Source of the DNA: Actinomycetota bacterium
GTDB taxonomy: Bacteria; Actinomycetota; Acidimicrobiia; Spongiisociales; UBA5794
Direction: 5' to 3'
Length of the DNA stretch: 64,000 bases
Assembly: GCA_013151445.1 (NCBI GenBank)
Contig: JAADIG010000005.1
Span: forward strand, 30,838 to 94,837
Made by a program: the position numbers and the translations under genes. The notes beneath the pieces are model-generated. The model did not search any database. It had not been told where the DNA came from and saw only the letters and a list, made by a program, of their open reading frames with translations. Below are positions 1-64,000 of this stretch, one piece after another (positions within the stretch are counted from its first letter, which is position 1; each line of letters begins with the position of its first letter).

Positions 1-363
1 GTGCTGAACCGTCTCGAACGTCCGGTTTTCGGCACCGAGGTTCTGGGAGTTGGGATCGCCTACAAACCGGATATAGCCGACGATCGAGAATCCGCCTCGA
101 TCGAAGTCCTCCGCGAACTCGAAAAACGTGGTGCCCGGATCTCGGTCATTGACCCGGTCGTCGGCAAGGAACGTGTCGAGAGCCACGGTTTCACGTTTGT
201 TGACCCAGATGCCGATCTTTCGGTGTTCTCGCTTGCGGTCGTCCTCACGGACCATCGTGTTCTGGACCTGGCTGACATAGCCACACAGGTTGAAGCTGTC
301 CTCGACACGAGGGGAGCGTTTCGCAAACTTGGGACGATCCCCGACAACGTCGAAGTGCTGTGA
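1..363 (+). CDS. UDP-glucose/GDP-mannose dehydrogenase family protein, C-terminal fragment (5' end outside window)
   Basis: Translation 'GVGIAYKPDIADDRESASIEVLRELEKRGARISVIDPVV' matches the C-terminal domain of nucleotide-sugar 6-dehydrogenases. TGA stop at 361-363 overlaps the GTG start of the next gene. Confidence 0.6.
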   Translation: MLNRLERPVFGTEVLGVGIAYKPDIADDRESASIEVLRELEKRGARISVIDPVVGKERVESHGFTFVDPDADLSVFSLAVVLTDHRVLDLADIATQVEAVLDTRGAFRKLGTIPDNVEVL

Positions 364-1418
364 ACGGCCGCCGCCGAGTGCTCGTCGCTTCCTCGGTTCA
401 CCCACCCGACGATCCGCGCATCCGATGGAAGCTTATCGAGAGCCTACGCTCCGACTTTGATGTCATCTACTCGACCCGAGGCATCCCATCCGACCCCATG
501 GGTTTTGAGGTGCGAGTACTGAGTGGCGGGCGGATTCGCCGCACCGCGGCGACGTGGTGGCGTCTCGTGAGGGGTCAGTACGATGTGGCCAGCATCCATG
601 ATCCCGAGTTGCTGCCGGGTGCGATCGCTGCACGTCTGCTGGGTCGCACGATTGTGTTCGATATGCACGAGGACATCGTTGCTCAGATCCGTAGTAGAAA
701 GAAGATTCCCCGGTTTCTGCGACCAGTCGTAGCGCACGGTGTCGGCTGGATAGTTGCGGTCTCGGAACGTCTCATGGCGTTCACGCTGGCCGAGGACGGG
801 TACCACCGAGCGGTTAACAAGCCGCATCCTGTGTTCGCCAACTTCTTGCCGCGGATCTCTCTCGACCCGCGCACACCGACACCGGCGTCTGGTGTCGTGT
901 ATCTCGGCGACATCACCGAAGCCCGCGGTGCCGCGGTGCTCATCGACGCTCTGGAGGGAACCGGTCTCGGTCTCCATCTCGTCGGACGTTGTGCCGATGA
1001 GCTTGCCGGACGTCTGCGGAAGCAAGCCGACCTCGCCGATGTTGACCTTACCCTGCATGGGTTTGTGCCCCATGCTGATGCCCTTGCACTCATCGCACAC
1101 CACCACGTTGGGGTGAGTCCGCTGCTCGACGAACCCAACTATCGGGAATCGTTGCCGACGAAACTACTCGAATACGCCGCGATCGGGCTACCGGTCGTTG
1201 CTTCGGATCTACCCGGCACCCGAGTGATCGCCGAGGATCTCGTTGGTGTGGAGCTGGTCGCGCCAGGTGACGCAAACGCACTGCGAGTAGCTATCGAGTC
1301 GGTTGTCGACGACGTCTCTTTACGCCAGCGGGTTGCCAACGACGTCCAACGTGTCCGCCAAAAGTACCAGTGGCCGGCGGCGGAGGTTGTCGATTTCTAT
1401 GCCTCGTTGGGTCGCTGA
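360..1418 (+). CDS. Glycosyltransferase family 4 (GT-B, 'group 1') protein
   Basis: C-terminal motif 'ESLPTKLLEYAAIGLPVVASDLPG' is typical of GT1/GT4 retaining glycosyltransferases. GTG start shares a GTGA overlap with the upstream dehydrogenase. Confidence 0.8.
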   Translation: MNGRRRVLVASSVHPPDDPRIRWKLIESLRSDFDVIYSTRGIPSDPMGFEVRVLSGGRIRRTAATWWRLVRGQYDVASIHDPELLPGAIAARLLGRTIVFDMHEDIVAQIRSRKKIPRFLRPVVAHGVGWIVAVSERLMAFTLAEDGYHRAVNKPHPVFANFLPRISLDPRTPTPASGVVYLGDITEARGAAVLIDALEGTGLGLHLVGRCADELAGRLRKQADLADVDLTLHGFVPHADALALIAHHHVGVSPLLDEPNYRESLPTKLLEYAAIGLPVVASDLPGTRVIAEDLVGVELVAPGDANALRVAIESVVDDVSLRQRVANDVQRVRQKYQWPAAEVVDFYASLGR

Positions 1419-2983
1419 CGCCGGCCGACTAAGAAACCCGCCCCCCACGCAAAGTGCATGGTGGCTACCGCCGCCGCGAACCCGAGCGCTGCTTTGTCGC
1501 GAGTCTTGTAGAACCAGATAACGGTACCCGAGTAGATCGCAACCTCGTACACCGCACTCAGTGCGTAGAACGGCAGTCGTGTTCCCGACAGAGCCAGTAT
1601 CCCGGTGCCGAGGAACCCTATGACCAACGCCGGGGGAGCAAGTTGACGCAGGCGCATCGGAGCCTTGCCGCTCGTTATCACATGGCGTTTCCAGGCCCCG
1701 TACTGCCAATACTGCGATGCGAGTGCACGTAACGAGCGTCTCGGTCGGTAGACCACCGCCAGGGACGGGTCGAACCACACCTCATGTCCGGCTGCCCGCA
1801 ACCTTGCGTTCAGTTCGTAATCCTGGTTTCGGATCAGGGTCTCATCGAAATGGCCGACGGCATCAAGTTTCTTGCGGTCGAACACGCCGAGATACACCGT
1901 ATCCGTGGGACCCTCGATGCCACCGTATCGGAAGGCCGCGTCCCCGACGCCAATTCGAGATGTCATGGCGTAGGCAATGGTTCGCTGCATGGCCGAGATT
2001 CCCTCGGCGCGCTGCATGCCGCCCACATTCCCCGCACCGGTTCGCTGCAGGGTTGCGACTGCCTCAGCCACGTACGTGGCTGGCAGTTCCGTCTGTGCGT
2101 CGCAGCGGACGATGACATCGCCTGAAGTCGCCCGTATCGCGAGGTTGAGACCGACTGGTGTCGTTCCCCCCGGGTTGTCAACAACCCGCACACGCGAGTC
2201 CTGGGCGGCTCTTGCCGCAATGATGCGCCGGGTGTCATCCGTGGACGCTCCGTCAGCGATCACAATTTCGGTGATTGCGGTGTACGTCTGGCTGGCGATT
2301 GCATCGAGGGCTGCCCCGATGTAGGCACCACCGTTGCGCACCGGGATGATGACGCTTACCTGGAGTTGAGTTTCGCCTGTGGTCGGCCCGGTGTTGGCGG
2401 AATCCCACCGCTCATGGCGTGGGAGTGGCGGATACTTGTCCGTCGCCTCGAGCCCCTGTGCCTTCGATAACCATGCATCGCCAACATCGCCGAACGGCTC
2501 ATGGCGCTCTTGTGCATGGAGCATCAATTCTGCGGCCGAGGTCCGGGCCTTGTCGATCACCCGTTCGGGATAGTTCAGCGTCTTGAGGTGTTCGAGGAAC
2601 TCGTCCTCGTCATCGAGCTCCACCGTCTCGGTGTTTCTGTGTCGGAGCACGTCGAGGTCGAGGTCGACCATTTTCACCCACCCGTCGCCCCACTCTGGTG
2701 GTGTACAAACATCGATGTACAGGTTGAGGTCCGAACCACTCTGGAACACCGCGGACCACCATCCACTATGCGGGATTACCTTCACCCATGTGCTTGATGC
2801 CTGTGACGGTGTTTCGCTACCGCGCTGGGTCGCGGTCCCGGCGGGCGCCCAGAACCACCGACCGTACTCGTCCTCTCCGAGCGCATACATCTGATAATGC
2901 CAATGCGGCTTGTCGGGCCATTTTCTGAAGTCGATGTCGATAATTTCCACAAGACTCCCGGAGCGAGTAGCGAACGATGCCAA
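1397..2983 (-). CDS. Fusion protein: N-terminal ~200 aa DUF402/FomD-like domain, central GT2 glycosyltransferase domain, C-terminal transmembrane segments
   Basis: GT2 motifs 'VSVIIPVRNG', 'DGASTDDT' and 'RCDAQ' sit in residues ~207-400. The N-terminal region 'HWHYQMYALGEDEYG...LYIDVCTP...MVDLDLDV' resembles DUF402 (FomD-like nucleotide phosphohydrolase fold). Two hydrophobic helices lie at the C-terminus. TTG start at 2983. Confidence 0.7.
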   Translation of the reverse strand: MASFATRSGSLVEIIDIDFRKWPDKPHWHYQMYALGEDEYGRWFWAPAGTATQRGSETPSQASSTWVKVIPHSGWWSAVFQSGSDLNLYIDVCTPPEWGDGWVKMVDLDLDVLRHRNTETVELDDEDEFLEHLKTLNYPERVIDKARTSAAELMLHAQERHEPFGDVGDAWLSKAQGLEATDKYPPLPRHERWDSANTGPTTGETQLQVSVIIPVRNGGAYIGAALDAIASQTYTAITEIVIADGASTDDTRRIIAARAAQDSRVRVVDNPGGTTPVGLNLAIRATSGDVIVRCDAQTELPATYVAEAVATLQRTGAGNVGGMQRAEGISAMQRTIAYAMTSRIGVGDAAFRYGGIEGPTDTVYLGVFDRKKLDAVGHFDETLIRNQDYELNARLRAAGHEVWFDPSLAVVYRPRRSLRALASQYWQYGAWKRHVITSGKAPMRLRQLAPPALVIGFLGTGILALSGTRLPFYALSAVYEVAIYSGTVIWFYKTRDKAALGFAAAVATMHFAWGAGFLVGRRQRPNEA

Positions 2984-3009
2984 ACGATAGTGAGGTGGGT
3001 TCCGTTAAC

Positions 3010-3045
3010 GAGAGAAGGTGGACCCTGACAGGTCCACCTTCTCTC
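3010..3045 (-). terminator. Perfect 15-bp stem / 6-nt loop hairpin downstream of korB (no U-tract)
   Basis: GAGAGAAGGTGGACC-ctgaca-GGTCCACCTTCTCTC (3010-3024 / 3031-3045) lies 25 nt after the korB stop, between korB and the GT2 fusion gene start. Confidence 0.45.
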
Positions 3046-3069
3046 CTGTAAATCGCGGGTAACAGGGTC

Positions 3070-4089
3070 CTAGGTGACTGTCCACGTACCGCCGCTTGCC
3101 AGCAGATCCCCAAGGTCACCGGGGCCTTGTTTGGCTTGGGCATCCACGAGTTGTCGGGTGACCTCGGCTTCGTACGTGGGGCGAGGAACGTCGCGAAAGA
3201 CACCAACCGGGGTCGGACCGTACGGTCCGTGGCTCAACCGGCTGATCGCAAAGGCGACCGACGGGTCCGGCTGGTTGACGTCGTGAACATGGATCGCATC
3301 CAATCCCACGTCGGCGACCTTGACGATTGCGGCACCCGTACTTGTAATGACGATGCCGTTTTCGTCGTCCTTGCCAAACACGATGGGTGCTCCGTGTTTG
3401 AGGTACACCCGGTTGGCTACCTTTTCATCCTTAGCGGTCAACTGGATAAACGCCTTGTCGTTGAACACGTTGCAGTTCTGGTAGATCTCGATGAACGCCG
3501 TCCCCTTGTGTCCGTAGGCGGCCGTAAGGATGTCCGCGGTCATATTGCGGTCCATGTCAATCGTTCGGGCCACAAACGATGCTTCGGCACCGAGGGCGAG
3601 GCTCACCGGGTTGAACGGGTAGTCGATCGACCCCATCGGGCTCGTCTTGGTCCGCTTCCCAACCTCGGAGGTCGGCGAGTACTGACCCTTGGTGAGTCCG
3701 TAGATCTGGTTGTTGAACAGCAGGATCTTCAGATTGACGTTGCGGCGCAGCGCATGGATCAGATGGTTGCCACCAATGGACAGTGCATCACCGTCGCCGG
3801 TGATGACCCAGACATGAAGATCCGGGTTGGCGGTGGCAATACCGGAGGCGAATGCGGGCGCTCGGCCGTGGATAGTGTGCATGCCGTAGGTGTCCATGTA
3901 GTACGGGAACCGTGAAGAACATCCGATACCGGCGACGAAGACATGTTTTTCCTTGTCGACGTCGTCGAGCGTCGCGAGAAAGTTCTGCACCGACGCAAGG
4001 ATCGTGTAGTCACCACAGCCGGGGCACCACTTGACCTCTTGGTCGCTCTGGAAGTCCGAGCGTTGGTAGCGTGTTGCTGTTGCGCTCAT
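3070..4089 (-). CDS. korB: 2-oxoglutarate:ferredoxin oxidoreductase, beta subunit (TPP-binding)
   Basis: 'KWCPGCGDYTI' Cys motif and 'VITGDGDALSIGGNHLIHALRRNVNLKILLFNNQIYGLTKGQ' TPP-binding region. 4-nt overlap with korA. Confidence 0.9.
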   Translation of the reverse strand: MSATATRYQRSDFQSDQEVKWCPGCGDYTILASVQNFLATLDDVDKEKHVFVAGIGCSSRFPYYMDTYGMHTIHGRAPAFASGIATANPDLHVWVITGDGDALSIGGNHLIHALRRNVNLKILLFNNQIYGLTKGQYSPTSEVGKRTKTSPMGSIDYPFNPVSLALGAEASFVARTIDMDRNMTADILTAAYGHKGTAFIEIYQNCNVFNDKAFIQLTAKDEKVANRVYLKHGAPIVFGKDDENGIVITSTGAAIVKVADVGLDAIHVHDVNQPDPSVAFAISRLSHGPYGPTPVGVFRDVPRPTYEAEVTRQLVDAQAKQGPGDLGDLLASGGTWTVT

Positions 4090-5960
4090 GTGCGGTCTCC
4101 TTCGATGGTCGCAACGATTCGGGCCTGAATCTCGGTCGCCTTGAACGGCACACCCATGATCTTGGGATACGACTCGATCGGGATGAGGTACTCGGCCTGG
4201 AGCAGTTTGCTGAGCTGCCCTCGGTTGAGTTCCGGCACGATGACGTGTTTGTACGACCGTAGGACGCTGCCCAGATTCGCTGGGAACGGGAAGAGGTGGC
4301 GCAAATGTGCCGATGCCACGCTGTTGTACCCGGCCTGTTGGGCACGCAATACGCCCGCCCTAATCGACCCGTAGGTGCCGCCCCAACCGAGCACGAGAAC
4401 GTCTCCGTTCTCGGGTCCTTCGACAGTGACCGGCGGAATATCCTTTGCGATTCCGGCGATCTTTCGCTCCCGCAGTTCGGTCATCGCGGCATGATTCTCG
4501 GGAACGTAGTTGACGTTGCCGGTCTCGACCTGCTTCTCGAGTCCGCCGAGGCGATGCTCGAGGCCCGGTGTTCCGGGGATCGCCCACGGACGGGCCAGGA
4601 ATTCGTTTCGTTTGTACGGCAAGAACTCACCGTCTTCACCGTTCGGCTCCGTCGCAAAGCTCACCGGCATCTCCGGAAGGCTCGCAACGTCGGGCAACAT
4701 CCACGGTTCTGATGAGTTGGCGACAAAACCGTCTGACAACAAAATGACCGGTGTCATGTATTTGAGGGCGATTCTGCACGCCTCAATCGCTGTAGAAAAC
4801 GCATCTCCGGGACTCGCCGCGGCAATCACCGGCAGTGGCGACTCGCCATGCCGTCCGTAGATCGCGGACATCAGGTCGGCCTGTTCCGTCTTTGTTGGGA
4901 TACCCGTCGACGGACCAGCACGTTGTACGTTGACGATGACAAGGGGGAGTTCCATCATCAGTGCGAGCGAGATGGTTTCGCTCTTGAGCGCAACCCCGGG
5001 ACCGCTCGTGCCGGTTGCCGCGAGGTGACCAGCGAACGATGCTCCCACCGAAATCCCGGCAGCTGCGATCTCGTCTTCGGCCTGGAAGGTCTTGACGCCG
5101 AAATGCTTCTGGCGCGCCAGCTCCTCCAAAACACCCGAAGCCGGAGTAATCGGATACGAACCGAAGAACAGCGGAAGTTTCGCCAACTGTGCAGCGGCGA
5201 TCAGTCCCCAGGCGAGTGCCTTGTTGCCCGTGATGTTCGTATAAGTTCCTGCGGGCATCTTTGCCGGCGGCACGTCATACTTGTAGTGCACTGCATCGGT
5301 CGTGATGCCGTAGTTGTAACCAGCCTTGAGGGCCATCGTGTTCGCTTTTCCAACCGGTTGGTCGGCGCCGAACTTCTTATCGATCCAGTCGGTGATCGGG
5401 TCGAGTGTGCGGCCAAACATCCATGTGATGAGGCCCAGGGCGAAGAAATTCTTCGAGCGCAGCGTTGCCCGGCCGCGCACCCCGCTGTCCACGACTGCGA
5501 GTTTGGTGAGTTCCTCCATCGGGACGGATAGGACGTTGTATTGGTCAAGCGTCCCATCCTCGCGCGGATCTACGTCGTACCCGCATTTCGCAAAGTTTCG
5601 TTCGTTGAACGCGTCGGAGTTGAGGATGAGCAGTCCGGCCTCTTCGACGTCCGCAAGGTTCGCCATGAGTGCCGCTGGATTCATCGCGACCAACACGTCG
5701 GGTGCATCCCCGGGGGTGAGGATGTCAAAGTCGGCGATGTGGATTTGGAAAGAGGAAACTCCCGCTACCGTGCCGGCGGGGGCCCGGATCTCAGCCGGGA
5801 AACTCGGGAAAGTGGCCAAGTCGTTTCCGAACAAGGCTGACGCGTCGGTGAAGCGCGTCCCTGCGAGCTGCATGCCGTCGCCAGAGTCTCCAGCGAACCG
5901 GATGACGATCCGGTCTCTGTGTTGCACCTCTGGGTCGGCCAGTAACGTGTCTTGTGTCAC
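4086..5960 (-). CDS. korA: 2-oxoglutarate:ferredoxin oxidoreductase, alpha subunit (fused gamma-alpha type)
   Basis: N-terminus 'RIVIRFAGDSGDGMQLAG' and overall similarity to the mycobacterial KorA family. GTG start at 5960 preceded by AGGAG. Confidence 0.9.
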   Translation of the reverse strand: MTQDTLLADPEVQHRDRIVIRFAGDSGDGMQLAGTRFTDASALFGNDLATFPSFPAEIRAPAGTVAGVSSFQIHIADFDILTPGDAPDVLVAMNPAALMANLADVEEAGLLILNSDAFNERNFAKCGYDVDPREDGTLDQYNVLSVPMEELTKLAVVDSGVRGRATLRSKNFFALGLITWMFGRTLDPITDWIDKKFGADQPVGKANTMALKAGYNYGITTDAVHYKYDVPPAKMPAGTYTNITGNKALAWGLIAAAQLAKLPLFFGSYPITPASGVLEELARQKHFGVKTFQAEDEIAAAGISVGASFAGHLAATGTSGPGVALKSETISLALMMELPLVIVNVQRAGPSTGIPTKTEQADLMSAIYGRHGESPLPVIAAASPGDAFSTAIEACRIALKYMTPVILLSDGFVANSSEPWMLPDVASLPEMPVSFATEPNGEDGEFLPYKRNEFLARPWAIPGTPGLEHRLGGLEKQVETGNVNYVPENHAAMTELRERKIAGIAKDIPPVTVEGPENGDVLVLGWGGTYGSIRAGVLRAQQAGYNSVASAHLRHLFPFPANLGSVLRSYKHVIVPELNRGQLSKLLQAEYLIPIESYPKIMGVPFKATEIQARIVATIEGDRT

Positions 5961-6029
5961 CGTACTCTGCTCCTTGATACACCGAGGGGGTTCCCCGGCA
6001 GTTCATCTGGTATGTCGGCATGTGGACGC

Positions 6030-6064
6030 GAAAAAGACAGGGCTTTTGCAAGATTGCAAGCCCC
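6030..6064 (-). terminator. Rho-independent terminator of the amidase gene
   Basis: Minus-strand reading gives GGGGCTTGCAATCTTGCAAAAGCCC followed by TGTCTTTTTCG: a stem-loop plus T-tract about 34 nt after the amidase stop (6097). Confidence 0.6.
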
Positions 6065-6096
6065 GTCTCGACTCCGCCTATTCCCGATTGATATAT

Positions 6097-7470
6097 TCAT
6101 TGTGGCCTGCGATAGACACAGATGCCTGCGTTCTCGAGTTGTGCTGCGATCGCCAGCAGACGCCGCTCACTCCATGGTGATCCGACGAGTTGAATCGCCA
6201 TGGGGGGTGATGTCCCAAGAACACTTGCAGGCAGTGTAAACCCTGGAAGGCCGACTTCGTTAACCATTGCGCTGAAGCGGGCTATCGGGGCCCTGTAGTG
6301 CACTGTCTCCCCACTGCTCAGCGTGACCTCCGACGAGCCGATGGATTTACGAATCACCCCGGTCGCGGGGGTGATGAGCGCGTCGACCGTGTCGAGAACC
6401 CGTTCGAATTCATCACCGAGACGCCGGCGCTGAGAAAGGGCCGTGAGGTAGTCCGCTCCCGTGGCGGTGAGCGTCCGGGCGAGGCGGTCACGCACATTGG
6501 GTCCATACTTCTCCGGCGTCGCGAGGAGCCGAGCGCGATGCACGTCGGCCACTTCCCAGTATCCGGACGGTGTGCCGGTGTTCGTCGGAGCGAGCGATGG
6601 GGCCACGATGTCGACGAGGGTGACACCCGCGTGCGCCAGGGCGTCAAGTGCTGCGTGCCATCCCTGTGCGACGTCGGCCGTGACCCGGGAGTCATCGACC
6701 CAGGGACGGGGAACACCGAGCGTGATCGTGTCGAGTGGGGGAGCAGGCACTGGTTCCTCAATGGGCCTGTCGACCGTCCAGGGGTCGCTTGCATCGGGTC
6801 CGGCGATCACCCGATAAATCGATTCAATGTCGGCGACGGTGCGGGCGAGTGGACCCACCGTGTCGAGTGACGTCGCCAGCGGGTACACCCCGCTGATGGG
6901 GACGCGGCCGTGGGTGACCTTAAGTCCGAAAATGCCGCAAAGTGCTGCCGGGACACGGACCGAACCACCGGTGTCCGTTCCCAAAGCGAACGAGCATACG
7001 CCTGCCGCAACCGCGGCGGCGCTTCCACCCGACGAACCACCGACTGACAGGGAAGTGTCCCACGGGTTCCGGACCGGGCCGAACCAGTGGTTTTCAGAAT
7101 CGAAACCAAAGGCATATTCATGGAGTCCGGTACGCCCGGTCGGCACCGCACCGGCGGCTATGAGGCGGGCGACGACCGGTGCGTCCGCGGTCGGAAACAC
7201 CGGCTCGAACGACCCCCCGCAGGTGTTGGGGAGTCCCTCCTGGTCGATGAGGTCCTTGACCGCAAACGTCGCCCCGGAGAGCGGTCGGTCGCTGGCCTGG
7301 GTCCGCGCAATCGTGAGCGCATGAGTGCGGTCTATCAACGTAAATGCGTTCAGCTTGGGTTGGCTCGCCGCTGCCCTGTCGAGGGAGTCCTCTACGAGTT
7401 CGGCGACAGTTCGTTCGCCGGACCCAACGAGGCGGGAAGCCTCCGCTGCTGTCGGTGCGAACGATGTCAT
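6097..7470 (-). CDS. Amidase (amidase-signature family, GatA-like)
   Basis: AS-family signature 'GGSSGGSAAAVAAGVCSFALGTDTGGSVRVPAALCG' with the Ser-cisSer-Lys triad region. Confidence 0.85.
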   Translation of the reverse strand: MTSFAPTAAEASRLVGSGERTVAELVEDSLDRAAASQPKLNAFTLIDRTHALTIARTQASDRPLSGATFAVKDLIDQEGLPNTCGGSFEPVFPTADAPVVARLIAAGAVPTGRTGLHEYAFGFDSENHWFGPVRNPWDTSLSVGGSSGGSAAAVAAGVCSFALGTDTGGSVRVPAALCGIFGLKVTHGRVPISGVYPLATSLDTVGPLARTVADIESIYRVIAGPDASDPWTVDRPIEEPVPAPPLDTITLGVPRPWVDDSRVTADVAQGWHAALDALAHAGVTLVDIVAPSLAPTNTGTPSGYWEVADVHRARLLATPEKYGPNVRDRLARTLTATGADYLTALSQRRRLGDEFERVLDTVDALITPATGVIRKSIGSSEVTLSSGETVHYRAPIARFSAMVNEVGLPGFTLPASVLGTSPPMAIQLVGSPWSERRLLAIAAQLENAGICVYRRPQ

Positions 7471-7480
7471 CAGACGCTCA

Positions 7481-8602
7481 TCATTCGTAGGTCAGTATCC
7501 GGTTATCGGGGAACACCGATATCCATGGGATACCCCGGGGCAGTTCGATCGGGTCGCCATTGGAATCAACGAGATGGAACGGTTCGTCGATCGAGTCTCG
7601 CACCCAGGTCCCTTCAACGACTCCGCCGTCGTAGAACACCACGGCACGGTTGGTGCCAACGGTATCGAGCGCCGGTACCGACGATCCGGATTGTCCGCCG
7701 CGTGGAGACGCCGTGTAGCGGGTTGCGAACAGCACAACAAGGGTGTCGGCGGCGATCTGGGTTTCTTCCCCCGACTCGGAAACCTCGTTCGCCTCAAGTG
7801 TCCCGTTGAACCTGACGTATCGGGCCCCGTCCCACTCCCACCGTACCTCGGGAAAATCGGACCAATCGAGCGTGATTTCGCTCGCCGAACCCACTGGCGT
7901 TGTCGGTGCATCCGAGAAGTTGAACATCGGGGGAGGGGGTTCATTCGGTAGGCTGCGTCGGTCGGCCTCGACCCGCATCTTGGTGGTATCTCCGTAGAGA
8001 TTGTGAGGTGCCGAGCGTGACGAAATGCGGAACGTCGTGACACCCTCACCCAGTAACTTCACCCCGGCCTGGTTGAACTTCCCCTGCACCCAACTTTGGG
8101 CGCCCGATATCTGCAGCGGCCCACCAAGGGGCTTGAGGAGTGTCGGGTCGGTCGGGCGGCCCGAGCGAATCGGTCCGATATAGGACGTATCGGAGCTCTG
8201 GAACAGGACGATGAATCTGGTGAGTCCACCCTCGACGAGCAACTCGTAGATCGCATCCGCTTGGTTGAGGCTGGACTGTGGTCGCGCCTTGGGGTGGTTA
8301 TCAATCTTGACGGCGATGACCCGGCGGTTCAGGAGTGCGGCATCGGTGACACCGAGCCCGTTCATCGGTGAAGGCTCGCCAACCAGTTTGGGAAGCGTTG
8401 AAGTCGTCGAGGTCGTCGTGGTCGGCGCTGCGGTCGTGGTTGGTGCCGATGTTGACGTCTCCGACGGAGAAGTTGTCGCCGGTGCAGCGGACGTTGTGGT
8501 TGGCGCAGTGCTCCCGCCGCATGCAGTAGCGAGGACAGCAAAAGTAAGAAGGAGCGAGGAAATGCGTATGCGGCTCACGGCGAGCGAGTGTAACCCGCTC
8601 AC
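7481..8602 (-). CDS. DUF3048-family secreted lipoprotein
   Basis: Signal peptide ending '...AVLATAC' followed by a Thr/Ser/Pro/Ala-rich linker. Remainder matches DUF3048 N- and C-terminal domains ('AVKIDNHP', 'RSGRPTD'). Confidence 0.6.
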   Translation of the reverse strand: MSGLHSLAVSRIRISSLLLTFAVLATACGGSTAPTTTSAAPATTSPSETSTSAPTTTAAPTTTTSTTSTLPKLVGEPSPMNGLGVTDAALLNRRVIAVKIDNHPKARPQSSLNQADAIYELLVEGGLTRFIVLFQSSDTSYIGPIRSGRPTDPTLLKPLGGPLQISGAQSWVQGKFNQAGVKLLGEGVTTFRISSRSAPHNLYGDTTKMRVEADRRSLPNEPPPPMFNFSDAPTTPVGSASEITLDWSDFPEVRWEWDGARYVRFNGTLEANEVSESGEETQIAADTLVVLFATRYTASPRGGQSGSSVPALDTVGTNRAVVFYDGGVVEGTWVRDSIDEPFHLVDSNGDPIELPRGIPWISVFPDNRILTYE

Positions 8603-8633
8603 TGCACTACGTCATACCGGGTGCCCCGCGACA

Positions 8634-8639
8634 TATAAT
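8634..8639 (+). promoter_or_regulatory. Consensus -10 hexamer TATAAT placed for a leaderless transcript of the downstream DNA-alkylation repair gene
   Basis: TATAAT at 8634-8639 is 6 nt before the ATG at 8646 with no Shine-Dalgarno sequence between. Leaderless mRNAs are common in Actinobacteria. Confidence 0.35.
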
Positions 8640-8645
8640 TCCACC

Positions 8646-9332
8646 ATGTCCGAGCTCACGCGGTTTGTTGAAACGAGGCTGTCCACAGCCGCCAATGCTG
8701 AGAAAGCCGCAGGTATGACGCGATACATGAAGTCGTCCATGCCTTTTTACGGTGTTCAAAAACCGGGTCGGGATCTCGTCCTGCGTGAGCTGAAGAATGC
8801 CTTTCGGCCTGAGGATTCGCGGGAGTATCACAACGCGGTTCTGGAACTGTGGGGTCTGGCTCATCGCGAGGAGAAGTACCTGGCCATCGCGTACGCCCAA
8901 ACGTTCACGGAGTTCGTCACCATCGACCACCTTGATCTATTCGAGCGGTTGGTACGCGAGGGGGCGTGGTGGGATTTTGTCGACGACATCGCAATTCGCC
9001 TTGTGGGTGTGGTACTTCGTGACGAACCTGAACGGGTTGGCCGAGTGATGGACGACTGGATCTCCGATCCGGACCTGTGGATTCGGCGCACCGCAATAAT
9101 CTGTCAGTTGAAACACAAGACGTTGACAGACCAAGAGCGGCTGTTCCGCTTCTGCCTCGACCGGGGTGGTGAAACCGAGTTCTTCATTCGTAAAGCGATC
9201 GGTTGGGCGTTGCGCGAATACGCCAAAACGGCTCCGGAGGCGGTCACCGGGTTTCTGCTTGACCATGCGTCCGTCTGGTCTGGGTTGACATTTCGCGAGG
9301 CCGCGAAGCATCTCGACATTGACCGCCCCTGA
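8646..9332 (+). CDS. DNA alkylation repair protein (AlkD/AlkC-like HEAT-repeat fold; DNA_alkylation family)
   Basis: 'MSELTRFVETRLS...KYMKSSMPFYGV...WWD...WIRRTAIICQL...FIRKAIGWALREYAK' is typical of PF08713. The ORF-track start at 8265 was rejected because it overlaps the DUF3048 gene. Confidence 0.75.
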   Translation: MSELTRFVETRLSTAANAEKAAGMTRYMKSSMPFYGVQKPGRDLVLRELKNAFRPEDSREYHNAVLELWGLAHREEKYLAIAYAQTFTEFVTIDHLDLFERLVREGAWWDFVDDIAIRLVGVVLRDEPERVGRVMDDWISDPDLWIRRTAIICQLKHKTLTDQERLFRFCLDRGGETEFFIRKAIGWALREYAKTAPEAVTGFLLDHASVWSGLTFREAAKHLDIDRP

Positions 9333-9334
9333 AA

Positions 9335-9359
9335 CCTGCTCAAAGGCAGAACGAGCAGG
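9335..9359. terminator. Hairpin between convergent alkylation-repair gene and sodX (putative bidirectional terminator)
   Basis: CCTGCTC-aaaggcagaac-GAGCAGG, 7-bp stem, in the 33-nt gap between the two stop codons. Confidence 0.3.
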
Positions 9360-9365
9360 ATGACG

Positions 9366-9854
9366 CTAAAGGCGCTGGCGGTGTCGGAGTGGCCAGTACA
9401 CGGCCGTGACTTTCCACAGAGTGTTTGAGCCGTCAACCGGGCCAAATGTGCGCGAGTCGGCGAGGGTGAGCGAACGAGCGTCGCTCAGTACAAAAATATC
9501 ATCCGGCCCGAGATGCCATTCACCGTCGGGGTGGGTCGGTCCGTCGGCCCATGGTTCGGCGAGCACACTGCCATCGATGTGGACCTGGCCTGCGCTGATG
9601 TCGATCGTTTCGCCTGGCAGACCTATCACCCGCTTCACGACGTCCATTTCTGGGTGCTCGGGGTGTTGCACGATTACGACATCACCCCGATTGGGTCGGC
9701 GAGTGAGACGGGTCGCCATCACAAAATCGTCGGGAGCCAACGTTGGCATCATCGACCCTTCCTTGATCAGGTAGCGACGCACGCGTCCCTTCAGCAGGCC
9801 GATCGCTAGAGCGGTAACTGCGAGCAGTCCGGCGACGTTTCTCCGTGTTCTCAT
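9366..9854 (-). CDS. sodX: Signal-peptidase-I-like (S26) protease, putative Ni-SOD maturation protease SodX
   Basis: S26 motifs 'SMMPTL' and 'KRVIGLPGETI'. Divergently adjacent to sodN, as in Streptomyces where SodX removes the SodN leader. ATG at 9854. Confidence 0.7.
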   Translation of the reverse strand: MRTRRNVAGLLAVTALAIGLLKGRVRRYLIKEGSMMPTLAPDDFVMATRLTRRPNRGDVVIVQHPEHPEMDVVKRVIGLPGETIDISAGQVHIDGSVLAEPWADGPTHPDGEWHLGPDDIFVLSDARSLTLADSRTFGPVDGSNTLWKVTAVYWPLRHRQRL

Positions 9855-10021
9855 GGTGCTCCTGTTGCGGTCCCATGACCAGTCTACGTGGAACCATGCA
9901 CAGTTTCGGCGTCCAACGTCTCAGCATTGTGTCGTTCGCCCCACAACGAGATGCATGCGTCATGGGTCGGTGTGCGTGCGGTGTATTGTTGCCCTATCCA
10001 ACCGACCCCTGGAGGTACCTT

Positions 10022-10438
10022 ATGGGATTTTTCCGGCCCACCCGGACAGCACACGCACACTGCGACCTCTTCTGCGGCGTGTACGACCCAGCCCAGGCAA
10101 TGATCGAAGCAAAGTCAGTACTCAAAACCGCTGAAAAGTACCAGGCCTCAGACGACGACGTGTTTCGGGCTCGTTGCATCTCCATCAAGGAGGAACGCGC
10201 CGAACTGGTCAAACATCATCTCAGCGTGTTGTGGACGGACTTCTTCAAACCACACCACGTGGAGCAGTTCCCCGGTCTTCACGATCTGTTCTGGCGTGCA
10301 CTGAAGAAGGCATCGGACGCCAAGAAGTCCATGGACCCGGCAGTGGGACAGGAACTTATTGGTCTGATCGAGGAGATCGCCGTCGTGTTCTGGCAAACCG
10401 AAGAGTCCAAGGCCACGGGAGTGTATCCACCGGCGTAA
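10022..10438 (+). CDS. sodN: Nickel-containing superoxide dismutase precursor
   Basis: A 12-aa leader 'MGFFRPTRTAHA' precedes the Ni-hook 'HCDLFCGVYDPAQA'. The rest aligns to Streptomyces SodN from memory ('KHHLSVLWTDFFKP'). AGGAGG RBS upstream. Confidence 0.9.
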   Translation: MGFFRPTRTAHAHCDLFCGVYDPAQAMIEAKSVLKTAEKYQASDDDVFRARCISIKEERAELVKHHLSVLWTDFFKPHHVEQFPGLHDLFWRALKKASDAKKSMDPAVGQELIGLIEEIAVVFWQTEESKATGVYPPA

Positions 10439-10461
10439 AGCGCTATTCGACGATCGAGCGT

Positions 10462-10486
10462 GTGGGGTCGCCGCTGGCGGCCCCAC
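10462..10486. terminator. Hairpin between convergent sodN and murJ
   Basis: GTGGGG-tcgccgctggcgg-CCCCAC abuts the murJ stop (10487-10489). Confidence 0.3.
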
Positions 10487-12061
10487 CTACGCGTTCGAAC
10501 CCGCCCGTTGTGGTGTGCGGCTGAGCACACCCATGCCAAGCAGAGTCCCGAGTCCCGCCGCAACGTAGATTCCCCCTCCGAGAACGAGTGCAATCGCGGA
10601 ACCGGTCCAGCCGCCGACGGCAGACATCACAACCCGCGCAACCAGGAATGCAGCAATGGCGCCCACCACCGTCGGTGGGATCGCACGTCCGGCCCGGTCG
10701 ATGACACGGCCGACGCGGCCAGCGTTCCCATCGTCGCTGTACCAGAGGTACACCAATGCAGTGGTGTAGATTCCGATCGATATGACGGAGGCAACTGCCA
10801 CGCCGGCCAGACCGTACTCGGCCCGGAACATCACATAGATGGGTATCGCGACGATTGTCGAAACCGTCCCGACCGCCACCGGCACCCACATCTGCCGGCG
10901 GGCGTAGAACGACCGGGTGATGATCTGGAGGATGCCCCACATCGGAATCGAAAAGGCGTAGAAGAAGAGGGCGGTCCCGGAGGCGATGCTGTCTGCGTTG
11001 GTGAAGCTACCCCGCTGAAACTGTGTGCGCATGATGGGCTCCGCCAGTCCTGCGAGGAGGCCGGCGGCCAGGATCGAGAGCACAACCACCCACGAAACTG
11101 CCTTGTCAACCGTTGCGGCGAGCGCCCTTTGTTTGCCTTCGGCGAACAGGCGGGCAAGTGTCGGGTACGCCGCCACGCTGGCGGCCTGGGCGATCGCTCC
11201 GACCGGTACCAGCATCGTTCTCCTGGCGTACTGGAGACGGGTCTGGGCACCATCCCCGACGAGGTCGCCAAAGGCGCTCATGAAGGTTTCGTCGAGGACG
11301 ACGATCGATTGCCCGAGCATGAGCGGGAGCGCAATGATGGCATACTCTCGCAGCACCGGATGAGCCCAGGGGAGGGCAGGGTTGAGCCGCATACCGACAC
11401 GGCGGGCTCCCCACCACTGCACAGCAAAGTTGCCGATTGCGGCACCGATCAACGCTCCCCAAATGAACCCTTCCGGGTCCGGTGTTCCCGTCACGACCGC
11501 ATACAAAACGCCGCCGCTGATAATGCTCACGTTGTAGATGATGGGTGCCAGGGTGGGAATCCAAAAGACCCCTTTTGCATACTGCACGGCCGAGAAGAGG
11601 GCGCCGCTCACGAAAAAGATCTGCGCCGGCAGCACGATCCGAGTCAGTCGAATCGTGTTGATGACCTGCTCGGAAGTGAAGTCGGGATAGAGCTCGTTGA
11701 TGATTCGCGGAGCCAAGACCCAACCGACAACGGTCAGTGCCGAGATCCCTATAACAAGTGGGCGGATGATGGCGGTGAGAGCATCCCATCCGCCCTCCTC
11801 ATCGTCGTTGGCGAGATATCGGGAGAAGATGGGGATGAAGGTGATCGAGAGAAATCCACCTGCGAGCAGGTAATTCATGAAGTCCGGAATTCGGAACGCG
11901 GCGACATACTGGTCGGTGACTTGAGTGGCACCAAGCAGTTGGGCGAAGATCACCTCCCGCAGTTGACCCAACACGCGCGAGATAATGACACCACCCGACA
12001 CGACAAGTGCGGCGGTGCCGAGATGGTTGGTGGACCTGAACAGCTTCTTCACAGAGAGCAA
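10487..12061 (-). CDS. murJ: Lipid II flippase MurJ (MviN)
   Basis: N-terminal 'SRVLGQLREVIFAQLLGATQVTDQYVAAFRIPDFMNYLLAGGFLSITFIPIF' is the MurJ/MOP-superfamily signature. Polytopic membrane protein of ~520 aa. Confidence 0.85.
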   Translation of the reverse strand: MLSVKKLFRSTNHLGTAALVVSGGVIISRVLGQLREVIFAQLLGATQVTDQYVAAFRIPDFMNYLLAGGFLSITFIPIFSRYLANDDEEGGWDALTAIIRPLVIGISALTVVGWVLAPRIINELYPDFTSEQVINTIRLTRIVLPAQIFFVSGALFSAVQYAKGVFWIPTLAPIIYNVSIISGGVLYAVVTGTPDPEGFIWGALIGAAIGNFAVQWWGARRVGMRLNPALPWAHPVLREYAIIALPLMLGQSIVVLDETFMSAFGDLVGDGAQTRLQYARRTMLVPVGAIAQAASVAAYPTLARLFAEGKQRALAATVDKAVSWVVVLSILAAGLLAGLAEPIMRTQFQRGSFTNADSIASGTALFFYAFSIPMWGILQIITRSFYARRQMWVPVAVGTVSTIVAIPIYVMFRAEYGLAGVAVASVISIGIYTTALVYLWYSDDGNAGRVGRVIDRAGRAIPPTVVGAIAAFLVARVVMSAVGGWTGSAIALVLGGGIYVAAGLGTLLGMGVLSRTPQRAGSNA

Positions 12062-12089
12062 GCTAGCGCCATACTTCCCAGATGAGCGG

Positions 12090-12839
12090 TTAGACGTTGT
12101 CGCGGCGGCTCAGCAACAAACCGAGGATGATCGTGAGTACGGCACCCGTACCGACGACTTGGATCACCGCTCCCGGCAGGTTGAGCTCCAGTGTCCCGAT
12201 CGTGTCGAGCACCGCGGACCTGCGGAAGTTGGATGGCAGCAGAGCTCCGCCACCCGCAAGACCGACCCGCCACGGTGACGACGATGCCATAGCGGGTACC
12301 GCCGAGATGATGACGTTCTCCATCAGGATCAGATACGAAAGCGCAAGGATGGTCGCACGACGCGTGAGGTACCCCAACGGGGTGACAAGTGACGTGTAGA
12401 GGGTTGCCGAGAGCACCCCACTCACGATCAGGCCAACGGTGGGTCCACCAACTCCGCCGCGCACCGCATAGGTGATCCCCAGGAGAATTGCACCAAAAGC
12501 CGCAAACGAAGAAGCTGCTGCGGCGGTAGCAGTGATTTTCGCTCCCGCAATCGTAAAACGCGAGATTGGCCGCAGTGTGAGAAACGACAGTGTCTTGTCT
12601 GTTCGCTCGTCACCCAACACCCCGCTTGCCAGGACAATGGCGATGATCGGAACCACCAATTTCAGCAGGGTTTCGACAGCGATGCCGAGGAAAAGCTCCT
12701 CGGGAGAGTCCGCCGATGACGCAGGTATGAGGGCAACGAGGACGGCGGGCAGGAGCGTGATGAGGCCAAACCCGATGATCCTCTTGCGTGTGAACAACTG
12801 GCGAAGGCTGGTGACGAAGATTGCGCGGAATGCAATCAT
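12090..12839 (-). CDS. ABC-2 family transporter permease
   Basis: 6-TM hydrophobic profile, no ATPase motifs, 4-nt overlap with the upstream ATPase gene. Confidence 0.6.
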   Translation of the reverse strand: MIAFRAIFVTSLRQLFTRKRIIGFGLITLLPAVLVALIPASSADSPEELFLGIAVETLLKLVVPIIAIVLASGVLGDERTDKTLSFLTLRPISRFTIAGAKITATAAAASSFAAFGAILLGITYAVRGGVGGPTVGLIVSGVLSATLYTSLVTPLGYLTRRATILALSYLILMENVIISAVPAMASSSPWRVGLAGGGALLPSNFRRSAVLDTIGTLELNLPGAVIQVVGTGAVLTIILGLLLSRRDNV

Positions 12840-13786
12840 CGGCTTGCTTTCACGAGATAGCGGAACACACTCTCAAGGGACTCGTCGACCGGTTCGAACC
12901 TCGTTACCCGAGCGTCGAGGTCCGCGGCGATGCGGGGCAGCGCGTTCCCTACCGAACTGAGGTCCGTCGTTTCGATCCGAAGTCCTCGTTCCAATACGTC
13001 GATCCCGGACACAGTGTCAAGCGACAGCAGCGCGGCGGCGACCTGGCGCGGCGTGTCGGTATCTATACGCACCTGGTAGGGAATGTCCGACATGGCCGCA
13101 CGGATGGCGTGGATATCCCCGGCGGCGGCGAGCTTGCCGTCAACCATTGCGATGACCCTGGTGGCAAGCCGTTCGACTTCCTGGAGGACATGGGAGGAAA
13201 TAATGATCGTGTGACCGGATGCTGCGAGCTCCTTGAAGAGGTCGATGAGCGAGGCTCTACGCACCGGGTCGGTTCCGTTGAGTGGTTCGTCAAGGACCAG
13301 GACCCTTGGGTTGTGAACGAGCGCGGCAGCGACCTTCGCACGTTGGCGCATACCCTTGGAATAGTCTGAGATGAGTCGGTCGGCGGGCTCTAGCATCTCG
13401 ACACGCCGCAGCGCTTCGGTGACGGCGCTCTCACCGAGTTCACCGTCGGTGAGATTGGCTGCGTAGCGCACGAACTGACGTGCAGTCAGGAACGGATACA
13501 CCGCGTCGTCCTCGGGGACAAAGGCAACGTCCTTGAACACCGTTGGTGCTCTGCGAGGGTCTTCGCCAAACATGGAAACCGAGCCCTGGGATGGTGAGGT
13601 GAGACCCATCATCATGCGTAGGAGGGTCGTCTTGCCGGCGCCGTTTGGTCCGAGCAGGCCGGTGATACCGGGCCCGAACGAGCATGTGACATCCGAGACC
13701 GCGACCTTGTTACCGAACCACTTCGATACCCCCCGCACTTCAATCGTCGCATCAGATACGAGGGCCGCGTTCGTACCGACAGTCAT
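12836..13786 (-). CDS. ABC transporter ATP-binding protein (ABC-2 type, with C-terminal DUF4162-like extension)
   Basis: Walker A 'GPNGAGKTTLLRMM', signature 'YSKGMRQR', Walker B 'VLVLDEP'. Confidence 0.85.
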   Translation of the reverse strand: MTVGTNAALVSDATIEVRGVSKWFGNKVAVSDVTCSFGPGITGLLGPNGAGKTTLLRMMMGLTSPSQGSVSMFGEDPRRAPTVFKDVAFVPEDDAVYPFLTARQFVRYAANLTDGELGESAVTEALRRVEMLEPADRLISDYSKGMRQRAKVAAALVHNPRVLVLDEPLNGTDPVRRASLIDLFKELAASGHTIIISSHVLQEVERLATRVIAMVDGKLAAAGDIHAIRAAMSDIPYQVRIDTDTPRQVAAALLSLDTVSGIDVLERGLRIETTDLSSVGNALPRIAADLDARVTRFEPVDESLESVFRYLVKASR

Positions 13787-14664
13787 AGTTCCCTCCGGTA
13801 TCTACGCAGGACAACATAGGCCACAATCACCGTGGTGACGAGGAGGGACGCGGCTGCGCTCCACAGCGGGAGTCCTGCCTGGAAGAACGTTCTGTTGCTG
13901 AGATCAAACACCCAGTCACGCACGGTGCCGCCAAGTGCTCCGATACCCAGGAGTGGTGCAAGTGATGCCCCGGGAACATCGGAGTGTGTGAGTGCCTCGG
14001 CGACTCCGTCGAGCAACGCAAGCCCGATGATGATCATGCCCGCCGCCATCCCGGTCCGTTTGGCGTAGGCAGCGACGAGGAAGGCCGGCACACCAAAGGC
14101 AACCACGTACCCGACCGAGGCCGCCAGGATTCGCAGGACCTCACCCGAATCCGAGACCATGGCCGAGAACAGTCCCGACGGGTCGAGTGCCGCAAGACCG
14201 ACGAACAGCACTAACTGGGGAAGCACCAGGAACGCGAACATCAACAGGGCCAGGGAACCGCCCCGGGCAATGAGGTAATCCGCGGCGGAAACCGGCCGCG
14301 ATGAATACACCGCAAGAACGTTGTCGCGCCGATCGGGGATCATGACGGCCGGCGCCGCGAGGGCTATGAACAACAGGCTGAGCGTGGAAATCAGGTCGAA
14401 GTACGTCGCGTGGGATCCCAGGAGATCCGTCGAGTCGAGGTTGAGTTCGGACTTGAAGACGAAGGCGATACCGACGAGCACAACGGCCGGTGTCATGGCT
14501 GCGAGGATGAGGCCCATCGGCATGATCTTGCTGCGGGCCTTGCGTCCGATACCGAGAGCTCGTTTGATACCGTCTTTGGTGATAGCCCGCATCGCACCGC
14601 TGCGGCCGAGCCGCTCACCCTCGTGTGGTGTATATCCGAGGTCGTAGATTTGGCCGGTCGTCAT
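13783..14664 (-). CDS. ABC-2 family transporter permease (second pair)
   Basis: Multi-TM profile. Translationally coupled between two ABC ATPase genes. Confidence 0.55.
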   Translation of the reverse strand: MTTGQIYDLGYTPHEGERLGRSGAMRAITKDGIKRALGIGRKARSKIMPMGLILAAMTPAVVLVGIAFVFKSELNLDSTDLLGSHATYFDLISTLSLLFIALAAPAVMIPDRRDNVLAVYSSRPVSAADYLIARGGSLALLMFAFLVLPQLVLFVGLAALDPSGLFSAMVSDSGEVLRILAASVGYVVAFGVPAFLVAAYAKRTGMAAGMIIIGLALLDGVAEALTHSDVPGASLAPLLGIGALGGTVRDWVFDLSNRTFFQAGLPLWSAAASLLVTTVIVAYVVLRRYRREL

Positions 14665-15570
14665 GCGTCGCCGCTTTCGAGGAAGAGATCTTCGAGCGAT
14701 GTCTGTTTTGCAGTAAGACGGCGCATGCCAGTGTGGGTGTCGGCGAGCGCATCACGGATGAGGACGTCGGTGTCCGTGTCGGCAGGCGACGTGACGAGCA
14801 AACTTGTCGGTTGGGTCTCAACCTCGGCACCTCGGGACCGGAGTGCCTGGGCAACGGCCTGGGAATCGCCCAGTACCTCAAGCTCGAGTGTGTTTGACGA
14901 AACAATCCGGTCAATCGGTCCGTTGCGGAGCAGCTTGCCGCCGTCGAGCATGACCACCCAGTCGCAGGTTCGTTCGATGTCGCTGAGCACATGACTTGAG
15001 ACGAGTACATGGATTCCGAACGTCCCGAGTCGGGTGATGAGGTGCAGCATTTCGTCGCGGCCCTCAGGGTCGAGGCCCGCCGTTGGTTCGTCAAGAAACA
15101 CAAGGTCGGGATCATGGACGATTGCTTGGGCCAGCATGGCTCGTTGTTTCATGCCGGTCGAAAAGTCACCGAGTGCCCGAAAGCGCTCTTCGTGGAGTCC
15201 GACGAGTGTGAGTACGTCCGAGGCACGTTGCTTCGCAGCCTTGGTGGGGATTCCGGCAAGTTCCGCCGCGTACACCATGAAATCGGCCGCGGTTTGGTCA
15301 AGCGGCAATGTGCTGCCCTCCGCCATATACCCGACCCGGGCTCTCATCTCGATCAACTCACGAGGAATGTCGTGCCCGAGGACGCGAACTGTGCCGGTTG
15401 TCGGCCGCAGAATCCCGAGGAGTATCCTGATGAGGGTGCTCTTGCCTGCACCGTTCGCACCAACCAAACCTATTGAACCGGGGGGAACGTTGACGTCAAG
15501 GTTGTCGAGAGCGACCACGTTGCCGTAACGATGTCCGAGGCCGCTAAGTTCGATGAGGGGATGTTCCATA
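14661..15570 (-). CDS. ABC transporter ATP-binding protein (second pair)
   Basis: Walker A 'GANGAGKSTLIRIL', 'FSTGMKQR', 'LVFLDEPTAGLD'. Start placed at ATG 15570 ('MEHPLIELSGL'). The 69-aa S/P/R-rich extension reaching 15776 was judged non-coding. Confidence 0.85.
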
Positions 15571-15763
15571 GATGGATACGTTACCTGGTTATGGCTGACC
15601 GGAGGGCTGGTGGCGCCGCGGTTTCGTGTACTGAGCCACGATGCGGGATGCGAGATGATGTGTCCATCAGGTAATACCCTGAGGTGACTCCGGGGTGAAG
15701 TAGCAGAGGATGGGTTGGCGGGGCGGTGGTGATCGTTGTTGCTGGCAGCAGTAGCCTGGTCGG

Positions 15764-16468
15764 GTGGATATCGCACTCACCGTCCCAGCAGCGCTAATTT
15801 CGATAGGGTTCGCCGTGCGGATGGTGCGAGACTATGTGCGCCGGCCGCGCCCCCATGCGGCGGTATGGGCAGGTGCCTTCGCAACGTACGCACTCGCCAC
15901 CGCGGCGCTGGCGTGGGCCACGATGTTTGGCTGGACGCCTGCGATCTTTCGGGTGTTTTACCTGTTCGGTGCAATCGTCAACGTCCCCCTGTTGGCAATA
16001 GGGTCGGTGTATCTTGTTTTTGGTGATGCAAAGGGGCGGGCAGCTGCGACCGTGGCAGCCATCGTCATAATCCTGGGCGCTTTCGCAGTGCTGCTGGCCC
16101 CCGTCGACGTCACCGAATTGGGCACCGCGACCCCTGCCGGATCGGACGTCTATGCAAAGACCTTTAACGCCGGCAACGCCAACCTTCCCGGTCCGCGTCT
16201 GTTCGCAGGTGTCGCCGGCGGTGTTGCCGCGATCGTGGTGGTAGGCCTTGCGGTGGCCTCCGCCGCAAAGTGGTGGCGGCGGAATCCCCGCCTCGCCAAG
16301 GGGAACGTACTGATAGCCGTCGGAACCCTGATCCCGGCCTTCGGCGGGTCTATGACAGCGTTCGGCGATGCCGGTGGGCTCGCCGCCTCGCTCCTTGCAG
16401 GCATCGCAACACTGTGGTGGGGATACACACTGGCCTCGACCGCACGACACCCTGTCACGTCTTCCTGA
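15764..16468 (+). CDS. Hypothetical integral membrane protein
   Basis: About 6 predicted TM helices and Ala/Gly-rich. No recognisable catalytic motif. Confidence 0.45.
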   Translation: MDIALTVPAALISIGFAVRMVRDYVRRPRPHAAVWAGAFATYALATAALAWATMFGWTPAIFRVFYLFGAIVNVPLLAIGSVYLVFGDAKGRAAATVAAIVIILGAFAVLLAPVDVTELGTATPAGSDVYAKTFNAGNANLPGPRLFAGVAGGVAAIVVVGLAVASAAKWWRRNPRLAKGNVLIAVGTLIPAFGGSMTAFGDAGGLAASLLAGIATLWWGYTLASTARHPVTSS

Positions 16469-16490
16469 GCGCACTATGTCATCTCTGCGT

Positions 16491-16518
16491 TTGACGTTTA
16501 TTACTGTGTCCGTACCAT
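16491..16518 (+). promoter_or_regulatory. Putative sigma-A-type promoter upstream of deoC
   Basis: TTGACG (16491-16496), 16-nt spacer, TACCAT (16513-16518; fits the actinobacterial TANNNT). Sits in the only AT-richer stretch of the intergenic region. Confidence 0.3.
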
Positions 16519-16562
16519 TCACGTCACAGGCAACGAATATCTATGAATAGGTCCGAGTCATC

Positions 16563-17489
16563 GTGTTGACCCAGCCCGCCACAACTCAATCGCTGCGTAC
16601 CTTGGTCCGGTCGGTACCAACCGTCGACGAAGTTGCTGCCAAGGAACGCGTGGCGGCCCTTGGGAAACGGTCCATCAAGAAGGAATCGAAGCTGTCCGCG
16701 CTGCGTATGGTAATTTCGATGATGGACCTCACCACGCTTGAGGGGAAGGACACTCCGGGGAAAGTGCGCCAGCTTTGCTCCAAGGGCATGCGACCCGATC
16801 CCACCCGGCAGGACCTACCTACCGTTGCCGCGATCTGTGTGTATCCGGCCCACATTGCAACTGCCCGCGCTGCTCTCGGCGATAGCGGGGTGAAGGTCGC
16901 AAGTGTCGCTACGTACTTTCCGTCCGGACAGGTCAGCCTTGAGGTAAAGGTCGACGACGTTCGTGAGGCCGTGAAAGCAGGTGCGGACGAAATCGACATG
17001 GTGATCGACCGTGGCGCGTTCCTCGCTGGTGACTACCTCAAGGTGTTCGAGGAGATCCTCGCCGTGCGCGCGGCATGCGGTGACGCCCACCTCAAGGTCA
17101 TTCTCGAAACCGGCGAGTTGGGCACTCTTGACAACGTCCGCCGAGCCTCGGCCATTGCAATGGCGGGAGGGGCCCATTTCATTAAGACATCAACCGGAAA
17201 GGTGTCACCAGCCGCAACGCTGCCCGTGACCCTGGTCATGCTTGAGGCGATCAGAGAACATCACGCTGCGACTGGTGAAATGATTGGGATGAAACCGGCG
17301 GGCGGGATCCGCACAGCAAAGGACTCCATCAAGTACCTTGTGCTCCTCAGCGAAACGTTGGGTTCGGCGTGGATGTCGAACGAGTGGTTCCGCTTCGGAG
17401 CATCGAGCCTCCTCAATGATGTCCTGATGCAGATCCGGTGGCTTGAAACCGGCCGCTACCAGTCCCCCGACTACTTCACGAAGGACTGA
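16563..17489 (+). CDS. deoC: Deoxyribose-phosphate aldolase (long, ~310-aa form)
   Basis: 'ICVYPAHI', 'DMVIDRGAFLAGD', 'HLKVILETGEL' and 'FIKTSTGK' (Schiff-base lysine region). GTG start. Confidence 0.85.
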   Translation: MLTQPATTQSLRTLVRSVPTVDEVAAKERVAALGKRSIKKESKLSALRMVISMMDLTTLEGKDTPGKVRQLCSKGMRPDPTRQDLPTVAAICVYPAHIATARAALGDSGVKVASVATYFPSGQVSLEVKVDDVREAVKAGADEIDMVIDRGAFLAGDYLKVFEEILAVRAACGDAHLKVILETGELGTLDNVRRASAIAMAGGAHFIKTSTGKVSPAATLPVTLVMLEAIREHHAATGEMIGMKPAGGIRTAKDSIKYLVLLSETLGSAWMSNEWFRFGASSLLNDVLMQIRWLETGRYQSPDYFTKD

Positions 17490-17491
17490 AA

Positions 17492-18961
17492 ATGACCGAC
17501 CATACGATCGAAAAGGGAATCGAATGGGAGTACGCCCCGTCGGTTCAGGGTGCCGAGATGGTATCGATCGCTTCGACCTACGGGCTGTTCATCGACGGTG
17601 CGTTTGTTGACCCGACCGACGGGGAAATGTTCCCCACCATCAACCCGGCCACCGAGGAGCAGCTCTCTTCGGTAGCGGCCGCGGGAGTCGCCGATATCGA
17701 CCTTGCCGTGAAGGCAGCGCGCAGCGCATTCGAGAACGTATGGGGACCGATGAAACCCGCGGAGCGGGCCAAGTACCTGTATCGCATCGCCCGGCTCCTC
17801 CAGGAACGGGCCCGTGAGTTTGCCATTCTCGAGACCCTCGACGGTGGAAAGCCGATAAAGGAGTCGCGTGATATCGACATTCCCCTCGTCGCGGCATACT
17901 TCTTCTACTACGCGGGGTGGGCCGACAAGCTTGATTACGCCTTCCCCGGCATTGACCCGAAGCCGATCGGTGTAGCTGGGCAGATCATTCCATGGAACTT
18001 CCCGATGTTGATGCTTGCATGGAAAATCGCTCCGGCACTTGCCGCCGGAAACACCGTTGTGCTCAAACCCGCCGAAACGACACCTCTCACTGCTCTACTT
18101 TTTGCCCAGCTCTGTGCCGAGGCTGGTTTGCCCGACGGTGTTGTAAATATTGTGACGGGGGATGGCCGAACCGGGGCAGCCATTGTGGAACATCCGGATA
18201 TCGACAAGATCGCATTTACCGGATCGACCGGTGTCGGCAAGGCAATCAGGCGCGCAATCGCCGGAACCGGGAAGAAACTCACACTTGAGCTCGGTGGCAA
18301 GGGTGCCCACATTGTTTTCGATGACGCCCCACTCGACCAGGCCGTCGAAGGGGTTATCAATGGGATCTTCTTCAACCAGGGCCACGTTTGTTGCGCCGGC
18401 TCTCGACTTCTTGTTCAGGAGAGCATTCGTGACCAACTCCTTGACAAACTTCGGTCTCGGCTCGACACCCTCCGAGTTGGCAACCCACTCGACAAGAATA
18501 CTGACGTCGGGGCAATCAACTCGGCTGCCCAGCTACAACGGATCGAGGCCCTCGTTGCGAGCGGTCGCGACGCTGGCGTCGAAATGTTCCAGTCCTCATG
18601 TGACCTGCCGACGAAGGGGTTCTGGTATGCGCCGACTGTGTTCACCGATGTTTCCCAGAGTCACCGCATTGCCCAGGAGGAGATCTTTGGTCCGGTACTG
18701 GCAACCATGACCTTCCGCACGCCCGACGAGGCGATCGAGAAGGCCAACAACACTCCCTACGGCCTTTCCGCTGGAGTGTGGACCACCAAGGGTTCCCGGA
18801 TTCTCTGGATGGCCGACCGTTTGCGTGCCGGCGTTGTGTGGGCCAACACGTTCAACAAGTTCGATCCGACTTCACCGTTCGGTGGGTACAAGGAATCGGG
18901 CTTCGGCCGCGAGGGAGGCCGCCACGGGCTGCTTCCGTATCTTGAGGGGCCGTGGTCATGA
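17492..18961 (+). CDS. NAD(P)-dependent aldehyde dehydrogenase
   Basis: Catalytic motifs 'LELGGKGAHIVFDDA' (Glu) and 'FFNQGHVCCAGSRLLV' (Cys). Starts 2 nt after the deoC stop. Confidence 0.9.
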   Translation: MTDHTIEKGIEWEYAPSVQGAEMVSIASTYGLFIDGAFVDPTDGEMFPTINPATEEQLSSVAAAGVADIDLAVKAARSAFENVWGPMKPAERAKYLYRIARLLQERAREFAILETLDGGKPIKESRDIDIPLVAAYFFYYAGWADKLDYAFPGIDPKPIGVAGQIIPWNFPMLMLAWKIAPALAAGNTVVLKPAETTPLTALLFAQLCAEAGLPDGVVNIVTGDGRTGAAIVEHPDIDKIAFTGSTGVGKAIRRAIAGTGKKLTLELGGKGAHIVFDDAPLDQAVEGVINGIFFNQGHVCCAGSRLLVQESIRDQLLDKLRSRLDTLRVGNPLDKNTDVGAINSAAQLQRIEALVASGRDAGVEMFQSSCDLPTKGFWYAPTVFTDVSQSHRIAQEEIFGPVLATMTFRTPDEAIEKANNTPYGLSAGVWTTKGSRILWMADRLRAGVVWANTFNKFDPTSPFGGYKESGFGREGGRHGLLPYLEGPWS

Positions 18962-19818
18962 GTCGCATCGATGTTCGCAAAACCGCCAAGCTCTACATAA
19001 ATGGGGCCTTTGTGCGCTCCGAGTCCGGTCGGGTGTACTCGGTTGAGCATGCCGACGGATCGGCGGTCGTTCGCGTCAGCCAGGGCTCTCGCAAGGATCT
19101 GCGCGACGCCGTGCGCGGGTCGCGCTCAGCCCAGACCGGGTGGGCAGAGCGCACCGGGTATAACCGCGGTCAGATCCTCTACCGAATCGCCGAGATCATG
19201 GAGGAGCGTCGCGACACATTCGTCGATCGTCTGCTCACCGGCGGCATGAGTGACGATGCGGCAGAAGCCGAACTCGACGCCTCCGTGGATCGACTGGTCT
19301 GGTACGCCGGATGGGCCGACAAGTTCGCTCAGGTCTTTGGCAATCTCAACCCCGTTGCTGGTCCATTCTTCAACATTTCCGCCCCCGAGCCGACCGGTCT
19401 GGTAGGTGTCGTGCTCGCCGACGCCTCACCGCTGCTGGGGATTGTGTCGAGGGTTGCTCCGATCATCGTGTCCGGCAACACCGCGGTCGTTGTTGTTGGT
19501 GGTCCGCGTCCGCTTGCCTCCATCGCCCTCACTGAGGTCCTGGCAACGGCCGACGTCCCGGCCGGTGTTGTCAACATCATCACCGGAGATGCCCAGGAAC
19601 TCGGTCCCGTGTTGGCCAACCATATGGATGTCAACGCTCTCGACATCGTCGGTGTCGAGCCGACACTTGCGGCTGCGATGACACGTGATGCGGCGGAGAA
19701 CGTCAAACGGGTCACCGTGGAAGCGGAACCACAGTTCATGGATGAAGCCGCGCAGAGTCCGTATATCATCGCCAAGTTTGTTGAAACCAAGACGGTATGG
19801 CACCCCAAGGGCGTCTGA
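18958..19818 (+). CDS. Truncated aldehyde-dehydrogenase-like protein (N-terminal NAD-binding half only; lacks catalytic Cys/Glu region)
   Basis: Aligns to the ALDH N-terminal/cofactor domain ('LYINGAFV', 'AGWADK', 'VVLADASPLLGIV', 'GDAQELG') but ends at ~287 aa. ATGA overlap with the upstream ALDH stop. Confidence 0.6.
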   Translation: MSRIDVRKTAKLYINGAFVRSESGRVYSVEHADGSAVVRVSQGSRKDLRDAVRGSRSAQTGWAERTGYNRGQILYRIAEIMEERRDTFVDRLLTGGMSDDAAEAELDASVDRLVWYAGWADKFAQVFGNLNPVAGPFFNISAPEPTGLVGVVLADASPLLGIVSRVAPIIVSGNTAVVVVGGPRPLASIALTEVLATADVPAGVVNIITGDAQELGPVLANHMDVNALDIVGVEPTLAAAMTRDAAENVKRVTVEAEPQFMDEAAQSPYIIAKFVETKTVWHPKGV

Positions 19819-20288
19819 AGTACCCGGCGGCGCTGCCTGAGGCGGTGCGGTCTTCATCCAACGATCGAGCTCGAAAACCCCGATGGTTCTTGTCTTCTCG
19901 CATCATTGCTCAACTGACCGGGTTTGCTCTCGTGGTGAGCGCCTGTACCGGGGGTACCGTGGCACCTCCGGCGGAAGTGGACTCCTGTAGCGGGCTGGTC
20001 CTCGTTGGAATCGATCTCGTTGAGCGATGGGTCGAGAGCGTCGAGAACCTACCCGTTGAGGTCATGACTGGTGACGCCCCACCGCCGCAGAACGTCGCCG
20101 ATCTGATCGCGACCGGGGCAGAACTTGATCAGCGTGCCGCTGCTCTGGGCTGCGGCCTCGAAGAGCTCAACGCCGCGATCGCCGACGGAACTGCGGACCT
20201 CGCAACCGATGATCCTGCGGCGGCCCTCGTACTCAGGATCGTGCGAGAGACGTCGTTCGTCAACGCCCCGGACCCTGGAAACGGTTGA
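19797..20288 (+). CDS. Hypothetical lipoprotein (start uncertain: ATG 19797 or GTG 19845)
   Basis: 'RKPRWFLSSRIIAQLTGFALVVSAC' looks like a signal peptide plus lipobox. No known domain. 3' end overlaps the convergent pgl. Confidence 0.35.
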   Translation: MAPQGRLKYPAALPEAVRSSSNDRARKPRWFLSSRIIAQLTGFALVVSACTGGTVAPPAEVDSCSGLVLVGIDLVERWVESVENLPVEVMTGDAPPPQNVADLIATGAELDQRAAALGCGLEELNAAIADGTADLATDDPAAALVLRIVRETSFVNAPDPGNG

Positions 20289-20949
20289 GCAGTCCGGCGG
20301 CAGCTTCATCGAGTAACCATGTCACCCGTTGCGCCCGTGCGGCAACACGCTGAGCCGGATGCGCAACGTTGTGATCGATGATCTCTTTGATCCGGTCCGC
20401 CTTCCCAGCACCCGCCACCAGGAACACAACGTGATCTGCCCGGTCCAGCCTCGAGAAAGTTGCGGTCAAGCGCCAGGTGTCCTTCTGGTCGACCCAGTTT
20501 GCGATGTAGGCATCGTGTGTGCTGCGGAGGCCCTCGGTGTGGGGAAACAGCGATGCGGTGTGCCCATCATCACCGATACCGAGGAGGACCAGGCCGGGTG
20601 CCGGCAGGATGTCCGTGTAAGCAGCCGCAGCCTCCTGCGGTGTTGCAAGCGATGTATCGGGGGCGACGAACCGGACATGTGTCGGGTCCGTCAGCAAGTT
20701 TCGAACCATCGCCGTATTCGAGTCTGGATGGTCGACGGGCACCCACCGTTCATCTCCGAGCCAGCACGTGACGGAGTCCCACGGCAGATCTCTCGTTGTT
20801 AGCTCGCGGTACAGATCGGCGGGGGTCGACCCGCCAGCGAGACCGAGCGATGGTGCCGCTGCGGAGAGTATGTACTCCGCAACGAGATCAGCGCCTGCGC
20901 TGGCGATTGCGTCACGGGATTGCAAGATTCGAACACTCATACTGACCAC
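20260..20949 (-). CDS. pgl: 6-phosphogluconolactonase
   Basis: 'LGLAGGSTP...LY', 'WLGDERWVP' and 'LLGIGDDGHTASLFP' are the Pgl/DevB signature. Confidence 0.75.
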   Translation of the reverse strand: MVSMSVRILQSRDAIASAGADLVAEYILSAAAPSLGLAGGSTPADLYRELTTRDLPWDSVTCWLGDERWVPVDHPDSNTAMVRNLLTDPTHVRFVAPDTSLATPQEAAAAYTDILPAPGLVLLGIGDDGHTASLFPHTEGLRSTHDAYIANWVDQKDTWRLTATFSRLDRADHVVFLVAGAGKADRIKEIIDHNVAHPAQRVAARAQRVTWLLDEAAAGLLNRFQGPGR

Positions 20950-20997
20950 GTTAGACCACCGAGCTGTAGGAGGGTTCAGCGCCGGTAGTGTTGTCGG

Positions 20998-21702
20998 ATG
21001 GCACGAAGGCTCACGATCAAGTCACCGATCGGGAAGGTTGAGGCACGATTGGTGATGCCGGCGAACCCTCGCCCGGTCGGCGTTTTGCTCGCTCATGGTG
21101 CGGGAGCCGGTCAGGACCACCCCTTCATGGTGACCCTGCGGGATGCCATTGCATCCTTCGGATATCCGACCATGACGTTCAACTACCACTACATCGAGCG
21201 TGGATCCAGGGCCCCGGACCGTCCCCCGAAACTGCTTGCGGTCCACCGCGCTGCCGCGGATCGTCTGGCGACCTATTGCGACGCGGTGGTGATCGCCGGC
21301 AAGTCCATGGGATCTCGCATGGGAACACATCTCGTTGGGGACGAGGGCTGGGATGCGGCTGGTGTTGTGTGTTTCGGGTATCCGCTGGTCCCGATCGGCA
21401 AGAGCGAGGTGCGACCGACCGATCATCTCGGACGAATCGCCTGTCCCCAGCTCTTCTTCGCTGGCACGAGAGACCGGCTGTCGCCGCCGGATCGGATGTC
21501 CGCTGCGCTCGCAGCTATCGCCGCTGCCCGACTGGTTGTCGTCGACGGTGCCGACCATGGTTTCCATGTCCTGAAGCGGTCGGGCCGCACGGACCGTGAC
21601 GTGGTGGACCAACTCTCGGTAACAACAGCACGGTGGCTCGCGACACCACACCCGGCCGAGGATCGGGAGACGGGCGTACCGTTCGGTTCCCCGGAGTTCT
21701 AG
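20998..21702 (+). CDS. Alpha/beta-hydrolase fold protein (KANL3/Tex30-like, unknown substrate)
   Basis: 'VGVLLAHGAGAGQDHPFM' and 'IAGKSMGSRMG' nucleophile elbow. ~230 aa. Confidence 0.6.
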   Translation: MARRLTIKSPIGKVEARLVMPANPRPVGVLLAHGAGAGQDHPFMVTLRDAIASFGYPTMTFNYHYIERGSRAPDRPPKLLAVHRAAADRLATYCDAVVIAGKSMGSRMGTHLVGDEGWDAAGVVCFGYPLVPIGKSEVRPTDHLGRIACPQLFFAGTRDRLSPPDRMSAALAAIAAARLVVVDGADHGFHVLKRSGRTDRDVVDQLSVTTARWLATPHPAEDRETGVPFGSPEF

Positions 21703-22586
21703 AGATTCTCTGGAGCCCGGTACTCGGCATCGATCGCAACACCGCTGCGCGTGTGCACTGTCCACACGGAACCCTTGCGCCATTCGAGCGGACCATCGAT
21801 GACGCCCTCGGCAACGAGTTTCCCGATGTAGGCACCGATGATGTCGCCATGGCTACATACCGCCGCCTGCTCACCGACCATCAGGGTGATAAATCGGGCC
21901 AGGTCATCGCCCGAGGAACCTTCGGTGAGTTCCGTTTCACGTTCGAGAGGCAGACCCACCTCGTCGGCGTATCCGCCGACTGTTTGACGGCAGCGTTTCA
22001 GTTTCGAAGACGCCACTCGCGAGACCGGCTGTTTGGCAAGCCAGTTCTCTATCGCCGAGACCTGTTTGTATCCGCGTAGGCTCAGCGGACGTTTAAGGTC
22101 GGGACCCTTCCACGTATCGCGGACCCCGGCATGGGCGTGGCGCACGAGGTACACAGTGCCTGCCGTCGGGTCCTTGATATGGCGTGCTGCCGTCTCGACG
22201 AGGGCTCGGTCACGCGTATAACTGAGACGTTTCAGCACCTTCTTCTTGGGAAGCCAAGCAATCTCGGCGACCTCGTCGTTCGCTTCGAACGAGCCGGTCG
22301 TCGCCTGCATCAGCCAGTATCGAACAAGTTTGGAGTTCTGGTTCTGGGTCTTGTATAGGACGCCGCCGAGGAACGGTCCAACAGCGACGGAGAATCCAGT
22401 TTCCTCGCGGACTTCGCGGATTGCACAGTCACGAAACTTTTCCCCCGGGTCGAGTTTCCCTTTGGGAATCGACCAGTCGTTGTACCCCGGTCGGAACGCC
22501 ACGAGAAACTCGGTGGAGCCCTTGTGCGACCGATATACGACACCACCCGCTGCATGTATTCTCGCCGCCGGTGTGGTTTCGCTCAC
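21699..22586 (-). CDS. mutT1: Nudix hydrolase fused to a histidine-phosphatase (SixA-like) domain, MutT1-like
   Basis: Nudix box 'GKLDPGEKFRDCAIREVREETG'. C-terminal 'VYLVRHAHAG...SHGD' histidine-phosphatase motifs. GTG start at 22586 forms a GTGA overlap with the ppk1 stop. Adjacent to ppk1, matching the ppk1-mutT1 pairing I recall from mycobacteria. Confidence 0.7.
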   Translation of the reverse strand: MSETTPAARIHAAGGVVYRSHKGSTEFLVAFRPGYNDWSIPKGKLDPGEKFRDCAIREVREETGFSVAVGPFLGGVLYKTQNQNSKLVRYWLMQATTGSFEANDEVAEIAWLPKKKVLKRLSYTRDRALVETAARHIKDPTAGTVYLVRHAHAGVRDTWKGPDLKRPLSLRGYKQVSAIENWLAKQPVSRVASSKLKRCRQTVGGYADEVGLPLERETELTEGSSGDDLARFITLMVGEQAAVCSHGDIIGAYIGKLVAEGVIDGPLEWRKGSVWTVHTRSGVAIDAEYRAPENL

Positions 22587-24667
22587 CGGCTGTCGGCTCC
22601 CCGTGTCCGTTCGAGAGCAGCCTCCATGAGGGACGCGTGGGTACCGATCCCACCCATGTGGGGGACGGGCTGCCACTCTCCGTTGGTTTGCTGCCACGCA
22701 AGCGTGTCGTCGGTGAGCAGCGTGTCAATGATCCCGTCCACGCGGTCCTGCAGGCTCGGGTCGGTGATCGGGGCGAGGACCTCGACGCGGGCGTTGAGGT
22801 TGCGCTGCATCATGTCGGCAGACCCGAGGTAATACTCGGCACCATCACCGACGGTGCCGAAACGGATGATCCTCGAGTGCTCGAGAAATCGTCCAACGAT
22901 CGAACGGAGCGTGATGTTCTGAGACAGACCTGGAACGCCGGCCCGAACGCCGCAAACGCCTCGCACAATAAGCTCGACGCGACATCCCGCTGCCGATGCC
23001 GCATAGAGTTCGTCGATGATGTCGGGATCGATGAGGTGGTTCAGCTTCATCAGGATTCGCCCGTCGACGCCGCGGTTGGCCTGCTGTCGGATTCGCCGCG
23101 TGATTTCCTCGCGCAGATGGTGGGGCGCTACCAGGAGTTTGCGGTACTGAGGTGCAGCGGCGAACCCGGTGAGTGCGTTAAACAGTTCGGAGAGGTCCGC
23201 GCCAATGTCTGGGTCCGCGGTGAACAATCCAAGGTCCTCGTACAGCCGGGCCGTGTTCGGGTTGTAGTTGCCGGTGCCGATGTGTGCGTAGCGTTTCAAC
23301 CCTTCGCGTTCACGGCGAATGACGAGAAGGGTTTTCGTATGAGTCTTTAACCCCGGAACGCCATAGACGACGTGTACACCAGCGGACTCCAGCAGCTTTG
23401 CCCAACTGATGTTGGCAGCCTCATCGAATCGTGCCTTGAGTTCCACCAGAACCACGACTTGCTTGCCGGCCTCGGCGGCGGCGATGAGTGAGCGGACGAT
23501 TGCCTCCTCGCCGCCCAGCGCTGGATCGACGGGTATGGACGTCCGGTAGAGGGTCTGTTTGATGGCGAGAACGTTCGGGTCCTGTGCCGCCTGGGCGAGG
23601 AAGGCCCCGGTGGACGTCGCAAATGACTCGTACGGGTGATGTACAAGAATGTCGCCCTTGGAGATCTCCGCAAAAAAGTCGGTGGGCCGGTCGCCATGGT
23701 CGGCGATCCGCGGCTGGGTGGTGGGTGTCCACGGATCGTCCTTGAGCTCGGGTCTTGAGAGGTTGTAGATATCCCAAAGCCCCCCAAGATCAAGCGGTGT
23801 CGTTCGTCGGAACACGTTGGCACTTGAAACGCCAAGCTCCGTCGCGAGAAGATTGAGAATCGAGTCGCTCATTCGTCCGTCGATTTCAAGACGCACCGCG
23901 GTTGCTGAGCGTTGTCGGAACCGAAGGACCGATTCCATTGCCTCAAGGAGGTCTTTTGCCTCTTCCTCCTCCACGGCAATGTCGGCGTTGCGGGTCACTC
24001 GGAAAAAGAAGTGGTCGACGATCTTGCTGCCGGAGAAGAGTTGGTGGAGGTGTGCACCGATCACTTGCTCAAGGGGCACAAAGCGTTCTTCGTCTCGAAT
24101 CCGAATGAAACGCGCAAGGATTCCCGGCACTTTTACCCTCGCAAACTCCGTGTCGGAGGTCTTCGGTCGTTCCAACTCGACCGCGAGGTTCAGGGAAAGG
24201 TTCGAGATGAATGGGAACGGGTGCGACGGGTCGACGGCGAGTGGTGTGAGCACCGGATAGATTTCTTCGTCAAACGTGGTCGAGAGATAGGCCCGGTCCT
24301 CATCGGAGAGATCGCTGTAATCAGTGAGGTGGATACCTTCGTGTTCGAGGGCCGGGAACAGTTCATCGTTGACCAGGCGATCGATCCGGCCGATGAGGCC
24401 TTTGCCAGCCTCGTGGATCGCATCGAGCTGCTCTCGCGGCGACATACCGTCAGCGGGTCGACGTCCCACACCGGTGACGTGGTGCTCAAGGAGTCCGGCG
24501 ACACGGACCTGGTAGAACTCGTCGAGGTTCTGCGATACGATCGCGACAAATTTCACCCGCTCGAGCAGCGGTGTTGCTTTATTCTCGGCGAGTGCGAGAA
24601 CCCGCGACTGGAACTCAAGCTGTGACAGTTCCCGGTTGATATAACTGCTGGGTTCGTGGGCTGTCAT
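22583..24667 (-). CDS. ppk: Polyphosphate kinase 1
   Basis: Full-length PPK1 (~694 aa) with conserved 'FVAIVSQNLDEFYQVRV' N-domain and two PLD-like C-domains. Confidence 0.95.
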   Translation of the reverse strand: MTAHEPSSYINRELSQLEFQSRVLALAENKATPLLERVKFVAIVSQNLDEFYQVRVAGLLEHHVTGVGRRPADGMSPREQLDAIHEAGKGLIGRIDRLVNDELFPALEHEGIHLTDYSDLSDEDRAYLSTTFDEEIYPVLTPLAVDPSHPFPFISNLSLNLAVELERPKTSDTEFARVKVPGILARFIRIRDEERFVPLEQVIGAHLHQLFSGSKIVDHFFFRVTRNADIAVEEEEAKDLLEAMESVLRFRQRSATAVRLEIDGRMSDSILNLLATELGVSSANVFRRTTPLDLGGLWDIYNLSRPELKDDPWTPTTQPRIADHGDRPTDFFAEISKGDILVHHPYESFATSTGAFLAQAAQDPNVLAIKQTLYRTSIPVDPALGGEEAIVRSLIAAAEAGKQVVVLVELKARFDEAANISWAKLLESAGVHVVYGVPGLKTHTKTLLVIRREREGLKRYAHIGTGNYNPNTARLYEDLGLFTADPDIGADLSELFNALTGFAAAPQYRKLLVAPHHLREEITRRIRQQANRGVDGRILMKLNHLIDPDIIDELYAASAAGCRVELIVRGVCGVRAGVPGLSQNITLRSIVGRFLEHSRIIRFGTVGDGAEYYLGSADMMQRNLNARVEVLAPITDPSLQDRVDGIIDTLLTDDTLAWQQTNGEWQPVPHMGGIGTHASLMEAALERTRGADSR

Positions 24668-24702
24668 GAAATCCTTTGCAACCGTGAATCCATCGTACCT
24701 CT

Positions 24703-25182
24703 CTAACGTCGGTCGTCGGTATCCGTGTCCGTACGAAAATTCCGATCCTCGATGGCAAGAACCTTGTCGAGCCGTCTGCGATACCGGTCACGGTTCCAGA
24801 ACGTCGCCGCGAGGAACGATTCCGCAATTTCGAGAGCGAGTGCACCGCCCGTGACCCGGGCGGCGAGGGCAACCATATTGGCGTCGTCGTGCTCAACGGC
24901 TTGGTGTGCGGTGTACGTATCGTTGCCTTGGAAACACCGAATGCCGCGGATCTTGTTCGCCGCTATGCATGCACCGGCGCCGGAGCCACAGATCACGATT
25001 GCTCGTTCGCCGTGATTGTCGAGGAGGGCGAGGGCCGTTGCCTCAGCAAAGTCCGGATAGTCCACTGGTTCCGTGCTCGACGTACCGACGTCGTGGACTT
25101 CGTGCCCCGCCTCGATAAGCAAGGGGATCAACTCTTGTTTCAGTGGGAATCCAGCATGGTCGGACCCAACAACTATTCGCAC
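24703..25182 (-). CDS. rpiB: Ribose-5-phosphate isomerase B
   Basis: 'MRIVVGSDHAGFPLK' and 'AIVICGSGAGACIAANK' RpiB/LacAB signature. Confidence 0.9.
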   Translation of the reverse strand: MRIVVGSDHAGFPLKQELIPLLIEAGHEVHDVGTSSTEPVDYPDFAEATALALLDNHGERAIVICGSGAGACIAANKIRGIRCFQGNDTYTAHQAVEHDDANMVALAARVTGGALALEIAESFLAATFWNRDRYRRRLDKVLAIEDRNFRTDTDTDDRR

Positions 25183-25267
25183 AGACCGGCTCCTTTTGGC
25201 GACAACCAGACACTACTCAGACCAGCTCCGAATCAGCGAGTCTGCCCGCAGGTAGCTGCTGTCTTGT

Positions 25268-25792
25268 GTGTACATTGGCTCCGTGAGAAAAGTTGCTGTT
25301 GCATTTCTGCTCCTGGTGGCGGCCTGTGGTTCGGGTACTACCGCACCGGTCGTTGGAGTCGTCGACACCGTGTGTGTCGACTCGTTCTGCGTGGACGTAC
25401 CCCAGGGATGGTCAATCTCGGATCAGGGTTCAAACTTTGCGGTCCTCACAAATCCGCTTGATCCACAGGCCCTACTCACGATTGCGCCGATGAACATGGA
25501 GGGAGTCGCCACGGCCGGTGGCAGACAGTGGCCTATCTCGAAATCGGATCTGGTCGAGGTGAGGTGGGCCGTAGTCGAAGAAGGCCGTGCGGAAGTGCGG
25601 TCCGTCGAGCCTCAACTCGACGGGTCGATAGATAGTTATGTAGTGCTCCCCGACGGTTACGCATGGCATCGTCTCGTTACGATCGATTCCCCGAGGGCAT
25701 ACTCCATCGAGCTTCGGGCCTCCGACCGAAGCTGGCGCACTCACGCCGATATCGTTCGGCAGTCGTTTCGGCTAACTGATTCAGGGCAGTAG
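25268..25792 (+). CDS. Hypothetical lipoprotein
   Basis: Signal peptide with lipobox 'LLVAACGS'. No known domain. Confidence 0.5.
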   Translation: MYIGSVRKVAVAFLLLVAACGSGTTAPVVGVVDTVCVDSFCVDVPQGWSISDQGSNFAVLTNPLDPQALLTIAPMNMEGVATAGGRQWPISKSDLVEVRWAVVEEGRAEVRSVEPQLDGSIDSYVVLPDGYAWHRLVTIDSPRAYSIELRASDRSWRTHADIVRQSFRLTDSGQ

Positions 25793-25818
25793 TCCTCTGC
25801 GTACGAGCCGAGGGGCCG

Positions 25819-25824
25819 TAGAAT
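25819..25824 (+). promoter_or_regulatory. -10 hexamer TAGAAT positioned for a leaderless murA transcript
   Basis: TAGAAT is 7 nt upstream of the murA ATG (25832) with no SD sequence. Confidence 0.3.
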
Positions 25825-25831
25825 CGATCCA

Positions 25832-27088
25832 ATGGAAGCGTTGCAAATCACCGGTGGGATACCTCTGAACGGTTCCATCGGTGTGCTCGGAGCGAAGAAC
25901 GCGGTCCTCAAGCACCTCGTCGCGACGTTGTTGGCTCCCGGTACCCATGTCCTGAGCAACGTACCGGACATCGTGGATGTCAGATTGATGTGCGAAGTTC
26001 TTGAACATGTTGGCGCACGATGTGTCGCCGACGGGACCACCAGGACCGTCACCGTTCCCGAGGTGCTTTCGGCCGAAGCACCCCTGGACGTGGTTCGCAA
26101 GATGCGTGCGTCGATCCTGGTGCTTGGGGCCCTGCTTACCCGTGTCGGCAGTGTGAGAATTGCTCTCCCCGGCGGTGACGACTTTGGCACGCGTCCGATC
26201 GATATGCATCTCGACGGTCTTGCCAGGTTGGGGGCCGAGTTCGAGAGCCGCGACGGAGTCCTCTATGGGGAGGCGCCTCGTGGGCTCATCGGTGCCGACG
26301 TCGACCTCGGGTTCCCTTCCGTCGGGGCCACCGAGAACATACTGCTTGCTGCCGTCATGGCGAAGGGGACAACCGTCCTTACGAACGCGGCGCGTGAACC
26401 CGAACTCGAGGACCTGGCGAGTTATCTGACAGCAATGGGGGCCAAGGTCGTTGGTGCCGGCACGTCCCGGATCGAGATTCATGGTGTACCGGAGCTTGTT
26501 GCGGCGACCTACTCGGTGGTTCCTGATCGTCTCGAAGCGGGGACCTACTTGCTGGCGGGCGCTGCGTCGCGGGGCGAGGTCACTGTCGTCAATTGTGTGC
26601 CCGACCACCTTCGTATGGAGCTCTCGAAGATGCGGGCCGCCGGTTGTGATGTCACGATCGGTGAATCCACGATCACGGTGTCGGGACCCGAGCGCCCAAC
26701 CGCGGTCGATTTTGCAACACTGCCGTATCCGGGGTTCCACACCGATATGCATCCCCAGATGGTGGCCTTTTTGGCATCCGGTGACGGTACATCGATCATG
26801 ACCGAGAACCTGTACTCGGGTCGGTTTCGCTACATCGAGATGCTCAACAGGATGGGCGCCGCGATCCGCACGGATGGCCAACATGTCGTTATCGATGGTC
26901 AGAGCACCCTGGTTGGAGCGACGGTCGACGCGTGCGATATCCGTGCCGGTGCCGCGATGGTGATCGCTGCCCTGGCTGCTGCGGGTACCACCACCATTGT
27001 TGATGCGAGCCACCTTGATCGGGGATATACGGACCTCGAACCGAAGCTGAAATCTCTGGGGGCCACGATTGCGCGCATCGCTCTTTAG
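25832..27088 (+). CDS. murA: UDP-N-acetylglucosamine 1-carboxyvinyltransferase
   Basis: EPT family 'GGIPLNGSIGVLGAKNAVLKHL' and active-site Cys region 'LPGGDDFGTRPIDMH'. 418 aa. Confidence 0.95.
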   Translation: MEALQITGGIPLNGSIGVLGAKNAVLKHLVATLLAPGTHVLSNVPDIVDVRLMCEVLEHVGARCVADGTTRTVTVPEVLSAEAPLDVVRKMRASILVLGALLTRVGSVRIALPGGDDFGTRPIDMHLDGLARLGAEFESRDGVLYGEAPRGLIGADVDLGFPSVGATENILLAAVMAKGTTVLTNAAREPELEDLASYLTAMGAKVVGAGTSRIEIHGVPELVAATYSVVPDRLEAGTYLLAGAASRGEVTVVNCVPDHLRMELSKMRAAGCDVTIGESTITVSGPERPTAVDFATLPYPGFHTDMHPQMVAFLASGDGTSIMTENLYSGRFRYIEMLNRMGAAIRTDGQHVVIDGQSTLVGATVDACDIRAGAAMVIAALAAAGTTTIVDASHLDRGYTDLEPKLKSLGATIARIAL

Positions 27089-27092
27089 GACG

Positions 27093-28484
27093 ATGTCGGT
27101 TGATGCCGGGGTCCGGCAGTCTCGCGGATCGTCCACGCTTCACCGGTGGGGGTTTGTTTTTGTGGTCGTCACGGTCCTTGTTGGATCCGTATCGCCGGTC
27201 CGCGCCGAGTCGCATGCGGGCGGGAATGCGATAGCCGACATCGCCATTGTGCCCCGCATCGGCACCGAGATTGTCTGGCGAAACCGTAGTTATGTCGGGG
27301 AGCTGGATATTGCCACGGCGGGGACGAACCTATCTCTGGTCGAAGAGGTCGCACTCGACGCCTACCTGCGGGGTATCCACGAGGTTCCGCTCTCCTGGCC
27401 AGACGAGACGCTCGCAGCTCAGGTCGTTGCCGCACGAACCTACCTGGCGTGGACGATGGATCGGGGCCGGTCCTCCTCGGGGAGGAAGTATGACTTCGAC
27501 ATCTGTGCGACGACCCAATGCCAGGTATACGGCGGCAGTAGCCCGGGCGAGTCCGCGGATGAAATACGCTGGGATGAAGCTATCGCACGGACCTCGCGAG
27601 AGATTCTTCTCTATGAAGACGCTCCTGCACAGGCCCTGTACTCGTCGAGCGCAGGGGCCCGCACGCGCGCCATTCAGGACATCTGGGCGGCGACCGCCAA
27701 ACCCTATCTGCAGGCAGTCGACTCGCCCGAACTTGAGGTCACACCGTTTCGCTCGTGGACCGTGGAGGTCCCTGCGGAGGCATTTCGGAGGGTGGTTGGC
27801 CAAGCAGGGTTCGTTGTCGGTGGCGTTATTTCCAGGGTCGTGGTCGTCGGACCGGGTGAAGGACTGGGTCCGGAACGTGTCGAGATCCAATCCGAACTTG
27901 GTGTGACCTCAATCCCGGTTTCACGAATCCGCGGGATTTTCAACAAATACGGTCCTGCTCTGTATCCGGGTTTGTTTCCGGGTCCCCGTCCGTCCGGTAG
28001 AAGATGGCCACAGACCATCCTGTCCTATACGTTCGAGACATCGCTGACCGGGGAACCGACGGCCGAGCGGTCCGGTCTTGCCCCCTTTTTGCCAGCATCT
28101 GACCTGCCATCTCCGCTCATGGTCGTCTTCGATGGTGAGGGCTGGGGACACGCGATCGGGATGTCGCAGTGGGGGATCAAGGCGATGGGAGACCAAGGGT
28201 GGACCTATGACGACATGCTGGCGCACTATTACAGCGGTCTCCGGCCCGAGGATGGCGGCCAGTACATTCCCGACACTGTGAGGATTGGTCTGACGTGGAA
28301 ATCACCGACTCTTGAATTCGAGGCGACGGGTTCGTTCGACCTCTGGATTAACGGTACGTTCGCCGGTGTTCTTCCCGCCGGTCGGTGGCAGTTCGACCGG
28401 TCATCGTCGGGCATTCGTCTGACGCCTCCCGAGGGTGCCGAGTTCATCACCGCTCGTGTGACGAACCGTTACTGGCCACGTTAG
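27093..28484 (+). CDS. SpoIID/LytB-domain protein (secreted peptidoglycan-remodelling factor)
   Basis: Signal peptide 'FVFVVVTVLVGSVSPVRA'. SpoIID motifs 'YLRGIHEVPLSW', 'AARTYLAW' and 'DICATTQCQVYGG'. Start moved to the ATG after the murA stop. Confidence 0.75.
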   Translation: MSVDAGVRQSRGSSTLHRWGFVFVVVTVLVGSVSPVRAESHAGGNAIADIAIVPRIGTEIVWRNRSYVGELDIATAGTNLSLVEEVALDAYLRGIHEVPLSWPDETLAAQVVAARTYLAWTMDRGRSSSGRKYDFDICATTQCQVYGGSSPGESADEIRWDEAIARTSREILLYEDAPAQALYSSSAGARTRAIQDIWAATAKPYLQAVDSPELEVTPFRSWTVEVPAEAFRRVVGQAGFVVGGVISRVVVVGPGEGLGPERVEIQSELGVTSIPVSRIRGIFNKYGPALYPGLFPGPRPSGRRWPQTILSYTFETSLTGEPTAERSGLAPFLPASDLPSPLMVVFDGEGWGHAIGMSQWGIKAMGDQGWTYDDMLAHYYSGLRPEDGGQYIPDTVRIGLTWKSPTLEFEATGSFDLWINGTFAGVLPAGRWQFDRSSSGIRLTPPEGAEFITARVTNRYWPR

Positions 28485-28569
28485 GGCACCAGATATCGCC
28501 GCGGCACACCCCCTGGAGATCGTCGTCGGGAGCCCAAAGTATGGCGAAACGGGTTTCGAACGGTCGGGT

Positions 28570-28923
28570 TTGCCGTACAATACCGACACCATTCAAGGGA
28601 TGTACATGCCAGAGAACGAGCACATGCAGTCAGCAATGATCTCCGTTGCATCGCCGAGCGACCTCACGCTCCTCGGCCCCGCACCGCAGACCGACGTCGT
28701 CATCGACGAGGATCTGTTGAACGAGACGCTCGACTATATTCGCCCGGCTCTTCAGGCCGATGGCGGCGACATGATTCTCCTCGGAACCGAGGGCGGCCGT
28801 GTGACGCTACAGCTCGTGGGGTCATGCGACGGGTGCTCGCTCGTCTCTATGACCCTGACCGCCGGTATTGAACGGATCCTCATGGATCGTGTCCCCGGTG
28901 TTCTTGAGGTCATTGCTCTCTAG
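28570..28923 (+). CDS. NifU-like (Nfu C-terminal domain) Fe-S cluster protein (start may be a downstream ATG)
   Basis: 'LDYIRPALQADGGDMILLGTEGGRVTLQLVGSCDGCSLVSMTLTAGIERIL' carries the Nfu CxxC motif. Confidence 0.7.
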   Translation: MPYNTDTIQGMYMPENEHMQSAMISVASPSDLTLLGPAPQTDVVIDEDLLNETLDYIRPALQADGGDMILLGTEGGRVTLQLVGSCDGCSLVSMTLTAGIERILMDRVPGVLEVIAL

Positions 28924-28962
28924 TTCCCGCCGCTAGGCAGACCGTCTTGTAGGCTCACCGTC

Positions 28963-29913
28963 ATGCCCATACCGATTGATAGTGCCGTTTTGCTTGCAGC
29001 TGCCCGTCGCGGTGATCGCCGCTCGCTTGCTCGGTTGATCACGGGTGTCGAAGGTTCGGGGGAGAACTCCCGAACGATAATGTCGACGGTGTACGCGGAC
29101 ACGGGTCGTGCCTGGACGACCGGGATGACCGGCTCCCCGGGTGCCGGCAAGTCGACGCTCACGAATCACCTAATCCGCCACGCCCGGGCCACTGGCAACA
29201 CCGTCGGTGTTGTCGCGGTTGACCCGTCGAGTCCCTTCACGGGTGGAGCGATTCTCGGTGACCGGGTGCGGATGCAGGATCACATTGAGGACCCGGGTGT
29301 GTACATTCGGTCGATGGCATCGCGCGGCCAACTCGGGGGGCTTGCCGCCGCGACGTCGCGGGTCGTTATGGTGCTCGACGCTCTCGGGTTTGATGACGTT
29401 CTTGTCGAGACGGTCGGGGTGGGGCAAGCCGAGGTCGACATCGCCTCGAATGTTGATACGACAGTGGTGGTTGTGAACCCGCGCTGGGGTGATGCGGTAC
29501 AGACCGCCAAGGCTGGTCTGCTTGAGATTGGTGACGTTTTCGTCGTCAACAAGGCTGACCGCCCCGGAGTCGACGAGACCGTACGCGACCTCAACGCCAT
29601 GGTAGATCTCGGCGAATCTCAACCCTGGCGACCACCGATCGTGACGTGTGTTGCTCTCACAGGTGACGGCACCTCCGACGTGTGGGATGCGGTCGCAGCG
29701 CATCGAACATTTCTGGAGCGAGGCGCCAAGAACGAGGAGCGGCGCATGCGTAGACGGTCGGAGTTCTACCGCGCCTTGATGAGTCGGTATACCGAGCGGG
29801 CTACACAGCTCATTGCTTCGACTGCGGGACAAACCAAGGGCGACGCGGTCGCCAACCTAGAGCTCGATCCATGGACCGCCGCTGACGAACTCGCTTGGGA
29901 AGTGATTCGATAG
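28963..29913 (+). CDS. meaB: Methylmalonyl-CoA-mutase-associated G-protein chaperone MeaB/ArgK
   Basis: P-loop 'GSPGAGKSTL', 'AVDPSSPFTGGAILGDRVRM', 'VVNKAD'. Confidence 0.9.
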   Translation: MPIPIDSAVLLAAARRGDRRSLARLITGVEGSGENSRTIMSTVYADTGRAWTTGMTGSPGAGKSTLTNHLIRHARATGNTVGVVAVDPSSPFTGGAILGDRVRMQDHIEDPGVYIRSMASRGQLGGLAAATSRVVMVLDALGFDDVLVETVGVGQAEVDIASNVDTTVVVVNPRWGDAVQTAKAGLLEIGDVFVVNKADRPGVDETVRDLNAMVDLGESQPWRPPIVTCVALTGDGTSDVWDAVAAHRTFLERGAKNEERRMRRRSEFYRALMSRYTERATQLIASTAGQTKGDAVANLELDPWTAADELAWEVIR

Positions 29914-29989
29914 ACCCGGGTCCTCGTTCGTTCGACCGGGCCGGTAGTCCGCGGGTACGGATCGCCACTAGATTGGGGGCACAGTCGTC

Positions 29990-30772
29990 TTGCGGAGGTC
30001 ACTCATGAGTCTGGTCCACTACGAAATCATCGGCGCCGTTGCCAAGATAACCCTGGATCGGCCCCCGGTTAATGCCCTTTCCGGCGAGCTTATCGCCGAC
30101 ATCGACGAGGCAATTGCCCGGGCGCAGGCCGACGAGATTCGTGCGGTCGTGATCACTGGCACGAAGCACTTCGCTGCCGGGGCGGACATCAAGAGGTTTG
30201 TCGACGCCTTTGATTCGGATGGGGACGAGCCGATAGCGTCGAACTTGTCGGGTGTTGTGCGTCGTTTGGAACAACTCGAAAAGCCGGTCATTGCAGCCAT
30301 CCAGGGGTATGCCCTTGGTGGGGGTTTCGAACTCGCGATGGGGGCAGACTTCCGCTACGTCGCCGAGTCGGCCAAGGTTGGCCAACCGGAGATCTTGCTC
30401 GGGATTATTCCCGGTGCGGGGGGTACCCAACGCCTGCAACGCCTCGCTGGATACCAGGTCGCTAAGGACCTCAACATGAGTGGGCGCCAAGTCGGTGCCG
30501 AGGAGGCCGTTGCGCTTCACATTGCCGACAAGGTTTGCCGAGACGACGAACTGGTTGATGTAGCGATGAGTGACGCGCAGCGGTGGGCCACCGGGCCGAC
30601 CAAGGCGTACTCTGCGGTGAAACGGGCCATGGGCGACGGGTACGGACGTCCGATTGACGAGGCGATGGCCGTCGAACGTGATGCGTTCGAGGCGGTGTTC
30701 CGCACGGGTGATGCAAAGCTCGGGATTCTTGCGTTTGTCAATAAGGAGAAGCCAGATTTCGGTGGAAGCTGA
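29990..30772 (+). CDS. Enoyl-CoA hydratase/isomerase (crotonase family)
   Basis: 'ITLDRPPVNAL', 'VITGTKHFAAGADI', 'IAAIQGYALGGGFELAMGADFR' oxyanion-hole motifs. Confidence 0.85.
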   Translation: MRRSLMSLVHYEIIGAVAKITLDRPPVNALSGELIADIDEAIARAQADEIRAVVITGTKHFAAGADIKRFVDAFDSDGDEPIASNLSGVVRRLEQLEKPVIAAIQGYALGGGFELAMGADFRYVAESAKVGQPEILLGIIPGAGGTQRLQRLAGYQVAKDLNMSGRQVGAEEAVALHIADKVCRDDELVDVAMSDAQRWATGPTKAYSAVKRAMGDGYGRPIDEAMAVERDAFEAVFRTGDAKLGILAFVNKEKPDFGGS

Positions 30773-30868
30773 GCGGGGGCGCCGTACTTGGACCGCTAGA
30801 ATGGCTAAACGCCGCGAGGGTCGGGGACGGGTTCGCGATTTGTTGGTACGAAACAGGACGGAGTGGGT

Positions 30869-31267
30869 ATGAAGATCGTCGTCGGATTCATCGACAGTCC
30901 CGAGGGCAACGCTGCGATTGACAAAGCAATCGAGGAAGCGATGCTGCGCAACGCAAGTCTCGTCGTTGTCCATTCGAAGCTCGGTGGACGTCACGACAAG
31001 GCCGAGGACTATATCGCGATGAACAACGCGCTTGAGGACCTTGCCCGGAGGCTGGTTAGCGCCGGTGTCGAGCACGAAATCCACGAGTATGTGAGGGGCG
31101 ACAAACCTGCCGAGGACCTCATCCAGGCCGTGGAAGACTACGACGCGGAGCTGATCGTTATTGGTATTCGAGAACGGTCCGCCACCGGAAAAATGCTTCT
31201 CGGGTCGAACGCCCTCGATATCCTCCACTACTCGCCTGTTCCGGTTCTTTGTGTGAAAGCGAAGTAA
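30869..31267 (+). CDS. Universal stress protein (UspA family)
   Basis: 'KIVVGFIDSPEG' and C-terminal 'GSNALDILHYSPVPVLCV' ATP-binding motif. ATG 30869 preceded by GGAGTGGG. A TAGAAT -10 candidate sits at 30797-30802. Confidence 0.8.
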   Translation: MKIVVGFIDSPEGNAAIDKAIEEAMLRNASLVVVHSKLGGRHDKAEDYIAMNNALEDLARRLVSAGVEHEIHEYVRGDKPAEDLIQAVEDYDAELIVIGIRERSATGKMLLGSNALDILHYSPVPVLCVKAK

Positions 31268-31294
31268 CGACCCGGCTGACCCGAGGGGCCGGGG

Positions 31295-32326
31295 TCACGG
31301 GGCGGCTTTGCGACTCGCCCGCAGTTGATTGAGTCGCAAGCCAAGCGCACGGATCACTCCCTGCGGAAACGCGAGGAACAGCACGATGAGCAGAATCCCA
31401 TCAGCGATAAGGCGTAGCTGGCTATACGACGCGAGAACTTCGCCGAGGTAGGTAAACACGGCGGCTCCGACCACGGGACCCAGTACCGTCCCGATGCCAC
31501 CGAATACCAGCATGACGAGCGCGGGGACGTCAACGTGGACGAACGTAAACGTGGCGGGGCTGATGAATCCTTCGACGTGGGCCCACAGCGCACCAGCGAA
31601 CCCGAGCATCCCGCCCCCGATTGCCCCGGCGTAGATGCGGTACCTTGCGACGTTGATTCCCGTGAGTTCGGCGGCGATTTCGTCGTCCCTGAGCGCCCGA
31701 AACGCCCAACCTATGTGCGATCGGTGCAGCAGCACATACCCAATGAGATAGATCAGGACGAGGATCAGAAACACGTAGTACGGGGGGATCTGGTTGCGGA
31801 GGAAAGTATCCGAGCCGGCATCGACCACGATTCCTGTCTCACCGCCGGTGAGACCCCGCTGACCGAGCAGCAGATTGTCGAACGCCAGCGAGAACGTCAG
31901 CGTGATGATCCCGGTGAAAATGATTCCCAGGGATCGTCGTACCGCGATCCAGCTGAACGCACCACCGATGAACATCGATAATCCGCTTGCCAGCACCATC
32001 GTGAGCGGGAATGGCACACCGAGGCGGTCGCTGATGATGGCCGACGTGTAGGCACCGACGCCGGCAAGGGCGCCGACAGCAAGGAAGAGTTGATTGGTGC
32101 TTCCAAAGATCAGGTTGAACGCGATCGCATACGAAGCAAAGAGCAGACCGGTGATGGCGACACCCATGAGGGTTCGAGAGCCACCGATCCAAATTGGCAC
32201 AAGGGCGAGGGCCAGGCCGGCAGCGGCGATCGCGAGAAAGGTTCGTCGACTGGATTCCCTGCTGATCGTCCCCGGTGGTGGGTGGTTCGCGGACTGTTCG
32301 CTCACTGGACGTTCGTCGGCCGTCAT
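31295..32326 (-). CDS. livM: Branched-chain amino-acid-type ABC importer permease (LivM family)
   Basis: LivM-like polytopic permease. Last gene of a 5-gene importer operon. Confidence 0.8.
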   Translation of the reverse strand: MTADERPVSEQSANHPPPGTISRESSRRTFLAIAAAGLALALVPIWIGGSRTLMGVAITGLLFASYAIAFNLIFGSTNQLFLAVGALAGVGAYTSAIISDRLGVPFPLTMVLASGLSMFIGGAFSWIAVRRSLGIIFTGIITLTFSLAFDNLLLGQRGLTGGETGIVVDAGSDTFLRNQIPPYYVFLILVLIYLIGYVLLHRSHIGWAFRALRDDEIAAELTGINVARYRIYAGAIGGGMLGFAGALWAHVEGFISPATFTFVHVDVPALVMLVFGGIGTVLGPVVGAAVFTYLGEVLASYSQLRLIADGILLIVLFLAFPQGVIRALGLRLNQLRASRKAAP

Positions 32327-33180
32327 GCCTTCGCTCCGAACAGTCCCGACGGGCGCACCACGATGGTGAGCGCGGCGGCCGCCAGCAGGATGATCGTCGT
32401 GACGTAGGAGCCGATGTAGAACGAACTCATGGCATTGACCACTCCCAAGATGAGACCGGCGAGGAACGCCCCGCGGATGCTACCGAGGCCTCCGACGACG
32501 GTGACCAGCAGTGCGGTGATCGTGAAGTCGAACCCGGCGCTAATCGGCACCGGGCTGGTCATTGCCTGGGTGGTGGCGAAGAGGCCCGCAAGTACGCCGC
32601 TCAACGCAAAGATCAATGTGCGCACTGCTGCCGGGTTCACACCGCACAGCCGTGCACCGACCTCGTCTTGGATTACCGACCGCGCCGCCTTACCGGTTGT
32701 CGTGGTGCGGAAAAAGAAGATCAACGCACCGCCAGCCAGGAGCGTTATCGCCGAGGCAAGCAGGCTCCCGGCCCGCATTCTCACACCCAATATGGAGACC
32801 GGGTCCCAATCGATGTTGAGACTCAGGGCCTCGATGGGGTACCGCCAGACGAGAAATCCGTCGATGATGAAAGCAACACCGATTGTCAGGAGCAGACTGA
32901 GGAGCACACGGTCTTCGTCGTCGCGTTTGTAGACGGGTTTGAGGATCGTAAAGTTGAGCAGGAGGGCGATCGCGACCGCTGCGGAGATGCCAGCTAGCAC
33001 CGCCGGTCCAGTTGCCAGCCCCGACCGCATCGTGATCGACATCACGATTGCCGCAACAACAGCTAACTGCCCGTACGCAAGGTTGAGGACGCCGCCGATC
33101 CCGTACACGACCGTCAGTCCGACACCGAGGAGCCCGAATTGGAGTCCGAGCACTATGCCGTCGAGGATCACCGCTGTCAT
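32323..33180 (-). CDS. livH: Branched-chain amino-acid-type ABC importer permease (LivH family)
   Basis: LivH-like N-terminus 'ILDGIVLGLQFGLLGVGLTVVYG'. 4-nt overlaps on both sides. Confidence 0.8.
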   Translation of the reverse strand: MTAVILDGIVLGLQFGLLGVGLTVVYGIGGVLNLAYGQLAVVAAIVMSITMRSGLATGPAVLAGISAAVAIALLLNFTILKPVYKRDDEDRVLLSLLLTIGVAFIIDGFLVWRYPIEALSLNIDWDPVSILGVRMRAGSLLASAITLLAGGALIFFFRTTTTGKAARSVIQDEVGARLCGVNPAAVRTLIFALSGVLAGLFATTQAMTSPVPISAGFDFTITALLVTVVGGLGSIRGAFLAGLILGVVNAMSSFYIGSYVTTIILLAAAALTIVVRPSGLFGAKA

Positions 33181-33875
33181 ACAACCCCCAGGTAGGCGCG
33201 TTGGACAGTGGGGTTCCCTCGTAGGTCGCTTGCCAGACCTTCGAGCTGTATCTCACCGTTCTCCAATACATACCCTCGGTCGGCGATACCAAGGACCAGG
33301 GGGACCTGCTGTTCGGCGACGAGAATCGTCATGCCCTGTCCGCGGAGCGCGGCGAGGGACTCGTAGGCTTGGGCGGCGAGTCTCGGGGCAAGCCCCGTCG
33401 TTGGTTCGTCGAGGATGAGAAGTTGCGGGTTTGCCATCAACGCCCGGCCAACGGCGAGCATTTGCTGTTCCCCGCCGCTCATCGTTCCCGCTGCCTGATG
33501 GCGTCTCTCGGCGAGCCGGGGAAAGAGGTCGAGTACCAACGCATGCTGATCTGGGTCGGGACGATGCGGAAAGGCACCAAGTGCGAGGTTCTCTGCGACA
33601 GTCATTTCCGGGAAAAGGTGTCGTTGTGCAGGTACAAACGCGATGCCAGATCGGGCGATCTCATGGACCGCCAGGTTCGTGATCGATGTGCCCGCATATT
33701 GAACGTTACCGGAGGACACCGGTAGAAGGCCACAGATCGCCCTGAGGAGGGTGGTCTTGCCGGCCCCGTTCGATCCGATAATCGCAACTGCTTCGCCCTC
33801 TCGTACGTTGACCGACACATCCAGGACGACGGCCTTGGCGTCATATCCCGCCGACAGGTTTGACACCTCAAGCAT
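33177..33875 (-). CDS. livF: ABC transporter ATP-binding protein (LivF family)
   Basis: 'GSNGAGKTTLLRAI', 'MSGGEQQMLAVGRAL', 'LLILDEPTTGLAP'. Confidence 0.85.
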   Translation of the reverse strand: MLEVSNLSAGYDAKAVVLDVSVNVREGEAVAIIGSNGAGKTTLLRAICGLLPVSSGNVQYAGTSITNLAVHEIARSGIAFVPAQRHLFPEMTVAENLALGAFPHRPDPDQHALVLDLFPRLAERRHQAAGTMSGGEQQMLAVGRALMANPQLLILDEPTTGLAPRLAAQAYESLAALRGQGMTILVAEQQVPLVLGIADRGYVLENGEIQLEGLASDLRGNPTVQRAYLGVV

Positions 33876-34611
33876 TCTTGTGCGCTTCCTTGCCGAGGTA
33901 TGCCTCGATCACGGCCGCATCGCGCATCACTACTTCGGGCTCACCGTCGGCGAGCAGTCTTCCGAAGTCCAGGACGGCGATCCGCTCCGCAAGGCTCATC
34001 ACCGCCTTCATCACATGTTCCACCCAGATGACGGTCACACCGAAGCGATCGCGGGCGGTACGGATCATGTCGATGGAGGAGTGTGTCTCCGTATCGTTCA
34101 GACCGGCCATAACCTCGTCGAGGAGGAGTAGTCGCGGTCGACCGGCGAGCGCACGAGCGAGGTCGACATACCGTTGCTCGTGGAGGTTCAACTCGTCGAT
34201 TGCACAACCGGCCTTGCCGATGAGGCCCACAAACTCCAACATCGTGCTCGCCTCAGCGAAGGCTTCGGCCTCTGGTTTTCGTTCGGTTCTGTTGCCAAAC
34301 ATGGCACCCACCATGACGTTCTCGTGAACGGTGAGTGAATGGAACACCCTCGGGGTTTGTAGAACCATTGCGACACCCATCTGGCGGATCCGATGTGTCG
34401 ACAGGCGCGTGATGTCGGTGTCTTCCCATGTGATCGAACCGCTGGTTGGCTGCAACAGTCCGCTGATCGACTTGAGCAGTGTGCTCTTGCCCGCACCGTT
34501 GGGGCCGACGATGGCGAGAATCTCACCATCGTCGACCCGAAACGTCACTCCATCGAGGGCCGGGAGGCCACCGAAGTGTTTGTGTAGGTCGTCGAGTTCA
34601 AGCAGTGCCAC
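33868..34611 (-). CDS. livG: ABC transporter ATP-binding protein (LivG family)
   Basis: 'GPNGAGKSTLLKSI' and 'LLLLDEVMAGLN' with the LivG-type insert. Confidence 0.85.
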   Translation of the reverse strand: MALLELDDLHKHFGGLPALDGVTFRVDDGEILAIVGPNGAGKSTLLKSISGLLQPTSGSITWEDTDITRLSTHRIRQMGVAMVLQTPRVFHSLTVHENVMVGAMFGNRTERKPEAEAFAEASTMLEFVGLIGKAGCAIDELNLHEQRYVDLARALAGRPRLLLLDEVMAGLNDTETHSSIDMIRTARDRFGVTVIWVEHVMKAVMSLAERIAVLDFGRLLADGEPEVVMRDAAVIEAYLGKEAHKNA

Positions 34612-34619
34612 CCGCTTTA

Positions 34620-35864
34620 CTATGGCACATACGGGGTGAGCGGATCTGACAAGAGCAGCAGTTCCGGATACCAGTTCGCACCCGGATTCACCCCGTCGGG
34701 TGGTTCTTGTTCACGGATCACCACGAACGTGACCTGGGCGGCGGCTAGCTCACCCCATTCGGTCCACTGCAAGGGGAACGAGTAGCCGGGAATGTCAAAC
34801 GTATTGGCGTGCAGGTACTTTGCGACCTCTACCGGGTCGTCGCCGACGGCGCCAACTGCCTCGGCCACCGCTTGCACGATTCCGTACCCTGCAACTGCGT
34901 CATCCTCCATGAACGTGTTCTCGGAGAACGCCAGGTAACGACGAGCGAGATCCTGGTACTCGGCGCTGTCATAGTTCACACAAGCAAAGTCGGCGTAGCG
35001 ATCAAAGGCCTGGTCGCCAACAGCACCGACGATCAGTCCCAAGGGGTTCCACGAACCCGTCACCGGGACATCCATCCCGAAGTCATCGGACTGCTTTGTG
35101 ATCGACACGCCTCCTGGTGGGTGGCCGGTCGCCACGATGATTTGTGCACCAAAGTCCTGGAGTCGTCGCAGATACGCCGCAAAGTCCTTCTCCGGCACCG
35201 GGGCTACCTCGATTTGGAGTTCGACACCGTCGACGCCGGCGAATTCGGTTTCCAGAGCGGACTTCACTGCCTGTCCCCAGGCATAGTCAGCAACGATGGC
35301 GCCTACCTTGGTGACCCCGGTGGCGGCCACATACTGTGCGACTGGACCGGCGATCATAGGTGCTGCGGGAAGACAAGTGCGGAACGTGTACCGGCTATCC
35401 GTCGTGAGGATGGCATCAGAACCGGCCTTGACGAGGAAGAGCGGTACCTTGAGCTCTTCCGCTAGGCGCGATGTCGAGAGTCCGACATCGCTCGAGATTG
35501 TGCCACCGATGGCCACGACCCCGTCTTCTACGAGGCGCTCAAAACCACTCGCACCCTCTTCCGGGTTCGACTGGTCGTCGCGCTCGATGAGTTCGATCAT
35601 GCGGCCGTCGACGCCGCCGGCTGCATTAATTTCCTCAACCGCGAGCCGCATTCCGTCGCGGGCCGATACACCCCAAGGGGCGAATGTGGCGGTCAGCGAT
35701 GTGAGTAGCCCAATTTTGATGGGACCAGTATCCGCTGTTGTTGCAGTCGGTGCCTCTGTACTGCCGGCAGTTGTGTTGGTGGTTTCGTTTCCTGCACTGC
35801 ATGCGCTGACGACGAGTGCTAGTGCCAGGGTAAAGCTCAGTGTCTTGAGCCAGGAACGTTTCAT
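34620..35864 (-). CDS. ABC importer periplasmic substrate-binding lipoprotein (Leu/Ile/Val-binding-protein family, type I PBP)
   Basis: Lipobox 'ALVVSACSAG'. 'IKIGLLTSLTATFAPWGVSARDGMRLAVEEINAAGGVDGR' is typical of the LivJ/LivK family. The ligand may be an organic acid rather than an amino acid. Confidence 0.75.
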   Translation of the reverse strand: MKRSWLKTLSFTLALALVVSACSAGNETTNTTAGSTEAPTATTADTGPIKIGLLTSLTATFAPWGVSARDGMRLAVEEINAAGGVDGRMIELIERDDQSNPEEGASGFERLVEDGVVAIGGTISSDVGLSTSRLAEELKVPLFLVKAGSDAILTTDSRYTFRTCLPAAPMIAGPVAQYVAATGVTKVGAIVADYAWGQAVKSALETEFAGVDGVELQIEVAPVPEKDFAAYLRRLQDFGAQIIVATGHPPGGVSITKQSDDFGMDVPVTGSWNPLGLIVGAVGDQAFDRYADFACVNYDSAEYQDLARRYLAFSENTFMEDDAVAGYGIVQAVAEAVGAVGDDPVEVAKYLHANTFDIPGYSFPLQWTEWGELAAAQVTFVVIREQEPPDGVNPGANWYPELLLLSDPLTPYVP

Positions 35865-36018
35865 AGTCTTGCCCTCCTGTACCTCGATGGACGCTTAGCG
35901 ACGAAACCACGAGGCCCCGCCGGATCCCCAACCTACCGGTGAAACGGAGGTCGGGGGCACAGCCACCATAGCAATCAACATTGAGCGATGTAGGGGGACA
36001 ATTACCGTCGGCACCCGC

Positions 36019-37596
36019 CTAGGGCAGTAGCGTCCGCAGTTTGAATCGCTGAATCTTGCCCGTCGCGGTCTTCGGCAGGTCGTCCACAAATTCGATCCAA
36101 CGGGGATACTTGTATGGGGCAAGACCCTTCTTGCACAACGTCCGAAGTTCGTTCTCCAGGTCCTCGTTTGCTGCTGCTGGATCGGTGAGGACGACAATCG
36201 CCGACGGTTTCAGCAGACCAGCATCGTCGAGGCGACCGACAATTGCGGCCTCCAGAACGAGGGGATGTTCCATGAGCTTCGCCTCGATCTCGAACGGCGA
36301 TGTCCAGATCCCGCCGACCTTCATCATGTCGTCACTGCGACCCTGGTAGTAGTAGTACCCACTCTCGTCGCTGACGTAGGTGTCGCCGGTGTCGAGCCAA
36401 TCGTCACCGTACATCGTCGCTTCGGTCTTCTCCGGGTTGTTCCAGTAGGCCCGGGCCGCCGATTGGCCGCGAACCAGCAGACGACCCGCCGTACCAGTCG
36501 ACACCTCATTTCCGCTTTCGTCGACGATGCGAGCCTCGTAGCCGGGAACCGGTTTCCCCGTGGCCCCGGGACGGATGTCGTCTGGCAGGTTGGAGATAAA
36601 GATGTGGAGAAGTTCTGTTGAGCCAATCCCATCAAGAATGTCGAGGCCGGTGCGTTCCTTCCAGCGGTGCAGAATGTCAGGGGGGAGCGCCTCGCCGGCG
36701 GAGACGCACTGCCTCACGGAGGACATGTCGGGGTTCAGCCCGTCGTATCCGGCGAGCTGGGCGGCGTAGAGGGTGGGGACTCCGAAGTAGAGCGTCGGTC
36801 GGAACCGGTCAATGACATCGAACGTGGTCTCCGGTGTCGGGCGACCGTCGAACAGAACGGCAGTGCCACCCACCCAGAGGGGAAACGTCATGCCATTCCC
36901 GAGACCGTAGGCAAAAAACAGCTTGGCCGCCGAGAAGAAGACATCCTCGTTGGTCACACCCAGAGTTTCGATACCGTAGCGCTGTGATGTCACCACCATG
37001 TCGCGGTGGAGATGGATCGTTCCTTTGGGATTCCCTGTCGATCCGGATGAGTACAGCCAGAAGCAGTCATCGAGAGCCGTACTGGGTGCGGGCTCAAGTT
37101 CGGGAGATGCCGCGTTGAGAAGTGACCGTAGTGTCTTCCCGTCGCCCTCGGTAGGAATCCGATGGGCGGGGCCGGGTGCCACCGCCTCCAATGCCGGGAG
37201 AATCTCGCTGTCATATTCGGGCGACCAAACCACGGCCGCCGCCGCTGAGTCCGCAATGACGAACTCGTAGTCCTTCGAACGCAGGAGCGTATTGAGCGGT
37301 ACTGGGATAAACCCAGCCTTGATCGCTCCCCAGAACACATAGACAAACCAAGGGTCGTCCTTGACCACCATGAGCACTCGGTCACCCGGGGTGAGCCCCA
37401 GGTCTTTGAGTACGTTGCCGGCCCTGTTCACACCTTGGACGAGCTCTCGGTATGTGACCTCTTCTCCCCGGGTAGTCCGTATGGCGACCTTGTCGGCGCG
37501 TCCCTCGGTGATGTGCCGGTCGATGAACGGCACGGCAACGTTGAAGGTTGGGGCGAAGGTCAGATCCTCCGCTGTCACAGCCACGGTGTGCTCCAT
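36019..37596 (-). CDS. AMP-dependent aryl/acyl-CoA ligase (benzoate/4-hydroxybenzoate-CoA ligase-like)
   Basis: AMP-binding motifs 'LYSSGSTGNPKG', 'GYGITE'-like 'GIGSTELLHI', 'YWNNPEKT' and C-terminal 'LPKTATGKIQR'. Confidence 0.85.
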   Translation of the reverse strand: MEHTVAVTAEDLTFAPTFNVAVPFIDRHITEGRADKVAIRTTRGEEVTYRELVQGVNRAGNVLKDLGLTPGDRVLMVVKDDPWFVYVFWGAIKAGFIPVPLNTLLRSKDYEFVIADSAAAAVVWSPEYDSEILPALEAVAPGPAHRIPTEGDGKTLRSLLNAASPELEPAPSTALDDCFWLYSSGSTGNPKGTIHLHRDMVVTSQRYGIETLGVTNEDVFFSAAKLFFAYGLGNGMTFPLWVGGTAVLFDGRPTPETTFDVIDRFRPTLYFGVPTLYAAQLAGYDGLNPDMSSVRQCVSAGEALPPDILHRWKERTGLDILDGIGSTELLHIFISNLPDDIRPGATGKPVPGYEARIVDESGNEVSTGTAGRLLVRGQSAARAYWNNPEKTEATMYGDDWLDTGDTYVSDESGYYYYQGRSDDMMKVGGIWTSPFEIEAKLMEHPLVLEAAIVGRLDDAGLLKPSAIVVLTDPAAANEDLENELRTLCKKGLAPYKYPRWIEFVDDLPKTATGKIQRFKLRTLLP

Positions 37597-37745
37597 CAGG
37601 ACTCCTGTCTCTCAACGCCTTACACAGGTGGGTTCAACCGCCACCGTAGCAGTACGTCCGCATGGTGGTTGCTTGAGCGCCGGTCCAGATCCGTTCCGGT
37701 ACACGACGCACCCGAGAGCAGCATCGCAGCGGGTCCGCCGAGGTG

Positions 37746-38210
37746 TCAGGCGGGCAGGGTCCCGTGGTTCGTCGCGATCTGGGTTTCGAGATCTCGCAGG
37801 TTGCGTTCCCAGATTCGAGTAATGATCGGACGCGCAAGGAGCTCCCCCAGGCGACCACCGAGGCGGTGGGCCAGCCCGATCGACTCTTGCCACGTCACGG
37901 TTGTGAGTGACGGACCCATCTCGTCGAGCATGAAGGTGCCGGTTCCCGAGACGACCCCGGAATGCCGAACCGCAAGGTCGCTTGGTTCGTTCCATGCTGT
38001 GAACTCGATGCGGTCGGTTGTGGCAAACGGACCGACTCGCGTCGGGACATCGACGATCGTGCCGACACCGGTGTGTTGGCTCGTCATGAACTCGATCGAC
38101 GTGGCCTCTTTCATCCACGACGCATGCGAGGCAATGTCGGCGAGGCGTTCCCAAACGACCTGTCGCGGGAAGGCCATAGAACGAACGACGGTGATGGTGG
38201 TTGGCATCAT
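37746..38210 (-). CDS. SRPBCC (Bet v1-like / polyketide-cyclase-like) family protein
   Basis: ~150 aa; 'ITVVRSMAFPRQVVWERLADIASHASWM' is a typical SRPBCC N-terminus. Confidence 0.6.
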   Translation of the reverse strand: MMPTTITVVRSMAFPRQVVWERLADIASHASWMKEATSIEFMTSQHTGVGTIVDVPTRVGPFATTDRIEFTAWNEPSDLAVRHSGVVSGTGTFMLDEMGPSLTTVTWQESIGLAHRLGGRLGELLARPIITRIWERNLRDLETQIATNHGTLPA

Positions 38211-38321
38211 GTCAGTTTATGCGGGGTGGGTGTTTAGCGGAGGTTCAGAGGGTTCCCGGGATGGATTCATGTTGGGAACCCGCGGACTCCGCAGTCGATT
38301 CTGCGCACTACTATTTTCGCC

Positions 38322-39464
38322 ATGGATCCGAACCCCTGGCCACGACGGTACAAAGTCATCGTTCTCGTATCACTGGCCGTCACGGTCCTTGTTCTCGGTA
38401 CCAAGGTTGTGCAGTTCAGCCAGAAAATCGGGACGGACATGTTCAGCCAGCACATCATCGAGGTGAGCTACGACATAGATGTGCTCGGTGTCGGAGGGGG
38501 ACGAATCACGCTGCCACGTACCGCGGCAACGGAGAGGGTTGGGTTGTGGAGCATCGAGTCGGAGTCTGCCCAGGGTCAGGTTGCTGAGATCATTTCGATC
38601 ACTGACTCCGAGGTGGAACGGGTTTTCATGGCGACGGAGGGCGAGTTCTCCGGCGGCGACAAGGTTCGGCTGTTGGGCGACGTCTACTTTGGCGACCCGA
38701 AGGAAGCGCTCAACATCACGTTCGAGACGGTGCGCGCAATCTCGCCCCTTGGTATCAATCCGGCATGGTACGTCGACGGCGACGGAGAGACCTGGGTGAT
38801 CTATGTCCATGGTCGCACCGGAAGTGGCCGCGGCGAGGCCCTGAGGTTCCTGCCCGCACTGAAGGAAGAGCGGCTTCCCGTTCTCGTGATCTCCTATCGA
38901 TCAGATGGTCTGGCACCCGAGGCTCCCGCCGCTTCGGTCGGGTGGGGATACGACGAATGGCTCGATATCAAGGCCGCGGTGCGTTTCGCCGAGTCCGAAG
39001 GGGCCAAGCGTGTGGTTCTTTTCGGTTCGGACCTTGGGGCGAACGCAATCATGACGTACCTGCACGAGGCCGGCGACCTCACACCTGTCGCCGGTGTTGT
39101 CCTTGAGGGCCCCGTGCTCGATGTCCAGGCAACCGTTGACCGTGCTGCCGCGGAGTTCGGTATTCCCGGCATCCTCCGACCGTTCACATCGGGTTTGGTG
39201 CGCGTGCGGTACGGGATCGACTGGCCCGATGTTGATCAGATTGATCGGGCGAGCCAGTTTGATGTCCCAATCTTGCTACTGGCCGGTACCGAAGATCCTC
39301 TCACTCCCATGTCCGCGGTGGAGCAGTTCGCTGCGGCGGTGCCGGACGATCTGGTGACCTTGGTGACGTTCGAGGGCGGTTTGCCGGGGACGTTGTGGAA
39401 CGTGGATCCCGATGTTTACGAGGCCGCGGTGTTGGAGTTCATCACTCGGCTCATTGCGAGCTGA
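38322..39464 (+). CDS. Membrane-anchored alpha/beta hydrolase
   Basis: N-terminal TM 'VIVLVSLAVTVLVLG'. 'WVIYVHGRTGS' and 'VVLFGSDLGANAIM' nucleophile elbow (GxSxG). Confidence 0.6.
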   Translation: MDPNPWPRRYKVIVLVSLAVTVLVLGTKVVQFSQKIGTDMFSQHIIEVSYDIDVLGVGGGRITLPRTAATERVGLWSIESESAQGQVAEIISITDSEVERVFMATEGEFSGGDKVRLLGDVYFGDPKEALNITFETVRAISPLGINPAWYVDGDGETWVIYVHGRTGSGRGEALRFLPALKEERLPVLVISYRSDGLAPEAPAASVGWGYDEWLDIKAAVRFAESEGAKRVVLFGSDLGANAIMTYLHEAGDLTPVAGVVLEGPVLDVQATVDRAAAEFGIPGILRPFTSGLVRVRYGIDWPDVDQIDRASQFDVPILLLAGTEDPLTPMSAVEQFAAAVPDDLVTLVTFEGGLPGTLWNVDPDVYEAAVLEFITRLIAS

Positions 39465-39711
39465 CAGGTCCCGTCCGTAGGGCTGTCTGGACCTGGTCCA
39501 CTGAGGGATTCACCAGTGCGGTATCACCGATCACGACGGTGGGGACGGTTTCGCTGCCGTGTGCAAACGAACGTACTGTCGCTGCCGCATCGGGGTCCTC
39601 CCAGATGTTTACTCGACGGTGGGGTACCCCTGCCTGATCGAGCTGCGCGAAGAGCCTGGCACAAAACCCGCATCCGGGTCGCCAGTACACGATAGGTTCT
39701 TGGGTAGTCAT
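39451..39711 (-). CDS. Mycoredoxin / glutaredoxin-like small thiol-disulfide oxidoreductase
   Basis: 86 aa; 'IVYWRPGCGFCARL' CxxC active site and 'TVPTVVIGD' glutaredoxin-fold motif. Confidence 0.65.
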   Translation of the reverse strand: MTTQEPIVYWRPGCGFCARLFAQLDQAGVPHRRVNIWEDPDAAATVRSFAHGSETVPTVVIGDTALVNPSVDQVQTALRTGPVSSQ

Positions 39712-39763
39712 ACTCGCATCCGATCCGGCAATGCTGGTTGGGAAAGCTGGCAGAATAGCTGCA

Positions 39764-40894
39764 ATGTTGTACCTCGATCATGCTGCGACAACGGTCATGC
39801 GGGCCGAGGTCCGTGACGCCATGGCCCCGTTCCTCGACGACGTCTATGGGAACCCATCGGGCATCCATGGTATTTCACGTCGCGTCAAGAATGCGATTGA
39901 AGAGGCGCGCGAGGAGATTGCGGGGATCCTCGGAGCTACTCGGCCGCTCGAAATCGTGTTTACCGCCGGAGGTACCGAGGCCGACAACCTGGCCGTCGCA
40001 GGGATGGTGTTCGGACCCGATCGTCGATCGAAGACGGTGACCGTCGCAACCGAGCATGAGGCCGTGCTGGAGACCGTCGGTTTTCTCCACCGTCTCGGGC
40101 ACGCGGTGGACATCGTCGGAGTTGACGCGTTGGGCCGGGTTGACCTCGATGGGTTGGTCGGGGTGATCGACACCGATACCGCGGTCGTCTCGGTGATGGC
40201 GGCGAACAACGAAACCGGTGTCATCCATCCGATCGCGGCGATCTCGGAGATCGCACATGCCGCTGGTGCTGTCATGCACACCGACGCGGTGCAGGCGTTC
40301 ATCTCTGAGGAGATCACCGTTGCCGCGACCGGTGCGGACCTGATCTCCCTTGCTGCACACAAGTTTGGCGGGCCGATGGGAGTCGGTCTGTTGTACGTGA
40401 GGAACGGCGTGGTCCTGGAGCCGGTCCTACACGGTGGCGGCCAGGAACTTGGGCGCCGTTCCGGAACCCTGAACGCGGCTGGGATCGTCGGTCTGGCGAC
40501 CGCCATGCGATCGACGGTCGATGATCGGGAGAACTTCCGGCACCGGGTTGGGGATGCCCGCGACGCGTTTGAGGATGTTCTTATCGAGGCCTTCCCCGAC
40601 ATTCGGCGTAACGCCCCAACGGACACGAGGCTCGTGCAGCACGCCCACCTCAGAATTCCTGGTGTTCGTGCGGAGACACTACTCATCCGGCTCGACCAGA
40701 ACGGTCTTGCCGCGGCTGCCGGTTCGGCGTGCCAGTCGGGGGCTCTTGACATGTCGCATGTTCTCCAGGCGATGGGGATGGCCGGAGCAGAAGCGGACGA
40801 GTGTGTGCGATTCACCTTCGGATGGGTGAACTCGAAGGCTGACGGTTTGGAGGCTGCCCGTCGGGTTATCGAGACGGTTCGAGGGCTGCAATGA
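39764..40894 (+). CDS. iscS: Cysteine desulfurase (class V aminotransferase, IscS/NifS-like)
   Basis: 'LYLDHAATT', PLP-Lys region 'SLAAHKFGGPMGVG' and 'SACQSGALD' active-site Cys loop. Start set at the ATG of 'MLYLDHAATT'. Confidence 0.9.
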   Translation: MLYLDHAATTVMRAEVRDAMAPFLDDVYGNPSGIHGISRRVKNAIEEAREEIAGILGATRPLEIVFTAGGTEADNLAVAGMVFGPDRRSKTVTVATEHEAVLETVGFLHRLGHAVDIVGVDALGRVDLDGLVGVIDTDTAVVSVMAANNETGVIHPIAAISEIAHAAGAVMHTDAVQAFISEEITVAATGADLISLAAHKFGGPMGVGLLYVRNGVVLEPVLHGGGQELGRRSGTLNAAGIVGLATAMRSTVDDRENFRHRVGDARDAFEDVLIEAFPDIRRNAPTDTRLVQHAHLRIPGVRAETLLIRLDQNGLAAAAGSACQSGALDMSHVLQAMGMAGAEADECVRFTFGWVNSKADGLEAARRVIETVRGLQ

Positions 40895-41961
40895 AGGCCC
40901 TTGTTGCGATGTCCGGTGGAGTCGATTCGTCGGTTGCCGCGGCACTGATGCTCGAGGCGGGTTATGACGTCATCGGTGTGACCCTCAAACAATGGGAGGG
41001 TGCCGATGGTGAAATGCCGACAGCGGGATGCTGCACCGTTGGTGACGCCGAAGACGCTCGGCGTGCCGCCGCACAGCTCGATATCCCGTATTACGTACTC
41101 GACTATGTGGATGAGTTCACCGAAAAGGTTGTGCGTCGGTTCGGCGAAATCTATATGCAGGGCCGGACGCCGAACCCCTGTATCGAGTGCAACCGAACGG
41201 TACGTTTCCATGCTCTTCTGGACCGGACGACGGAGCTTGGCTGTGACATTCTTGTCACCGGTCATCACGCCCGGGTAACCCATGACGCCGACGGGTATCA
41301 CTTGCGTCGGGGACATGACGATGGCAAGGACCAGAGTTATGTTCTACATATGCTCGGCCAGGACGAATTGTCCCGGATCCAACTCCCGATCGGGGAGATC
41401 ACAAAAACCGAAGTTCGGGATCGGGCGCGTCGTCTTGGACTCAGAACCGCCGACAAACCGGACAGTCAGGACCTGTGTTTCGTCGGAGATGGGGACTACC
41501 GCAGCTTTTTGAGAGAATATTTCCCCGAGACCGTAATCCCGGGAAAAGTTGTGACCACCGAGGGAGAGGTCGTCGCAGACCATGCCGGTACGATCGATTT
41601 CACGATAGGTCAGCGTAAGGGACTTGGTGTTGCCGTCGGAGAGCCTCGCTACGTCGTGGACATTGAACCGCAAACCGCGGTCGTCACTATCGGCCGCAGG
41701 GAGGATCTTCTCGCCGGGGGCTGTCTGGTTGAGGAACTGACCTTCGTCTCCGGGAGTCCACCGACCGACGCCGCGGTTGCAGTGAAGATCCGCTATCGGT
41801 CGAACCCGATTGATGCCACCCTTGAACTCTCAGGAGACCAGTCTGTACTACGGTTCGCATCGCCCCAGATCGGGGTCGCTCCCGGGCAGGCAGCGGTGCT
41901 CTACAGGGACGATGAAGTACTTGGCGGTGGGACGATTTCCGCAGCGATTCCGTGTCTATAG
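40891..41961 (+). CDS. mnmA: tRNA-specific 2-thiouridylase MnmA/TrmU
   Basis: PP-loop 'VAMSGGVDSSVAA' and 'CCTVGDAEDARRAAAQLDIPYYVLD'. 4-nt overlap with iscS. Confidence 0.9.
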   Translation: MKALVAMSGGVDSSVAAALMLEAGYDVIGVTLKQWEGADGEMPTAGCCTVGDAEDARRAAAQLDIPYYVLDYVDEFTEKVVRRFGEIYMQGRTPNPCIECNRTVRFHALLDRTTELGCDILVTGHHARVTHDADGYHLRRGHDDGKDQSYVLHMLGQDELSRIQLPIGEITKTEVRDRARRLGLRTADKPDSQDLCFVGDGDYRSFLREYFPETVIPGKVVTTEGEVVADHAGTIDFTIGQRKGLGVAVGEPRYVVDIEPQTAVVTIGRREDLLAGGCLVEELTFVSGSPPTDAAVAVKIRYRSNPIDATLELSGDQSVLRFASPQIGVAPGQAAVLYRDDEVLGGGTISAAIPCL

Positions 41962-42887
41962 AAGTCACCGGGGTGGGGTCGCTGCCGCACACCGACATTG
42001 TCGATGCCGGCACCTTCGTGAGGTCCACCACGACGGTGCCGTATGTGCCACAGCTTCCCAATCGGCACACGTCCGAGGGCATGTTGGTGCAGTGGGGCGA
42101 CGGTCTCGTCGGTTGCGGTGCGGCCGGGGCCTATGCACTGTCATACGGTGAGCCGCCCGGAGACCGCGACGAAGCAACTCTCACTGCGCGGGAGTTTCTT
42201 GTGACAACCGAGGCGCCGGTCATCAAGACGCAGGCGACCGGGCCGATCACGCTCGGATTGGCCATGCTTGCGGGTGGTGTTGACTCGACGACACTGTGGG
42301 ACGCTCTGGTTCCGAGTCTGATCGGCCGCATCGATGAGCACATCGCGTTGATTCGTGCACTCGCCCCCAACGCGGCGATTGTTCTCATTCTCGACGAACC
42401 TTCGCTGATTGCGTGGGGGTCCGAGCGGGGTGCGGATGCCGATCTTGGTTTGGTACGCGATGTGCTGGGTGCGGTGATGGACGGTGTCTCCATCCGCCCC
42501 GGGATTCACTGCTGTGGCGATCCGGATTGGGGGCTCATCGCGGAGTTGGAACCGCGATGGTTCTCGTGGGATATCGCGGCGCTTGGAGTCGGTTTTTCCG
42601 ACCGTGTGGAACAGGTTGCCGCCGCGATTGCCGGGGGTAGTCGTGTGATGTGGGGGGTCACCCCAACCGTTCTGATGCCCATGCCAAGCCTTGATGCCAT
42701 GCTCGGCCGATATCGGCTTGCAATGGCACGCCTCGTCGTGGAGGGCGCCCCACTGGGGCCGATGCATGACAATGCCTGGTACACCCCTGCGTGTGGCCTT
42801 GCGGGTGGCACGATCGGAAACGCCGAGCATGTCATGGAGCTCGTCAACCAGGTCGTCGACGAAATCCATCACGCCGACGTGCTGTAG
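41952..42887 (+). CDS. Cobalamin-independent methionine-synthase (MetE C-terminal/UroD-like) domain protein, stand-alone
   Basis: ~310 aa with the (βα)8-barrel pattern of MetE-like proteins ('LILDEPSL', 'GIHCCGD'). Overlaps the mnmA 3' end by 10 nt. I recall a comparable hypothetical gene beside ligA in mycobacteria. Confidence 0.5.
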   Translation: MSIEVTGVGSLPHTDIVDAGTFVRSTTTVPYVPQLPNRHTSEGMLVQWGDGLVGCGAAGAYALSYGEPPGDRDEATLTAREFLVTTEAPVIKTQATGPITLGLAMLAGGVDSTTLWDALVPSLIGRIDEHIALIRALAPNAAIVLILDEPSLIAWGSERGADADLGLVRDVLGAVMDGVSIRPGIHCCGDPDWGLIAELEPRWFSWDIAALGVGFSDRVEQVAAAIAGGSRVMWGVTPTVLMPMPSLDAMLGRYRLAMARLVVEGAPLGPMHDNAWYTPACGLAGGTIGNAEHVMELVNQVVDEIHHADVL

Positions 42888-43045
42888 CTTGATGGGGTGG
42901 TCACAACACGTCAGGGCGGCGACCCCGGGGCGTCATGCCGGGGTACGCGCAGCCCGAACGTTTCGTACCGGCGTGAGCCTCGGTATTGGTTAGCGGTATT
43001 CGATTTCCTGGGAACAATCCCGAAGTGATGGGTGTAGTTGATGGT

Positions 43046-44212
43046 ATGAAACGTTTTCGTCTTGCCGGTGTTGTTGTCGTATTTGTCGTGATCGTTGCTG
43101 CCTGTACGACCGAGACGAAGGATGCGCCGCTTGTGCTCCTGGATAAGGAGGGCGCTGTCGCAATCGTTGCCCCCGATGGTGAGGAGGTCGGGCGTTTTGA
43201 GCCGCAGGATGGGGCGCAGTACTTCCAACCCATCTGGGCTTCTGCGGACACGGTCGTTCGGGCGCAGATCGCCCCCGGGGATAACCGCCTGATCGCGACC
43301 CGGGTCGGTGGGGAAGAGGTCTGGAGTATTCAGTTTGCTACCGCACCCTTCTTCTACCTTGCGTCACCCGACCCCGCGATAACCACGGTCGTTTCGCTGC
43401 GCAACAACGATCAAGCCGCCGGACTTATTGCCGAAGTGGTCGACGGCTCCCTACCGGTAGAGGTCGTCGGCGAGGAAGCACCGTTCTACATGACGTGGGC
43501 ACCCGATGGTGCCGGGTTGGCGACCCACGCCGGGGGCAGCCGGCTGGATGTTCGTACCACTACGACCGAAACGATTGGCGACCCCACCGGGGGGTTCCAG
43601 GCACCGGTGTGGCTCAACGATGGTCTCGTCACCCTTCGTACCGAGGGTGTTCGCACGTTCCTCGCCGTCTGGGACGGTGAGTCCTTCACCGATGTTGCCA
43701 GGGTCCGTGGTTCGGCACGCTTTGTGGGCGCCGGTCATCGGGTTGCAATTCAATCGACCGTTGTCGGAAACGAGAATGGAATCGCCGCTGGCGCACATGT
43801 CATTCCCGCAGTGCGCCCCGGACCTTTGAGCGTTGTTGACCTTGAGGACGGTTCGGTCACGGTGATAGTGTCGGAGCCGATTCCGGTGTTTCAATGGGAC
43901 TCGACCGGTACCCGGCTGTTGTACCTGACGCTGGTCGACAGCCCCGATCCGTCCGTTGCGTGGCGGGTGTGGGAGGACGGAGAAATCACCGAGTTCGAGC
44001 CGTTCAGTCCGGAGTTGTCATGGCTTCAGGTATTCGGTCCGTTTGCGGACCAGTACGCACAGTCTGTGTCGCTGTGGTCCCCGGACGGATCGGCATTCGC
44101 CTATCCGGCAGCCGTTGATGGCGCTTCCCGGATCCTTGTTCAAGACATTGGTGAAGAGCTACCCCGTGACATAGCTGCTGGTGTGTGGGTTGCCTGGGCA
44201 CCCGGGGAGTGA
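43046..44212 (+). CDS. Lipoprotein with TolB-like β-propeller repeats
   Basis: Signal peptide/lipobox 'VVVFVVIVAAC'. Repeated 'W(A/S)PDG(S/A)...' β-propeller blades. Confidence 0.5.
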   Translation: MKRFRLAGVVVVFVVIVAACTTETKDAPLVLLDKEGAVAIVAPDGEEVGRFEPQDGAQYFQPIWASADTVVRAQIAPGDNRLIATRVGGEEVWSIQFATAPFFYLASPDPAITTVVSLRNNDQAAGLIAEVVDGSLPVEVVGEEAPFYMTWAPDGAGLATHAGGSRLDVRTTTTETIGDPTGGFQAPVWLNDGLVTLRTEGVRTFLAVWDGESFTDVARVRGSARFVGAGHRVAIQSTVVGNENGIAAGAHVIPAVRPGPLSVVDLEDGSVTVIVSEPIPVFQWDSTGTRLLYLTLVDSPDPSVAWRVWEDGEITEFEPFSPELSWLQVFGPFADQYAQSVSLWSPDGSAFAYPAAVDGASRILVQDIGEELPRDIAAGVWVAWAPGE

Positions 44213-44262
44213 GCCGATCCAGGCTGGCGCAATCCGTGGGTGATGTCGCATCCTTGTTGTAG

Positions 44263-46311
<2,049 letters not shown>

Positions 46312-46313
46312 CC

Positions 46314-46328
46314 CGGCGAGTGTCGCCG
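46314..46328. terminator. Short hairpin between convergent ligA and RDD gene
   Basis: CGGCGA-gtg-TCGCCG, 3 nt after the ligA stop. Confidence 0.2.
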
Positions 46329-46332
46329 CCGA

Positions 46333-47160
46333 TCAACCCGGAATCTCATTCGATTCGTGATGAGCCAGTGGGCTGGGTCTTCCCCGGCGACGCTCGGAGC
46401 GTATCCCCCGTGATCGCTCGCTGGCGACGATCGCGGCAACGATGAGGTCATCACCTTTAACGCGGCGATGTTCCGTGAGCGCCGGTTGCAACAGTTCCGT
46501 GAGTTGACTCCGAACCGTGTTTCGAGCCGCCGAACTCAGCGTTGTTCGTCGGTTCACATACTCCTTTGCCACCCGGTAGCTGGCATCGGTCACCAGGGCC
46601 GAGTCGACGTGGCGCACGAGGCGCATCGCTCCCGACGTGACGATCGGGCGTTGGGGGCGCGGGAGCCGGACGACGACCGTACCCGCAACCGTGTCGCCGA
46701 GCCGTTGGTTCAGCGGTGACATCAGCATGGCCCAGAGGCCGATCGGCGGAAACATGTCGAGGAACCGCATGAGCGTACGGATCGTCGTTGCTTGTACCGT
46801 CGGGGGGCGCGCCTCCAGGGAAATTACTTGGAGGCTGCACAGCTTGCGACCGGGGGTCTGGCCCTCACGTTTGATGTCGAAGTACGCCCAGTAGCCGAAC
46901 AGAATGGCGATCGCGACCGAAGAAAGAACGACCAGCACGACGGTGCTGCCCCCACCAACAAAGAGTATCGACGCGAGCACGGCGAACACTGCGACCTCTA
47001 TCAGGTAGACCAGGCCGAGGTCGATCAAGGCAGCAATGAGCCGCGAGCCGACGCCCGCGATCTGGAGCGGGAACGTGAAGCCTTCGGGTGTCGTAACCGA
47101 GTGTGTAGTGTGCAACATGTGTCCGGGCCAACAGTACCTCCAACCATCACTGAAAACCAC
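46333..47160 (-). CDS. RDD-family membrane protein (start 47160 or internal ATG 47118)
   Basis: 'IAGVGSRLIAALIDLGLVYLI' and 'GQTPGRKLCSLQVI' are RDD (PF06271) hallmarks. C-terminal cytoplasmic tail. Confidence 0.6.
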   Translation of the reverse strand: MVFSDGWRYCWPGHMLHTTHSVTTPEGFTFPLQIAGVGSRLIAALIDLGLVYLIEVAVFAVLASILFVGGGSTVVLVVLSSVAIAILFGYWAYFDIKREGQTPGRKLCSLQVISLEARPPTVQATTIRTLMRFLDMFPPIGLWAMLMSPLNQRLGDTVAGTVVVRLPRPQRPIVTSGAMRLVRHVDSALVTDASYRVAKEYVNRRTTLSSAARNTVRSQLTELLQPALTEHRRVKGDDLIVAAIVASERSRGIRSERRRGRPSPLAHHESNEIPG

Positions 47161-48102
47161 GACAGTGTCGAGCGTGAGCTCATTGGTCGAGTCGAACGGG
47201 TCAAGGCGTCGCGCAAAGACAGCTTTGACAACGCCATCGAGATTGGCCGCCTCTACCGGGGCGTAACCGCCGAAGCCGCTGCGCTCGCGGATCCCAATTC
47301 GGGGGACTCCGACCGGCTCCGATCTGCCATCACCGAGGGTTACCGTTATGTGTACGGCGCACAGCCGTTCACCGACGGGTTCAAGACGTTTTTCGGGTCG
47401 ACGTTCTGGCTCGCCATTGCACGTCGGCGAAAGTTGATCAAATGGATCATGATCGCGCTCTTCGTATTTGCGGGACTCGGGGCCTTGTGGGCGGCTCTCG
47501 ACCCGAGCGCCGCAGCGACGCTCGTACCCGATATCTTCGGAAGCGCTCTCGACCCGGGTTCGACAGGAACGGCCACGCAGATGTCACCGGGTGAGCAAGT
47601 GCAGTTCGCACAGGAGCTGTTTGTCAACAATTTCCGGGTGACGTTGATGGCGTTTGTCGCGGGGATCGCTTTCGGTTTGCCATCGATATATCTGCTGGCG
47701 TACAACTCGGTGCTGCTCGGTGTGGTTGGCCAGCTCCTCGTGGCGCAGGGCGACGGAGCCTTCTTTCTCGAACTTGTTGCTGGCCACGGCCCCATCGAAC
47801 TCACGTCGATCGCGTTGGGAGTCGCCGCTGGATTTGCGATGGGTTGGGCACTCGTCGATCCCGGACTCAGGTCACGCGGTCAGGCTCTGCGTGAGGAGGC
47901 TTCGTATGCCATCGTGATAGCCGTTGGCACTGCACCGTGGTTGTTGCTCGCCGCAGTGATCGAGTCGTTTGTGTCACGAGTCGGACTATCTGCGGCACCG
48001 GTTGTGGCCGTCGGGTTGACGACCGTGGTCATCTTTTGGCGGCTGGTGTGGACCCGCGGGATCATACCCTTGCGCGATCTTTCAGATCTAAGTAGTGCTT
48101 GA
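47119..48102 (+). CDS. SpoIIM-like / DUF95 polytopic membrane protein (start uncertain)
   Basis: Cytoplasmic N-domain then 6 TM helices ('FRVTLMAFVAGIAFGLPSIYLLAYNSVLLGVVG'), typical of 'stage II sporulation protein M'-annotated actinobacterial proteins. The ORF-track start at 46792 overlaps the RDD gene; the GTG at 47119 was chosen instead. Confidence 0.5.
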   Translation: MSGPTVPPTITENHDSVERELIGRVERVKASRKDSFDNAIEIGRLYRGVTAEAAALADPNSGDSDRLRSAITEGYRYVYGAQPFTDGFKTFFGSTFWLAIARRRKLIKWIMIALFVFAGLGALWAALDPSAAATLVPDIFGSALDPGSTGTATQMSPGEQVQFAQELFVNNFRVTLMAFVAGIAFGLPSIYLLAYNSVLLGVVGQLLVAQGDGAFFLELVAGHGPIELTSIALGVAAGFAMGWALVDPGLRSRGQALREEASYAIVIAVGTAPWLLLAAVIESFVSRVGLSAAPVVAVGLTTVVIFWRLVWTRGIIPLRDLSDLSSA

Positions 48103-49300
48103 CACACGCGATCGGTAGGTCCGCGGCACGCAGCACAATCGGTTGGGCACCAAGATTCTTGAGCTGGTCAACGACTTCGAGCTGTTGGTTGAGTGCTTCG
48201 TGGGCAGCGACGCTGACGAACGCATCGAAGGTTGTCTCGGGATCGGTCAGCGTTGCATCCTCCAGCTCCGGGTCTATGGAAGACACGACGGCAACAGAGT
48301 GATGTCGAGCGAGAAGGGGCACCGCCCTCAGCAGAGCTTGTGAGGCGGCGGCGTCGAGGAGATCGGTGAAGATCAGCACAAAGGACCGCTTGGCTCTGAT
48401 TGCGATTTGGAGGGGTTCGTCGAACCGAGTGTTGTTGGTTGTGGGTTCGAGAGCGTGCAGTCCGCGCATCAGGGCCTCGCCACCGCGGCGACGGGGTGCG
48501 AGATGGTGGGTTAGCGACCGATCGAACGTCATGAATCCAACACGATCGCCAATGGTATCGGCGACATAGCCGACGGCGACTGCCGCGTCGATAGCGGCAT
48601 CCAGACGGGTCTTGCCACCGAGGTCGCCGCCCATCAGTCTGCCCTGGTCGATGAGACACAGTACGTTGCGGTCCTGTTCGAAGTTGAAGACGTTCGTCAT
48701 TGGCTGACCGGTGCGCAGCATGGCGCGCCAATTGATGTGGCGAAAGTCGTCGCCCGGCACGTATTCGCGAACCGAGTCGAAGGCGGTTCCGAGCCCGATG
48801 CGGCGGGTAACCCGCTCTCCTTGGCGCAGCGAGCCTCTCGCTACGGCATGCGCAATCCGACGTGCGGTGATGACGTCCGGGAATACGGTGATCGTCACTG
48901 CGGCCCGTGGCTGGTGGGTCCACGCACCCAGGCCCCAGCGTCCGAATGAACGCACAACAACCGACGGAAGTCGATGTGCGCCCCGTCGGGTCGCTACGAG
49001 CGTGAACGTGGTTGCTGAGGTAGGTCCCTGTGGGCGAACCGTAATGTCCGGAGTGCCGGGCTGGCGGAGCTGAAAGCGGTGCTGCGTCGCGACCGTGTAT
49101 TCGACCTTCGCTTCATACCCCCGGGCGAGGTGCTGCGGGATCTCCCCCGTGATGAGCGGGGGGTTGCGTACCTCGAGAGCGTCGACGACCGTGAGGGTTA
49201 TGACGAGGAGAACGGCGATACTCCCTGCGATCCCACCGAACGGGATCGCGAGGAGTGCGGCGCCAGCGGTCGCCAATGCGGATCGGGCTGTGGGCATCAC
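48062..49300 (-). CDS. DUF58-domain protein (vWA-like partner of MoxR ATPase)
   Basis: Two N-terminal TM helices, then a DUF58 core ('YVPGDDFRHINWRAMLRTGQPMTNVF', 'LIFTDLLDAAAS'). Start overlaps the moxR stop. Confidence 0.65.
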   Translation of the reverse strand: MMPTARSALATAGAALLAIPFGGIAGSIAVLLVITLTVVDALEVRNPPLITGEIPQHLARGYEAKVEYTVATQHRFQLRQPGTPDITVRPQGPTSATTFTLVATRRGAHRLPSVVVRSFGRWGLGAWTHQPRAAVTITVFPDVITARRIAHAVARGSLRQGERVTRRIGLGTAFDSVREYVPGDDFRHINWRAMLRTGQPMTNVFNFEQDRNVLCLIDQGRLMGGDLGGKTRLDAAIDAAVAVGYVADTIGDRVGFMTFDRSLTHHLAPRRRGGEALMRGLHALEPTTNNTRFDEPLQIAIRAKRSFVLIFTDLLDAAASQALLRAVPLLARHHSVAVVSSIDPELEDATLTDPETTFDAFVSVAAHEALNQQLEVVDQLKNLGAQPIVLRAADLPIACVKHYLDLKDRARV

Positions 49301-50226
49301 TTTGGGACGGGGACCTTGTCGAGGGTTTCGCTCACCGCGCTTGTCGCGCTGTATCGGTCTAGCTCGGCTTCGGGTCTGATAATTATTCGATGCGCGAGCA
49401 CGATGTTCGCCACGGCCTTGACGTCGTCGGGTGTCACGAAGTCCCGCCCGATTAGGCGTGCCGCGGCCTTGGCCGCCGCCAGCAGGTGGACGCCGGCACG
49501 CGGTGAGGCCCCGACCTCGACGTTTGCTAGCTGGCGAGAGAACCGCACGACCGACGCGACGTATTCGATCACCTCCGGCGAGACCCTGGTGTTTGCTACT
49601 GACGTGCGCATCGATGCGATGTCTTGCGAGGTCGCGACCGCCTTGACGTGGGAAACGGACGTGTCCTTCACGCCGCTGCGTGGCAGCGCGAGTAGGGCGC
49701 GCTCAGCTTCTTCGGACGGGTACGAAAGGACGAGCTTGAAGAGGAACCGATCAAGCTGTGCTTCGGGCAGGGGATAGGTGCCCTCGTACTCGATCGGGTT
49801 CTGTGTCGCTACTACGAGGAACGGATCGGGTAGCGGATGGCGTACACCGTCGACGGTGACATGCCCCTCCTGCATGCCTTCCAAGAGTGCACTCTGGGTC
49901 TTTGGGGGAGTTCGGTTGATCTCGTCGGCGAGTACAGCGTTGTGGAAAATCGGGCCCTTTCGGAACGAAAGCTTGGCACCGTCGAGTGCCAAGGTCCCGG
50001 TGATATCCGACGGCAACATGTCGGGGGTGAATTGGATTCGTCCAAAATCGAGTCCCAATGCTGCTGCGACGGTGCGGGCAACAAGTGTCTTCGCTACGCC
50101 CGGCGGTCCCTCGATGAGTACATGGCCTTCGACGCTCAGCGCCATCAGCAAGATATCGACCGTCGCCGACGCCTCGACAACGACCTGCTCAACTGCTTCG
50201 ATGACACGGGTACGTAGTTGGTTCAT
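49297..50226 (-). CDS. moxR: MoxR-family AAA+ ATPase
   Basis: Walker A 'GPPGVAKTLVARTVA', Walker B 'VLADEINRTPPKTQSALLEGMQE' and 'FLVVATQNPIEYEGTYPLPEAQLDRF' are diagnostic of the MoxR (MRP subfamily) ATPases. Confidence 0.9.
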   Translation of the reverse strand: MNQLRTRVIEAVEQVVVEASATVDILLMALSVEGHVLIEGPPGVAKTLVARTVAAALGLDFGRIQFTPDMLPSDITGTLALDGAKLSFRKGPIFHNAVLADEINRTPPKTQSALLEGMQEGHVTVDGVRHPLPDPFLVVATQNPIEYEGTYPLPEAQLDRFLFKLVLSYPSEEAERALLALPRSGVKDTSVSHVKAVATSQDIASMRTSVANTRVSPEVIEYVASVVRFSRQLANVEVGASPRAGVHLLAAAKAAARLIGRDFVTPDDVKAVANIVLAHRIIIRPEAELDRYSATSAVSETLDKVPVPK

Positions 50227-51356
50227 CCTCGGTCCTTCCTCATGGTTCTTTTTGATCTCAAAACTTGTGCGAGGGCTTGCGCAGTGGGGAGAAGTGGCGA
50301 AACCGAACTCAGGGCAAGGTTTATTTTCTGGTCCGGGACACCGGCCCGGCGCCCGGCCTCGCGCAGGTCGGCGGGATCGTTGCTTGCTGCTCGCCGTTGG
50401 AGTTCGCGCCGCAGCCGCATCCCAAGATAAGCGCCTGCGGGTCGGCGGGCATCTTCGATGCGTGCGAGGCGGGTTCCGAGCGCCGTTGCGTATTGAGATC
50501 GCGAAGGTTCAAGAGTGCGTTTGTTGCGCTCGATTGGTCCGAAGCGTGAGGTCGCCGACACGGCATACACGAATGCGGCGACACCGAGCAGCAGCAGCGT
50601 AGTTTTGATGTTCCGCGGGAGCGTTGCGAAACCGGTGGTTGGGCTCGGCGGTGTGACCGGTTCGTAGAAGAAAACCGGCTGGTCGGGTGCTCCGGCAACG
50701 AGTAGTGGGAGGCTGGCGTTATCAGCGTTGTACAGCCATCGGTTTGTGAGCAGGTCCGGATCTGCGAGGAACCAGGCAATTCCCTTCCCGATGGCGTCGG
50801 CGGCAACCGATGCACCGTCGGCGGTCACAACGACCGGGAGGGCGTCGCCAAGATCCGTGAACTGGCGGATGCCGGCTACGGGGCCACGGAGCATTGCGAG
50901 TTCGATACGTTCATCCAGCAGGCCATCAACTGTGACTTGAACCTGTGCCTGGACCGTCGTGGGTGAGGTTATCCGCGGTGCGACGGTGAGTGGTGGTGGT
51001 GCCCCAGCGAGGGCGAACACAACGTTGACGCCCGAACCGATGAGCTCCTCGAGTTGAGTTATCTCGGCGGCATCGAACGCGTGGATGCCGGCGATGAACA
51101 CCGTGGATCCCGGCGACACCGCAAGTGTGGATGTTGAAGGAAGGTCGGGTAGGCGGCGTATTGGGTGATCCTGTTCAAGGAGTGCATAAAGGTTGTCGAG
51201 CCCCGCGAGGGATGTGTCGTACGTTGACCACGGCACTGACTGTGTCGTTGGGGTCGGTGTTGGGGGGAAGAGTGTGATGTAGAGGCCCGCAAACAGTACG
51301 AAACCAACGGGAACCGTCCACACGACGTTCCAAAAGCCCTCCCGGCGGCGCTTCAT
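50223..51356 (-). CDS. DUF4350-domain protein (N-terminal TM anchor)
   Basis: TM 'VVWTVPVGFVLFAGLYITLF' then an extracytoplasmic domain resembling DUF4350. ATGA overlaps at both ends. Confidence 0.5.
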   Translation of the reverse strand: MKRRREGFWNVVWTVPVGFVLFAGLYITLFPPTPTPTTQSVPWSTYDTSLAGLDNLYALLEQDHPIRRLPDLPSTSTLAVSPGSTVFIAGIHAFDAAEITQLEELIGSGVNVVFALAGAPPPLTVAPRITSPTTVQAQVQVTVDGLLDERIELAMLRGPVAGIRQFTDLGDALPVVVTADGASVAADAIGKGIAWFLADPDLLTNRWLYNADNASLPLLVAGAPDQPVFFYEPVTPPSPTTGFATLPRNIKTTLLLLGVAAFVYAVSATSRFGPIERNKRTLEPSRSQYATALGTRLARIEDARRPAGAYLGMRLRRELQRRAASNDPADLREAGRRAGVPDQKINLALSSVSPLLPTAQALAQVLRSKRTMRKDRG

Positions 51357-52030
51357 GACGGATCCTCCGCAAGGATCTCGGCCCACACTTGTTCAAGATC
51401 GTCGGCCATGGTCTTGGTTGCTGGACGTTCGGCGTAGACAACGGTGTCGAAGTCCTGCGCAACCCGACTGGCGAGCGGATGACGGCTCGTTCGCCGAAGA
51501 GTGTCCGCGGTGGCTGTGGTGTGGTCGGTGATCTTTCCCCGCTCCTCCATTGCGGCGAGTCCCCATCGGAACCAGAGACGGACGGCGCTGGCGTAATCAC
51601 CGCCGTCTGCGGCCTCTTGCGCATCGTCGGCGTAGGTGCGGCGCTGCACATCCAGATTTGGGGCCGCGTCGGGCGACGCCCGTACGGCCGCCGGTTTCTT
51701 GCGGCCCTTGCGGGTCCGTACGAAGACGACCACAAGGGCGATACCGAGGGCGGCGATCAGGAAGTAGGCGAGGAACGTGCCATCGCCCGCCGCAGGCGGT
51801 CGTGCGGGAGACTCGAAGTTGTTGGGTTCTTGCTGGGTCGTTCCGGCAACATCGAGTCGAGTCAGCGTGTCGATGCGCTCCACGGCTGCCTCCGGGGATG
51901 CCTCTCCCAGGATCGTATCCATGTCTACCGAGCGACCGTCAACCTCCGTCACCGCCCGCAGTTGATCGAACGCGCCGGGGTCTGTCTGTGCGTTCTCGGC
52001 CAGGTCGACAAGTTCTTGGCTGGTAATCAT
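51353..52030 (-). CDS. DUF4129-domain protein (single TM, C-terminal DUF4129)
   Basis: TM 'FLAYFLIAALGIALVVVFV', then C-terminal 'AVRLWFRWGLAAMEERGKI...TADTLRRT' typical of DUF4129. Start set at ATG 52030, which forms an ATGA overlap with the upstream membrane gene's stop. Confidence 0.5.
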   Translation of the reverse strand: MITSQELVDLAENAQTDPGAFDQLRAVTEVDGRSVDMDTILGEASPEAAVERIDTLTRLDVAGTTQQEPNNFESPARPPAAGDGTFLAYFLIAALGIALVVVFVRTRKGRKKPAAVRASPDAAPNLDVQRRTYADDAQEAADGGDYASAVRLWFRWGLAAMEERGKITDHTTATADTLRRTSRHPLASRVAQDFDTVVYAERPATKTMADDLEQVWAEILAEDPS

Positions 52031-52842
52031 GGCGTCGGTGGGCTGGGTTGGGCGGCCGTCCGGGCCCTGTTGACTCTCTCCAGGAGGTCGAGGCCATCTC
52101 TTCTTGCGATACCGTCCGATACAAGCGATACCGAAATAGCGCCGATGGTTCCCAGTGCTGTTGACGCAACCAGGATGAAGACCGGAGCGATGATGGCCAG
52201 CACAGGAGTCGGTGGAGGATTCTCGGTGATCCATGCGAATGCCACACCGTAGGTCCCGACACCGAGACCGACGATCACGAGTGCGGTCACAAGGACGACC
52301 CAGAGGACCTTGAACACTCGACGGGTTGCGAGGTGGAACGACCGGGTCAGCGTTGCAACGTACCCCTTGTCCTCTCGGACGAGGATGCCAGGGATATGCA
52401 GCACGAGCGGGAGCGGTAGCAACAGGACCGTACCGACAGCCATCGTCGCGGCCAAGGACAAGTTCTTGATGGGGATTGCGAGGCCAAGGGTTCTGAATAG
52501 CTCTCGTGCTGAGCGGCGGCGACCGGTACGAACGTCTTCGGCGACGTATGCAGCCCCAATGATTTGGAAAGCAAACACGAGTGCAAGCAGCGAGAAGTCG
52601 ACGGCGTCAGGGTGCAGTCGTCCTGTTTGAACCGCCCCTTCGAGGTTGATACCTGTGGCTGGTCCGGACCAGTTACGGATGATTGCCACAATCGTGTACA
52701 CCGATCCGATCGCTAACGTCACTCGTGTCATCGTGCCTAGTGATCGACGCCATAGGGCGAATCCCACATCTATGACTTCACCGATTTCGAGCGGTCTATC
52801 CGGCGGCTGTTCCTGGGTCGTCCCTAACACGGCGCTCAGCAT
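52027..52842 (-). CDS. Hypothetical polytopic membrane protein (first gene of the MoxR-associated block)
   Basis: About 6 TM helices. Start set at 'MLSAVLG' (ATG 52842), 20 nt after the egtD stop. Confidence 0.45.
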   Translation of the reverse strand: MLSAVLGTTQEQPPDRPLEIGEVIDVGFALWRRSLGTMTRVTLAIGSVYTIVAIIRNWSGPATGINLEGAVQTGRLHPDAVDFSLLALVFAFQIIGAAYVAEDVRTGRRRSARELFRTLGLAIPIKNLSLAATMAVGTVLLLPLPLVLHIPGILVREDKGYVATLTRSFHLATRRVFKVLWVVLVTALVIVGLGVGTYGVAFAWITENPPPTPVLAIIAPVFILVASTALGTIGAISVSLVSDGIARRDGLDLLERVNRARTAAQPSPPTP

Positions 52843-52861
52843 ATCAGCGCCGCGCCTCGTT

Positions 52862-53893
52862 TCACTGGCGCGGCCGATGAAGCTTCCAGGGACGCTGCCG
52901 GGAGACAGGTTTGGGCTGCAGCAAAGCAACCGCAAATCTATCCTCGGTGTCGGTCCACCACCCACCGACGGACAGTCCCGCGGCGGATGCTTCGGCGACT
53001 ACGACGTCATACCGGAACTTGCAGGACACTTCGTCGTGGATTTCCTCGCCCTTTGCGAGGTGAATCGTGAGATCGAGGTCGGCGACTGTCACGTCCATGG
53101 CGCGGGTTGCTCGCAGTCCCATGGCGACACACTCGCTTGCAGCAACCCATTTCACGACGTACTCGAACTCATCGACTGGGAAGTTGGCGCCGAGTTCCCT
53201 GTTGAGAACGTGGAGGATGTTCTTGTTGAACTCTGCGGTAACACCAGCGCTGTCGTTGTATGCGGCTAGGAGCGTCTCGACATCCTTCACGAGATCAAGA
53301 CCTACGAGGAGGCCGTCAGCCGGTTCGAGTACGGCCCCGACCGAGCGATAGAACTCGACTCTCTCCTGGGACCGAAAATTCCCGATCGTCGACCCGAGGA
53401 ACGTCACGAGCCGGCGTCCGGAGTGTGGGATTTTCGGGAGATCCGAGGGGAAATCACCCACGAGACCTTCGATTGTCAGCCAGGGATAGTGTCCACTCAA
53501 AGTCTCTGCGGCGTCGCGAATCGCTGCCTCGGAGATATCGAACGGAACGTAGAGTGTTCCGGTCCCCGCCCGGCGGAGGGCCTCAAGCAACAATCGGGTT
53601 TTGACCGAGTATCCAGACCCGAGCTCGACGAGCTCCACGGGTTTGATCGCATCCATCATTTCGTCCGCATACAACGTGAGAATCTCCGCTTCGGCCCGGG
53701 TGAGGTAGTACTCCGGGAGTCGGGTGATGTCTTCAAACAGCTCCGACCCGCGGGCGTCGTAGAAGTATTTTGACGAGAGTTGTTTTGGTGTTCCGATCAA
53801 CCCCTGGCGAGTATCCGCGGCGAGTTCAGCACCGACGTTCGACGGAGGTGACAGCCTCCGGATCGAGGGTGCAGTTTCAAGCTGTCCAGTCAT
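52862..53893 (-). CDS. egtD: L-histidine N-alpha-methyltransferase (ergothioneine biosynthesis)
   Basis: '[34 protein letters not shown]', '[14 protein letters not shown]' SAM-binding and 'FLGSTIGNF' EgtD motifs. Start at ATG 53893 forms an ATGA overlap with the egtC stop. Confidence 0.85.
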   Translation of the reverse strand: [343 protein letters not shown]

Positions 53894-54660
53894 AGCCCCT
53901 CCAGCGGGTGCGTGGTGATTCCCTGTGATGTGAGATGGACGAGGTGATGCTCCGGGACCGGCTCCCAAGCTCGCAGGTCGTCCAACGGTTCCGAGACCAC
54001 CCACGATCCGGTCGATTGTTGAACGGTATATAAACTATTCAGCGGGGCATTCACGGAGTGGCGCACCGCAACTATGCCGGTTCCGTCACCTACGACGAGA
54101 TTCATTGTTGCGTCAGAGCCGTTCTCGGCGACAAGCCCGCCGACGAAGTTCAGTGCTTCGGTCGTGGCGTCAACGAGGTTTCCCTCATAACGATCGACGA
54201 CGGTGAGGAAGATGGCCAGTGAATCGTTGATGGTATGCAGTTGCTCATAGGTGTCCGCGGAGAGTGAGCTCAACAGGCTACGTCCCAGAGCACCACGGAA
54301 CCCCGTGATGCGGCCATTGTGTACCGCGGCCAAATCACCAACAACAAATGGTGCAACGTTTGCTGGACCGATCGCAATGCCGGCACTCGCCGAGCGAACC
54401 GCTGCGATCAGCATTCCGGAGGTGAGACGTTCCGAGAGAGCGGGCAGGTTGGCATCCTGCCAGGGTGCGAGCGGTGTGACGTAGCGCAGTGGTGTGCGGT
54501 CCCCACCGTCCCACCAGGCCACCCCCGTTCCGTCGACGTTGACGGAGCCATGGATCTGCTCGCGCGGCTGATACGCCTGTTTCTCAAGCGAGTGAGGCGC
54601 TCGGTAGAGTGCCTCGGCGAGCGGAATCGCATCCCCAACATACGCAGCTAGACGGCACAT
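53890..54660 (-). CDS. egtC: Gamma-glutamyl-hercynylcysteine sulfoxide hydrolase (class II glutamine-amidotransferase fold)
   Basis: Begins 'MCRLAAYVGD' (Ntn-hydrolase Cys2 nucleophile), ~256 aa, positioned between egtB and egtD. The ORF-track start at 55497 was rejected (overlaps egtB). Confidence 0.8.
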   Translation of the reverse strand: MCRLAAYVGDAIPLAEALYRAPHSLEKQAYQPREQIHGSVNVDGTGVAWWDGGDRTPLRYVTPLAPWQDANLPALSERLTSGMLIAAVRSASAGIAIGPANVAPFVVGDLAAVHNGRITGFRGALGRSLLSSLSADTYEQLHTINDSLAIFLTVVDRYEGNLVDATTEALNFVGGLVAENGSDATMNLVVGDGTGIVAVRHSVNAPLNSLYTVQQSTGSWVVSEPLDDLRAWEPVPEHHLVHLTSQGITTHPLEGL

Positions 54661-54661
54661 C

Positions 54662-55999
54662 TCAGATGTCCCAGGCCAATCTGATACCGGCGAAGATCTG
54701 ACGGCGGATTGGGTAGTCCCAGTTGCGGAACGTTGTGCGTGCCGTCGACTTCGATGTCGCCCACGACGCTCCCCGCAACACCCTGTAGTCCTCACCGAAG
54801 AACACTTCGGAGTACTCCGGGTACGGAAACATCGTGTAGCCGGGGTACGGCTCGAAGAACGACGTCGTCCACTCATATCCATCGCCCAGCATCTGTTCGA
54901 CACCGTATGCGCTCGCCCCGGCCGGATAACTTCCGACTGGAGCCGGACCCCAGCCACGATGGCCAAGGTTGGCGTGGTCGGTCGTCGGCGCAGTCTCGCC
55001 CCATGGATAACTTCGTGTGGTTGCTGTCTCCGGGTCCCATGCCGCGGCCTTTTCCCACTCGACCTCCGTTGGAAGGCGTGCACCGAGGGAGCGGGCGAAC
55101 GCCTCCGCTTCGTGAAAGCTGACGTGCTCGACCGGTTCGGCAGGATCGAGAGAGGTGATGTGGCCAAAGCGCCGTACGAGCCATCCGCCGTCGAGATCGG
55201 GAATCCAGCCCTGGGGTGCCGCATGGCCCTGCTCGGTGATCCAATCCCAACCATCTGCGGTCCAAAGTTCCTGACGTTGATAGCCCCCTGCCCGAACGAA
55301 TTCGCTGTAACGAGCAACGGTAACCGGGAATTTGTCGATGGCGAACGTGTCGACGTTGATCGCATGGGCGGGGCGTTCGTTGTCGTACGTGTGTGTGCGG
55401 TCGTCCGTTCCGAGGCTGAACGTTCCACCGGGAATTGTGACCCGGGCGGCGTCGTCCACGGCGTCGGTACGGCGCGGCAGGCGTCGTGGAGTGGCAATCA
55501 CATAGGGGGCCAGATCGTCGCGCAGGTCCAGTGCTTGAAGCACCGTCTCTTGATGTTGAGCCTCGTGCTGGGCAACCATCGACCACACGAACCCGTTCGC
55601 CAGCAGGGGTGTGTCTGGATCTAGATCTGTGTGCCGGAGAAGGTCCAGTGCTTCGCCGCGCACATTGTCCATATATGTGGCGGCTTCGCGGCGATCGAGA
55701 ATGGGCAGATCCGCCCGCACCCACCGCGGGTTGTCAAAAGGGTTGTAGAGACCATCAAGGTCGGGGTCGTGGGCCGCACGTCCATCGAGTTCGCGAAGTA
55801 GCCAGTATTCCTCGAAGTTGGCTACGTGTCCCATATCCCAAACAATCGGGGACATGAGTGAATTGAACTGTCGGTGGAGGTCATCGTCGGTGAGGGCATC
55901 GGTCATCTGGAACGTGCGACTCCGGATGGTGGAGAGCATCGATTCGAGGTCTGTCCGGCGTGCGGCGTGCGCGGCCCCCCGGTTCGGGGCGGCAGTCAT
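54662..55999 (-). CDS. egtB: Hercynine oxygenase / sulfoxide synthase (DinB_2 + FGE-sulfatase domains)
   Basis: 'SPIVWDMGHVANFEEYWLL' iron-binding DinB_2 motif and the C-terminal FGE-like domain ('GGSWATS', 'RNWDYP'). The egtC start codon follows 2 nt after the stop. Confidence 0.85.
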   Translation of the reverse strand: MTAAPNRGAAHAARRTDLESMLSTIRSRTFQMTDALTDDDLHRQFNSLMSPIVWDMGHVANFEEYWLLRELDGRAAHDPDLDGLYNPFDNPRWVRADLPILDRREAATYMDNVRGEALDLLRHTDLDPDTPLLANGFVWSMVAQHEAQHQETVLQALDLRDDLAPYVIATPRRLPRRTDAVDDAARVTIPGGTFSLGTDDRTHTYDNERPAHAINVDTFAIDKFPVTVARYSEFVRAGGYQRQELWTADGWDWITEQGHAAPQGWIPDLDGGWLVRRFGHITSLDPAEPVEHVSFHEAEAFARSLGARLPTEVEWEKAAAWDPETATTRSYPWGETAPTTDHANLGHRGWGPAPVGSYPAGASAYGVEQMLGDGYEWTTSFFEPYPGYTMFPYPEYSEVFFGEDYRVLRGASWATSKSTARTTFRNWDYPIRRQIFAGIRLAWDI

Positions 56000-56054
56000 C
56001 TGGTGGGCCTTCCTTGGTGGGTTAATGCGAGTACCAACATAGCGATTCGCTGAG

Positions 56055-57488
56055 CTATTCCTGTATGGGGACGGCGTTCGCCTGGGGAACTCGCATATCG
56101 ACCAGTTTGTCCGGGTTCATGATCCCGAGGGGATCGAGGGCACCCTTGATCAATCGCATGAGGTCGAGTTCCTCAGCTGCGACGACATCGGCGAAACGGC
56201 GCATCTTCTTTTGGCCGAGACCATGTTCGGCGCTGATTGTGCCGCCGAGATCCAGGGCGGTTGTTTCGATCACGCGCATGATGTCGGACCCGTACCCTGC
56301 GAACTCCTGTGGCTCCATGGAATCGGGCCGTACGACGTTGTAGTGGATGTTGCCATCCCCGACGTGGCCGAAGGTAACGATCTCGGCATCGGGGAGCAAG
56401 GCCCGGACACCCGCATCGGTGACCGTAACGAATTCGGCAACCGCACCGACGGCGACCCCGGTGTCTCCCTTGATACACGTCGGATCTTCAATCAACGCGG
56501 CAGGGATGCCCTCCCGGATTTCCCACAGGGTCCTTTCCTGCTGATCATCAGCTGCAATCACAGCATCCTCGACAACCCCGTCCGCATTGGCTTGTGCAAG
56601 CACATCCAGCAGGGTCTCTTCGAGGGGTATCCGGTCCGACGTTGCGGTCACAACGACGAGTATGTGCCACTCATGAGATCCGGCGAGTGGTGCCCGACGC
56701 CCGTTGAGGTAACGTTCGACGGCGTTGCGGTTCATGAGCTCAAAGGTTGACAGGAACTCATCGAGCTCGGTACGGCATCGGCTGAGAAGATCGACTGCGG
56801 CTGCACACGAGGCCACGCCGATCCAGGCGGTCCTTTGGAGTTTTGGCGCAGGGAACAAGCGGAGCTTTGCTGCGGTGATGATGCCGAGTGTTCCCTCGGC
56901 GCCAAGAAACAGCTGTTTCAGGTCGTAGCCGGTGTTGTCCTTGGGGAGACGATTAAGTCCGTTCCATACGGCACCGTTCGCCAAAACGACTTCCAGGCCG
57001 AGCACCAGATTACGAGCCATGCCGTATCGGATGACGTTGGTCCCTCCCGCGTTGGTGCTGAGATTGCCACCAACTTGGCTACTCAATCCGGCATGTCGAA
57101 GCGGAAACAGTCGGTTGTTGTTCGAAGCTAGCTCTTGGAGCTCCACGAGTAGATAACCAGCCTCGACCGTCACTGTGTTTGATACCAAGTCGATATCGCG
57201 CACTGTGCGCATCTTTTCCAGGGACACTACGACACTCTGTTCATCATCCACCGGTACGGCCCCGCCGACGAGGCCACTGTTGCCGCCGCGAGGAACGATG
57301 CTGACTTCGGCTGCCGCGCACGAACGCACAATCTCGACGAGTTCACTCGTCGTTCGGGGACGCATGACGGCCAACGGAACACCGTGATAGTTCTTGGTGG
57401 CATCCGCCGCATACTGCTCGTTGTCCGCCACTGGCAACGGGCCGTCACCGATGCCACCGAGGGTCACTAACAAGGCATTGCTGGGCAT
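56055..57488 (-). CDS. FAD-linked oxidase (GlcD / D-lactate dehydrogenase-like, FAD_binding_4 + FAD-oxidase_C)
   Basis: 'VSIVPRGGNSGLVGGAVP' FAD-binding motif and C-terminal 'SAEHGLGQKKM'. Start set at 'MPSNALLV' (ATG 57488). The upstream 69-aa extension was judged non-coding. Confidence 0.8.
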   Translation of the reverse strand: MPSNALLVTLGGIGDGPLPVADNEQYAADATKNYHGVPLAVMRPRTTSELVEIVRSCAAAEVSIVPRGGNSGLVGGAVPVDDEQSVVVSLEKMRTVRDIDLVSNTVTVEAGYLLVELQELASNNNRLFPLRHAGLSSQVGGNLSTNAGGTNVIRYGMARNLVLGLEVVLANGAVWNGLNRLPKDNTGYDLKQLFLGAEGTLGIITAAKLRLFPAPKLQRTAWIGVASCAAAVDLLSRCRTELDEFLSTFELMNRNAVERYLNGRRAPLAGSHEWHILVVVTATSDRIPLEETLLDVLAQANADGVVEDAVIAADDQQERTLWEIREGIPAALIEDPTCIKGDTGVAVGAVAEFVTVTDAGVRALLPDAEIVTFGHVGDGNIHYNVVRPDSMEPQEFAGYGSDIMRVIETTALDLGGTISAEHGLGQKKMRRFADVVAAEELDLMRLIKGALDPLGIMNPDKLVDMRVPQANAVPIQE

Positions 57489-57529
57489 GGGATCTCTCTC
57501 CGTTTGCTGCTCTCGCTGGCAGCCGTCTC

Positions 57530-58654
57530 CTATGGTTGGGGTCGAGCTGAGAATACGACCTGAAGGCGTGCTTCGTCGCGTACTGAGACGAAACCCCTCA
57601 TACTCGGTGGGCTGAAGCCAAAGTCGGTAATCGCGATGTTCGTGGTGCCGAGGATTTGGAGGGCACCATCGGCGATGCGACCTTCGATATCCCACACCAC
57701 CTCACGGCTTGTGCCCATGATTGTCAGCTCCCCGGTGATCGACGTCGTGAAGGTTTCGCCAGTAACGATTCCGGGTGGTACCTCGAATCCACTCGTCGTG
57801 AATACTGCGTTGGGATTCGAAGTGAACAGCCGGGCGACGTTACGGTCGCGTCGGCTTTGGTCCGAACGGAAGGACGTGAGGTCGATGGTGATCTCGGAGA
57901 TACCATCGAGATCGATCGTTCCGCCCAGCGTATCGGTGCGTCCAACTGCGACAGTTTCGAGGTTATTGGAGAGGAACACCTCGGGGACGGTATAGGTTGC
58001 TTCACCGTCACGAATGGAGAACGTCCGTGCTGTGAGCGGATCGATCGCCGTCTGTGCGTTGGGAGAATCCGTGTTGAGATCGTCGAGGGCGAGGTTGCCC
58101 GACTCGACATCGATGACACCCTGGAATCCCACACCCACGGCGAGGGCAACGACGGGTAAGGCAATGAGGGCGCCTTGGGGCACCGACACCGATCCCAGGC
58201 CCGTCAACATATACGCTGTTCCAAAGAAGATGATGCCGGCCAGGGGCGCCCCGAATGTGATCATGTTGTCAAGAAACGCAACCTGGACCGCGACCAGCCC
58301 CACCAACACAATCAGAAACCCGACTCCCATGGCGCGCCAAAGGTCCTTGTGCGCCCGTTGCTGAGCCTCTTCCGCCTGGCGGCGAGTCCGTTCGGCGTCG
58401 CGTTTGGCTCTCGTTCCCGAACGTTTCTTTCGCAACGTGTTCGGTTTGTTCTGTTCCGCGAGCATCTTGCTAGTGATTCGGTCGTTGAGCAAAGCACCAA
58501 TAACACCGATGATCAGGGCCCCGATGACAACAGTGAGGGTGTTCATCAGGATCGGATCCGGGGATCGCAGGGGAATGGATAGCGCCGCAGCCACCAGGCC
58601 GGTTGTTGCCCCGATAGCGAGGCCTCGAAGGACTGGCTGGGTGTTCGTTGACAT
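57530..58654 (-). CDS. Membrane-anchored YceI-like domain protein
   Basis: Two N-terminal TM helices, a Lys/Arg/Glu-rich coiled segment, another TM, and a C-terminal β-rich YceI-like domain ('ISEITIDLTSFRSDQSRRDRNV', 'TGELTIMGTSREV'). Start at 'MSTNTQPVLRG' (ATG 58654). Confidence 0.55.
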   Translation of the reverse strand: MSTNTQPVLRGLAIGATTGLVAAALSIPLRSPDPILMNTLTVVIGALIIGVIGALLNDRITSKMLAEQNKPNTLRKKRSGTRAKRDAERTRRQAEEAQQRAHKDLWRAMGVGFLIVLVGLVAVQVAFLDNMITFGAPLAGIIFFGTAYMLTGLGSVSVPQGALIALPVVALAVGVGFQGVIDVESGNLALDDLNTDSPNAQTAIDPLTARTFSIRDGEATYTVPEVFLSNNLETVAVGRTDTLGGTIDLDGISEITIDLTSFRSDQSRRDRNVARLFTSNPNAVFTTSGFEVPPGIVTGETFTTSITGELTIMGTSREVVWDIEGRIADGALQILGTTNIAITDFGFSPPSMRGFVSVRDEARLQVVFSARPQP

Positions 58655-58670
58655 GGGTTCCTTCCGCACC

Positions 58671-58683
58671 GGACACGGTGTCC
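58671..58683. promoter_or_regulatory. 13-bp perfect palindrome GGACACGGTGTCC just upstream of the YceI-like gene's RBS
   Basis: GGACAC-G-GTGTCC lies 17-29 nt upstream of the start codon and is followed by GGAAGG. Could be an operator site. Confidence 0.25.
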
Positions 58684-58769
58684 ATCCGTGATGATCGGGC
58701 CAGTATGGCCGAATGCCGTGACTTAGTTTGCGGATCCGACCCAGCGCCGTTGCGTGGGTGCTGTGTGGG

Positions 58770-61142
58770 CTATCTGATCTCGCGTGCGAAGAGGTCAATT
58801 GTGTCTTTGAGCTGTGGCTCACGTTCGTAATTGCTGTGCGACTCGTAGGGGAACAGAGGTGCGAGGGCTTCGAGGACACGAATATCGGCTTCCGGGTCCG
58901 GTGGTGACAATGTGCCGCCGGGTGCTACAAACACCTTCCGGCCGATGTAGTCGGTCGGGCGCCACAGGTTGCGCCACGCTTGGGTACCGGTTGAGCGAAG
59001 AGTGGCGAGCCGGTCTCTGAGTGCATCGAAGAGGCCGGGGGTGCCAAAGTTTTCGGGGAAGAACCGGCCGTAAAGAGTGCTGAGTGGGGACCCGAACGTG
59101 ACGAGGCCGACCCTGGTCAGCGATTCTGCGGGCAACCTTTGGGAGGGTCCGGCAATGGCTGCGTAACTGTTGGGCTCGATGGTGTCGGTACCGTCGGTGG
59201 TGGGACCTACGGTGTTCGGCAGGTTGAATCCGACCTGTTCGCGTTCGGCAGCTATCTGGACCAGGGCAGCGAACGCAATGACGGTTCCCTGTGAATGTGC
59301 AGACACGATCACCGACTTTCCCGCAAGGAGGTGATGTCGGACGCGATCCCGGAACTCTGGAACTGCTCGCTCGGCATAACAGGGTGCTGCAAGAGGATGG
59401 AAACGACGTGGCCAAAAGCTCAGCACATCCCAAACCTTGCCGAGCTGACGGCGGCTGGCACGAGATTGTGCGTTCTTCCGAATCAACTGGACGCCCGGGA
59501 ACACGTAAAGGACAATGATGACTGCTGCCGCGGGGTGAAGAAAGCTCAGTCCCTCGATTCCCAGTAGAGGAGCGGCAAAGGCGCCGTCTGGTCCTGCGGA
59601 CACGTTGAACCCACCGATCCACCCCTGAACGAACGTCGTGATGAGCAGAATGGTTACAAGAAGCAGAATCAGCCCGTCTCCACGCGATGGAAGTTTTGCG
59701 AGGACCCGGGCTTTCGCCACCGCCCGGACCCATGCACTCTCCCGATCTGAGAGCGTATTGCGCCGATCGAAGTAGTCCGCGCGGACCGCGGCGGAAGGTT
59801 TTGTCGAGAGGCGCAGGTACAGGAGCAGCGTGATCGCGCTGAGGATCATCGAAACGATGAGGATATCGATGAGTACGATGTCAAAGCCGTTGTCGGCAAC
59901 CCACTGTGCCCCTCGTAATGCCCTTCCGAGTACATGAGCGATGGCGACGAACCCTGCTCCCGCGATCGTGATCGAAAGACCCGCGGCGAGTGCGGGAAAC
60001 AACCACAGCCAGCCACCGAGATTGGCGTGGTCATCGAGTAGGAACCGGCGGTAGAACATCAGGCCGAGGGTGAGTACACCGACAATGTAGAACACCATCG
60101 ACAGCCCCCGGATCGCATCGAGGTACCCCAGCGGTGTCGTGATCGTGTTGTCGATGAGACCGCTGGCGAGCGTGACGAGACCGTAGCCAGATATCCCGAG
60201 GAGAACATGGGTACCCGTCCACGCTGCCTGTCGTCTTGTGTCTTGCACCGCGGTGTGATTCCGGTCGCCAGCATCACGGAATCTTTCGGGGCCGCTGAGC
60301 CACCAGAGGGCCACCACGACTGCGAGCATCACCGCGGAGATCGCAAACTGGGCACCTAGCGGTGGGGTGACCCATCCCATACGGGCGACAGCATGTCCGG
60401 CCGCCGCCCCAAGCAACAGCATCGTCAGCCCCAGGTGCCACCGAAACAGCCTCCGATGTTCCTCCCACCGGTACCAGAAGCCCTGGTTCTCCAGCGTCGT
60501 ATTACGACGCAGTCGGCTCGTGTCCGAGCGGCCTTGGTCCATCGAGCCTATGGCTCTGCGGGCCGGGTCCGCCTCGTATCCTTCAAGCTGATCCTGGCTG
60601 CGGAGGATGAACAGGAAAAGTCCGAGGATCAAAAATGCCGCAAGACCGATGCCGACGGTCACCAGCCAGACGGGGTTGGATCCGAACCATCCCACGGGTC
60701 CGACGTACCAACGACTCGAACACTCTGTCGTTGCTGCGCAACCGAAGGCAACGATTTCGGTCGTAAGCGTCGCAGTCCACATGACGTACACGGCCGTGAT
60801 TGCCAACCCGCCGAGTACTACTAGCAGCCGCCCCCACCACAGGCTCGATCGGACCCTCTCGTCGGGTGTGCCGCGTTCGTCGGCCGTGGGCTGGAACATC
60901 CATCCCGCCACGTTCATCAGGGTGAACGGAAGCAGTATCCACCACACTGCCGTGCTCGATGCGCCCGATGTGAGCCGACCCCATTCGTACGCTTCGATAT
61001 CCCGATCATCAGATGGGGGTACGTCAGGTTTGTAGAAACCCGCCGTTCGATCTCCCGCCGTTTGGGTAACGGGACCCCCGAGGATCTCCTGTGCGGTCGC
61101 ACCACCGACACCGCGGATCTCCAGCTGCACCGTTTGTGGCAT
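58770..61142 (-). CDS. Large polytopic membrane protein with C-terminal lipase/esterase-like alpha/beta-hydrolase domain
   Basis: The N-terminal ~560 aa contain at least 12 hydrophobic helices. The C-terminal ~230 aa carry the classic lipase pentapeptide 'GHSQG' in 'VIVSAHSQGTVIAF' plus 'VTFGSPL'. Confidence 0.55.
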   Translation of the reverse strand: MPQTVQLEIRGVGGATAQEILGGPVTQTAGDRTAGFYKPDVPPSDDRDIEAYEWGRLTSGASSTAVWWILLPFTLMNVAGWMFQPTADERGTPDERVRSSLWWGRLLVVLGGLAITAVYVMWTATLTTEIVAFGCAATTECSSRWYVGPVGWFGSNPVWLVTVGIGLAAFLILGLFLFILRSQDQLEGYEADPARRAIGSMDQGRSDTSRLRRNTTLENQGFWYRWEEHRRLFRWHLGLTMLLLGAAAGHAVARMGWVTPPLGAQFAISAVMLAVVVALWWLSGPERFRDAGDRNHTAVQDTRRQAAWTGTHVLLGISGYGLVTLASGLIDNTITTPLGYLDAIRGLSMVFYIVGVLTLGLMFYRRFLLDDHANLGGWLWLFPALAAGLSITIAGAGFVAIAHVLGRALRGAQWVADNGFDIVLIDILIVSMILSAITLLLYLRLSTKPSAAVRADYFDRRNTLSDRESAWVRAVAKARVLAKLPSRGDGLILLLVTILLITTFVQGWIGGFNVSAGPDGAFAAPLLGIEGLSFLHPAAAVIIVLYVFPGVQLIRKNAQSRASRRQLGKVWDVLSFWPRRFHPLAAPCYAERAVPEFRDRVRHHLLAGKSVIVSAHSQGTVIAFAALVQIAAEREQVGFNLPNTVGPTTDGTDTIEPNSYAAIAGPSQRLPAESLTRVGLVTFGSPLSTLYGRFFPENFGTPGLFDALRDRLATLRSTGTQAWRNLWRPTDYIGRKVFVAPGGTLSPPDPEADIRVLEALAPLFPYESHSNYEREPQLKDTIDLFAREIR

Positions 61143-61308
61143 ATTCCCTCGTTTCGCCGCCCATCACTGTACGCGAATATTGAGGGGTATCTCACCAGGT
61201 GGGGCACAGGTGGCGGATAGGTGTGGTCTTGGGAGACAGATGGCAGACCCTTGACGCTTCCGCCAGTATCTGCGGGAGGGGCTCAACTCCCGGGAGCCAT
61301 CCGCATCC

Positions 61309-61710
61309 CTACTGGACGCGGAACGTCCAGGTGAATTCACCGGTATCGGCCGATCCGACGATGCGGTTGTACACCACCGCGACGGAGTGGTCGCCAACGG
61401 GCCACGCTAGATTCCCCTCTTCGTCACTTGGACGCCATATGGTCACGCCGGTTGCTTGGGTGACGTTGAGAAACTCGGAGGGTATCTCAACGCCGTCAAC
61501 GAACAGCTGGATCTCGTAACCAACTTTCATGTCAACCATTACGGAGACCTGGCGTTGCACCGTGTCGCCCTGTCCAGGGGAGAAGCGCTCGACGGCATCC
61601 GGAACGACCGCCGCTCTTCCAGTAGGTGCGAAGAGGACAACACCGACAATGACACCGATGAGGGCAAGGCCGAGCAGGGTGAGGGTGATGCGGAAACGGG
61701 TCGAGTTCAT
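61309..61710 (-). CDS. Small membrane-anchored / secreted β-rich protein, unknown function
   Basis: N-terminal 'ITLTLLGLALIGVIVGVVLFA' signal/anchor, then ~100 aa with a β-strand pattern. No motif recognised. Confidence 0.4.
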   Translation of the reverse strand: MNSTRFRITLTLLGLALIGVIVGVVLFAPTGRAAVVPDAVERFSPGQGDTVQRQVSVMVDMKVGYEIQLFVDGVEIPSEFLNVTQATGVTIWRPSDEEGNLAWPVGDHSVAVVYNRIVGSADTGEFTWTFRVQ

Positions 61711-61767
61711 GGTGTCATTCTACGACCTGCGTATGCAACGCTGGCTCTGTGAGCTACCGTTGCGCCC

Positions 61768-62922
61768 ATGCGTATCAATCCCGTTCTCAGCGAGCTAGGC
61801 GAGTACAAGATCGCCGCCGTAAAAGAGATTGCCCGGGCGCTTCAAGCCGAGGGTAAGAACGTCATCGATTTTTCGATAGGTGACCCCCGCGAGCCGACAC
61901 CAGCGTTCATTACCGACGCACTCCACGATGCTATCCCAGCGGTGAGCCAGTATCCGGCGGCGGCCGGACTCCCCGAGTTTCGCGCGGCCGTCGCGGATTA
62001 CGTGCAACGGCGGTTTGGCGTTTCGGTCGATCCCGACACCCAGATCGTACCGACCTCGGGGTCCAAGGAGGCGGTGTTCAACACTCCGTTTGCGTTTTGT
62101 GATCCCGGTGCGAACGATGTCGTCGTGTATGGATCGCCGGGATATCCGATCTACGAACGCGGGGCCCGATTCGCCGGCGCCGAGGCGTACGCCGTTGAGC
62201 TATCTGGTGACTTCGTGTTACGCCACGACGACATTCCCGACGATATTTGGAGCCGCACCCGTCTCGTCTGGACGTGCACGCCTCATAACCCGACCGGGGC
62301 TGTCACTGCGGCTGGGGACCTTGGTGCGCTTCTGGATCGTTGTCGAACCAGCGATGCTTTGCTGCTGTCAGATGAGTGTTACATGGATGTGTACGAAGAA
62401 GAGCACTTCCCCGACGGTCCGACATCGACGCTTCAGGTCGCCGGGCCGGGCTGCCAGGGCGCCCTCGTGTACTTGTCGCTCTCGAAGCGGTCCGGCATGA
62501 CGGGGTACCGGTCCGGGGCGATCGTCGGTGATCCCGACGCGATTGCGGTGCTGAAGAACCTACGATCCACAACCGGCACTGCGGCACCGGAACACATCCA
62601 GAGGATGGCGGTGGCAGCCTGGGGGGACGATGTCCACGCCGAGGAACGTCGGGATGTGTTCGCCGCGAAACGTGCAGTGCTTCGTCAAGGATTTGAGCCG
62701 CTGGGTTACAAGGTCGTGGCATCCCAGGCTGGGCTGTATTTATGGATTGCGGTCGGTGACGACTTGGCCATGATGGATAGATTGTTGCAAAGTGGTGTTG
62801 TTGTTTCGGCTGGCCGGTTCTTCGGCGCCGGCGGTGAGGGTTACATTCGCCTCGCACTTGTCCCGACTCTCGAAGATTGCGCCAAGGCCGCGGAGGTGGT
62901 TCGCACATGTCTGAGTTCGTAA
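61768..62922 (+). CDS. dapC: PLP-dependent aminotransferase class I; by context N-succinyldiaminopimelate aminotransferase
   Basis: PLP-Lys motif 'LSKRSGMTGYRSG' and 'SGSKEAVFN'. Immediately upstream of, and overlapping, dapD-dapE. Confidence 0.7.
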   Translation: MRINPVLSELGEYKIAAVKEIARALQAEGKNVIDFSIGDPREPTPAFITDALHDAIPAVSQYPAAAGLPEFRAAVADYVQRRFGVSVDPDTQIVPTSGSKEAVFNTPFAFCDPGANDVVVYGSPGYPIYERGARFAGAEAYAVELSGDFVLRHDDIPDDIWSRTRLVWTCTPHNPTGAVTAAGDLGALLDRCRTSDALLLSDECYMDVYEEEHFPDGPTSTLQVAGPGCQGALVYLSLSKRSGMTGYRSGAIVGDPDAIAVLKNLRSTTGTAAPEHIQRMAVAAWGDDVHAEERRDVFAAKRAVLRQGFEPLGYKVVASQAGLYLWIAVGDDLAMMDRLLQSGVVVSAGRFFGAGGEGYIRLALVPTLEDCAKAAEVVRTCLSS

Positions 62923-63725
62923 CCGATAGGGAAGTTATCGAAGCCGCATATGCCGACCTCGACCTACTTGAGGAGGCTACCGAATCGGTGGAAAGGACCA
63001 TTGCACGTCTCGACCGCGGCGAGGTGCGCGTCGCCGAGCCCGCCGATGGTGACTGGGTCGTCAACCAATGGGTTAAACAGGCGATCTCGTTGTACTTCCG
63101 CATCGCAAAGCTGGAAACGTGGAGTCTTGGCATATTCGAGTTCTATGACAAGATCCCACCCAAGACCGGGTTGGAGGCATTCGGTGTGCGGGTCGTTCCC
63201 CCGGGTGTCATTCGTTACGGTGCGTTCTGCGAACCCGGTGTGGTTGTTATGCCGGGGTATGTCAACATCGGTGCGTATGTCGGGTCCGGAACCATGGTCG
63301 ACACCTGGGCGACCGTCGGATCTTGCGCCCAGATCGGCACGGGTGTGCATCTATCGGGTGGTGTCGGGATCGGTGGGGTTCTCGAACCGCCAGGGGCGTC
63401 ACCCGTCATCATCGAAGATGGGGCGTTCATAGGGAGCCGGTCGATTGTTGTCGAGGGGGTGCGCATTGGTGCCGGGGCGGTGCTCGGAGCAAATACGACG
63501 ATCACGAAATCGACTCCGATTATTGATGTGACGGGATCCGAACCAGTGGAAACTCGCGGAGTCGTTCCCCCCAACGCCGTGGTGGTCCCCGGTACTCGGC
63601 CAAAGCAATTCCCCGCAGGGACCTACGACCTGCAGTGTGCCCTCATTATCGGAGAGCGCTCTGGGTCGACGGATCGCAAGACATCGTTGAACGATGCGCT
63701 CCGCGTCTTCGGAGTGTCGGTATGA
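62907..63725 (+). CDS. dapD: 2,3,4,5-tetrahydropyridine-2,6-dicarboxylate N-succinyltransferase
   Basis: Left-handed β-helix hexapeptide repeats ('IGAYVGSGTMVDTWATVGSCAQIGTGVHLSGGVGIGGVLEP') and DapD N-domain. Start at ATG 62907, inside the 16-nt overlap with dapC. Confidence 0.85.
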   Translation: MSEFVTDREVIEAAYADLDLLEEATESVERTIARLDRGEVRVAEPADGDWVVNQWVKQAISLYFRIAKLETWSLGIFEFYDKIPPKTGLEAFGVRVVPPGVIRYGAFCEPGVVVMPGYVNIGAYVGSGTMVDTWATVGSCAQIGTGVHLSGGVGIGGVLEPPGASPVIIEDGAFIGSRSIVVEGVRIGAGAVLGANTTITKSTPIIDVTGSEPVETRGVVPPNAVVVPGTRPKQFPAGTYDLQCALIIGERSGSTDRKTSLNDALRVFGVSV

Positions 63726-64000
63726 CTCTTGTCGAGACGCTTGTTTGGCTTGTTAATACACCGTCGGTGACGGGCGATGAGGCACGTATCTGCACCGAGA
63801 TAGCCGATCGGCTCGGTGGTGTCTACACCAGCGACGAGATCGTCCGTGTGGGCAACTCGGTGGTGGTCGGTCGGCGTACCGGCAAACCCTTGATTGCGCT
63901 GTACGGCCACACCGATACCGTCCCAGTTCAAGACAACGCGACGGCCCGGCTTGAGGGGGAGCGCCTCTTCGGTCTGGGAACGTCAGACATGAAATCTGGT
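63722..64000 (+). CDS. dapE: Succinyl-diaminopimelate desuccinylase (M20 peptidase), N-terminal fragment
   Basis: 'LYGHTDTVPV' M20 metal-binding motif. ATGA overlap with dapD. 3' end outside window. Confidence 0.8.
   Translation, partial: MTLVETLVWLVNTPSVTGDEARICTEIADRLGGVYTSDEIVRVGNSVVVGRRTGKPLIALYGHTDTVPVQDNATARLEGERLFGLGTSDMKSG

What the first reader, a model, noticed from the sequence alone, without database searches (positions are those of the whole stretch)
58770..61142. 790-aa polytopic membrane protein fused to a C-terminal GHSQG lipase-like hydrolase domain
At least 12 predicted TM helices are followed by a ~230-aa soluble domain with the textbook lipase pentapeptide G-H-S-Q-G ('SAHSQGTV') and a 'VTFGSPL' motif. 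A membrane-embedded lipase/acyltransferase of this size is unusual and unannotatable by simple motif. It could be an envelope lipid-remodelling enzyme or an acyl-transfer system. It lies next to a YceI-like (polyisoprenoid-binding) membrane protein, hinting at a lipid-handling locus.
Basis: partly seen in the sequence, partly recalled or inferred. Interest (0 to 1): 0.5.

Follow-up and report, generated by a model that had tools for sequence, protein, structure and literature searches.

The report
Membrane domain nested inside a lipase-like hydrolase
This gene encodes a probable serine esterase whose catalytic fold is split in two by about ten membrane-spanning helices, placed where related enzymes carry their lid; it belongs to a large, unnamed protein family of Actinomycetota with no tested function.

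Summary
The 790-aa ORF at 58770..61142 (-) is real. It has a good ribosome-binding site, gene-like codon composition and full-length homologues. It is not a polytopic protein with a lipase domain added at the end.

The alpha/beta-hydrolase fold is split. Residues 1-61 give four strands and the oxyanion loop RGVGG (HGVGG in most relatives). Residues 553-790 give the AHSQG nucleophile elbow (S617), D731 and H769. About ten TM helices (62-552) are nested between strand beta4 and helix alphaB, a known lid site.

A profile search finds 2926 cluster representatives. Every named one is an Actinomycetota 'hypothetical protein', and none reaches a Pfam or NCBIfam threshold. The nearest characterised relative, far below threshold, is the T6SS phospholipase A1 Tle3, which has the same xHSQG elbow.

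No neighbouring gene is conserved. The YceI gene is a lineage-specific neighbour.

Best reading: a membrane-capped serine esterase or acyltransferase acting on an inner-leaflet lipid. The architecture is well supported; the substrate is inferred.

The parts
58770..61142 (-). Complete CDS: 790 aa plus a TAG stop.
   Evidence: ORF list. Codon-position GC matches neighbouring genes. Full-length homologues exist.
61145..61150 (-). Shine-Dalgarno sequence GAGGGA, 2 nt upstream of the ATG.
   Evidence: Read directly from the sequence.
60960..61142 (-). N-terminal part of the alpha/beta-hydrolase (residues 1-61). It has strands 4-9, 25-30, 35-39 and 48-53. There is no signal peptide.
   Evidence: AlphaFold/DSSP, and the same layout in the Streptomyces homologue. 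18 positions are at least 80% conserved in 185 representatives. Covariation links residues 50/52/57/59 to 600/596/590/584.
61101..61115 (-). Oxyanion-hole loop R10-G11-V12-G13-G14, directly after the first strand. Most of the family has H-G-V-G-G here.
   Evidence: G11 174/174, V12 172/174, G14 173/175, and His at position 10 in 140/174. The role of the loop after beta3 follows the fold definition in PMC11878206.
60897..60959 (-). Conserved Trp-rich hydrophobic helix 62-82 (WWILLPFTLMNVAGW), directly after strand beta4. It is probably an interfacial or re-entrant lid helix rather than a full span.
   Evidence: W67 176/177; P72 and N77 177/177. 10 of its 21 positions are at least 80% conserved. 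The topology argument rests on parity plus loop charges.
59487..60845 (-). Membrane domain, residues 100-552. It has ten predicted TM helices: about 100-126, 157-181, 232-255, 262-282, 306-331, 342-366, 379-403, 422-444, 487-509 and 533-552.
   Evidence: Hydropathy. AlphaFold helices. K+R counts alternate between loops across 29 homologues. No PDB fold match. No internal repeat.
60720..60740 (-). Conserved Cys pair C135 and C141 (CAATTEC) in the first extracytoplasmic loop. A disulfide is probable.
   Evidence: C135 141/162 and C141 140/161. The loop is poor in K/R, with a mean of 1.4.
59316..59486 (-). Very conserved, Arg-rich juxtamembrane linker together with helix alphaB (residues 553-609: RRQLGKVWDVLSFWPRRFHPLAAPCYAERAVPEF).
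   Evidence: R564, W571, D572, P578, R579, H582, Y589, R592 and P595 are each 97-100% conserved.
59286..59300 (-). Nucleophile elbow A615-H-S617-Q-G619. The S617 codon is at 59292-59294.
   Evidence: H616 182/184, S617 182/184, Q618 183/184, G619 183/184. It lies between strand 610-616 and helix 618-631.
59118..59249 (-). Variable, lower-confidence insertion (residues 632-675) between helix alphaC and strand beta6.
   Evidence: Its length varies widely in alignment A1. pLDDT falls to about 60 here.
59085..59099 (-). T-F-G-S-P motif at the end of strand beta6 (residues 682-686).
   Evidence: T682 175/183, G684 183/183, P686 174/183.
58950..58952 (-). Catalytic acid D731, in the motif T-D-Y-I-G after strand 723-727.
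   Evidence: D731 is 181/181, whereas D753 is only 109/149. The acid follows beta7 in this fold.
58836..58838 (-). Catalytic His769, in the motif H-S-N-Y after strand 753-755.
   Evidence: H769 149/150. The histidine follows beta8 in this fold.

Best explanation
One gene encodes a membrane-integrated serine hydrolase of the alpha/beta-hydrolase superfamily with a nested domain arrangement.

Residues 1-61 form the first four strands and the oxyanion loop (R/H-G-V-G-G). Residues 553-790 form helix alphaB, the A-H-S-Q-G nucleophile elbow (S617), strands beta6-beta8, the acid D731 and the base H769. The chain leaves the sheet after strand beta4, on the substrate-binding face where some relatives carry a lid. 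It then builds one conserved interfacial helix (62-82) and about ten TM helices, and returns through a highly conserved Arg-rich juxtamembrane segment. The membrane bundle therefore takes the place of the lid or cap.

Loop charges put the catalytic domain on the cytoplasmic side.

The most likely activity is attack by the Ser-His-Asp triad on an ester (or thioester) bond of a membrane-embedded molecule that reaches the active site sideways from the inner leaflet. The outcome would be hydrolysis (phospholipase A, lysophospholipase or lipid deacylase) or acyl transfer.

Shown: the ORF, the family, the fold, the invariant triad and the nested order of the segments. Inferred: the cytoplasmic orientation, helix 62-82 not spanning the membrane, the active site facing the membrane domain, and the lipid substrate.
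For: Gene: RBS, codon bias and full-length homologues.

Fold:
- The AlphaFold model has pLDDT 86.8 and pTM 0.89. It has 4 N-terminal and 4 C-terminal strands, with helices 62-575 in between.
- An independent model of a homologue only 28% identical (Streptomyces P0039, pTM 0.83) has the same layout.

Catalytic residues in 185 representatives: G11 174/174, S617 182/184, D731 181/181, H769 149/150, and His before G11 in 140/174. Their order (oxyanion loop after the first strand, Ser after beta5, Asp after beta7, His after beta8) matches the fold definition in PMC11878206.

Split domain:
- In distant homologues only the two ends align, while the middle diverges.
- Of 83 positions that are at least 80% conserved, 64 lie in the two catalytic parts, 10 in helix 62-82 and only 9 in the remaining 470 residues.
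- Mean-field DCA gives an antiparallel series of N-to-C couplings: 50-600, 52-596, 57-590, 59-584. The top two exceed all 12 block shuffles.

Topology: mean K+R per loop alternates 3.4 / 1.4 / 10.1 / 0.2 / 4.0 / 0.4 / 2.5 / 1.4 / 7.9 / 0.6 / 13.0 in 29 homologues. The conserved Cys pair lies in a K/R-poor loop. There is no signal peptide.

Lipid chemistry:
- The most consistent sub-threshold sequence matches are to the Tle3 phospholipase domain (23 of 29 members).
- Tle3 is a PLA1 with an S-H-S-Q-G elbow (PMC9860674).
- 'After beta4' is a documented lid site, used for example in the phospholipases FSH1 and DDHD2.
- PGAP1 shows that a 10-TM domain together with a lipase domain can form a lateral lipid cavity (PMC10761859).
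Against: - There is no biochemical or genetic evidence for any member of the family.
- No family HMM reaches its threshold, so the Tle3, DUF900 and DUF676 similarity is only a hint.
- I could not read the model coordinates. The triad geometry, the pairing of the N-terminal strands with the C-terminal half and the position of the active site relative to the bilayer all rest on secondary-structure order, aligned lengths and weak covariation.
- The shuffle control for the covariation removes phylogenetic signal as well, so it overstates significance.
- Helix 62-82 is hydrophobic enough to span a membrane. That it does not is deduced, not observed.
- Gene context gives no substrate clue.
- The structural neighbours include thioesterases, esterases and lipases in equal measure.
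Confidence: 0.6

Rival explanations
1. A polytopic membrane protein has a complete lipase domain fused to its C-terminus, and works with the adjacent YceI-like protein in a lipid-handling locus.
For: The TM region and the C-terminal Ser motif exist. The neighbouring ORF has a YceI domain (E 1.5e-12).
Against: The C-terminal part begins at helix alphaB and has no strand carrying an oxyanion loop. The invariant (H/R)GVGG strand and three more strands lie at residues 1-61. YceI is absent from the 80%-identical orthologous loci L001 and L020, and from 95 of 97 related loci.
Confidence: 0.07
2. The architecture is the same, but the enzyme is an acyltransferase or transacylase. The acyl-Ser617 intermediate would be resolved by a lipid or glycolipid hydroxyl in a water-poor, membrane-capped site, as with the cutinase-like Chp1 of M. 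tuberculosis at the cytoplasmic membrane face.
For: A cap made of membrane helices would exclude water. Some members give weak PE-PPE and cutinase-type hits (5 of 29 members; P0039 cutinase E 0.0067). Chp1 is a precedent (PMC3318749).
Against: No partner genes such as a transporter or lipid synthase are conserved nearby. Sequence alone cannot separate hydrolysis from transfer. The more consistent weak matches are to a hydrolytic PLA1.
Confidence: 0.2
3. It is a conflict or defence effector: a latent membrane phospholipase that destroys the cell's own membrane when triggered.
For: The nearest characterised relative is a T6SS toxin. A 1269-aa Nonomuraea homologue sits in an apparent operon with CHAT-protease and Pepco-domain genes.
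Against: There are no PADLOC hits, no phage hits, and only three hits on very large actinobacterial replicons listed as plasmids. The window gene sits among housekeeping genes (egt, dapC, dapD). A Micromonospora homologue also lies in a dapD/dapE to fdx/aminotransferase neighbourhood, which suggests vertical inheritance. No immunity-like or sensor partner is conserved.
Confidence: 0.06
4. It is a peptidase or protein deacylase. The triad would cleave a peptide or thioester bond of a membrane protein or lipoprotein rather than a lipid.
Against: Those structural matches reflect a minimal cap-less core and carry no specificity. The Lgt and Lnt proximity is not conserved. No peptidase family is hit.
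Confidence: 0.06
5. It is an artefact: two genes joined by a frameshift or assembly error, or a chance ORF in GC-rich DNA.
For: GC-rich DNA does give many long spurious ORFs, and several overlap this one.
Against: Codon-position GC is gene-like in all three segments. The overlapping ORF 58819..59733 shows the off-frame pattern instead. The same end-to-end architecture is seen in thousands of independent contigs.
Confidence: 0.01

Closest known systems
T6SS phospholipase A1 effector Tle3 (Pfam PF24322; PDB 8BOZ)
   Different: Tle3 is a soluble secreted toxin with large non-membrane decorations, a Ca2+ site and a cognate immunity lipoprotein. The protein here has a roughly 490-residue TM domain nested in the fold, a cytoplasmic orientation and no immunity gene. 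All its HMM scores (at most about 16 bits) are below the 27-bit cut-off.
PGAP1/Bst1 GPI inositol deacylase (PMC10761859)
   Same: A 10-TM domain is combined with an alpha/beta-hydrolase 'lipase domain' that sits on the membrane domain. The lipid substrate is held in a lateral cavity formed by both. This is the best model for how the present protein may work.
[quoted passage not shown] 2011, as cited in PMC11878206)
   Same: These are bacterial predicted lipases in which a helical TM bundle is joined to an alpha/beta-hydrolase domain in one polypeptide.
   Different: In that family a TM domain described as N-terminal (Abhydrolase_9_N) is fused to an intact hydrolase domain. Here about ten TM helices interrupt the hydrolase fold. 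No PF10081 or PF15420 hit was found in 29 close and 16 more distant members.
Minimal cap-less alpha/beta-hydrolases (YdeN 1UXO, carboxylesterase II 1AUO, SOBER1/APT, TesA, type II thioesterases)
   Different: They are soluble single-domain enzymes at 9-23% identity with different elbow sequences. They match because the core here has no soluble cap of its own.
Alpha/beta-hydrolases with a lid inserted after strand beta4 (yeast FSH1, DDHD2, Abhydrolase_8, DUF6792; review PMC11878206)
   Different: Those lids are short soluble segments. Here the insert is 376-792 residues (median 495) and integral to the membrane. The passages of that review that a search for 'transmembrane' returned mention no TM insertion inside the fold.

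Membership tests
Alpha/beta-hydrolase superfamily (Pfam clan AB_hydrolase) | A central, mostly parallel beta-sheet flanked by helices, recognisable by fold comparison. | tested here: met
Alpha/beta-hydrolase superfamily (Pfam clan AB_hydrolase) | A nucleophile in a sharp small-x-Ser-x-small turn between strand beta5 and the following helix. | tested here: met
   A615-H-S617-Q-G619 lies between strand 610-616 and helix 618-631. S617 is 182/184.
Alpha/beta-hydrolase superfamily (Pfam clan AB_hydrolase) | An acid after beta7 and a His after beta8, in the sequence order nucleophile, acid, His. | tested here: met
   D731 follows strand 723-727 (181/181). H769 follows strand 753-755 (149/150).
Alpha/beta-hydrolase superfamily (Pfam clan AB_hydrolase) | An oxyanion-hole loop after strand beta3 (HG-type motif). 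| tested here: met
   (H/R)10-G11-V12-G13-G14 follows strand 4-9. G11 is 174/174 and His10 140/174.
Tle3 (PF24322) | A score at or above the Pfam gathering threshold (27 bits). | tested here: not met
   The query scores 11 bits (E 0.29). 23 of 29 members match only weakly, with a best E of 0.0057.
DUF900 (PF05990) and DUF676 (PF05057) | A Pfam HMM match for the window protein or a consistent match across the family. (The cut-offs for these two families were not printed, so a threshold comparison for other members was not possible.) | tested here: not met
   The window protein gave no DUF900 or DUF676 hit at E<=1. DUF900 matches 17 of 29 members (best E 3.8e-4) and DUF676 6 of 29 (best E 9.7e-4).
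PGAP1 (PF07819) | A Pfam HMM match, with a contiguous luminal lipase domain after TMH1. | tested here: not met
Abhydrolase_9 / Abhydrolase_9_N transmembrane lipases (PF10081 / PF15420) | HMM matches, with an N-terminal TM bundle followed by an intact hydrolase domain. | tested here: not met
   No hits in 29 close and 16 more distant members. Here the TM domain interrupts the fold.
Anti-phage defence proteins (PADLOC-DB) | A match to any defence-system model. | tested here: not met
   No hits for the query, P0039 or P0021 at E<=1.
Unnamed Actinomycetota family defined here | The ordered signature: (V/I)(H/R)GVGG ... EAYxWxxLTS ... WxxLPFxxxN ... CxxxxxC ... H236 ... WDVxxFWPRxxHP..P.YxERxVPE ... 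xHSQG ... TxGxP ... WxxxxxxTDxIG ... HSxY, with a polytopic insert between the second and the WDV motifs. | tested here: met
   All of these motifs are present in the window protein and conserved in 185 representatives.

The most novel reading that the evidence does not exclude
The ten-helix bundle has no detectable relative among solved structures. It may be a new kind of integral-membrane 'cap' that pulls a lipid out of the inner leaflet and presents its ester bond to a cytoplasmic Ser-Asp-His site. The family would then be a lineage-wide, so far unrecognised lipid-remodelling enzyme of Actinomycetota: an intracellular phospholipase A of a Lands-type cycle, or a glycolipid or lipoglycan deacylase or transacylase. 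It would be the first described alpha/beta-hydrolase with a polytopic membrane domain nested inside its fold.
Probability: 0.3. Interest if true: 0.65.

Novelty: new variant of a known kind. Interest (0 to 1): 0.55.

Why it matters
Membrane-bound alpha/beta-hydrolases that edit lipids are known, for example PGAP1, the Abhydrolase_9 'transmembrane lipases' and single-pass PlaF. In each of these the hydrolase domain is contiguous. Here a whole polytopic domain occupies a lid site inside the fold, in a family with nearly 3000 cluster representatives. That family is confined, as far as named members show, to Actinomycetota (Acidimicrobiia, Streptomyces, Micromonospora, Nonomuraea, Pseudonocardiales, Demequina). 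It has no Pfam or NCBIfam model, and every source calls its members 'hypothetical'.

If the family is a lipid deacylase or transacylase at the cytoplasmic face, it would fill a gap in actinobacterial membrane-lipid turnover. It would also give a tractable model, with Streptomyces homologues, for how a membrane domain delivers a lipid to a soluble-type active site. At the least it deserves a family definition, so that thousands of proteins stop being annotated as hypothetical.

Tried and rejected
1. Pfam, NCBIfam and PADLOC scans of the query and of 45 family members gave no family at threshold.
2. Sequence and profile searches of PDB sequences gave only chance-level hits with E>0.1.
3. Foldseek against the PDB gave nothing significant. 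The TM-domain alignments to transporters had TM-scores of 0.1-0.2. The afdb50 library was unavailable.
4. I looked for an internal repeat in the TM domain by running hhalign on residues 62-300 against 301-556. None was found (probability 0.2).
5. I looked for a conserved partner gene in 97 loci (77 non-redundant groups). Only generic families such as SDR, ABC and histidine kinase recur, in at most 7 groups. A beta-helix/AAA gene recurs only in Streptomyces-like loci.
6. I tried to model a spliced construct of the N- and C-terminal parts, to test directly whether the two halves form one domain.
7. A second word-index homologue search with the broad alignment returned the same 44 proteins and added nothing.
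8. I looked for TM-less relatives among the best 150 representatives. The short entries are fragments.
9. Plasmid and phage collections gave three hits on very large actinobacterial replicons and no phage hit.
10. No Rfam family or tRNA gene was found in the window.
11. Literature searches for this architecture and for the A/GHSQG motif found no description of the family.
12. D753 was considered as the catalytic acid and rejected. It is only 109/149 conserved and is not aligned in the Streptomyces clade, whereas D731 is invariant.
Full report
**1. The observation**

The minus-strand ORF 58770..61142 (ATG to TAG, 790 aa) is present as described. A GAGGGA Shine-Dalgarno sequence lies 2 nt upstream of the ATG. 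GC at codon positions 1/2/3 is 0.645/0.499/0.683. This is the pattern of the neighbouring egtB and dapC genes, and it holds separately for residues 1-61, 62-552 and 553-790. An overlapping alternative-frame ORF shows the off-frame pattern instead. 'SAHSQGTV' and 'VTFGSPL' are present. The pentapeptide is therefore A-H-S-Q-G, not G-H-S-Q-G.

**2. One gene, and a large family**

The word-indexed search found 44 relatives. About 30 of them are full length (33-99% identity, 98-100% coverage). None has a Pfam domain and all are 'hypothetical'.

An exhaustive profile search of 1.84 billion cluster representatives found 2926 with E<=1e-3, 2086 with E<=1e-10 and 1061 with E<=1e-30. Most are 650-1270 aa and are matched from about residue 3 to the C-terminus.

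Every named member comes from Actinomycetota: Acidimicrobiia, Streptomyces, Micromonospora, Nonomuraea, Pseudonocardiales and Demequina. The closest genome hit is 'Bacterium BMS3Bbin02' at 79% identity, and the other genome loci are Acidimicrobiia MAGs. A frameshift or assembly artefact is excluded.

**3. What the protein is**

No Pfam, NCBIfam or PADLOC model reaches threshold for the query or for 45 relatives. PDB sequence searches give nothing.

The alignments show that the conserved sequence is not only C-terminal. An invariant N-terminal block is as conserved as the Ser motif. It reads V-x-L-E-I-R-G-V-G-G ... E-A-Y-E-W-G-R-L-T-S-G. In the distant Streptomyces homologue only the two ends align (9-148 and 555-783), and the N-terminus there reads V-H-G-V-A-G, a classic HG oxyanion motif.

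AlphaFold2 on the 29-sequence alignment gives a confident model (pLDDT 86.8, pTM 0.89). Its order of elements is:
- strands 4-9, 25-30, 35-39 and 48-53;
- helices from 62 to 575;
- helix 590-606, strand 610-616, helix 618-631;
- strands 678-683, 723-727 and 753-755;
- helix 776-789.

An independent model of the 28%-identical Streptomyces protein P0039 has the same order (pTM 0.83).

I tested this independently with a mean-field DCA on 178 sequences, restricted to the soluble columns. It gives an antiparallel ladder of N-to-C couplings: 50-600, 52-596, 57-590 and 59-584. It also gives 13-681 and 7-614. The two strongest couplings exceed all 12 shuffles in which the N-terminal block was permuted among sequences. 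This support is modest, because shuffling also removes phylogenetic signal.

**4. The active site**

Conservation in 185 aligned representatives:

| Position | Conservation |
|---|---|
| G11 | 174/174 |
| V12 | 172/174 |
| G14 | 173/175 |
| Position 10 | His 140, Arg 31 |
| H616 | 182/184 |
| S617 | 182/184 |
| Q618 | 183/184 |
| G619 | 183/184 |
| G684 | 183/183 |
| W723 | 181/181 |
| D731 | 181/181 |
| H769 | 149/150 |
| D753 | 109/149 |

The fold definition places the nucleophile between beta5 and the next helix, the acid after beta7, the His after beta8, and the oxyanion contributors after beta3 and after the nucleophile (PMC11878206). By that definition the triad is S617/D731/H769 and the oxyanion loop is G11-G14. 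D753 is too poorly conserved to be the acid.

**5. The nested membrane domain**

The chain leaves the sheet after the strand equivalent to beta4 (48-53) and re-enters at helix alphaB (590-606). 'After beta4' is one of the five recognised lid sites. It is used by FSH1, DDHD2 and Abhydrolase_8.

The insert is 376-792 residues long across the family, with a median of 495.

Hydropathy and the AlphaFold helices give ten spans: about 100-126, 157-181, 232-255, 262-282, 306-331, 342-366, 379-403, 422-444, 487-509 and 533-552. There is also a Trp-rich helix at 62-82.

Across 29 homologues the mean K+R count per loop alternates strictly: 3.4, 1.4, 10.1, 0.2, 4.0, 0.4, 2.5, 1.4, 7.9, 0.6, 13.0. Three further points bear on topology:
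- an invariant Cys pair (C135, C141) lies in a K/R-poor loop;
- there is no signal peptide;
- both halves of the hydrolase must lie on the same side of the membrane.

Together these give ten spans, with helix 62-82 interfacial or re-entrant and the catalytic domain in the cytoplasm. This is an inference.

Conservation is very uneven. Of 83 positions that are at least 80% identical, 64 lie in the catalytic halves and 10 in helix 62-82 (W67, P72, F73 and N77 are 97-100%). Only 9 lie in the other 470 residues: R105, T116, C135, C141, G164, L217, F222, W223 and H236. The juxtamembrane return segment is almost invariant and Arg-rich: R564, W571, D572, F576, W577, P578, R579, H582, P583, Y589, R592 and P595.

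The bundle therefore looks like a structural cap or anchor whose first helices and cytoplasmic rim shape the site. It does not look like a second catalytic or transport machine. It has no sequence repeat and no significant Foldseek match in the PDB.

**6. Gene context**

- The YceI-domain neighbour is real (PF04264, E 1.5e-12). Its true start is probably the Met at 58654.
- It is present only in the window and in a 98%-identical contig (L019).
- In the orthologous loci at about 80% identity (L001, L020) the FAD-oxidase gene follows the target after 87 nt.
- Across 97 loci (77 non-redundant groups) no neighbour family occurs in more than 7 groups, and those that recur are generic.
- A Micromonospora homologue also lies among dapD/dapE and fdx/aminotransferase genes, as the window gene lies beside dapC/dapD. 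This suggests old positional synteny, not an operon.
- One 1269-aa Nonomuraea homologue is followed by CHAT and Pepco genes. This was seen in that single locus only.
- There are no phage hits. The only hits in the plasmid collection are on very large replicons.

**7. Mechanism**

Shown:
- a real gene;
- a large family;
- an alpha/beta-hydrolase core assembled from two separated segments;
- an invariant Ser-Asp-His triad and oxyanion loop;
- a polytopic insert at the beta4 lid site.

Inferred:
- the cytoplasmic orientation;
- the active site facing the membrane domain, because the beta4-to-alphaB crossover lies on the substrate-binding edge of the sheet;
- a membrane-embedded ester substrate.

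The only hints about chemistry are these:
- The most consistent sub-threshold similarity is to Tle3 (23 of 29 members).
- Tle3 is an experimentally shown phospholipase A1 with an S-H-S-Q-G elbow (PMC9860674).
- PGAP1 is a structural precedent. Its 10-TM domain and lipase domain jointly hold the lipid in a lateral cavity (PMC10761859).

I therefore favour a lipid esterase (phospholipase A, lysophospholipase or deacylase), or possibly a transacylase, working at the inner leaflet. My confidence is about 0.85-0.9 for the architecture and catalytic competence, about 0.5 for a lipid substrate, and 0.6 overall.

**8. Comparison and novelty**

The protein is a member of the alpha/beta-hydrolase superfamily: all four defining features were met. 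It is not a member of Tle3, DUF900, DUF676, PGAP1 or Abhydrolase_9 by their HMM criteria.

It works most like PGAP1 or the Abhydrolase_9 'transmembrane lipases'. It differs from both because the membrane domain is nested inside the fold and the enzyme faces the cytoplasm. In the passages that my 'transmembrane' search returned from a 2024 survey of the superfamily, the only TM-associated cases described are N- or C-terminal additions. My literature searches found no description of this family.

I rate it a new variant of a known kind, belonging to a large unannotated family. Interest is moderate (0.55). The architecture is unusual and the family is large, but the function is not yet known.

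Noticed in passing
window 57530-58654 (-): A membrane-anchored YceI-domain protein. The ORF as listed runs to 58879, but the real start is probably the Met at 58654. The gene is a lineage-specific insertion: it is present in the 98%-identical contig L019 and absent from the roughly 80%-identical orthologous loci L001 and L020.
   Followed up: yes
window 52862-55999 (-): An ergothioneine biosynthesis cluster. It has egtD (PF10017, E 6.5e-105), an egtC-like ORF in between, and egtB (FGE-sulfatase plus DinB_2). An FAD-linked oxidase follows at 56055-57695. The cluster is conserved next to the target in L001.
   Followed up: partly
window 61309-61710 (-): A 133-aa protein with an N-terminal membrane anchor, directly upstream on the same strand (166-nt gap). 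It has no Pfam or NCBIfam hit. It is conserved beside the target only in the closest loci (L001 and L020, 90-92% identity).
   Followed up: partly
window 46333-51386 (-): A cluster of a MoxR-type AAA_3 ATPase (49297-50226), a DUF58/VWA protein (48062-49300), a DUF4350 protein (50223-51386) and an RDD-family membrane protein (46333-47160). NAD-dependent DNA ligase LigA lies at 44266-46311 (+).
   Followed up: no
L018 7001-12380 (Nonomuraea sp. MTCD27): A 1269-aa family member with a long extra C-terminal region. It overlaps by 4 nt the start of a CHAT-protease gene, which is followed by a Pepco-domain gene. This may mean that one branch of the family was recruited into a conflict system. It was seen in this one locus only.
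   Followed up: partly
L011 and L013 (Streptomyces), and L054, L058, L063, L073, L087, L097: In Streptomyces-like loci a large beta-helix (NosD/Beta_helix) plus AAA ATPase protein recurs near the homologue. It is immediately downstream and convergent in L011 and L013, and up to a few kb away in the metagenome loci. In L011 and L013 a DeoR regulator also lies upstream. This is probably lineage synteny.
   Followed up: partly
L014 (Micromonospora) 687-13364: The distant homologue lies between dapE/dapD-like genes and a ferredoxin plus class I/II aminotransferase pair. This echoes the window's dapC/dapD neighbours at 61768-63725 and hints at an ancient chromosomal position for the gene.
   Followed up: no
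window 1-64000: No tRNA gene and no Rfam family at gathering threshold anywhere in the 64-kb window.
   Followed up: yes
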